Assembly: GCA_031367385.1 (NCBI GenBank)
Contig: JANLPS010000157.1
Span: 1-34,577, forward strand
DNA length: 34,577 nucleotides
From: Archangium sp.
Lineage (GTDB): Bacteria > Myxococcota > Myxococcia > Myxococcales > Myxococcaceae
Direction of reading: 5' to 3'
Shown in pieces: positions 1 through 34,577 of the stretch. A model generated the notes under the pieces. It searched no databases, was not told where the DNA came from, and worked only from the letters and a program-made list of their open reading frames with translations. Position 1 is the first letter of the stretch; each line of letters opens with the position of its first letter. Position numbers and translations under genes: made by a program.

Positions 1-84
1 GAGACGATCGTCGATCGGGTGAGCCGCGCTCCAGGGCTGAGCATCGACACCACGGTCGACCGGCTGGTCATGAAGAAGGAGTGA
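1..84 (+). CDS. 3' end of an upstream CDS (partial), product unknown
   Basis: Frame 1 is open from base 1 (ETIVDRVSRAPGLSIDTTVDRLVMKKE) to TGA at 82-84, with GC-rich codon usage. It abuts the next gene. Confidence 0.55.
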   Translation, partial: ETIVDRVSRAPGLSIDTTVDRLVMKKE

Positions 85-86
85 CC

Positions 87-503
87 ATGCGCTGGCTCAC
101 CATCGTGGCCCTCGGCTTGGCGCTGACGGGCTGCCCGTACCCGATTTACAAGTTGATTCAACCCGAGGCGTCGCCGCTGGTGGTGAGCGAAACGGGGGCT
201 CCGGTCGAGGGAGCGAACGTCGCGCTGATCTCGAATGCGTACCCGTACGGCTTCGAAAAGAGCCGAGAGCTCAAGCGCACCGATGTGACGGGAGCCACCC
301 ACTTCGACTCCCACCGTGAGTGGAGGCTCGAGGTCTTTCTCTTCATTCACGGCGCGGAGATCTACTTCTGGAACTGGTGCGTCGAAAAAGACGGCTACGA
401 GACCTTTCGCACCCAGTGGGCGAACGACGGTGATTTCACCGCGCGCCCAACGGTGGTGCTCAAGCGCGGTTCGTCGACGAGCTGCGAGCGCTCAGAGCGC
501 TGA
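87..503 (+). CDS. Hypothetical lipoprotein (carboxypeptidase-regulatory/prealbumin-like beta fold possible)
   Basis: ATG at 87 follows AAGGAG. Lipobox signal MRWLTIVALGLALTG-C. The pattern 'VVSETGAPVEGANV...TDVTG...VEKDGY' is typical of carboxypeptidase-regulatory-like domains. Confidence 0.7.
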   Translation: MRWLTIVALGLALTGCPYPIYKLIQPEASPLVVSETGAPVEGANVALISNAYPYGFEKSRELKRTDVTGATHFDSHREWRLEVFLFIHGAEIYFWNWCVEKDGYETFRTQWANDGDFTARPTVVLKRGSSTSCERSER

Positions 504-1763
504 GCCCAGCTCGAGCGTGGTGGGAAACTGCCAGTTCGCGACCGAGGTATCGCCCGAGGTGTACTGCGGCGTGAAAGGCCGAAGCGCGATGAAAAACTGT
601 TCAAAGACGCGCACTTGAAGGCCCCAGCCGATTCGCACCTGTGCATGACCCCGAAAGTCAGCCCCGAGCTCGAGGTGCACCGGCACCAGCACGCGGCGAT
701 TCGCGTCGAGGTCGAAGTTGCAGCCGAGCCGCAGCGTCCAAAAGATCAGCGGCGCGAACTTGGAGATCGCAGGCGAGAGCGGCGCGGTCGAGAGAAACGG
801 CGTCTGCGCGAACAGGTTCGGCCACCACCCATGAATGCCCAGGCCGGCTTCGAAGAGATCGAACAGCCTGACACCTCCGAAGACCGAGGTCTGGCTGCCG
901 CGCCCCAAGAAGGTCGACCCCGCTTCGACGGCCACGAGGCCGCGATAGTTGGCGCGTCGCTTGGCGAGCTCGGAGAACAAGGGCTGGGCGCTCTCGAGCT
1001 GTGGCTGGCTTCGACCGGGGCGCCAGAGCAGCGAGCCCTGCGGGGCCTCGACCTCGACCGCCGCGCGTGGGTTCCCGGAGGTCGTAATGACTCCGGCGAG
1101 GTTGCCGCCCACGAAGAGCGAGAGTGGGATCACGATCAAGAAGGCGACCGCCGAGCCGTGATCTGGGTGCTGCACCTCGAGCGAGCCCACGTCGTCCCAC
1201 CGAATGCCATCGACGAGGGTGTCGGGCAAGGTCAGGCCACGCTGCACTACCAAGCCGGGCACGTCGTAGCGAACGGTGCGCTCGCCACGCCAGACGAACA
1301 CCCAGTCTTCTTCAGGCGACGCGGGCAGCTCGGCGCTGCGTACGGCTTCGAACCAGGCACGGAGCGCCGCTCCAGGGCCGTCGACCTCGAAGCGCGGTGG
1401 CAGATTGCGAAGAAAGAGCCCCTCGGCCAACCCGGCGAGCTGGGCCCGGCGCTCGTCGCTCAGGTGCTTCACCTCGATGCGAGCCAGTGAATCAATCGGG
1501 AGCCCCGGGCCGTCGAGGCGCGCGCCTGACTCGTTGACCAGCAAGTGCTCAGGCGAGAACCAGGGTGATTCGCCTCCATCTTTGAAATGAAGCCGAACTG
1601 GCGAGTGCGGCGCGACCCGGGTACCGGTGTGAGGGCCGAACAAACCGACGTGATCATCGTGCGGCTGCTGGAGCGGGCCCAGGTCTTCGCGCTGAGCGCT
1701 CTGAATCGTGAAGCACCCGGTGAAGAGCAACGACATCAACAGCCAGGGTCGCCGCGCGCGCAT
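492..1763 (-). CDS. Hypothetical lipoprotein with possible C-terminal beta-barrel-like region
   Basis: ORF 492..1811, likely start ATG at 1763 (MRARRPWLLMSLLFTG-C lipobox). It has an internal hydrophobic segment and alternating amphipathic beta strands in the C-terminal third. Confidence 0.65.
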   Translation of the reverse strand: MRARRPWLLMSLLFTGCFTIQSAQREDLGPLQQPHDDHVGLFGPHTGTRVAPHSPVRLHFKDGGESPWFSPEHLLVNESGARLDGPGLPIDSLARIEVKHLSDERRAQLAGLAEGLFLRNLPPRFEVDGPGAALRAWFEAVRSAELPASPEEDWVFVWRGERTVRYDVPGLVVQRGLTLPDTLVDGIRWDDVGSLEVQHPDHGSAVAFLIVIPLSLFVGGNLAGVITTSGNPRAAVEVEAPQGSLLWRPGRSQPQLESAQPLFSELAKRRANYRGLVAVEAGSTFLGRGSQTSVFGGVRLFDLFEAGLGIHGWWPNLFAQTPFLSTAPLSPAISKFAPLIFWTLRLGCNFDLDANRRVLVPVHLELGADFRGHAQVRIGWGLQVRVFEQFFIALRPFTPQYTSGDTSVANWQFPTTLELGSAL

Positions 1764-1810
1764 TGAGAGACCTTGAGCGTATTGCATTCGTCTTCTACCT
1801 TGCGCGCCCA

Positions 1811-2863
1811 ATGAACAACATCGGCCCGATCATGGCGGCGCTCATCGCATTCGGCACGCTCGGCTACTACGTCTTTCAAGCGATTCAGAATCGGCGAACC
1901 GGAGGGCCGCGCTCCAAAATCTCACCACTGCTCGGTGACGAGGTCGGGCAGCGGGTCGCGAAGACCTTGAAGCAACCGGCCGGCGTCGACGAGCTGATCG
2001 CCCTGCTCGACGAGTGCGGCACCGACTTTGACGCGAGAGACTTCTACGTTCACGAGCTCGCGCCGCTGGCCTCGTTGGAGCGGCTCAACCAGCTCAACGA
2101 GACCGCCCCGACGGCGACGACCTTGTTGGCGCGGGGCGTTCACTTCATCGACGCAGCGTGGAGGGCTCGTGGCCGAGGCAACGCCGACTCGGTGAGCAAG
2201 ACGCAGTGGCAGAAATTTCAAGAGTTGCTCGACCAGGCCCGAAATGATCTCGAGGCCAGCGCCGAGGCCGCGCCCGATGATCCGACTCCGCTGGGGCAGC
2301 TGATGATCGCCCTGCGAGGGCTCGACGCGCCGCTCGAGCAGAGCACCGAGACGTTCGAAAAAGCGGTGGCGATTCAACCAGATCACTACCGCGCGCACTG
2401 GGCGATGTTGACCCAGCTCTCGCCCCGCTGGGGTGGTGAGCCAGAAGACCTGACCAGCTTCGTCTCGTCGGCGGTGCAAAACGCGGAAGTTGGCAGCCCC
2501 CTGCACATGTTGATCATCGGCTCGCACCTCGACACCTGGAGCGACCGGCTGGTGATTCAGAAGAGGAAAAAAGCGGCTGATCAATTTCTGCAGAACCAGG
2601 CTGTGTGCGACGAGATGGTATCGGCCTACGAGGCGAGCCTGGGCGCGGAGGCCTTCGAAGAGCGAAAGACCAGCATCTACTTGCGAAACCAGGCGGCCTT
2701 CGCGTTCTTCATGTTTCAACGACCCGAGCTGACCCAGGTCGAGCTGACCAAGATCGGCAAGGCCTTCACCGAATACCCGTGGATCTACGGGCGCACTGGA
2801 GAAGAAGAGACCGAAGACGTCATCGAGCGCGCCAAGCTGATCACCCGCCACTCACTCAAGTAA
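1811..2863 (+). CDS. DUF4034 domain-containing protein with N-terminal TM helix
   Basis: Motifs AWRARGRGNADSVS, A..AAPDDPTP and LSPRWGG are characteristic of DUF4034 proteins. Start ATG at 1811 precedes a hydrophobic helix. Confidence 0.75.
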   Translation: MNNIGPIMAALIAFGTLGYYVFQAIQNRRTGGPRSKISPLLGDEVGQRVAKTLKQPAGVDELIALLDECGTDFDARDFYVHELAPLASLERLNQLNETAPTATTLLARGVHFIDAAWRARGRGNADSVSKTQWQKFQELLDQARNDLEASAEAAPDDPTPLGQLMIALRGLDAPLEQSTETFEKAVAIQPDHYRAHWAMLTQLSPRWGGEPEDLTSFVSSAVQNAEVGSPLHMLIIGSHLDTWSDRLVIQKRKKAADQFLQNQAVCDEMVSAYEASLGAEAFEERKTSIYLRNQAAFAFFMFQRPELTQVELTKIGKAFTEYPWIYGRTGEEETEDVIERAKLITRHSLK

Positions 2864-2869
2864 GCGCGC

Positions 2870-3367
2870 TTAGTTCTCAACCAAAAGCACCGTGGCGGTC
2901 TCGACGCCGCGTGGGCGTTCGACCTCGACCTCGTCACCCACTTCACGGCCGATCAGGCCTCGGGCGAGCGGTGATTCAATCGACACCAGGCCTTGCTTCA
3001 CGTCGGTCTCATCGGGGCCGACCAGGCGAAGGCGCTGTTCACGGCCATCGCTCCAGCGCAGCGACACGGTGCTGCCGAAGCGAACCTGGCCGGTGCCGGG
3101 GGTGGCGGGCACCACGCGCACACTCTCGAGGGTGGCGGCGATCAGCGCGACCCGGTGCTCGAGCTCTTTGACGCGGGCCTCGGCGTCGAAAGCGGAGCTC
3201 GCTTTGAGCGCCGGGCGTTCGATGTCGGTCAACCGCTTCAGCTCATCGAGCAGGGCGCGGTGCCCGTCGACGGTCATCGGTCGTTCTTCGCCGCGGTTGG
3301 CGCGTTGAATGGGCCGCCCCACCACGCTCGAATCGGCTGATTCTTCGTCGGTGAAGGCTTTCGACAT
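2870..3367 (-). CDS. GreA/GreB family transcription elongation factor-like protein
   Basis: MSKAFT N-terminus and a C-terminal Gre domain (VRFGSTV...LVGPDETD...VSIESPLARGLIGREVGDEVEVERPRG). Confidence 0.85.
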   Translation of the reverse strand: MSKAFTDEESADSSVVGRPIQRANRGEERPMTVDGHRALLDELKRLTDIERPALKASSAFDAEARVKELEHRVALIAATLESVRVVPATPGTGQVRFGSTVSLRWSDGREQRLRLVGPDETDVKQGLVSIESPLARGLIGREVGDEVEVERPRGVETATVLLVEN

Positions 3368-3382
3368 GGCGCCTTTTTGTGT

Positions 3383-4081
3383 CTACTTCGGCTTCGAGAA
3401 GCTCGTCTTGCGATCGAGCAAAAACCCGAGCTTGAACTGAAAGATTCCAGTGCCGACCGCTCCGTAGAGATAATCGGCGTGCACGCCATCGCCGCTGTAG
3501 GTCACCGGGAGCCCGCCCCACACCGGCCAGACCGCGGCGAGCTCGGGCAACAGGGTCAGCGCGTCACTGAAGCGCAGCGCGAAGCCCAAGCTGCCGCCGA
3601 CCGCGAGCATGTACATCGGGCGGGTCGAGGGGCCTCCGATGAAGATGAAGTGCTGGCTGCGGAGCCCGAGCACGAGCTGGTGCGCACCGATGCCGATGCC
3701 GAACAAGAAGGGGGTCGCCGCGCTGAGAATGCCCCCGAGTGGGTCGACGCTCACCGAGTTCGAGGTGAGAATCACGCCTCCCACGTTCGGCGCGAAGGAG
3801 ATGGCGAGCCGGGTGCTGCCGGGCGAGGTGAGCTGATACTTTGACTGCGCTTCGAGAAACGACCAGCCCGCGCGGAGCCCCAGGTCGAGCCGGTCGGTGA
3901 AGCCGTAGCGAACCGCGACATCGAGGTGGGGGTAGAGCTGCAGGCCCGGTTTGCCGCCCAAGACCTGGGCTCCGGGCTCAGCGCTGATCTGCAGGTTGCC
4001 ACGGCCGACGGTGTTGGCGGTTTGCACGCTGCCGACCGAGGCGCAGGCCAACAGCAGCAGCAGGGGCGCGAGTCGAAACAC
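3383..4081 (-). CDS. Hypothetical lipoprotein / outer-membrane beta-barrel-like protein
   Basis: Lipobox LLLLLA-C. Alternating beta strands (VAVRYGFTDRLDLGLRAG, FQFKLGFLL). Same strand as, and 15 bp from, the Gre gene. Confidence 0.65.
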   Translation of the reverse strand: MFRLAPLLLLLACASVGSVQTANTVGRGNLQISAEPGAQVLGGKPGLQLYPHLDVAVRYGFTDRLDLGLRAGWSFLEAQSKYQLTSPGSTRLAISFAPNVGGVILTSNSVSVDPLGGILSAATPFLFGIGIGAHQLVLGLRSQHFIFIGGPSTRPMYMLAVGGSLGFALRFSDALTLLPELAAVWPVWGGLPVTYSGDGVHADYLYGAVGTGIFQFKLGFLLDRKTSFSKPK

Positions 4082-4153
4082 GGCGGGTAATCAAACACAG
4101 GCGCGCGCTCTTGTGTGGCTCTCGGCCGGCAAGTGCTACAGGTGGCCCCTCGC

Positions 4154-4648
4154 ATGAACTGGGACGACGTCACCGGCCATTTCGAGCACCGCGTCACCTT
4201 TTCGGAGACCGACGCGCTGGGCTACGTGCATCACCGCTGCGCGACCGTCTGGTTCGAGCAGGCGCGCGAAATTTTCTTTCGGCGCTTCGGCCTCTCGGCC
4301 CTCGAGCTGTACCAGCGCGGGTGGTACCTGGCCGTACGGCAGCTCAACAGCCGGTTTGACAGTTTCATCGCCTACGAAGACCGGGTCAGTGTGCGGGTCG
4401 CGTTGACCAAGCTGGGCCGGGTCGCGGTTGATTTTCACTACCGCGTCGACAACCTCAGCACCGGCAAGCTGGCCATTCGAGGGCACACCAACCTGGTCGC
4501 GGTCGAGCCCAAACCGAACGAGCCGCCTGCTTTGGGGCGATTGCGTTTTCCGCGCGAGCCGTTCATGCCGTTGGTGGTCAGCGCTGATGCATTTTACGGT
4601 GCCGAGCAAGGGGCCTGGCACCCGCCTCGATGGGAACCGGGGGGCTGA
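4154..4648 (+). CDS. Acyl-CoA thioesterase (4HBT/YbgC-FadM hotdog family)
   Basis: RVTFSETDALGYVHH..WFEQAR matches the hotdog thioesterase D-x-x-G-x-V-x-H signature. Confidence 0.85.
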   Translation: MNWDDVTGHFEHRVTFSETDALGYVHHRCATVWFEQAREIFFRRFGLSALELYQRGWYLAVRQLNSRFDSFIAYEDRVSVRVALTKLGRVAVDFHYRVDNLSTGKLAIRGHTNLVAVEPKPNEPPALGRLRFPREPFMPLVVSADAFYGAEQGAWHPPRWEPGG

Positions 4649-4650
4649 CG

Positions 4651-4875
4651 ATGAAGCGAGTCACTGGCATTGGCGGAGTCTTCTTCAAAGCGAAAGACGC
4701 CAACGCGTTGCGAGCCTGGTACCAGAAGCACTTGGGGCTCGACCTGCAGTCGTGGGGCGGCATGACCTTTCAGTGGCAGACTCCCGAGGCGCCGGCGCCC
4801 GATGGCTCGACCGCGTTCTGCATCTTCGAGGGCACCTCGGAGTGGCAACCTCCCGCCGGTCGAATCGAAGGGTAA
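4651..4875 (+). pseudogene. VOC/glyoxalase family protein, internally deleted (74 aa)
   Basis: N-terminus MKRVTGIGGVFFKAKD..LRAWYQKHLG and C-terminal WQPP are typical of ~125-aa VOC proteins, but the middle of the second beta-alpha-beta-beta-beta module is missing. Confidence 0.65.
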
Positions 4876-4882
4876 CCAAGCG

Positions 4883-5419
4883 ATGCCCGCTCCGCAGTTG
4901 GTGACGCAGCGTTTGGTGCTGCGCGCGCACAGCCTCGAAGACTTCGACCCGATGTCGAAGATGTACGCGACGCCCGAGGTGTACCGGTTCATCGGTGGTG
5001 AGCCGCTGATTCGCGACGACGTGTGGTCGCGGTTGTTGCGCTCGGTGGGCCACTGGGAGCTGCTGCACTTCGGCTTCTGGGTGATCACCTCGAAAGCCGA
5101 CGGCGGCTACCTGGGCGAAGCGGAGTTCTCTGACTTTCACCGCGACATCAAGCCTCCGCTCTTTCGCGTGCCGGAAATCGGCTGGGCGTTGGTACCCGAG
5201 GCGCACGGCCAGGGGCTCGCCACCGAGGCGATGCGAAAAATCGTCGAGTGGGGCGACGCGACTCTCGAGGCAGACGACAGCGTGGCGATGATTCAAGCCG
5301 AGAATGCGGCGTCGATCGGCGTGGCGACGAAGCTTGGGTTTCACCGCTGGCGCACCGGGGTCTACAAGGGCCAGAACCAAACCTTCTGGAAGCGCACGAG
5401 AGCGCCGAAGAGCGGCTAA
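4883..5419 (+). CDS. GNAT family N-acetyltransferase (RimJ/RimL-like)
   Basis: LVTQRLVLR N-terminus, EIGWAL..AHGQGLATEA acetyl-CoA motif A, and N.ASIGVATKLGF motif B. Confidence 0.9.
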   Translation: MPAPQLVTQRLVLRAHSLEDFDPMSKMYATPEVYRFIGGEPLIRDDVWSRLLRSVGHWELLHFGFWVITSKADGGYLGEAEFSDFHRDIKPPLFRVPEIGWALVPEAHGQGLATEAMRKIVEWGDATLEADDSVAMIQAENAASIGVATKLGFHRWRTGVYKGQNQTFWKRTRAPKSG

Positions 5420-5426
5420 AATCACG

Positions 5427-7709
5427 ATGCCTTTGGCCGAACGTCTCCCCCTGGCGGGGCTCACGGTGCATCAATGGTTGCCGACCTTCAGCGTCGGTGA
5501 CGCGATGGGCGCGGCCGCGGTCGCTTTTCGCCGAGCGCTGCGCACGCTGGGCGCGCTGGGAGAGATCTACGCCGCCGAGACCTCGCTGCCGACGCTGGTC
5601 AAGCCGATGTCGGCCTTCGTCGATGCGCCGGGCGCGCTGGTGCTCTATCACCACGGCATCGCGTCACCGCTGGCCGGCGCGCTGATGCACCTCGAGGGCC
5701 CGACCGGGGTGGTGTTTCACAACATCACTCCGGCGCGCCTGTATGCCGGCACCCGCCTCGAAGAACCGCTGCGAGCGGGGCGTGCGCAACTGGCGGCTTT
5801 GGCCACGTCGGTCGATGTGTCGTTGGCGGTCTCACCTTTCAATGCCCGTGAGCTGAGCGCGGCGGGCCACGAGAACGTGCAGCTCGCGCCGTTGTTCATC
5901 GAGCCTGAACGCTTCGATGCGGGGCAAGCCGATTCGCGGCTGCTCAAAGCGCTGTCTGGGGGGCCGCGGCCTGCGGTGGTGTCGGTGAGCCGGGTGGTGC
6001 CGCACAAGCGGGTCGACGACTTGCTCTCGTTGCACGCTGAGCTCTTGCGGTTGGCACCCGACGCGACGCTGCGAATCATCGGAGGCTTTGCGCCGGGCCA
6101 TCGTGAGGTGAAGGCGTTGCTCGAGCGTGCGGAGTCACTGGGCGGCGTCGAGCTGGTGGGGCGGGTGACGCACGGTGAATTGGTGGCTTCGTATCGAGCC
6201 GCTGACGTGTACGTGTCGATGAGCGAGCACGAGGGGTTCGGGGTGCCGTTGATCGAGGCGATGGCGAGCGACCTGCCGGTGTTGGCCTTCGGTGCGGCGG
6301 CGGTGCCCGAGACGATGGGCGGCCGGGGCATCGTCTTCGACACCAAGCACTTCGCGGCGCTGGCCGAGCTCGTGCTCCTGCTTCAGCGCGATGTGGCGCT
6401 GCGCTCGCGGCTCATCGACGGGCAGCGGCAGCGGGTGGCTGAGCTCTCTCTCGAGCACACGGCGCAGGCGCTGGGGCAGGCGTTGGCTCCGTTCGCGCCT
6501 GCCAAACCGCGAGGCAAACCTTCGCCGCGGCCCCGGGTGGCGATCGTGGTGCAGCGCTTCGGCGAAGCGATCACCGGTGGAGCCGAGGCGCACGCGAGAC
6601 AAGTGGCTTTGCAGCTGGCAAAAGACGCGACGGTCGACGTGCTGACGACCTGCGCGACCGATCATCTGACCTGGGCGAACGAGCTGCCCGAGAGCGAGAG
6701 CCTCGATGGTCAGGTGCGCGTGCACCGCTACCGGGTCGAGCGGCCTCGGCAGATGCGGCCGTTCAACCGCTTGTCAGACACGATGTTCGGGCATGGCCAA
6801 GACCTGGTCGCCGAGGAGCGGTGGGTCGCCGAGCAGGGCCCGGTCGCCCCGGGGTTGATGCACGCCGTGCAGCGCTGCGCAGACACGCATGACGCACTGA
6901 TCTTCTTCACCGCTTTGTACGCGCCGACCGCCCTTGGGTTGCCGACGGTGGCGAACAAGGCGCTGCTGGTGCCGACCGCGCACGACGAGCCGCCGATGCA
7001 GTTTCACCTCTACGGCGATGCCTTCGAGCGCGCGCAGGTGCTGCTGTGCAACACCCCAGAAGAAGCGAGCTTCATTCGGGCCCGCTTTCCCCGCGCGGCG
7101 CGTTCGCGAATCGTCGGCGTTGGGGTCGAGCCCCCGCCTTCGGGTGAGCTCGAGGTCGCGCAAGTTCGTGAGCGCTTCGGCCTGGTGGGCCCGTACCTGA
7201 TCTACGTCGGGCGGCTCGAGGCAGGCAAAGGCGTGCCGGCGCTGATCAAAGCGCACCAGGCGTTGGTGAAGCAGTTTCACGACGCGCCGATGTTGGTGCT
7301 CGCGGGCACGGGCGAGCTGAGCCCCACCGGTGAGCGGGTGAAGCTGCTGGGCCGGGTGACCGAGGCCGACAAGTGGAGCCTCCTGGCCGGAGCCCTCGCC
7401 GCGGTGGTGCCCTCACGCTACGAGAGCCTGTCGCTGCTGGCGTTGGAGGCGATGGCGGTGGGCACTCCGGTGCTGGGCAACCAGGCCTCGGCGGTGGTCG
7501 AAGGCCAGCTGAACCGCAGCCGTGCAGGTGTCACGTATACAGAAGCCCACCCGCGATCATTCAGCGACGCCGTTCAGAAGGTCGGGCAAGAGCGCACCAC
7601 GTTCTCGAAAAATGCCCGTCGTTTCGCGGCTCAATACAGGTGGTCAGCGGTGGTCGAAGCCTATCTCGATGAGATCGAGTGGCTGCAGCGCCCGGTTGCA
7701 CTGTCCTAG
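5427..7709 (+). CDS. Glycosyltransferase family 4 protein with two tandem GT-B modules
   Basis: Module 1 has VSRVVPHKR and SEHEGFGVPLIEAM. Module 2 has GGAE, YVGRLEAGKG and SRYESLSLLALEAM (EX7E motifs). Confidence 0.9.
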   Translation: MPLAERLPLAGLTVHQWLPTFSVGDAMGAAAVAFRRALRTLGALGEIYAAETSLPTLVKPMSAFVDAPGALVLYHHGIASPLAGALMHLEGPTGVVFHNITPARLYAGTRLEEPLRAGRAQLAALATSVDVSLAVSPFNARELSAAGHENVQLAPLFIEPERFDAGQADSRLLKALSGGPRPAVVSVSRVVPHKRVDDLLSLHAELLRLAPDATLRIIGGFAPGHREVKALLERAESLGGVELVGRVTHGELVASYRAADVYVSMSEHEGFGVPLIEAMASDLPVLAFGAAAVPETMGGRGIVFDTKHFAALAELVLLLQRDVALRSRLIDGQRQRVAELSLEHTAQALGQALAPFAPAKPRGKPSPRPRVAIVVQRFGEAITGGAEAHARQVALQLAKDATVDVLTTCATDHLTWANELPESESLDGQVRVHRYRVERPRQMRPFNRLSDTMFGHGQDLVAEERWVAEQGPVAPGLMHAVQRCADTHDALIFFTALYAPTALGLPTVANKALLVPTAHDEPPMQFHLYGDAFERAQVLLCNTPEEASFIRARFPRAARSRIVGVGVEPPPSGELEVAQVRERFGLVGPYLIYVGRLEAGKGVPALIKAHQALVKQFHDAPMLVLAGTGELSPTGERVKLLGRVTEADKWSLLAGALAAVVPSRYESLSLLALEAMAVGTPVLGNQASAVVEGQLNRSRAGVTYTEAHPRSFSDAVQKVGQERTTFSKNARRFAAQYRWSAVVEAYLDEIEWLQRPVALS

Positions 7710-7721
7710 CACACCATGACA
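7702..7721. promoter_or_regulatory. Putative YtrA/GntR operator box 1 (TGTCCTAGCACACCATGACA)
   Basis: 20-bp imperfect palindrome TGTC-N12-GACA. It is a near reverse-complement of box 2 and lies upstream of a YtrA-type regulator. Confidence 0.6.
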
Positions 7722-7767
7722 CTCTGGGCCGCAATCGTCTCGCGACCCCGGCGTACCATCGCCACAC

Positions 7768-7787
7768 TGTCATAGCTTACTAGGACA
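7768..7787. promoter_or_regulatory. Putative YtrA/GntR operator box 2 (TGTCATAGCTTACTAGGACA)
   Basis: 20-bp palindrome TGTCATAG-N4-CTAGGACA overlapping the AGGA RBS, ending 4 bp before the gntR ATG. A TACCAT -10-like hexamer at 7754-7759 lies between the two boxes. Confidence 0.7.
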
Positions 7788-7791
7788 CATC

Positions 7792-8193
7792 ATGCGCTGG
7801 ATCATCGACTACCAAACCGGAGTGCCCGTGTACCTGCAGCTGATGCAGCAGGTGAAATCAGCGGTCGCGACCGGCGCCATGCGGGCCGGAGATCAGCTGC
7901 CCTCGGTGCGGGCGATGGCCGAGGAGCTTCGGGTCAATCGCAACACCGTCGCGCGGGCCTGGGCCGAGCTCGAGACCGAGGGCGTCATCGCCAATCGGCA
8001 GGGGCTGGGCTGTTTCGTGACCGAGAAGGTGACTCCGCTTCGCAAGGCAGTTCGCAATGAGCGGCTGGCACTCGCGCTCGATCAGGTGATCGTGCAAGCG
8101 CATCATCTGCAGGTCTCTGATGACACGCTGCGAGCGTTGCTCGACGAGCGCATCACCCACTTTCACCACGTGCGCAAAGCACAAGGAGACTGA
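7792..8193 (+). CDS. GntR family transcriptional regulator, YtrA subfamily
   Basis: PVYLQL...GDQLPSVRAMAEELRVNRNTVARAWAELETEG..G.G.FV wHTH with a short C-terminal helix, directly upstream of an ABC ATPase. Confidence 0.92.
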   Translation: MRWIIDYQTGVPVYLQLMQQVKSAVATGAMRAGDQLPSVRAMAEELRVNRNTVARAWAELETEGVIANRQGLGCFVTEKVTPLRKAVRNERLALALDQVIVQAHHLQVSDDTLRALLDERITHFHHVRKAQGD

Positions 8194-8197
8194 CCGC

Positions 8198-9079
8198 ATG
8201 GCCCCCGTGATTTCACTGACAGACCTTCGCATTCGGTACGGCAGCAAAGACGCGGTGAACGGCTTGTCGTTGCAGGTCGAGGCGGGGCGGTGTCACGCCT
8301 TGCTGGGCCGAAACGGAGCGGGCAAGACCTCGGCGATGAGAGCCCTGTTGGGGCTGCTGCGACCCGATCAAGGCGCGGTGCGGCTGTTCGGGCTCGACCC
8401 GGCCAAGCACGAGGCCGAAGTGAAGTCGCGCCTGGCCTGGGTGCCCGATTCGCCCAGCTTCTACCCGTGGATGAGCGTTCGCGAAGCGTTGGCCTACGCC
8501 GCGTCGACGCGAACGGGGTGGCGCAAAGACATCGAAGAACACCTGTGCTCGCGGTTCACGCTCGATCTCGATGCGCCGACCTCGGGGCTCTCGAAGGGTG
8601 AGAAGACCCAGCTGGCGCTGACCTGTGCGGTCTCGGCCGACCCGGAGCTGCTGGTGCTCGACGAGCCGACGACGGGCCTCGACCCGCTGGTGCGACGGCA
8701 ATTTCTCGAGGCGGTGATCGGCACTTTTCAAGATCGCCAGCCAGAGAAGAAGACCATCTTCGTGTCGACGCACTTGATCTCTGAGTTCGAGGGCATCATC
8801 GACGACTTCACGGTGCTCGCGGGTGGGCGCGCGGTATTGAGCGCCGACGCCGATGGCGCGAGGCAACGGTTCTGCAGGTTGCGAGGGTGGTTCGACGAGA
8901 CGGTGCCTCCGCAAGCGGCGATACCGTCGGTGCTTTCGACGAAGCGAGATGGCCGGCTGCTCGAGCTGGTGGTCGACTCCGGGGCCGACGAGACCCGCGC
9001 GTGGTTGCAGGGCGCAGGGGCGAGCCGAATCGAGACCACTGCCCTCTCACTCGAAGAGATCTTCGTCTGCGCCGCGTGA
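8198..9079 (+). CDS. ABC transporter ATP-binding protein (YtrB/CcmA-like exporter)
   Basis: Walker A GRNGAGKT, signature LSKGEK, Walker B LLVLDEPT, H-loop STH, and C-terminal SLEEIF. Confidence 0.93.
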   Translation: MAPVISLTDLRIRYGSKDAVNGLSLQVEAGRCHALLGRNGAGKTSAMRALLGLLRPDQGAVRLFGLDPAKHEAEVKSRLAWVPDSPSFYPWMSVREALAYAASTRTGWRKDIEEHLCSRFTLDLDAPTSGLSKGEKTQLALTCAVSADPELLVLDEPTTGLDPLVRRQFLEAVIGTFQDRQPEKKTIFVSTHLISEFEGIIDDFTVLAGGRAVLSADADGARQRFCRLRGWFDETVPPQAAIPSVLSTKRDGRLLELVVDSGADETRAWLQGAGASRIETTALSLEEIFVCAA

Positions 9080-9083
9080 ACCC

Positions 9084-10655
9084 ATGACCACACTCGCCTT
9101 GAAAACCGACCTCGTCTTTGAACGTGTACCGGCCGCCAAGCTGTACCCGGGGCTCTGGCTATTGACCTTGCTGCCCGTCAGCGCGCTGGTGCTGCTCGAC
9201 CTGCACGCCGGCATTTTTCGCCCGTCGATTTGGGCGATTCGCTTCGTGCCGGCGCTGTTGGCGCTGCTACCGGGGGCCTGGGCGAACCTCTCTGGGTCGG
9301 TACGAGCGACCCGGCTGCGCAAGGAGCTGCGCCTGATCGCCCCGATCACGCTGACGTTGCTGGTGAGCACGAGCCTCGCCTTCGTGTGCGACGCGCCGAT
9401 GCCATTGGCACTTCGGTTCGTGCTGCTGACCGGCCCTGCCATGGGGGTGCTGGTGATCACCGCGGCGGTGGCGATTGCGCCGTGGGGTGAAGAGCATCGA
9501 CTCGGCACCTTGGCGGCCCAGCTGCTCAGCCCGCTCTCAGGGCAGCTGATGCTCGAGAAGAGCGCGCTCGCGGCGTATTTCTTGGTGATTTCGTCGCTGT
9601 GCTCGGTCGCGACCCCGTTCTTTTCACCGGAGCTGGCGGCCCTGTCGATTCTCTCGCACGTGTTGGCGATTCTCACCGGGCCCGCGTGGTTCTTCGCGCT
9701 GCGCTCCTCGACGGCCGCGTTGGGCATGTTCGTGATGGCCCCGGTGAGCGCGTTGTTGATTGCACCCTGGCTGCTCTCTGTCGATCTGCCCCCTGCGCTC
9801 AGCGTGGGTCTGGCGCTCGGGTACGGCGTGGTGATGCTCGCGCTGACACCGCGGCTGCTTCGAGCGGGCATCTCACGGCCGCCACCTCGAGCGGTGACCG
9901 ATGGTGTGCGGCTGTGGGGGCCGAGCAGCGTTGCGGGCCCGCTGCAGGTCGAGCGAAAACTGCTGGGGAGTGCGATGGCTATCGGCGTGCTGGCCACGGT
10001 GCTTTCGGTGCCCGGGTACCTGCTCGCGAACGACGAGACCCGTGAAGGGCTCTTCGTGATCAATGCCTTGATGGGTCTCCTGGTGTGTGCGCTGACTCCG
10101 GCGTTGACGTTGGCCGAGCCGCGTCAGCTGGTGATGCAAGAGCTCGCGGCGCACCCACGCGCCCGGGTCTTTTGGAGAAAACTCAGCAGCTCCCTGGGGG
10201 TCGCCGTCATCGCGGGCCTCGTGCTGCCCTCGGCGGTGATGCTGACCCTCTCGCGCCTCACGGCCACGGGGCTGGCGGTGTTCATCGTGACCGGGTTGAC
10301 CCTGTGGGCGGTTTCGTTCGCGGTCTCGACCTGGCTCGAGCCCTCCGGCACGGTGGTCGCGACATCATTCGGCGTCGGCGGCTTGATGGTCGGCGCGCAG
10401 TTCGCGGCGCTGGCCCTTGGGGCATGGCTGTTGACGGGCGGCGTCTCATGGTTGGTGACGCAGCCTGCGGCGGGGTTGGCGGCGCTGGGGGTCATCGGCC
10501 CTGGCTGCCTGATCTTCGCGTGGCGAAGCTTCGTCGGCCTTCGCCAGAGCAAAGGGCGAGATGCGGCGGTGTTGATCTCCGTGTCGCTCGTGCATGCCAC
10601 GACCTTGGGCGTCATCTGCGCTGCGTTGATGACCCGGGGCCTGATGCCGTTTTGA
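9084..10655 (+). CDS. ABC exporter permease (multi-pass membrane protein, two ABC-2-like halves)
   Basis: Very hydrophobic, ~523 aa. Contains 'LRKELR' and 'GEEHRLGTL..L..P' EAA-like loops, with a second similar half. Starts 4 bp after the ATPase. Confidence 0.75.
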   Translation: MTTLALKTDLVFERVPAAKLYPGLWLLTLLPVSALVLLDLHAGIFRPSIWAIRFVPALLALLPGAWANLSGSVRATRLRKELRLIAPITLTLLVSTSLAFVCDAPMPLALRFVLLTGPAMGVLVITAAVAIAPWGEEHRLGTLAAQLLSPLSGQLMLEKSALAAYFLVISSLCSVATPFFSPELAALSILSHVLAILTGPAWFFALRSSTAALGMFVMAPVSALLIAPWLLSVDLPPALSVGLALGYGVVMLALTPRLLRAGISRPPPRAVTDGVRLWGPSSVAGPLQVERKLLGSAMAIGVLATVLSVPGYLLANDETREGLFVINALMGLLVCALTPALTLAEPRQLVMQELAAHPRARVFWRKLSSSLGVAVIAGLVLPSAVMLTLSRLTATGLAVFIVTGLTLWAVSFAVSTWLEPSGTVVATSFGVGGLMVGAQFAALALGAWLLTGGVSWLVTQPAAGLAALGVIGPGCLIFAWRSFVGLRQSKGRDAAVLISVSLVHATTLGVICAALMTRGLMPF

Positions 10656-10685
10656 GGCGCCGCTCGAATGCGTTAAGCAGCCGCG

Positions 10686-11090
10686 ATGCCAGCCCGTGCA
10701 TTCTCAATCGTGGCGATGACGCTCATCGGGTGCGGCACGGTGGCGCGCTCGAGCCTGGTGCGCACGGGCGCCTCACACGCCGCGGTGGCCACCACCAGCG
10801 TACGCCTGTGCATGTTGAGCGTGCCTGAAGGGGCCGAAGAGCTGGGTCTGGTCGAAGCGCATTCGGGCCCCGAGTCGACCTTCGAGAGCATCGCCCACGA
10901 GTTCAAAGCCCAGGTCGCGAAGGCCGGCGGCGACGTGGCGAAGGTCGACAAGATTCGCACCAAGTTCGAAATGGTCTCGAACACCTACACCTACCAGTGT
11001 GGCAAGAGCACCTGCGTGGGCACGAACACCATCGAGGTGCCGACGACCACCTGGCTCGGCCACGCCTACCGCACCCGGAGCACCCAATGA
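10686..11090 (+). CDS. Small hypothetical lipoprotein (YbjQ/RcsF-like fold possible)
   Basis: Lipobox MTLIG-C. Pattern EELGLVEA...FKAQVAKAGGD and extra cysteines. Confidence 0.6.
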   Translation: MPARAFSIVAMTLIGCGTVARSSLVRTGASHAAVATTSVRLCMLSVPEGAEELGLVEAHSGPESTFESIAHEFKAQVAKAGGDVAKVDKIRTKFEMVSNTYTYQCGKSTCVGTNTIEVPTTTWLGHAYRTRSTQ

Positions 11091-11566
11091 GACTTCTGCC
11101 GCTCATCGTCGTCGTGACCGGGTGTGTGGGCATCACCAAGACCCACCACGTCATGACCGGGAGGCCCGGAGTGCCGACCGCCAGCCTGCCTCGAATCTAC
11201 ATGCAAGGCGCTGCTCCGCCCGACGAGGTGCAAGAGGTGGCGATTCTGCAAGCCACGGCGCACCCGCCCAACGCCGACATGCCGCACGTCATCGAAGGGT
11301 TGCAGAGCGAGGGCGCGAAGCTGGGGTGTACCGCCATCGTTCAGACGCAGGTCGATCAAGGCGTCTCCACCGCCTCGGCCACCGGAGTCTGCGTGCGCCC
11401 CATCGGTTCTCCGGATCGGCAAGTGCCCGGCGTGGGCGAGTCGGGCGCCGCGCCGTCGACCCGCAGGTGCAGCGCCGAGCTCGACCCTCGCTGGGCGAAC
11501 GCGAGCGCGATCGAGAAGAAGTCGATGATGGATCAGTGCCAGGCGCCCGGTACCGCGGTGGAGTGA
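11087..11566 (+). CDS. Small hypothetical lipoprotein (YbjQ/RcsF-like fold possible)
   Basis: ATGA overlap with the previous stop. Lipobox MRLLPLIVVVTG-C. Pattern QEVAILQA...LQSEGAKLGCTAIV...ATGVCVR. Confidence 0.65.
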   Translation: MRLLPLIVVVTGCVGITKTHHVMTGRPGVPTASLPRIYMQGAAPPDEVQEVAILQATAHPPNADMPHVIEGLQSEGAKLGCTAIVQTQVDQGVSTASATGVCVRPIGSPDRQVPGVGESGAAPSTRRCSAELDPRWANASAIEKKSMMDQCQAPGTAVE

Positions 11567-11922
11567 CACGGCGCTCGTCGTGCTGGCCGGCTGCGCGCAC
11601 GTGCCGGACTTCGATGGGACGTATTTCGTTGGCGGGCGTTTGAGCGCATCGCCGCCAGAAGTGCGCTGAGCCGTGCAGGTGCCGTGTTTCGCAAGCAGGG
11701 CTCCGTGGGGCCTCGATGCGGGAGTTCGCACGGCGGCTCGAGCAGCACACATGACCGTACACGCGCGCGCCGTGCTCGAGCGCATGGGGGCCGCCACTTC
11801 GGTGGTCGTCGTGCCTCAACCACGCGTTTCACCAAGCGGGGCGCAGCGGCCCGTGCGGTCTGCTGATCACTGCCCTTCTCACCTTGACCCGCCCCTGCAA
11901 GCGCCCGCAGAGTCAGCGATTC

Positions 11923-13545
11923 GTGGTGCGATTTGGCCTCGTCATCGCTGCGCTGACCCTCTTCGGTTGTGAGGGCTCAATCGCCTTGCCAGCCCCCGTC
12001 ATCGCTCACCCTGGCCCCGGCATCGAGCCGCTCCAGCAACCGGTCGCGCGCCTGCACCTGCTCACCACGGCGCAGTTCACCAATAGCCTTCACGATCTGC
12101 TTGGCGCCGACGTCGTGGTCTCGGAAGTCGAGCCCGACGTCGACCAAGACGGCTTCGCGAGCGTCGCGGCCTCGCAGTTGGCCATTTCACCTGCGGGGGT
12201 CGAGGCCTACGAGAAGGCCATCGGCGGTGCGACCGAGGTCGCCTTTGCGACCGACGCGAAGATCGTCGCGCTCTTTGGCTGCTCCCCCATTTCAGTCAGC
12301 GATCTGGGGTGTCTGCGCAAGGCTCTGACGACGCTCGGCCGACGCGCCTACCGACGGCCGCTCACCGAGGCCGAGGTTCAACGTTTCTTGAGCGTCGTAA
12401 CCGACATCGGCACCGAGTCGAGCGACGCACGCGAAGGCCTTCGCTACGCCATCTGGGCGATGCTCGAGTCGCCATCGTTTCTCTATCGCACCGAGCTCGG
12501 AGAGCCCGACCCGACGGGCCGCCTGAAGTACACCAGCGCCGAGATGGCCTCGCGGCTGGCCGCGACCTTGTGGGCGACGGGCCCCGACGTGCTGTTGCTC
12601 GACGCGGCCGACAAAGACGAGCTCTCGACGGCCGCGGGTGTTCGCGCCCAAGCCACCCGAATGCTCGCCGACGCTCGAGCCCGGGCCGCGTTCGCAGGCT
12701 GGGTCGACGACCTGTACAACACGGAGCACCTGGCCAGCACCATCAAAGACACCACCCTTTACCCCTCGTGGAACAGCTCATTGCGCGACGCGATGCACGA
12801 AGAGCTGATTCTGCGCGTCGATGACCTGGTGTTCTCGCGGCGAGGCGATTTCTTGTCGCTGTACGACGCCCGAACCACGTTCGTGAATGATCAGCTCGCG
12901 GCGCACTACGGGCTCGTATCGCCTTCAGCCACGGGGTTTCGGGAGGTCTCGCTGCCCGACGCAACGGGTCGACGCGGCTTGCTCGGTGGAGGCGCGCTGC
13001 TCTCATCGAACGCCCTGCCCCAGCGCACCTCGCCCACCCAGCGTGGCCGCTTCGTCGCCGAGATCATGTTGTGCAAATCGGTGCCGCCACCACCGCCCCA
13101 GGTGATCACCAACATCGAGACCTCGGCCGACGCGGGCGTCACGCTTCGCTCGCAGCTCGAGCTGCACCGCCAGAACCCGGCCTGCTCGGGCTGCCACACC
13201 TTGATGGACCCGATTGGCCTCGGCCTCGAGCGCTTCGACAGCGTCGCGGTGGCTAGAGAGAGCGACCACGGCCACCCCATCGACGCCAGTGGTGTGCTCG
13301 ATGGCGCCGCGTTTCAGAGCGCCGCTGAGCTGGCCACCCGCGTCAGAGAGCACCCCAACGCAGGGCCGTGCTTCGTGAAGAAGCTCTACACCGCCGCGCA
13401 GGGCCGCAGCGTGCTCGAGGCCGACACCGAAGCCTTGAACACGCTCTCTGCCTCGTTCGCGGCCAACGGCCGACGAGCCGATCAAGCCTTGATCGACCTC
13501 GTGAGCAGCGACGCCTTTCGTTACGTTGAACCACAGGCTCGGTGA
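11923..13545 (+). CDS. DUF1592 domain-containing protein (DUF1587/1595/1592/1588/1585 architecture) with a c-type heme motif; putative lipoprotein
   Basis: RL..LT..QF.NSL.DL, RRAYRRPL, LESPSFLYRTE, EMASRL, RRGLL, TSPTQRG, CSGCH..MDPIGLGLERFD. Lipobox LTLFG-C. Start is uncertain (11884/11923/11926). Confidence 0.88.
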   Translation: MVRFGLVIAALTLFGCEGSIALPAPVIAHPGPGIEPLQQPVARLHLLTTAQFTNSLHDLLGADVVVSEVEPDVDQDGFASVAASQLAISPAGVEAYEKAIGGATEVAFATDAKIVALFGCSPISVSDLGCLRKALTTLGRRAYRRPLTEAEVQRFLSVVTDIGTESSDAREGLRYAIWAMLESPSFLYRTELGEPDPTGRLKYTSAEMASRLAATLWATGPDVLLLDAADKDELSTAAGVRAQATRMLADARARAAFAGWVDDLYNTEHLASTIKDTTLYPSWNSSLRDAMHEELILRVDDLVFSRRGDFLSLYDARTTFVNDQLAAHYGLVSPSATGFREVSLPDATGRRGLLGGGALLSSNALPQRTSPTQRGRFVAEIMLCKSVPPPPPQVITNIETSADAGVTLRSQLELHRQNPACSGCHTLMDPIGLGLERFDSVAVARESDHGHPIDASGVLDGAAFQSAAELATRVREHPNAGPCFVKKLYTAAQGRSVLEADTEALNTLSASFAANGRRADQALIDLVSSDAFRYVEPQAR

Positions 13546-13549
13546 CCCC

Positions 13550-14899
13550 ATGCGAACGCGAATCTCACGGAGGTCAATGCTTCGCGGGGTGCTCGCCGCC
13601 GGCGCCACCGTCGCCCTGCCCCTGCCCCGCCTGGCTGGCATGCTCGATGGCAATGGGCTGGCCTATGCCGACGGGCAAAAGCTCCCGGTTCGGTTCGGCA
13701 CCTGGTTCTTCGGCAACGGCATCATCCCCTCTCGGTGGAACCCGAAGAACGTTGGCGTCGGCGCCGACTGGGCGTTGAGCGAAGCGCTCGCGCCGTTGCT
13801 CGCGGTCAAGCCCTGGCTCTCGGTGATCAGCGGCATGCAGAACAAGGTGCCCGGGCTGTACGCGCACAAGTCGTACCCGGCTGGTGCCCTGACCGGAGCC
13901 CAGGCGATGGCCGCAGGCGACGTGCAGTTGCCTTCGATCGATCAGCTGATCGCCAAGCTCAACCCGGCGACCGCTTTTCCCAGTGGGTTGCATGCGGGTC
14001 TGTGCAACACCACCGGCGCCGGAGCGCTCGATCTGTGCTGCTCGTTCAACGGCCCGAATCAACCCAACCCGCCCGACTACAGCCCGACGTCACTGTTCAG
14101 CAAGCTGACGCAATTCTCGACCAACACCCGTGCGACTGACCCGTCGTTGCTGCGTCGAAAGCGCATTCTCGATGCGGTGAACGAAGACGCGAAGGCGCTG
14201 CGCACGAGGCTGGGCGCCGAAGACAAGAGCCGCCTCGACCGTCACCTCACCGGCGTCGACGAGCTGCAGCAGCGGTTGGTGAGCCTGGCTGCTCCGCATG
14301 TGTGCGGTGACGTGACCGACCCGAAGGTGGCCTACCCCGACCGCGGCGACGACGGCGTCATCACCAAGGCCCGCAACCAGGCCTTCGCCGAGCTGCTGGT
14401 CTTCGCGATGTCATGCGACGTGACGCGGGTCTTCACGTACCTGTTCAGCTCGGCCGCGTGCCACGGCTCGTACGCCGACGCCGGGCTCGACAACGTGACC
14501 TTTCACGAAGACTACGGTCACCGCAAAAGCCCGCGTGGCAGCGAAATGGCCACCGAGGGGTTTCAACAAGGCGTCACCTACACGATGGCGCGGCTCGCCG
14601 AGCTGCTCGAGCGCATGAAGAACACGCCCGACGTGACCGGCACCCTGCTCGACAACTCGGCCATCTACATCACCTCATGCGTGGCCGATTCGATCAACCA
14701 CGGCAACACCGACTTCCCGCTCCTGCTCGCGGGCAAGGCCGGTGGCGCGTTCAAAGGCGACGTTCACGTTCGCGGCAACGACGACAGCGTCAGCCGGGTG
14801 CCCTTCACGGTGCTCAAGGCCTTGGGCGGCACCGCCACCAGCTTCGGCCTCGATGAGGGTCGCGTCGAGACCGGCGTGCCGGAGCTGCTGAAGGCGTGA
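13550..14899 (+). CDS. DUF1552 domain-containing protein
   Basis: Twin-arginine-like ISRRSMLRG..ALPLP.L, F.GNG, SIDQLIA, LGAEDKSRLDRHLTGVDELQQRL, AMSCDVTRV, GTLLDNS, H...FPLLLAGKAGG. This family is the usual partner of DUF1592. Confidence 0.88.
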   Translation: MRTRISRRSMLRGVLAAGATVALPLPRLAGMLDGNGLAYADGQKLPVRFGTWFFGNGIIPSRWNPKNVGVGADWALSEALAPLLAVKPWLSVISGMQNKVPGLYAHKSYPAGALTGAQAMAAGDVQLPSIDQLIAKLNPATAFPSGLHAGLCNTTGAGALDLCCSFNGPNQPNPPDYSPTSLFSKLTQFSTNTRATDPSLLRRKRILDAVNEDAKALRTRLGAEDKSRLDRHLTGVDELQQRLVSLAAPHVCGDVTDPKVAYPDRGDDGVITKARNQAFAELLVFAMSCDVTRVFTYLFSSAACHGSYADAGLDNVTFHEDYGHRKSPRGSEMATEGFQQGVTYTMARLAELLERMKNTPDVTGTLLDNSAIYITSCVADSINHGNTDFPLLLAGKAGGAFKGDVHVRGNDDSVSRVPFTVLKALGGTATSFGLDEGRVETGVPELLKA

Positions 14900-14957
14900 G
14901 GCTGTAGGGTGATGTGATCAACTTTGTCAGACCGGTGGTTCGTGCTTTGACGGTGAG

Positions 14958-16424
14958 GTGCGGTGGCTGGCTCTCGTCTCACTTGCCCTGATCGGCAATC
15001 AATACACGGTTGGGTGCGAGGGGTGTGGCCCGTTCCCTCCGTACGTGGCGCCGGTGCCCGATGCGGGGCGCGCTGACGCCGGGGTTATGGGCACCAACGA
15101 TGCGAGCGTGTTGCTCGACTCCGGGCTCCCAGAGATCGATGCGGGAGACCTTGCAGACTCAGGCGTCACGCCGCTCGATGCGGGCTTGAGCTTCGATTCA
15201 GGCGCCCTCCTCGACGGGGGCCTTCCCTCCGACGCGGGGGTTCTCTTCGATGCGGGCACTGCCTTCGACGCAGGCACTCTCATCGATTCTGGCGTGCCCT
15301 TCGGCGACGCGGGCACGGGCTACGACGGCGGCCTCGGCTATGTCTGCACCGGAGGCCCGACCGTCTTCACCACCGGCATGGCAGCGCGGGTGGTCGTAGG
15401 GCAACCCGACTTCGTCTCGGCCCTGCCCAATGGCGGGCTGAGCCGCGTCAACGAAAGTGGCTTCGCGACGCCCTACGGAGTGGGGACGAGGGACGGAAAG
15501 CTGTTCATCTCAGACGGCGATAACAACAGGGTGCTGGTGTACGACACCATCCCCACGGCCGACGGCGCGTTGGCGGACCATGTGATCGGCCAGCCCGATT
15601 TTCAAGACGGCACGGCAGGGACAACGGCAACGAGGATGTCGTGCCCGCAAAATTTCGCCTTCGGGCCCGAGCACTTGATCGTCTCCGAGTTCTGCAACAG
15701 CCGGCTCAGCTTCTGGAGGCTCGATTCGATCGCCACCGGCATGGCGGCGAGCTTCGCGTATGGGCAACCCGACCTGGTCACCGGTACTGCGAACACCGGA
15801 GGTCTGAGCGCCACCTCGATCGCCAACTCAGCCTCTTCTCAAATCATCGGCAGTCGCTGGTTCGTCGCCGACAGCGTCAACAACCGGGTCTTGATCTTCA
15901 CCACGGTACCCGTCGCGCCCGGAGCGGTGCCCGATGCAGTCATCGGCCAGCCCGACTTCGTCAGCAACACGGGCACCAACGGCCTCAATGGCCTCGGGTT
16001 TCCGCTCGATGTGTCGAGCGACGGTGTGAAGATCGCGATTGCCGACGACAACAATGACCGAACGCTCGTCTACAACGCGGTGCCCAGCGATGCCGGCGTG
16101 TTCGCCGACGTGAAGCTGGGCGGTTTTGCCCGCCCACCCGACGGCACCAACCAAGACAGCCCGGTCGGCGTTCTCATCGCCGGCGGCCGCCTCTTCGTCG
16201 CAGACCGTCGCAACAACCGCATCTTGGTGTGGAACACGATACCCACCGCCACCGATACGCCAGCCGACGTGGTGCTCGGGCAAGTGAACTTCACCGAGCG
16301 GCTCAACAACCAGGGCAACGCGGCCCCCGATGCGACCGGGCTCAGCAACCCCCACTTCATGTTCTATGACGGCTGCCGGCTGTTCGTCACCGACATCAGC
16401 AACAACCGGGTTTTGATTTACTAA
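14958..16424 (+). CDS. Secreted/lipoprotein NHL-repeat beta-propeller protein with Asp-Gly-rich linker
   Basis: N-terminal signal with Cys. Repeated (V/I)GQPDF and LF(V/I)(A/S)D..NNR(V/I)L(V/I)(Y/W/F) NHL blades. Confidence 0.85.
   Translation: MRWLALVSLALIGNQYTVGCEGCGPFPPYVAPVPDAGRADAGVMGTNDASVLLDSGLPEIDAGDLADSGVTPLDAGLSFDSGALLDGGLPSDAGVLFDAGTAFDAGTLIDSGVPFGDAGTGYDGGLGYVCTGGPTVFTTGMAARVVVGQPDFVSALPNGGLSRVNESGFATPYGVGTRDGKLFISDGDNNRVLVYDTIPTADGALADHVIGQPDFQDGTAGTTATRMSCPQNFAFGPEHLIVSEFCNSRLSFWRLDSIATGMAASFAYGQPDLVTGTANTGGLSATSIANSASSQIIGSRWFVADSVNNRVLIFTTVPVAPGAVPDAVIGQPDFVSNTGTNGLNGLGFPLDVSSDGVKIAIADDNNDRTLVYNAVPSDAGVFADVKLGGFARPPDGTNQDSPVGVLIAGGRLFVADRRNNRILVWNTIPTATDTPADVVLGQVNFTERLNNQGNAAPDATGLSNPHFMFYDGCRLFVTDISNNRVLIY
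15060..15332 (+). repeat. Low-complexity coding repeat: ~15 D-[A/S/G]-[G/S] motifs at ~6-aa spacing
   Basis: PDAGRADAG...DSG...DAG...DSG...DAG..FDSG..LDGG..SDAG..FDAG..FDAG..IDSG..GDAG..YDGG. Confidence 0.85.
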
Positions 16425-16428
16425 ACCG

Positions 16429-17187
16429 ATGGCCGACGCATTCGACACAGACCGCCCCGACGCAGTGGCGCTCGATGCAGAGGCCGCGAAGTCATTGCCG
16501 CTGCACGCGTTTGCGTTGCTCGAATCGGGTGACGCCTTCGAGGTGGTCAACGGTGCGCCTCCGCGCGATGGCAAGGCGCAGGCGAAGGCCTACCTCGCCG
16601 CCAAAGTGACCATCGCCGCCCACGGCGCCAGCCCCGAGCTCGTCAACACCGTCAAAGAAGAGCTCGCCCTGCAGCTGCTTGGCAACCTGCAGCTGATCAA
16701 CCGGCTCAAGGCCGCGCGGCCCATCGCGATCGACCTGGTACCGGCCAACAAGTCGATGGCTGCGCTCGGGTACCCGAAGGGCGCATCGGCCCGTGCCGCT
16801 GGCCTGTTTTGGGACCACCCGACCTGGCCGAGCGCACGCATGGCGTTGTTGCAGACCGCCCTGGTCTCGGAGCGGGCCCTGGTGACCCATGAAATGGCCC
16901 ACGCCATTCAACGCCTGGCCTTCACCCAGGCCGAACAAGACTCGATTTACCGATTGATGTTGCCGACGTATCGCTCCCGCGCGTGGGTCGACGAGGTCTT
17001 CGCCATCTACAGCGAGCGCGAGTTCTTGCCCTCGTTTACCGAGCGCGAGGGCCACGCCCCCGGCGTCTACGGCCTGGCTCGCAAGCGGTGGGACGAGCGT
17101 CACGTCTTCACCCGGTTCGTTCGAAACCTGTACCACCCGCACAAGCCCCTCGCGGCGTCGGCCCCGGGCAGTCAGTCGTGGCGGTGA
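16429..17187 (+). CDS. HEXXH zinc-dependent metallopeptidase-like protein (zincin; MtfA/ATLF-like)
   Basis: LVTHEMAHAIQ at 16888-16902 and a downstream DEVFA helix supplying a probable third ligand. No signal peptide. Confidence 0.6.
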   Translation: MADAFDTDRPDAVALDAEAAKSLPLHAFALLESGDAFEVVNGAPPRDGKAQAKAYLAAKVTIAAHGASPELVNTVKEELALQLLGNLQLINRLKAARPIAIDLVPANKSMAALGYPKGASARAAGLFWDHPTWPSARMALLQTALVSERALVTHEMAHAIQRLAFTQAEQDSIYRLMLPTYRSRAWVDEVFAIYSEREFLPSFTEREGHAPGVYGLARKRWDERHVFTRFVRNLYHPHKPLAASAPGSQSWR

Positions 17188-17212
17188 GAGACGCGGCGGT
17201 TAGACTTGGCGC

Positions 17213-18241
17213 ATGCCCTCTTCGCAAAAGCTGATCATCAAGCCCCTGCGCATGCCGTGGGAAACGCTCGACCCGTTTCTCTTCTGTGTGCACCACGACG
17301 ACAAGTACCCCGCGGGCAATGAGCAGATGGGCCCTGCGGCGTCGCTGAGCGGGCGTGACCTCGGGCAAGACTTCGGTGGCCGCGACGGGTGGAACATGTA
17401 CCACGGCACCTCGGTGCCAGGTTTTCCCCAGCACCCGCACCGGGGGTTCGAGACGGTGACGCTGGTGCGGCAGGGGTTGATCGATCACTCCGATTCGCTC
17501 GGGGCGACTGCGCGCTTCGGTTCGGGTGACGTGCAGTGGCTGACCGCCGGCAAGGGCATCGTGCACTGCGAGATGTTTCCCCTCGTCTCGAAGAACACCG
17601 CGAACCCGCTCGAGTTGTTTCAGATTTGGCTCAACTTGCCTGGCGACCACAAGATGGTCGACCCGCATTTCTCGATGCTGTGGTCAGACTCGATACCGAC
17701 CGAGACCATCGTCGACGCGAACGGCAAGAAGACCCAGGTGACCATCGTCGCCGGAGCGCTCGGAAAATCGCGCGGCCCGAAGCCGCCCCCCAAGTCGTGG
17801 GCATCGCGGCCCGATGGTGACGTGGCGATCTGGACGATTGCGATGGAGCCCGGCGCGCGCTTCGAGGTGCCCGCCTCGGCGCCCGGCTCGAACCGAATGC
17901 TGTTCTTCTTCAGCGGTTCGACCTTGCAAGCCGGTGGGCAGACGACGGTGCCGGTGAAGATGTCGATTCGGCCCATCGCTGATCAGCCGCTCGAGCTCTC
18001 CAACGGGCCCGATCGCGCACAGCTGCTGATGCTCCAAGGCCGGCCGATCGGAGAGCCGGTGGTGGCGATGGGGCCCTTCGTGATGAACACCGAGGCCGAG
18101 GTACGCCAGGCCTTCGCAGACTACCGGCGCACCCAGTTCGGCGGGTGGCCCTGGCGCAGCGATGACCCGGTTCACTCGCGCGAGGCCGAGCCGTTCGCCA
18201 AGCACGCCGATGGGCGGGTCGAGGCCAAGCGCAAGACGTAG
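17213..18241 (+). CDS. Pirin family protein (bicupin)
   Basis: DPFLFCVHH, GFPQHPHRGFETVT, GDVQWLTAGKGIVHCEM, FQIWLNLP, GPFVMNT. Confidence 0.95.
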   Translation: MPSSQKLIIKPLRMPWETLDPFLFCVHHDDKYPAGNEQMGPAASLSGRDLGQDFGGRDGWNMYHGTSVPGFPQHPHRGFETVTLVRQGLIDHSDSLGATARFGSGDVQWLTAGKGIVHCEMFPLVSKNTANPLELFQIWLNLPGDHKMVDPHFSMLWSDSIPTETIVDANGKKTQVTIVAGALGKSRGPKPPPKSWASRPDGDVAIWTIAMEPGARFEVPASAPGSNRMLFFFSGSTLQAGGQTTVPVKMSIRPIADQPLELSNGPDRAQLLMLQGRPIGEPVVAMGPFVMNTEAEVRQAFADYRRTQFGGWPWRSDDPVHSREAEPFAKHADGRVEAKRKT

Positions 18242-18283
18242 CGCCGATCGACAAGGCCGGCTCGAGCGCATAAGAGCGGCGAC

Positions 18284-18892
18284 ATGAGACTCATGGGTCG
18301 AGACATCTCCACGCAGAACGTGTTGGCCGCGGTGAGTGAACGGCTGCTTTCTCGAGGCCTGAGCGGGCTGCCCGACGCTGGAGAAGTCACTCCAGAGGGC
18401 ATCGAGGCCCGCGTTGACCCGCTGTCTTTTTATGTCAGCGCCCTGGGTGATCACGCCGACGCGACCCGCGCGCTGCCGATCGAGACGCATCGCGACGGGC
18501 TCTCGGGCCGCGCCGTGGTCATTGCGAAGACCGCCTTTCGCCGCGTCGGGCAGATCTTCATCAACGAGGCGTTGGCCCGGCAGGTGGTGTTCAACGGGCA
18601 CGCGCGTGACTCGTATGCGCAGCTCTCAGCCGAGGTCGTCACATTGCGAAAGCGCATCGCGCAGCTCGAGCAGGCGCTGAGCGCGAAGAGCGCCGAAGCA
18701 TCGGCCGCCGAGCTCACACCGCGCGACACGCTGGCAACAGTGGCTCCAGCCAAAGCGCACGCCAAGGTCACCACGGCGAAGGTCGGCCTGAAGAGCGCCA
18801 ACCCCGCCAAGCTGCCGGCCACCGGTGTGGTCAAGGCCGCTGCCAAGGTCGCCTCGGCCAAGCCGAAGCCCGGCCGAAAGCAGAAGAAGTAA
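18284..18892 (+). CDS. Hypothetical protein with coiled coil and Lys/Ala-rich C-terminal tail
   Basis: Good codon bias. Contains RQVVFN..., coiled coil LSAEVVTLRKRIAQLEQAL, and tail ...KAAAKVASAKPKPGRKQKK. Confidence 0.7.
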   Translation: MRLMGRDISTQNVLAAVSERLLSRGLSGLPDAGEVTPEGIEARVDPLSFYVSALGDHADATRALPIETHRDGLSGRAVVIAKTAFRRVGQIFINEALARQVVFNGHARDSYAQLSAEVVTLRKRIAQLEQALSAKSAEASAAELTPRDTLATVAPAKAHAKVTTAKVGLKSANPAKLPATGVVKAAAKVASAKPKPGRKQKK

Positions 18893-18898
18893 GCGAAC

Positions 18899-20089
18899 TT
18901 ACTTGCCCGCGTCGGGAGTCGACGGCGTGGCGTCGGGCCGGCGGGTGACCATCATGTGGCTGCGTTTCTCGGGGCTGCCATCGGGGTACCCGAAGCGCAT
19001 CGGCAACGAGCGGCGGGGCTGCGCGGCGAACTCTTTTCGCAGGTCTTCTTGGCTGGTCTCGGCGGTGTTCAAGAACGACTGGTGAAACGAGCCGTAGGTC
19101 TCCATCGTCAGCCCGGCCTTTTTCACGAACTTGGGCAAGAGCCCGGTGGAGTCTGAAAACATGAAGTCCAGGTGCGACGAGAGGTAGTCGCGAATCACCG
19201 AGAAATTCGAGTTCCACAGCAAGTAGCTGGCGGCCTTGGTCATCGCAGCGACGTGACCCTTCGCCTCGAGGTGCGCGAGCAAGCCCGGGTTCTTCTTGAA
19301 CCCGTCGTTCGACAGGTCAGCCGCGATGTGGCGGTGAATTCGGTGCGCCGCGGCGGGTTGCCCCATCGGCACGAATTGCACTTCGACGTTCGCGAAGGCA
19401 GGCGAGAAGTCGGGCGACTTCCACTCCTCTTTGAGCTTGCTGGCCTTGGTGCCCTCGAGCGCCTCGATCTCTGAGCGCGAGTAGTAGTGCAGCGCCCCAT
19501 CGGGCTCGATGCGAAAGAAGCGCACCGAGACCGGCTCCATCGAGTGCAACGCGAGGCCGATCAGGTGCATCGAGAGCTGCCCGGGGAGCTCACCGCGCTG
19601 AATCGACGACAAATTCACGCTCTTCGAGTCGTTCGAGAGCAGGGTGGTGTTGCTGGTCATCAGCAGCCCATTGAGGCTCGCCTTGAGCACCGCCGCATCT
19701 TTGACCAGCTTGAAGCGGCGCGGGTCGCCAGCCAGCTCGAGTGACATCGTAGTGATCACCTTCGCGTCGGGGAAGGAGTTGAGCGCCATCATCATGTCGC
19801 CGCCACCGAAGGGGTAGACGAGCTCAGCGGGCAGGCTCGGCGGGCGCAAAGCAGCGAGAAATTCTTTGCCGCCGGTGCCCCAGTGCTCGGTGAAGCGGGC
19901 CATGTGCGGCTTCTGGCGCTCGCAGTACCAGGCGACGGTCTTCGCATCGAGCCCCTCGGGCAGCGCGCCGCCCTGACAGGTCACGACGTTGAAGATCACT
20001 TTCACATCATCGATGAATTCAGCGGGTGCGGCGTCGGCTTCGGGGGCAGTCGCGCCGAGCAAGGAGGACAACACGAGGGCAGTGAGCAA
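18899..20089 (-). CDS. Conserved hypothetical secreted protein
   Basis: Long ORF with strong GC3 bias. Likely start TTG at 20089 giving signal peptide MLTALVLSSLLGA. Motifs VYPFGGGD, TKAASYLLW, SDSTG, PMRFGYPD. Confidence 0.75.
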   Translation of the reverse strand: MLTALVLSSLLGATAPEADAAPAEFIDDVKVIFNVVTCQGGALPEGLDAKTVAWYCERQKPHMARFTEHWGTGGKEFLAALRPPSLPAELVYPFGGGDMMMALNSFPDAKVITTMSLELAGDPRRFKLVKDAAVLKASLNGLLMTSNTTLLSNDSKSVNLSSIQRGELPGQLSMHLIGLALHSMEPVSVRFFRIEPDGALHYYSRSEIEALEGTKASKLKEEWKSPDFSPAFANVEVQFVPMGQPAAAHRIHRHIAADLSNDGFKKNPGLLAHLEAKGHVAAMTKAASYLLWNSNFSVIRDYLSSHLDFMFSDSTGLLPKFVKKAGLTMETYGSFHQSFLNTAETSQEDLRKEFAAQPRRSLPMRFGYPDGSPEKRSHMMVTRRPDATPSTPDAGK

Positions 20090-20203
20090 GGTGCCTCGAG
20101 TTCTAGCCCTAAACGCGTCACCGGTCGCACTTTTGCCGCAGGCCCACACCCACCCATCAAGACGCGCGACACCCGAGGCGCGTTGTTACACGATGCCGCC
20201 CTC

Positions 20204-23200
20204 ATGCTTCGTTCGATACGACTCGCCGCACTGGTGCTTCTGGCTGCCTGCTCCTCGATGCGCCCCACGTTGCGCGCGGCTCCCGCGGCTGACGAGCGGG
20301 CGTTGAGCGAGGCAGTCGAAGCGTTCTACCAAGCCTCGTCTGCGCCAGCGCTTCGGGCCGCGGTCGATGCAGCCGCGAAAATCGCTCCTGATTCTGCGCG
20401 CTTTCACGAAATCGCCGCCCGCCTGGCGTTGCTCGATGGCCATGACGGCGACGCGCTCGATCACCTGATGGCGGCGCTGCAAGACACCTTCGATGACGCA
20501 CCGGTGCTGCACCTGCACCAGCTGATGGCGCTCGATCAGGTCTACGCCGACCGCCAGGCCGTGCGTGAGCTGCTGCGGGTGCTGACCGAGCGTCACCCCA
20601 ACGGCGCGGTGCGAGCCGTCGCCGCGTACCACCTGGCCTCGCTGCTCAACGCCGAGAACCTGCTCGATGAGCGCAACGCGGTGATGGCGGCCGTACCAGG
20701 CCAGCTGCACTTCTCGATCGCCGGCACGTGGGACAATGACTCCGGCAAGGCCTTCGACGCTGAGCTCCCACCCGAAGTTCGGCCGGGGCTTGACCAGGTC
20801 TACGACGGCCGCGCGGGCCCGCTGCACTGGCGCCGTGACGCCCCGGTCGACCCCCGAGGCCGGCTCGATTTGAGCGCGCTGATGACGCCGAGCCGCTGGG
20901 CCGCCGCCTTCGCGCAGGCGCAGCTCGAGACCACCATCGCCGGGCCGCACGAGCTTCGGCTGATGTCGACCGACCCGGTCAAGGTGTGGGTCGACGGCAA
21001 GCTGGTCTTCACGGCCTCGCAGCTCGAGCGCTCGGTGTACGACCACCTGGTGATACCAATGCAGCTGGCGGCGGGGCACCACATGGTGTTGATCAAATCT
21101 GCGCACCGCGACAGCACCTGGTTTCTGACCGGGCGCTTGGTGGCCAGTGAGGCAGCGACGCAGAGCAACCCGACCGTCGATGCGCTGCTGCAGTGGTACG
21201 TGCGCGAGCTGCCCAAAGACTCCGCGCGCGCGGCGTCGTTGCTCACCCAGTGGTCGCACTTCGTCGCGGGCGGCACGTACCCCGTGAAGAGCGCCGATGC
21301 CGCGGTGAAGGCCTGGCCGCACAGCATCACCGCGCGGGTCAGCCAGGTCGACGCGCTGTGGTTCAACCAAGAACGCGGCCGCACCGCTGATCTGCTGCAG
21401 ACGCTCGACGCTGACGCCGGTGACGCGCTGCCCTTCGTTCGGCTTCGGCACATTCGCTTTCAGCAGCAACAGGGTCAGAAGCAGAAGGCCCGCGACCGGC
21501 TGCTGTCATTGACCAAGACGCACCCCACCCTGCGCGAGGCCTGGGAGCTGCTCGCCGAGACCTGGCGCACCGAAGGCTGGCTCGAAGACGAGCTGACCGC
21601 CGAGCTCGCCCTGCGAAAATCATTTGGCGCCACGCCTGAAGAAGACGGAGAGCGCGCGCGAACGCTGATTCGGCTGGGGCGAAGGGCCGAGGCCGTCGAG
21701 CTGTATGAGGCGGTGCTCGAGGTGTTGCCGCGCCACGCCGATACGCTGCGACGGGTGGCCGACCTGGCCGCCGAAGCGGGTGACCTCGAGGCCGCCGAGG
21801 GGTTTCTCGAAGACCGGCTCGAGTCATGGCCCACCGACTTCACCGCCTGGTTGCAATTGGCCGAGGTTCGACGCCGCATGGGGGCTCGCAAGAGCGCAGA
21901 GGTGGCATTGAGCAAGGCGATCGCGCTCTCACCCGACTCGGCGAGCCCGCAGCAAAAAGCTGGAGACCTCGCGTACGAAGCCGGAGACGTCCCCGCCGCG
22001 CTGACCTCGTGGCGACGCGCGTTGGACTTCAACCCCGAGAACGAGTCGCTCGCGAACCGGGTCGACTTTCTCTCGCCCGAGGCCCGCGGCCCGTGGATGG
22101 CCGACGTGCCCGACGAGGCGGCGATTGAAAAGGCAGTCAGCCAGCGCGCAAGCGTCACCCAGACGCCGGGGGCCGACGTGGCCTGGTTGCTCGACCACGA
22201 GGTGACGCTGCTCAACAGCGATGGCAGCACCAGCAACGTCATCACCGAGGTGGTGCACGCCTTCAACGCCCAGGGCCGCGACCGGGTGATGCGGCAGTCC
22301 ATTCCTCCCGGGCGGCTTCGGGTGATGGCGTCGTACGTGCTCGATGAGAAGGGCAACCGCACCGAAGCCGCCGGCGAGCGCGCGCGGCAGATCTTCTTTC
22401 GCGGCATGCAACCGGGCTCGACGCTGGTGCTGCAGTACCGCCTCGACACCCCACCGCAAGGCTACCTCTCGCGCTACCTGACCAAGAGTTGGACGTTTCA
22501 ATCGGTGTCGGAGCAGCGGCTCGAAGGGCGCTTCATCGTCTGGGCGCCACTGGGCGTGACGCTGCATGAAGAACGAGTCGGTCAGGTGAACCGGGCCCAA
22601 GAGAAACGGGGTGAGCAGCTCCGCTTCGCCTGGTCAGCGACCAACGTGCCGCCGCTGGTGGCCGAGCCGTCGATGCCGACGCCGCAAGAGCTCGCCGCGA
22701 ACATTCGAATCTCGACCGTGCCCGACTGGAAAACCTGGCTCTCGTGGGAGCAGGCCCTGCTCGACGGCGCCTTTCGCGACAGCCCCGAGCTCGACGCGCT
22801 GGCCAAGACGATGAACGAGGGCTCGCCCGATGAGACTGAGAAGCTGCGGCGCATTCACCAATTCGTGATGGAGGAGATTCGCTATCAGCAAGACTACGAG
22901 ACCTTCATCGCCGGGGTGAAGCCGCACGCGGCGCCGATGGTGCTCGAGCGCCGATACGGCGACTGCAAAGACAAGGCGGTGCTGTTCATTGAGCTCGCGA
23001 AGAAGCTGGGGCTCGACGCGCACTTCGCGCTGGTGCGAACCCGTGAGGGAGGCCCGGTGATGCTCGACGTGCCGATGCAGCAGTTCAATCACGCCATCGT
23101 GTACGTGCCGACGCAGAAGGGCGTCAAAGAGGCGCGCTTCTTCGACCCCACCGCCGAGCTGCTCGACCTCGACACCGTGCGCGGCGATGACGTGAGCACC

Positions 23201-23941
23201 AAGAGCCTGGTCTTCGACCCCAAGACCGGCGTGCACACCTGGCGCGACATCGAGATGCAGGCGCCTGAGTTCAACCGCGAGAACAGCACCCTGGCGCTGA
23301 CCGTCGACCCCGCGGGCGCGGCCAAGGGCACCCTGACCATCGAGGGCGTCGGCCGAGACGGCTCGTTGATTCGAAGGGTCGCTCGAAACACCGAGCTGCT
23401 CAACCAGGCGATGCAGCGAATGGCGACGTCGTTCTTGCCCAACGCGTCGACCAGCAACGCGAAGGCGCTCGAGGTGAAGTCACTGCGAACGCCCGCGTCG
23501 CTTTCGACCGACATCGAGGCTCGCACCTTCGCGCGAGCCGAGGGTGACACGCTGCGCATGCGAATACCCAGCGAGTGGAACCCGCGGTCGTTGTTCACGT
23601 TGGCGAGCCGGCGGCACCCGTTGGTGCTGGGGGCTCCGGCGCAGATGCAGACCCGGGTCTCGCTTCAGCTGCCGGCGGGCTTCGAAATCAAGAAGCTGCC
23701 GATGGCCTCGTCGGTCGAGCTGCCGTGCTTGTCACTCAAGCGTGACGTCACCCGCGATGGCGCAACGGTCACCAGCGTTCAGACCTTTCGCAACACCTGC
23801 GAGCGCATCAGCGCCACTGAATACGCCCAGTACCGTTCGCGGGTCGACGACATGGTGCGCATGCTCGAAGACGAGCTGGTGATTGCGCCGGTGGCTGGTA
23901 AGTCGCTTGCGAAGAAACCCGCAGCCCCTGTGAGCCGATAG
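20204..23941 (+). CDS. Lipoprotein with PA14/jelly-roll-like, TPR, DUF3857 and transglutaminase-like domains
   Basis: Lipobox LVLLAA-C, VKVWVDG jelly-roll, TPR helices, and VLERRYGDCKDKAVL / FNHAIVYV / FFDPT (Cys-His-Asp triad). Confidence 0.85.
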   Translation: MLRSIRLAALVLLAACSSMRPTLRAAPAADERALSEAVEAFYQASSAPALRAAVDAAAKIAPDSARFHEIAARLALLDGHDGDALDHLMAALQDTFDDAPVLHLHQLMALDQVYADRQAVRELLRVLTERHPNGAVRAVAAYHLASLLNAENLLDERNAVMAAVPGQLHFSIAGTWDNDSGKAFDAELPPEVRPGLDQVYDGRAGPLHWRRDAPVDPRGRLDLSALMTPSRWAAAFAQAQLETTIAGPHELRLMSTDPVKVWVDGKLVFTASQLERSVYDHLVIPMQLAAGHHMVLIKSAHRDSTWFLTGRLVASEAATQSNPTVDALLQWYVRELPKDSARAASLLTQWSHFVAGGTYPVKSADAAVKAWPHSITARVSQVDALWFNQERGRTADLLQTLDADAGDALPFVRLRHIRFQQQQGQKQKARDRLLSLTKTHPTLREAWELLAETWRTEGWLEDELTAELALRKSFGATPEEDGERARTLIRLGRRAEAVELYEAVLEVLPRHADTLRRVADLAAEAGDLEAAEGFLEDRLESWPTDFTAWLQLAEVRRRMGARKSAEVALSKAIALSPDSASPQQKAGDLAYEAGDVPAALTSWRRALDFNPENESLANRVDFLSPEARGPWMADVPDEAAIEKAVSQRASVTQTPGADVAWLLDHEVTLLNSDGSTSNVITEVVHAFNAQGRDRVMRQSIPPGRLRVMASYVLDEKGNRTEAAGERARQIFFRGMQPGSTLVLQYRLDTPPQGYLSRYLTKSWTFQSVSEQRLEGRFIVWAPLGVTLHEERVGQVNRAQEKRGEQLRFAWSATNVPPLVAEPSMPTPQELAANIRISTVPDWKTWLSWEQALLDGAFRDSPELDALAKTMNEGSPDETEKLRRIHQFVMEEIRYQQDYETFIAGVKPHAAPMVLERRYGDCKDKAVLFIELAKKLGLDAHFALVRTREGGPVMLDVPMQQFNHAIVYVPTQKGVKEARFFDPTAELLDLDTVRGDDVSTKSLVFDPKTGVHTWRDIEMQAPEFNRENSTLALTVDPAGAAKGTLTIEGVGRDGSLIRRVARNTELLNQAMQRMATSFLPNASTSNAKALEVKSLRTPASLSTDIEARTFARAEGDTLRMRIPSEWNPRSLFTLASRRHPLVLGAPAQMQTRVSLQLPAGFEIKKLPMASSVELPCLSLKRDVTRDGATVTSVQTFRNTCERISATEYAQYRSRVDDMVRMLEDELVIAPVAGKSLAKKPAAPVSR

Positions 23942-24430
23942 ATGCCGAAGACCGTCGCGTTGATCATGGGCAGTGCCTCCGACTGGGAGACGATGCACCA
24001 CGCCGCCGACTGCTTGAAAGAGTTCGGCGTCTCGTTCGAGGCGAAGGTGGTCTCGGCGCACCGCACTCCGCAAGACATGGTCGACTTCGCGAAGGCCGCG
24101 GCGTCGCAAGGGTTCGAGCTGATCATCGCCGGCGCCGGTGGAGCGGCCCACTTGCCCGGCATGGTCGCCTCGCTCACCACGCTGCCGGTGCTCGGAGTGC
24201 CGGTGCAGTCGAAGATGCTCTCGGGCATCGATTCACTGCTGTCGATTGTGCAGATGCCGGCGGGTGTGCCGACCGCGACGTTCGCGATTGGCCCCGCGGG
24301 TGCCACCAACGCGGCGCTGTTCGCGGTTCGTATCTTGGCCGGGCAGAAGCCTTTGCTGCGAAAGAAGCTCGAGGCGTTCGCGCTCAAGCAGGCGTCGAAG
24401 GCGCGTGAATCGACGAAGGGTTTGCGCTGA
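23942..24430 (+). CDS. purE: N5-carboxyaminoimidazole ribonucleotide mutase
   Basis: [50 protein letters not shown]. Confidence 0.98.
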
Positions 24431-25581
24431 TGGCCGTCGGCATTCTCGGCGGCGGCCAGCTCGGGTTGATGCTCGCGGAGTCGCTGCGCCGGCTCAACAC
24501 CGAGGTCGTGGTGCTCGAGCCCGACCCCGAGTCACCGTGCGCGATGCGGTTGGCCGGCGTGTTGCCGCATGCGTTCGACGATGCCGCAGGCCTCGAGGCC
24601 CTCTTCGCTCGCGTCGACGTGGCGACCTATGACTCCGAGAACATCCCCTCCGGGCCGTTGGCGGCGTATGGCGCGAAGTTGAAGCCCTCGCTGCAGGTGC
24701 TGCAGATTTCGCAAGACCGCGCACAAGAGAAGGCCTTCTTGGGCGAGCACGGGTTTCGGCCGGTCGCGTTTTCGGTGGTGCCGGCGGGTGCTGACGTCGC
24801 GGCGGCGGTGAAGGCGTTCGGGCTGCCCTGCATCGCCAAGTCGGCACTCGGCGGGTACGACGGCAAGGGCCAATTTCGGCTGCGCACCGAGCACGACGTG
24901 GCGGCGCTGCCGGCGACTCCGAAGGGTGGCTGGGTGCTCGAAGAGGTGCTGGCCCTGACCGCCGAGGTGTCAGTCATCGTCGCGCGCGACGCCGAGGGCA
25001 GTGATTTCACGTTTCCGGTTTTCGAGAATCTCCACACCGACCACGTGCTCGACTTGACGGTGTTGCCGGCGCGGCTGCCGGTGGCGCTGCAGAATGAGGC
25101 GCGTCGCACGGCGTTGGCGATTGCCCGAGCGCTGAAGGTCGAAGGGCTGCTGACGGTCGAATTCTTCATCGGCACCGGGAGGGAGGGCATCGAGCGGCTG
25201 TATGTGAATGAGCTCGCTCCGCGGGTGCACAACTCCGGGCACGTGACGAGGCAGGCGTGCACCTTGAGTCAGTTCGATGCGCTGGCCCGGGTGCTCTCGG
25301 GAGTGCCCTTGACCTCGCCCGAGCTGCACATGGGCGCCTGGTGCATGGGCAATCTGTTGGGTGACGTGTGGCTGGCACAGGGGCGCTCCGGTGGGCCGCT
25401 CGACTTGTCGGCGTGGCGCGCGTTTCCTGAAGTGGTTGACGTGTATTTGTACGGCAAGCGTGAGGCGCGAACGAAGCGCAAGATGGGGCACTTCGTGGTG
25501 CACGCGTCGACGCCCGATGAGGCCGCGCGCAAGGCGCTGGGGTTTCGAGAGGCGCTGATGAAGAGCCCCCGTTCAGCCTGA
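24430..25581 (+). CDS. purK: N5-carboxyaminoimidazole ribonucleotide synthase (ATP-grasp)
   Basis: GILGGGQLG.ML, QDR..EK, GGYDGKGQ, NELAPRVHNSGH, YGK...RKMGH. Overlaps the purE stop (TGATG). Confidence 0.97.
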   Translation: MAVGILGGGQLGLMLAESLRRLNTEVVVLEPDPESPCAMRLAGVLPHAFDDAAGLEALFARVDVATYDSENIPSGPLAAYGAKLKPSLQVLQISQDRAQEKAFLGEHGFRPVAFSVVPAGADVAAAVKAFGLPCIAKSALGGYDGKGQFRLRTEHDVAALPATPKGGWVLEEVLALTAEVSVIVARDAEGSDFTFPVFENLHTDHVLDLTVLPARLPVALQNEARRTALAIARALKVEGLLTVEFFIGTGREGIERLYVNELAPRVHNSGHVTRQACTLSQFDALARVLSGVPLTSPELHMGAWCMGNLLGDVWLAQGRSGGPLDLSAWRAFPEVVDVYLYGKREARTKRKMGHFVVHASTPDEAARKALGFREALMKSPRSA

Positions 25582-26301
25582 GAGACGGTGTTTGAGAAGA
25601 TCGTCAGCGAGAGGCTTCAGCACCTTGATCGCCACCAACCCAATCGTGTCGATGCTCAAGTGCGCGATCACCGCGGGCCACAGGCTCTTTCGCCAGACGG
25701 TCACCGCCCCGAGCGCGATGCCCACCGCGGCCGTCTGAACGATGCCCTGCACGCCTTGATACCCATGCCCGATGCCGAAGAGCACGCCGGTCACCACCAC
25801 CGCGATACGGGCGTCACCTCGAAAGGTGACCTTCAGCCGGTTGAGCAAGAAGCCGCGAAAGACGATCTCCTCCCACAGGCCGACGAAGATCGACAGCGGC
25901 AGCACCCAGTACATCGGGAGCCCGCTGAACTTCGAGGCCCAGGCCAGCTTCTGCGCGAGCATCTGGGCACTCTGGGCGCCCAGGAGCTTGAACAGCCCAA
26001 TCGCCAGCGCACCCGCGGCGTAAGAGAGCACCACGCCAAGCGCTCCGAAGGCGATCGCCTGCACCGGTGGCATGGGGCGGAGCTGAAGCGAGTCTTTCCA
26101 ATCGGCGTCGCGACGCACCAGCAGCCCGGTGATCAGCAACATCAGCGCGCCGGTGACGAACGCCGAGAGCACCACGTTCACTTCTTCGAGCGAGACGTTA
26201 CCGCGCAGCGCCGCGTTGCCGTAGAGGTAGCCGTAGAAGATCAGCACCAGCGCCAGGCTCTGCAAGGTCGCTCGGCGAGCAGTCAGCGGCATCGAATTCA
26301 T
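25573..26301 (-). CDS. CPBP family intramembrane glutamic endopeptidase (CAAX/Abi)
   Basis: EEIVFRG, LFGIGHGYQG and SLWPAVIAH motifs, multi-TM. Start is uncertain (26319/26301/26292). Confidence 0.9.
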   Translation of the reverse strand: MNSMPLTARRATLQSLALVLIFYGYLYGNAALRGNVSLEEVNVVLSAFVTGALMLLITGLLVRRDADWKDSLQLRPMPPVQAIAFGALGVVLSYAAGALAIGLFKLLGAQSAQMLAQKLAWASKFSGLPMYWVLPLSIFVGLWEEIVFRGFLLNRLKVTFRGDARIAVVVTGVLFGIGHGYQGVQGIVQTAAVGIALGAVTVWRKSLWPAVIAHLSIDTIGLVAIKVLKPLADDLLKHRLSG

Positions 26302-26368
26302 TCGAGGTGGGTCTAGCATGCGTCTGCCGAAGCGAGGCGAGGGGCGTTCGAGAGCCTCGGGGCGAGGG

Positions 26369-26524
26369 CAGCTCGTCGAGCAATGGGCTGATGAGCTCGG
26401 GCCGCTCTATCGCGTCAAGATTGGCGCCCGCTCCCTGACGGTGATGAGCGACGGCGCGCTGATCGAGACCGTGCTGCGCGCGCGGCCGAGCACCTTGAGT
26501 AGACGCGTCTCCGAGTTCGAGCCG
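26369..26524 (+). pseudogene. Cytochrome P450 N-terminal fragment
   Basis: QLVEQWADELGPLYRVKIGARSLTVMSDGALIETVLRARP matches the P450 helix A-beta1-helix B pattern (W...YG.....LG....VV..D......L..RP). The remainder of the gene is absent. Confidence 0.6.
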
Positions 26525-26567
26525 ATGTGTTCCCCAAGAACCTCAGCGTGCGAATGATGGCGCGCGG

Positions 26568-27260
26568 GTGAGCCGTCGGCGGCGGTGGCCGTGGGTGTTG
26601 TTGCTCGTGGTGATGGCCGTGCTGTGCGCCGCGACGTACCTGCGCTCGAGGCTCGCGTACGAAGTGCCCGCGGGCTTCAGCTCGATCAAGGCGCTCTCGG
26701 TGTACCAGCAGCCTGAGATGCTCGAGCGGGCGTGGGCGTTGCCGGTGGCGTCGAAGTACCCGAGGCCTCCGCTGTGGCAGTCGAACCCCTCGGCGTGCGG
26801 GCCGACCGCGGTGGCCAACGTGCTGCACTCGACGGGAGCGCTCGAGGCCACCGCTGACAGCGTCGCTGAATTCGGTGCCGGGTGTTTCAAGGGGGTGTGC
26901 TTCGGCGGGCTGACGCTCGAGCAGTTGGCGACGGCGACCCGAGGGGCGGCTCCGAAGTGGCAAGTGAGCACGCTGCACACGCTCACGCTCGAGCAATTTC
27001 GCGACGAGCTGCGGCAGGCGAATGCGCTCGAGCGCCGGTTGATCATCAACTTTCACCGGGGCCCTTTGTTCGGCACCGGAGGCGGGCACCACTCGCCCAT
27101 CGCGGGGTACCTCGAGGCCGATGATCTGGTCTTCGTGCTCGACGTGAACGAGCACTACCACCCATGGTTGGTGCCGGCGCCGCGGCTGTATGAGGCGATG
27201 CACACCGTCGACCCGTCGAGTGGCGAGCTGCGCGGGCTGTTGCGCATCGAGCTTCGGTAG
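26568..27260 (+). CDS. Phytochelatin synthase family (papain-like) protein with N-terminal membrane anchor
   Basis: Q.NPSACGPTAVANVL (Cys), GLTLEQLA, IINFHR..LFG.GGGHHSPIAGY (His), VLDVN (Asp), RGLLRI. Confidence 0.88.
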   Translation: MSRRRRWPWVLLLVVMAVLCAATYLRSRLAYEVPAGFSSIKALSVYQQPEMLERAWALPVASKYPRPPLWQSNPSACGPTAVANVLHSTGALEATADSVAEFGAGCFKGVCFGGLTLEQLATATRGAAPKWQVSTLHTLTLEQFRDELRQANALERRLIINFHRGPLFGTGGGHHSPIAGYLEADDLVFVLDVNEHYHPWLVPAPRLYEAMHTVDPSSGELRGLLRIELR

Positions 27261-27475
27261 GCGTTGGGAGATACGTGTACTGCTTGCGCTCCATTTTCGT
27301 AACCTCACCCCACCCCAGGCCCGTAGGGGCTCCTGTCGGGTCTGTGTAACATCAGCTGCAGTCGCTCACGAAGGCTCGTCAGCGAACGGCCACTGAGCGA
27401 CGGAGCTGTGACGAGGCAAGTGGCGCTACGTACTCCTGAGGTTCTCGACTTTGTCGAGCCGTGCTTGACGGGACC

Positions 27476-27646
27476 CACGTTGCCGTTCGCGTCGACAGGG
27501 CGAACGTCGGGCAAGGCATTGAAGCTGCCGACGTCAGACCGGCCGCAGCTCGAGGGCTCCACCACCATGTTCGAGGCCCGCTCGGCGATGCCGTAGTCGA
27601 GCGAGGTTGCGGGCATCTTCATGAACTCGCGCTTGAGCACTGCCGG
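27476..27646 (-). pseudogene. Mannose-1-phosphate guanylyltransferase (ManC) internal fragment
   Basis: FMKMPATSLDYGIAERASNMVV...G(R)SDVGSFNALPDVRPVDANGNV matches ManC SIDYAVME...WSDVGSW..L...D..GNV. No N-terminal domain, and the conserved W is replaced by R. Confidence 0.75.
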
Positions 27647-27669
27647 GGCCCTGGCTTGGGAGCCGCGCG

Positions 27670-27926
27670 CCGAAGCCATCGCCTGACATCTTGGTCGCAA
27701 GCTCGAGCGTGGCGCGGTCTTGCGCTTCATCGGCGGCGCGAGCGCTTTCGATTGCCTAGGCCACGGAGCGTTCGGCTGCTTTGACGATCGCCTCCGTTTC
27801 GACCAGTGCGAGATAGGCCTTTTCAAACGCGTCACGCGCGGCACGGGTGCACTTCGAGGTCACAGCTGAAAGCGCTGCGTTGATGAGTCGGCCCAATGCC
27901 AACATCGAGAGGGTGTTCGTTGCCAC
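27670..27926 (-). pseudogene. Truncated helical hypothetical gene interrupted by an in-frame TAG
   Basis: Strong SD AAGGAGG (27933-27939, minus) 6 nt before GTG at 27926. Helical protein to TAG at 27756-27758, continuing in frame as AIESARAADEAQDRATLELATKMSGDGF. The 3' boundary is approximate. Confidence 0.45.
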
Positions 27927-28109
27927 GTGCTGCCTCCTTCGGTTGAGGAGTCGCCACAGCGCAGCCGACATGCCGAGCTCAATCAATTGTATTTATTCCG
28001 CTTCTCGAAAACGCACGGTCCACGAAGGAGAGCCATGAGGCCGCAGGCAGCCGATAAACCTTTGTTGCAGCGTTTCAGAAGATGCGACCGCGAGTCACCG
28101 CCTTGCGGG

Positions 28110-28140
28110 GCCCTGACCGACATGGAGGGCACTTTTTTTT
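28110..28140 (+). terminator. Intrinsic terminator-like hairpin with U8 tract
   Basis: GCCCT(ga)CC-gacat-GG-AGGGC followed by AC and T8. Confidence 0.45.
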
Positions 28141-28263
28141 GGTCTCGCGCGGCCTCAACCGGAGTTGATGAGATCATTTCCGCTCACGCTCACCTGCCCT
28201 GCGCTCGCCGCAGGCCATCGAGCCGTTGCTTTGCGCCTTCCGAGCATGGTAGCCGCGCGACCC

Positions 28264-28839
28264 ATGGCCTTTTGGTTGACCCGTTGGTTCAGACCCGCCC
28301 GAGCGACCGCCTTGCCCGCGCCAATTGAAGACAGCGCGCTCGCAGACGAGCCGCCCGCCTGGGCTGCTGAGCTGCTCGACCTCACGAAAAAATCAGCCCG
28401 AGGCCAGGTGCGCTTGACGATGACCGTCGACGACCTCAAAGCCCAGGTCGAAGGGGGCTTCAGCTCGCTCGAAGCACAGGCGCAAGCACACTCTCTCGTC
28501 GCCGGAACCGCCGCGAACCCCCGATGGGACGACATGCTCGATGCGATGGACCTGCTCGAGACCGTCATTGTGAGCCCCGAGGCGCAGGCGACCCCAGCGC
28601 TGGCCTTGGGCCTTCGCGGAGTGCTCGCACGCCTAGGCTCGGTGCTCGAGCAGAACGCCTTGGAGCGGCGCGCGCCCAGAGGCAGCCTGCCTGACGGCCG
28701 GCTCTTTCGCGTGGTGGGCATTGAAATGGCCGACGATCTGCCCGAGGGCGTCATCTCACGCGTCGTGCGCGCAGCCGTGCTTCGGGGAGATCAGCTGATT
28801 CGCGAAGGTGAAGTGCTTACCAATCGGAGAATGACATGA
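28264..28839 (+). CDS. grpE: Divergent nucleotide exchange factor GrpE
   Basis: LLDAMDLLE-like helix, GLRGV..RL..VL.Q..LER, and beta domain G..PDGRLFRVV...PEGVISRVVR.....DQLIREGEV. ATGA overlap with hsp70. Start is uncertain. Confidence 0.75.
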   Translation: MAFWLTRWFRPARATALPAPIEDSALADEPPAWAAELLDLTKKSARGQVRLTMTVDDLKAQVEGGFSSLEAQAQAHSLVAGTAANPRWDDMLDAMDLLETVIVSPEAQATPALALGLRGVLARLGSVLEQNALERRAPRGSLPDGRLFRVVGIEMADDLPEGVISRVVRAAVLRGDQLIREGEVLTNRRMT

Positions 28840-30494
28840 GTCATACATTTGGCATTGACCTCGGTACGACCAATTCGGTGATTTCACAGTTGGTCAACGG
28901 GCGACCGCAGCCCATCGACATCGACGGTAGCCCCATTGTGCCTTCGGTGGTGTTGTTCGAAGGAGAGCGCGTCTGGGTTGGTCGCAAAGCCCGCAATCTC
29001 GAGCTTGAGCAGCCCGAGCGAACCATTCGGTCGGTCAAACGAAAAATGGGTCAGTCGCATTCGTACCAGGTAGGCGATCGCGTGCTGAGCCCTGAAGAGG
29101 TCTCGGGCGAGATTCTGCGTGCGCTCAAAGACGGTGCCGCGGCGGCGACAGGGCACGAGGTGACCGATGTCGTCATCACAGTGCCGGCCTATTTCGACGA
29201 CGCGCAGCGACGCTCGACGTTGCGGGCGGGTGAGCTCGCCGGCCTCAATGTGCTTCGGCTGCTCAACGAGCCAACCAGCGCGTCGCTGGTGTACGACCAA
29301 GTCGGAGCCGCCGCGCAGCCCGGAGTGCCCGAGATCGTGCTCATCTATGATTTGGGCGGTGGCACCTTCGACGTCTCTGTGCTCGAGGTCTTCGATTCTG
29401 TCAGAGAGGTTCGTGCCACAGCCGGCAACTCGGTGCTCGGCGGCGACGACTTCGATGAATTGCTGGTGCGGTTTTTTCTCGACGAGCTTCGGCGCACAGC
29501 TGGGGTCGACCCGCGCGAAGACGTTCGGGCGATGGCGCGCCTGCGACGGCTTGCAGAGGACACCAAGATTCGCTTGTCGACCGACACCTCGGTCATGGTC
29601 AAAGAAGAGTTCATCACCCGCAGCGGCGATGCCCCAGTTCACTTATTGGTCGAGGTGACCCGGCGTCAGTTCGAGTCGATGATTCGGCCACTGCTCGATT
29701 CGACCATCGCCTTGGTTACCCAAGTCATGGCCGATGCCAAGTTGGGCGACCAACCGCTCTCGAGAGTGTGTCTGGTCGGCGGGTCGACCCGCATTCCACT
29801 GGTGCGCTTGTTGCTTCAAGCGGCGCTCGCCATCGATGTTCACGACGAAATCGACGTTGATCTCGCCGTGGGCTTGGGCGCCTGCCTCCAAGCTGGCCTG
29901 CTCAAAGGAGCGTCCGTCGAACGAATTCTGGTCGACGTGGCTTCGCACAGCCTGGGCATGAAAGTGTTTGGCGAAGACGACGAAGCCCGGGCCGAGGTCG
30001 ACACGTTCGCCAAAGTGATTCACCGAAATACCGTATTGCCCGCGAGGCGAGCTGAGGAGTTCTATACGCTGGTCGACGACCAAGCCGCCCTTGAGGTCGA
30101 AGTGTTTCAGGGCGAAGCTTCACGCACCTCAGAGAATGCGCGCGTCGGCTCGTTCAAGTACCCGCTCGCACCCAGCCGCGAGGGCACCCCGGTTCGGGTC
30201 GAGTTCGCGTACGATCTCAATGGCGTCGTCAAGGTCACCGTTTGCCAGCGCGGTGGGGCTGAAAAGACGGTCTCGCTTTCGGTCGCCGATGCCGCTGCGG
30301 TGAACTCCAGCCTCACAAAAACAGGCACGGGCAGCCCAATCGCAAGAAAGGCATACCAGTTGCTCGGCCGGTTGACGGGCGACGTGCGAACCACGCTCGA
30401 GCGATTGCTGAGCGACTTCGAAGCGTGCCACAGCGGCGCCGAGGAGGCACTGCTCGACTTCTTTGTCGACCACGAGTCGTCAACCGAGAACTAG
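28836..30494 (+). CDS. Hsp70 family chaperone (specialised DnaK paralog, short C-terminal lid)
   Basis: GIDLGTTNS, TVPAYFDDAQR, LLNEPT, YDLGGGTFDVS, LGGDDFD, LVGGSTRIP, linker ILVDV, and SBD VFQGE / FAYDLNGVV. 552 aa. Confidence 0.95.
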   Translation: MSHTFGIDLGTTNSVISQLVNGRPQPIDIDGSPIVPSVVLFEGERVWVGRKARNLELEQPERTIRSVKRKMGQSHSYQVGDRVLSPEEVSGEILRALKDGAAAATGHEVTDVVITVPAYFDDAQRRSTLRAGELAGLNVLRLLNEPTSASLVYDQVGAAAQPGVPEIVLIYDLGGGTFDVSVLEVFDSVREVRATAGNSVLGGDDFDELLVRFFLDELRRTAGVDPREDVRAMARLRRLAEDTKIRLSTDTSVMVKEEFITRSGDAPVHLLVEVTRRQFESMIRPLLDSTIALVTQVMADAKLGDQPLSRVCLVGGSTRIPLVRLLLQAALAIDVHDEIDVDLAVGLGACLQAGLLKGASVERILVDVASHSLGMKVFGEDDEARAEVDTFAKVIHRNTVLPARRAEEFYTLVDDQAALEVEVFQGEASRTSENARVGSFKYPLAPSREGTPVRVEFAYDLNGVVKVTVCQRGGAEKTVSLSVADAAAVNSSLTKTGTGSPIARKAYQLLGRLTGDVRTTLERLLSDFEACHSGAEEALLDFFVDHESSTEN

Positions 30495-30497
30495 CGC

Positions 30498-32381
30498 ATG
30501 AGTGCTCTCGACGACGTCAGCAAAGGGCTTCGCAGAAATGACGCAGAGCTGGCCGTTTCGGCCTTGCTCAAGGTGGCATCGGCAGAGCGCGAGAGCGTTT
30601 TGCCAGCCGTCGGCGCGCTGTTTCGTCAGGCGGTGCTCGAGGTGCACCGTCGCGGTGAGTGGTCGAGAGGCGTCTTCTGGGCCGCGCGCGCCGAAAAAGA
30701 ACCGAGGCTGTACGGGCTTCCTGATTCTGACGACCACCGTGCAGTGCTGTGGGCATTGATGTGGGCGGCGGTGATCAGCCGCGAATTCGAGCGCGCCGCT
30801 CGGCTCTGGGCGCTCGTTCGCCCGCAGGTCGAAGCCAAGGCTCCCGCATTGGCTCTGGCTATTGAGGCCCACATTGCCTCGCGCGGTTCACCACCGCCCG
30901 CGCTGATCGCCGCGCTGAACGTGCCCGAGCCAGACCCGCGCCTGGGCCGCGAGCCGACTCAGAGTTCGAGCAAGCTCACCCTCCCGGCCCCGACGACGCT
31001 TGTGTCAGTCGAGTCGAGCGTGCTCGCAGCCTGCAGTGGTTTGCCGTGGGCGCAGTTCGCCGACACCGTTACCACCTGGGTGCGCACCGCGACCCCCGAG
31101 CTGGCCAGGACCATCGCGACGCTGGCCACTTCGCTTGCGGTGCGCGAGCTGCTGGTTCGCTTCTCAGAGGCGGCGAATTCGCAAAGAAGCGTGCCAGGGC
31201 TGCTGGTGGCCGAACTGATTCGTCAGGTCGGCGCTCAGGCCACGATGTCAGAAGATGTGCTGCTCGCGTTTCGATTGGTAGCCAGTGACGGCGCCCAGCA
31301 GCCCTTTGCGAATGAGCAGGCGGCTCGGCCGTTCTGTGCGCTTGCCTCTGCGACGGCAGCATACGAGCTCCACCGCCCCCTTGTCGTGCGCGCCCTCGAA
31401 AGTCGCTTGTTCGCGCCCGCGGCCGCCCGGTCGGGCCTGCGCTTGCTCGAGGGCCTGGCCACGAAAACGCTGCCGCCAGAACTCTTTGCGAAAGCCGTCG
31501 CGCTGATCTGCATGGAGCAACACGAATTCGTCCCTGAAGCGCCCGCCTGGTTACGCCAAGCGTGGGAGTTGCTCATGAAAGAGCCCACCGACTTTCAGCG
31601 ATGGATTTCGGCCCTGCCCGAGCGTGAGCGCGGCCCCACTCTCATGCGCTGTCTTGAAGCCCTGCCTTTGCAGTGTACCGAAGCCCTGGTTGAGGCCTTG
31701 TGGTCGAGCGCCGACAAGTCGCTCAGAACGCTGTTGGCTCGCATCGTCGCGACGCAAGCCGAAGCCATGGCAGACGACATCGATTTCGAAGACACGCAAC
31801 TGCCCAACGAGCTGCGCGGGCTCTACGAGCGGTTCATTGATGAACGGGGCTCGATGCCCGCGCTCGCTGCCAAGCTGCTCGAGCGGCAGCAGGGTCGCAT
31901 GCTTGGGTACCATCGAGCCTTTCTTGAGGTAGCGCTCAGCGAAGCGAAGACATTGGGTGAAGCGAGCCGATATCTCGAGCAGCATTTGGCCGTGTCGAAC
32001 GATGTGGTCTCACGCATTGATGCGATGGCTGAGGCTGACAATGCCGGTTGGGGTTCACTGAGTGAGCGCATCGTTCGGCAGTTGGTCGATGAATTGGCGG
32101 CCAGCCCCGAGCGTCTTGGCGAAGCGGTTGAGGCCGCAGACAGGTGTGGTGCACCAGATGCACGGCTTCGGCCAATGGCCGAGGCGCTGCTCGCCGCTTC
32201 GACACGAATGTCAGCAACGCCGAGCTCGGCTCTGCAAAAAACGCTTGGTCGAATTCGACGGTTCGTGAAAAAGCCGACGAAGAAGCCGGGCGCCAAAAAG
32301 AACGGGGCCAAGCCCCGCAAACCCAAGAAAGCTTCTGAGCCACCCAACCCGTCGGGTGGTCAGAACGACCTCCCTTTTTGA
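30498..32381 (+). CDS. Hypothetical alpha-helical (TPR/solenoid-like) protein, 627 aa
   Basis: Long ORF 3 bp after hsp70. Ala/Leu/Glu/Arg-rich helices, a Pro-rich linker, and a Lys-rich tail ending in QNDLPF. No catalytic motif recognised. Confidence 0.8.
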   Translation: MSALDDVSKGLRRNDAELAVSALLKVASAERESVLPAVGALFRQAVLEVHRRGEWSRGVFWAARAEKEPRLYGLPDSDDHRAVLWALMWAAVISREFERAARLWALVRPQVEAKAPALALAIEAHIASRGSPPPALIAALNVPEPDPRLGREPTQSSSKLTLPAPTTLVSVESSVLAACSGLPWAQFADTVTTWVRTATPELARTIATLATSLAVRELLVRFSEAANSQRSVPGLLVAELIRQVGAQATMSEDVLLAFRLVASDGAQQPFANEQAARPFCALASATAAYELHRPLVVRALESRLFAPAAARSGLRLLEGLATKTLPPELFAKAVALICMEQHEFVPEAPAWLRQAWELLMKEPTDFQRWISALPERERGPTLMRCLEALPLQCTEALVEALWSSADKSLRTLLARIVATQAEAMADDIDFEDTQLPNELRGLYERFIDERGSMPALAAKLLERQQGRMLGYHRAFLEVALSEAKTLGEASRYLEQHLAVSNDVVSRIDAMAEADNAGWGSLSERIVRQLVDELAASPERLGEAVEAADRCGAPDARLRPMAEALLAASTRMSATPSSALQKTLGRIRRFVKKPTKKPGAKKNGAKPRKPKKASEPPNPSGGQNDLPF

Positions 32382-32395
32382 TGCGAGCGTGAACC

Positions 32396-32758
32396 ATGGC
32401 GTCACCCTTTGCTGTTCTCGCTCTGTCACCGACACTCGATCGAGCCGCGGTGAAGCGAGCCTATTTTGCGAAATTGGTGCTTCACCCGCCGCATACCGAT
32501 GCAGATGCTTTTCGAAAGCTGCGTGATGCCTACGAGGCGCTCACCGCGCCGGGTGGCCTCGAGCGAGCCTACGCGGTCGCGCCGATCGACATCTGGCTGA
32601 GGCTCGAACAGGCTCGAGCTCGCTTCGACGTCGCTCTGGCAGAGGCGAGTCGCCATGCGCATCAGAGCGATGACGCGAGGCGACAGGTGAAGCGGTTTGT
32701 CGAGGTGGTGTCGCAAATGAGCTGCGACGAAGCGGTGAGCACCTTCGGCGGTGTCTGA
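32396..32758 (+). CDS. Small J-domain (DnaJ class III-like) protein with non-canonical HPPH motif
   Basis: PFAVLAL....DRAAVKRAYF....HPPHTDADAFRKLRDAYEAL matches J-domain helices I-III. Confidence 0.85.
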   Translation: MASPFAVLALSPTLDRAAVKRAYFAKLVLHPPHTDADAFRKLRDAYEALTAPGGLERAYAVAPIDIWLRLEQARARFDVALAEASRHAHQSDDARRQVKRFVEVVSQMSCDEAVSTFGGV

Positions 32759-32996
32759 ACGCGGGGCGCGCGCGTTGCGTGGGCGCGCCTGATCTGATCA
32801 CTCAACCCGCCCGTAGAGCTTTCACTCATCAACAAACCGCTGCGCTGAGGTAGACGCCGTCAGTGGCCACCAGTGGTCTCAAAGAACATTTGCCGACCCA
32901 CAGGTCGCCTCCGCTCGGCCTCGCCTCGCTCCGGCGCCGACCGACCGACCGACGACGCGAAACTCAGATCACTCACTCAGCCTCTGATCTGCGCCC

Positions 32997-33048
32997 GGTC
33001 CACTCCTCACGAGCAAAGGTGGGTCACTTCTCGCGAGCGCTGAAGTCA
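32997..33048. repeat. IS21-type terminal region: two 18-bp direct repeats at 24-bp period
   Basis: GGTCCACTCCTCACGAGC (32997-33014) vs GGGTCACTTCTCGCGAGC (33021-33038), 14/18 identical, followed by GCTGAAGTCA. Adjacent to istA/istB remnants. Confidence 0.55.
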
Positions 33049-33222
33049 GCGGCCCTATTGCCAGCCCCGACCTCGGTCATCAGCCCAGTCGCGATGCGCA
33101 CCTCACGCCAATAAACCGCCGCGTTGATGGCCGATGACTGCTCTGCAAAACACCGACCCGGCAGCCAGTACGCTCGCCACGAGCCATCGAGCCCGCAACG
33201 ATCTCGCTCAGCAACAGCCAGT

Positions 33223-34029
33223 CGCTACTACGGCTTCACCTTCGTCGCGCACGAGAAGGGCGACGCCAACCGCTCTGCCCACGTCGAGCGTGGCTTCGAC
33301 CACATCGAGCGCACTTCATACCCGGTCGAGCCTTCACCGACTTCGCGCACCTCAATCTCGAGGCGCGCGCATGGTGCGAGCGCGCCAACCGCAAACAGCG
33401 CCGCGCGCTGCACTGCGGGCCAGTGCGCTCGAATTCTTCGCGAAGAGCAATCCCATTCGGTGCCGCGCCCGGCATGGGTGCCTGAAGTGTATTTGTTGCA
33501 CCGCCGCGTGATGGAGATCGAAGGCTTCGTACACGTCGATGGCCAGATTTTCTCGGTGCCCTGGCGGCGCATCGGTCGCCAGCTCAAGGTGCGCGAGACG
33601 AAGGACAAGGTCGTCATCTACGACGGGCCGCGTCTGGTCGCCCAGCACCCGCGCATCTTCTGTTTCGGCAAGAAGCGCCTGACAGAACCTGCGCACCGCC
33701 CACCGAAAGGCGTGGGAGCAAGGCATGCAAAACTGCCCACACCCGAGGAGGCCGAGCTGTTGCGCGCCGAAGCGCCGCTGCCTGACTTCGCTAAAGAGGT
33801 GAAGGTGCGCGCGTCGTCGCGCTGGCCCACGGTGCTGCGACGACTGGCGCAGATGCATCGCGACTACCCGCGCAAACCCTTCCTCGCCGCGGTGACGTCA
33901 GCGTCACACTACGGCCTCTTCGACCTCGACCGGCTGGAGCGAATGGTGCTCCGGAACATCGCCACCGAGTACTTCGTCGTGCCGGCCGACCGAGGGACTC
34001 CCGACGACGAGGAACCAAATGAAGGATGA
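33223..34029 (+). pseudogene. istA: IS21 family transposase IstA, 5'-truncated and frameshifted
   Basis: YGF.FVAHEKGDANRSAHVER, then (shifted frame) FIPGRAFTDFAHLNLEARAWCERAN, then WVPEVY..H.R....GFVHVDG..FSVP..IGRQLKVRE...A.H, YGLFDLDRLERMVL. HTH and first DDE residues are absent. Confidence 0.88.
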
Positions 34030-34577
34030 ACTTGAGCAGCTTCTCAGAAATCTTCATCTCCATCGCATCGCCGAGCTCTTCGACGAAGAATCGAAGCGCA
34101 GCGACAAACAGAAAAAGCACTTACGACGAATTCTGCACGCGCCAACTTCGCGCGCAGTGGCAGCGAAACCAGGAGACCTCGCTCGCCTACAGAATTCAGC
34201 AGGCGCGCATGCCAGAGCAGTGGAGCCTCGAAACGTTTCCCTTCAAACAGCAGAAGGGCGTCGACCAACGGCAGATTCGAACCTTTGCCGCGCTCGACTT
34301 CATTCCGAAGTCGGAGAACATCGTCTCCATGGGCGGCACCGGCGTCGGTAAGACGGGTCTCGCCTCGGGTCTACTGCTCAAGGCGCTTCAGAACGGGCAC
34401 CGCGGCGTCTTCATGCGCGCCCAAGACCTCTTCGACGAGATGTACGCCTCGCTGGCTGATCGCTCGACACGCAAGCTGCTCAACCGCTTGGTCAGCGTCG
34501 ACGTGCTCGTCATCGATGAGATGGGCTACCTCAACCTGAAGGCCGAGCAGACGAACATCTTCTTCAAGCTGATGGAG
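34019..34577 (+). pseudogene. istB: IS21 family helper ATPase IstB, frameshifted, partial at window end
   Basis: MKDELEQLLRNLHL..., frameshift near the A-run at 34112-34116, then ...WSLETFPF.QQ.GV...LDFI..SENIV..GGTGVGKT (Walker A)...VLVIDEMGYL (Walker B). Confidence 0.9.

Follow-up and report, generated by a model that had tools for sequence, protein, structure and literature searches.

Among described systems, E. coli HscC (Hsc62), with the J proteins DjlB and DjlC, offers one of the closest comparisons for the locus analysed here. The HscC-family features listed in PMC8215388 are a length of 550–580 amino acids, deletion of the region corresponding to DnaK residues 76–101, a short D211 loop, an insertion in loop L1,2 and a deletion in helix B; the same source reports that HscC confers UV resistance on E. 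coli, by a mechanism it leaves unexplained. HscC has neither a GrpE signature nor a GrpE partner. In the HscA–HscB–IscU system, a private Hsp70 and J protein stand beside a fixed partner. The housekeeping DnaK–DnaJ–GrpE cycle disassembles replication complexes, acting on the foreign initiators of lambda O–P–DnaB, P1 RepA and mini-F RepE (PMC8215388). Loss of the HPD motif normally abolishes stimulation by a J domain, and the selection and function of HPD-less J domains have been called enigmatic (PMC13254874).

Here we describe a four-gene cassette, grpE–Hsp70–DUF6109–J, in a 34,577-nucleotide stretch of Archangium sp. DNA (the window). Literature searches returned no description of such a cassette. 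New here is the putative clamp-binding-type tail of the DUF6109 protein, which the original prediction had missed together with the placement of the Hsp70 in the HscC lineage.

A compact four-gene chaperone cassette

The features of the locus are as follows.

27477–27947, − strand: gene debris outside the system, with pieces of a gene from host contig C301 and of a gene family present in several copies in the host (blastn and blastp against the host genome)
28264–28839, + strand: GrpE-like ORF, 191 aa from an ATG supported by homologues
28836–30494, + strand: Hsp70 ORF, 552 aa
30498–32381, + strand: DUF6109 ORF, 627 aa
30498–30902, + strand: possible TPR-like N-terminal domain of DUF6109, residues 1–135 (VIA-align)
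32277–32354, + strand: Lys/Pro-rich disordered linker of DUF6109, residues 594–619 (pLDDT below 50)
32361–32378, + strand: terminal motif QNDLPF of DUF6109, residues 622–627 (clamp-motif comparison and complex model)
32396–32758, + strand: J protein ORF, 120 aa
32863–34577, + strand: IS21 remnant outside the system, with an IS end, a truncated istA and a frameshifted istB (Pfam/NCBIfam)

All four cassette ORFs are uninterrupted and lie on the + strand, with an ATGA overlap between grpE and the Hsp70 gene followed by gaps of 3 and 14 bp. The original prediction of four intact, tightly coupled genes was thus borne out by ORF coordinates, spacing and Pfam matches, as was its view of the flanks as gene debris and a dead IS21 by BLAST against the host genome and by Pfam/NCBIfam. 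The IS21 remnant end matches an IS end on host contig C475 at 94.5%, and the remnant differs by one base, at 34112, from higher-depth copies. In a public DNA run, which may stem from the source sample, a contig of 5,837 bp covers 27131–32967 without a single difference. No repeats bounding the cassette were found and a promoter scan of the locus returned none; terminator-like sites numbered 10, against a shuffle mean of 5. An excision event read from a 33045-to-26710 joint in contigs was rejected, as the joint matches a second locus on C106. The Hsp70 and DUF6109 ORFs share a frame here and in many Archangium-type loci. Stop-codon readthrough from Hsp70 into DUF6109 was considered and rejected; the two are out of frame in loci L047, L066 and L067.

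Probable placement of the Hsp70 in the HscC lineage

The cassette Hsp70 matches Pfam HSP70 with 401 bits and falls below the equivalog cut-offs for DnaK (423.8 of 648 and 413 of 822.55 bits) and for HscA. Its ATPase residues (D8, T11–N13, K70, E171, D194 and G196–T199) are all identical to those of E. coli DnaK and are invariant in 11 homologues, and judged by these residues the enzyme is catalytically intact. Mapping onto E. coli DnaK, HscA and HscC shows that the 76–101 region is gone, that the D211 loop is shortened, that loop L1,2 carries an insertion of about 9 aa and that the GrpE-signature loop is kept. Most of lid helices A and B are absent from the alignment and a full α-helical lid is not present; the AF2 model places only three short C-terminal helices after the β-sandwich. 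With its length of 552 aa, the protein thereby shares the five HscC-family features of length, deletions, loop and insertion listed above.

Identity to E. coli DnaK, HscA and HscC is 33%, 37% and 32%, respectively. An AU test rejects a clade uniting the Hsp70 with DnaK (p = 0.00056), and the protein falls on the same side as E. coli HscC on a branch with SH-aLRT support of 98–100, in trees from quick searches in which HscC is a long branch and of which the second omitted 15 of 37 rows. From these comparisons we place the Hsp70 provisionally in the HscC lineage, as an HscC-like, non-housekeeping protein. Separate DnaKs and two further GrpEs are encoded by the host genome; with the rejected DnaK grouping and the fixed third gene, this supports the prediction of a private Hsp70 machine distinct from housekeeping DnaK. 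Unlike HscC, the cassette Hsp70 retains the GrpE-signature loop and comes with a dedicated grpE gene; its lid deletion is also much larger. HscA likewise shares remodelled substrate-binding loops and the arrangement of a private Hsp70 and J protein beside a fixed partner, whereas it lies on another branch and, unlike the isc system, the cassette has no isc genes and includes a GrpE.

Divergent GrpE and HPD-less J proteins

The GrpE-like protein is recognized by PF01025 (31.4 bits; cut-off 25.8) and its C-terminal half aligns to E. coli GrpE, while its N-terminal helix, MFxWLRRLF, is specific to the family. It is 39–49% identical to its cassette homologues, is the third GrpE of the genome (the other two being on C77 and C451) and is encoded first in all complete cassette loci. 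The J protein scores 21.5 bits against PF00226 (DnaJ), under the 27.8 cut-off. Its HPPH (32483–32494) aligns with the YHPD of DnaJ, leaving PPH in place of HPD. The J domain is 29–31% identical to those of DjlB and DjlC and has their short loop and a non-HPD motif in common with them, and is followed by a family-specific helical C-terminal half. DjlB and DjlC are proteins of 475–483 aa with HPE, whereas the cassette J protein is a free 120-aa polypeptide; DUF6109 takes the place of the ybeR/ybeU and Sel1 neighbours of the HscC locus. Among 120 J homologues, HPPH occurs in 101, HPE in none and HPD within the first 60 residues in one. The earlier observation that all three chaperone components deviate from the housekeeping set is confirmed. 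Since HPPH prevails in these homologues and stands beside an intact Hsp70 wherever the locus is visible, the cassette bears directly on the question of HPD-less J domains.

The sister Hsp70 clade (41–45% identity; SH-aLRT 95 and 87) belongs to a cyanobacterial TPR–J–GrpE–Hsp70 cassette on Acaryochloris and Nostoc plasmids, of which our literature searches likewise found no description. It resembles the myxobacterial cassette in having a small non-HPD J protein (FPAH), its own GrpE and a large helical protein with a basic tail; it differs in gene order and in its 840-aa TPR scaffold, in which a Q-type motif occurred in 0 of 115 proteins. Homology between that scaffold and DUF6109 was sought with hhalign and hmmsearch and rejected. 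The GAP1-N2 DO-GTPase systems of Kaur et al. 2020 (PMC7159879) also gather Hsp70, GrpE and DnaJ/TPR proteins in one neighbourhood, whereas the present cassette travels with no GTPase, FNIII or tubulin gene; no TRAFAC GTPase or FNIII gene was found among the 220 of 291 called neighbours scanned.

DUF6109 is a helical protein with a predicted clamp-docking tail

The 627-aa protein, previously classed as unknown, belongs to a named family, PF19604 (DUF6109; 256 bits). Its AF2 model is an all-helical solenoid (pLDDT 84, pTM 0.58), and the near-invariant columns (R13, L26, W85, G130, P165, R259 and P349) sit in the solenoid body and not in the tail. A catalytic role was rejected, as the protein has no conserved catalytic set and only generic TPR/HEAT/ARM repeat matches. 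Searched as a whole, the 627-aa model gave Foldseek TM scores of at most 0.30 and a best VIA-align Z of 10.9; an ESM Atlas search returned a best score of 0.86, a lead only. Residues 1–135 aligned to the TPR domains of FKBP38, Cpr7, Cns1 and FKBP52 with VIA-align Z scores of 8.4–9.2, below the chance level for helical repeats, and offer a possible lead to the chaperone-docking end of the protein. In related loci a J domain is fused to a TPR protein, which fits an adaptor role.

The tail of DUF6109 combines a basic linker with the terminal QNDLPF. The fraction of Lys and Arg in the last 50 residues is 0.25 in DUF6109 homologues and 0.12 in host proteins. Measured against the published β-clamp motif, Q[aliphatic]x[LM]x?[FL] (PMC11139829), QNDLPF is of the hexamer type, agreeing at positions 1, 4 and 6 and departing from the definition at position 2, in a disordered tail. 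The enrichment rests on this published pattern, an earlier strict pattern having been chosen after the tails were seen. Of 100 diverse DUF6109 homologues, 24 carry it within their last 30 residues, versus 24 of 3,121 host proteins; it occurs in 11 of 1,626 internal windows, and the shuffle maximum was 2. The motif is spread over most DUF6109 clades. Even by a loose pattern, 54 of 101 DUF6109 proteins are without it in the last 30 residues, and the published pattern appears in just 2 of 36 distinct Archangium-type locus tails. These motif-poor copies are under purifying selection, and clamp docking therefore cannot be essential everywhere. A similar tail motif also occurs in host proteins, among them ones that we take, from their sequences, to be Xth, RuvB and a radical-SAM repair protein.

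Complex modelling placed the DUF6109 tail in the pocket of host DnaN with a score of 0.62 (best control 0.00), passing a mark that 116 of 157 solved pairs and 2 of 215 mismatched pairs attain. At least 66% of contacts recur between runs, and the partner pLDDT is 46–51. Residues 620–627 contact DnaN 172, 174–177, 244–249 and 362–368, which form the known pocket, in the hexamer register. Because clamp–peptide complexes have already been solved, this pass may reflect likeness to them. The model predicts that the DUF6109 tail docks on the β sliding clamp.

Conservation and mobility of the cassette

Among 401 genomes of the phylum, 22 carry DUF6109, and the same 22 carry the cassette-type Hsp70. 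Of 21 fetched regions, 20 show all four genes in order and the last is a 3.7-kb contig; the order also holds in 25 of 28 GTDB loci, a set that partly overlaps with the first, with the other three cut by contig ends. In 26 of 33 metagenome loci the gene immediately upstream of J is DUF6109, and the remaining seven loci begin within 300 bases of J. The position of the third gene is thus fixed across homologous loci. Neither a conserved fifth gene nor a conserved replication or repair neighbour was found among the loci examined. Changing flanks, a patchy distribution and low GC3 speak for mobility, which was also part of the original prediction. The one same-genus genome, 87% complete, has no DUF6109 match and showed no readable empty site.

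A possible replisome-directed Hsp70 cycle and its alternatives

We favour, tentatively and at somewhat less than even confidence, a model in which a self-contained HscC-lineage Hsp70 cycle with DUF6109 as its scaffold, docked by its tail, remodels protein complexes on clamp-loaded DNA. DUF6109 would be anchored by its basic linker and terminal motif to clamps at forks or repair sites. The J protein would bind DUF6109 and trigger this Hsp70 alone; the J protein and Hsp70 may have changed together, PPH accompanying the shortened D211 loop. The lid-poor Hsp70 would briefly grip a short site and be reset by the private GrpE, with ATP-driven release or disassembly of DUF6109 or its cargo as the outcome, by analogy with lambda O–P–DnaB. 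The housekeeping cycle on phage and plasmid initiators shares the three-part composition and the disassembly of native complexes on DNA that we propose (PMC8215388), and differs in that the cassette is private, has a clamp-type tail and carries no initiator domain. With its predicted clamp-docking tail, the cassette likely serves replicating or damaged DNA and not general protein folding; the likely benefit would be an accessory system for coping with replication stress or DNA damage. A broader proposal, which we hold more loosely, is that a widespread, as yet undescribed class of bacterial Hsp70 machines is aimed at the replisome, with this cassette as its myxobacterial branch: a clamp-docked helical scaffold would recruit a private Hsp70, an HPD-less J protein would trigger it, and clamp-bound complexes would be stripped or reset; unrelated scaffolds in other phyla appear to have arrived at the same docking signal. 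If true, this would give an Hsp70 cycle a dedicated connection to the bacterial sliding clamp, of which our literature searches returned no earlier example. The four small soluble proteins of the cassette make the selection and function of HPD-less J domains directly testable, and with them the role of HscC-lineage Hsp70s, including the UV resistance due to E. coli HscC.

Several observations weigh against clamp-directed remodelling: the motif-less DUF6109 proteins, the off-consensus and SSB-like character of QNDLPF, the cyanobacterial scaffold without a Q-type motif, the usual effect of HPD loss, and the lack of a conserved replication or repair neighbour. Roughly half of DUF6109 homologues being without a clear motif, a folding or assembly set is a further reading, its client being DUF6109 or a solenoid-bound target and the tail an optional localisation signal for a core job unrelated to DNA. 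The conservation of the body over the tail and the different conserved end (GFQELF-type) of the cyanobacterial cassette also suit this reading, whereas the 30-fold motif enrichment across clades below 50% identity needs selection; we consider it unlikely. The terminal motif may alternatively mimic the SSB C terminus in this lineage, bringing to the Hsp70 repair and restart proteins that interact with SSB instead of binding the clamp. Host SSB ends in GGDDIPF; apart from SSB and the DUF6109 protein, none of the 6,255 called host proteins ends in an acidic residue followed by [LI]PF. Such ends occur in 8 of 100 DUF6109 homologues versus 0 of 3,121 host proteins with a length of 300 aa or more, and 6 of 7 proteins of the window's DUF6109 clade score as SSB-type. 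Yet the tails grade continuously from QLxLPF to QxDLPF, with Gln kept in the closest relatives, and the modelled tail fits the clamp pocket, making SSB mimicry improbable.

The remaining readings concern what the cassette is for. DUF6109 might be a clamp-blocking growth inhibitor like SocB and RipA, held off by the chaperones until stress or phage infection and then arresting replication (abortive infection or stasis). Suppressors of SocB and RipA map to the same clamp pocket that the DUF6109 tail is predicted to occupy (PMC12795458), and the patchy, mobile cassette would suit such a toxin, as would DUF6109 being its fastest-changing gene (30–34% identity, dN/dS 0.42). In one genome an IS5-type insertion interrupts DUF6109 beside intact chaperones; no clear reverse case was seen. 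Against this, dN/dS is below 1 in every cassette region, indicating purifying selection, many intact copies are without the motif, no sequence or fold link to SocB or RipA was seen, and three chaperones stand where an antitoxin would be. PADLOC models matched none of the four cassette proteins at E values up to 0.1, and specific defence-type genes lie near only 3–4 of 32 loci, a count without a matched background. Carriage by phage or prophage was rejected: of 94 candidate stretches in viral contigs, none proved to be a relative; Hsp70 matches in a phage collection reached at most 38.5% identity. The earlier suggestions of an anti-phage role and of a toxin restrained by its chaperones accordingly find no support so far, and we give a chaperone-held inhibitor a low probability, close to that of a folding set. 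A back-up general DnaK system or a natural-product biosynthesis helper is very improbable. The Hsp70 has lost most of its lid and is not grouped with DnaK, and myxobacterial Hsp70s outside PRK00290 failed to complement E. coli dnaK (PMC8265645). One homologue is named 'DUF6109 family natural product biosynthesis protein' by NCBI, a label whose origin in a biosynthetic-cluster record was not confirmed, and at least three loci (L048, L053 and L055) have PKS or NRPS genes at their sides; flanks vary between loci, however, and most are without biosynthetic genes, and we correct the label.

A conserved four-gene chaperone cassette

The cassette consists of four uninterrupted plus-strand genes, joined by an ATGA overlap and then by gaps of 3 bp and 14 bp:

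28264–28839, + strand, GrpE gene (Pfam GrpE, 31.4 bits)
28836–30494, + strand, Hsp70 gene, 552 aa (Pfam HSP70, 401 bits)
30498–32381, + strand, DUF6109 gene, 627 aa (Pfam DUF6109, PF19604, 256 bits)
32396–32758, + strand, J gene, 120 aa (Pfam DnaJ, 21.5 bits, below threshold)

The original prediction described these genes as intact and tightly coupled and set them between gene debris and a dead IS21. Both descriptions hold: the cassette is preceded by broken pieces of other host genes and followed by an IS21 remnant, and a public contig, possibly from the source sample itself, spans 27131–32967 with zero differences. The 7.97-Mb host genome has 21 Pfam HSP70 matches (16 strong, DnaK- and HscA-like copies among them) and two GrpEs besides that of the cassette; for M. 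xanthus, the relevant passage of PMC11019930 gives a GrpE count of only two.

The predicted grpE–hsp70–X–J synteny recurs across genomes. Gene order is kept in 20 of 21 fetched regions, the remaining one being a 3.7-kb contig, and in 25 of 28 loci from a GTDB scan that partly overlaps those regions by genome, the other three being cut by contig ends; titles include Archangium, Hyalangium, Vitiosangium, Anaeromyxobacter, Polyangia, Sandaracinus, Enhygromyxa and Nannocystaceae, among others. A J-profile search returned 39 metagenome loci, 33 of this cassette type, and the third gene proved as fixed in position as proposed: DUF6109 is directly upstream of J in 26 of the 33, and the other seven loci start less than 300 bases from J. 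DUF6109 occurs in 22 of 401 phylum genomes, and a C-terminal profile of the cassette Hsp70 (E up to 1e-40) picks out exactly these genomes. Identity to the window proteins is 61–65% for Hsp70, 43–52% for J, 39–49% for GrpE and 30–34% for DUF6109, which forms 179 clusters at 50% identity. The four genes form one unit, a real, conserved and mobile system.

Some copies are irregular. DUF6109 is split by an IS5-type insertion beside intact grpE, hsp70 and J at L061:9660-10760, and Hsp70, DUF6109 and J are all frameshifted at L097, through decay or assembly error. A myxobacterial-type cassette carries a Klebsiella pneumoniae MAG title (L096), possibly a wrong label or mixed bin.

Mobility and genomic neighbours

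Presence is patchy across five well-sampled genera (0/32, 0/21, 5/10, 8/12 and 3/7), flanks vary even inside one genus, and the flanks of compared loci hold no conserved fifth gene. GC3 of the four genes ranks in the lowest 0–2.7% among 4,552 host genes, and cassette GC3 is below flank GC3 in 25 of 33 other loci, bearing out the proposed mobility. The suggested link to anti-phage defence found little support. PADLOC matched none of the four cassette proteins and 13 proteins among 119 near neighbours at 32 loci; as raw counts without a matched background, specific defence neighbours were found at L050 (PDC-M41, HamB), L067 (AbiE) and L081 (PDC-S01), with a WYL protein at L052 and generic domains elsewhere. 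Neighbours are mostly metabolic, transport and regulatory, with some PKS/NRPS (Pfam, 220 of 291 called neighbours). The cassette moves, with little sign in these counts of defence genes as companions. Ten close copies give dN/dS values of 0.29 for GrpE, 0.22 for Hsp70, 0.42 for DUF6109 (highest regional value at most 0.58) and 0.29 for J.

In two Archangium genomes (L053/L077, L048/L078) the cassette adjoins PKS and P450 genes, and one plausible origin of the name 'natural product biosynthesis' for DUF6109 lies there.

An HscC-related Hsp70 and its J protein

All mapped catalytic residues of the cassette Hsp70 are the same as in DnaK. The protein lacks DnaK 76–101, the D211 loop and most of lid helices A/B, and has about nine additional residues in loop L1,2; its AlphaFold 2 model ends the β-sandwich with merely three short helices. 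These deletions, the insertion and the lid loss match the HscC traits listed in the relevant section of PMC8215388, whereas the GrpE-signature loop is kept, unlike in HscC. A 37-row quick tree unites the cassette Hsp70s in one clade (SH-aLRT 100), gives them cyanobacterial plasmid Hsp70s as sister group (95) and sets both on the HscC side (98). HscC is a long branch, which makes their precise relation to it uncertain. The predicted departure from housekeeping Hsp70 was confirmed: NCBIfam scores fall below the DnaK and HscA cut-offs, and grouping with DnaK was rejected (AU test, 22 rows, p=0.00056). Judged by sequence, the protein appears to be an active-looking HscC relative, and the cassette a dedicated, HscC-related Hsp70 set; its GrpE and its J motif place it outside HscC membership.

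HPPH of the cassette J protein aligns with YHPD of DnaJ and is present in 101 of 120 homologues (5 unmatched by the search pattern); the J-domain loop matches that of DjlB/DjlC, the J proteins of HscC, in being short. A 2026 review, in its passage on the motif, names HPE as the only tolerated change and calls other HPD deviations enigmatic (PMC13254874). Because this HPD-less J protein sits in a fixed place beside an intact Hsp70, a co-evolved pair is suggested. The host also encodes a second HscC-side Hsp70 (573 aa, G000:C286:9208-10926) and another non-HPD J protein (FPPE, 754 aa, G000:C245:922-3183), which may be a further pair.

Clamp-binding-type motifs in DUF6109 tails

AlphaFold 2 predicts that DUF6109 folds into a solenoid made up entirely of helices and that its tail, from residue 594 on, is disordered (pLDDT 84, pTM 0.58). 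Structure searches gave generic TPR, HEAT and ARM repeats and nothing more specific; residues 1–135 resemble TPR domains of Hsp70/Hsp90 co-chaperones (Z 8.4–9.2), a lead only. Homologue tails are rich in K/R and often end in QLDLF, QLELPL, QLGLPF, QGELF or similar. We examined 100 proteins of at least 580 aa from 151 retrieved, leaving out 51 fragments, with the β-clamp-binding pattern Q[aliphatic]x[LM]x?[FL] as defined in the motif section of PMC11139829. The motif lies within the last 30 residues of 24/100 DUF6109 proteins vs 24/3,121 host proteins and 11/1,626 internal windows; shuffling gave 0.4 on average and never more than 2. The motif is scattered over most clades of a tail-free tree, in which kin are not independent. 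Proteins with an acidic [LI]PF end number 8/100 vs 0/3,121, and those with this end or a loose motif 46/100 vs 85/3,121; the tails of the cassette partners score 0/31 (GrpE) and 0/41 (Hsp70).

The window protein ends in QNDLPF, whose second position is not aliphatic. Modelled with host DnaN, the β sliding clamp, residues 590–627 scored 0.62 (best control 0.00), against a mark reached by 116/157 solved and 2/215 mismatched pairs. Runs had at least 66% of contacts in common (partner pLDDT 46–51), placing residues 620–627 on DnaN 172, 174–177, 244–249 and 362–368, the peptide pocket named in the corresponding part of PMC11139829. The model shows that the tail fits this pocket; because clamp–peptide structures already exist, it shows fit, not binding.

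Proposed mechanism and alternatives

We tentatively favour a private Hsp70 cycle targeted by DUF6109 to clamp-loaded DNA, a reading that falls a little short of probable. The tail would tether the scaffold to the clamp, the J protein would link scaffold to Hsp70, and this lid-poor chaperone, together with the cassette GrpE, would release or disassemble the scaffold or its cargo; we infer or predict every one of these functional steps. As precedent, DnaK/DnaJ/GrpE take apart lambda O–P–DnaB and initiator dimers, according to the section of PMC8215388 on them. It is possible but doubtful that the cassette represents a chaperone machine of a new class, one directed at the replisome. Mostly non-subscription literature yielded no publication on DUF6109, HscC plus sliding clamp, or Hsp70 plus clamp-binding motif plus GrpE, and no published description of the cassette.

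By these patterns, 54/101 DUF6109 proteins are motif-free, and Archangium-type copies mostly so (2/36 locus tails carry the clamp motif), which counts against a universal clamp role; a specialised folding set in which the tail would be optional, though unlikely, is the foremost alternative. Ranked next, and also unlikely, is DUF6109 as a clamp poison of the SocB/RipA kind that the chaperones would control, a reading that shares the modelled pocket fit with the targeted cycle. QNDLPF is similar to the host SSB end GGDDIPF, and we consider an SSB-tail mimic improbable. Least credible of all is a back-up DnaK, given the AU test, or a biosynthesis helper, the role that the family label implies.

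Related cassettes

Five cyanobacterial plasmids carry a TPR scaffold with 303 homologues; homology to DUF6109 was not detected. The three plasmids opened share the order TPR (840 aa)–J (98 aa, FPAH)–GrpE–Hsp70, and in two metagenome loci a TPR protein with a fused J domain comes after GrpE–Hsp70:

L068:4526-9746, L069:4206-10208 and L070, Acaryochloris and Nostoc plasmids, sister cassette TPR–J–GrpE–Hsp70
L139:2852-6390 and L140:2148-5832, GrpE–Hsp70–J/TPR fusion, HTPD/HSPD replacing YHPD, C-terminal CPCGSGKKxKxCC

We take the last motif to be of SEC-C type. In the cyanobacterial tail a stretch of acidic residues and then one of basic residues precede a conserved GFQELF-type motif; 83/115 scaffolds end in GF plus up to four residues, and 0/115 have a Q-type motif. 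In L070 the TPR and Hsp70 genes are both broken.

Other features of the window

A phytochelatin-synthase-like gene (PF05023) lies at 26568–27260; a second copy of its 3′ part and of the DNA downstream, about 90% identical, lies at G000:C106:768-1515 behind the same IS21-type end sequence. At 11884–14899 lie a myxobacterial DUF1592/PSD gene and, after it, a DUF1552 (HXXSHH) gene; an NHL-repeat gene comes next at 14958–16424. A 1,352-aa ORF at 19883–23941 combines TPR, DUF3857 and transglutaminase-like domains, with purE–purK directly downstream.
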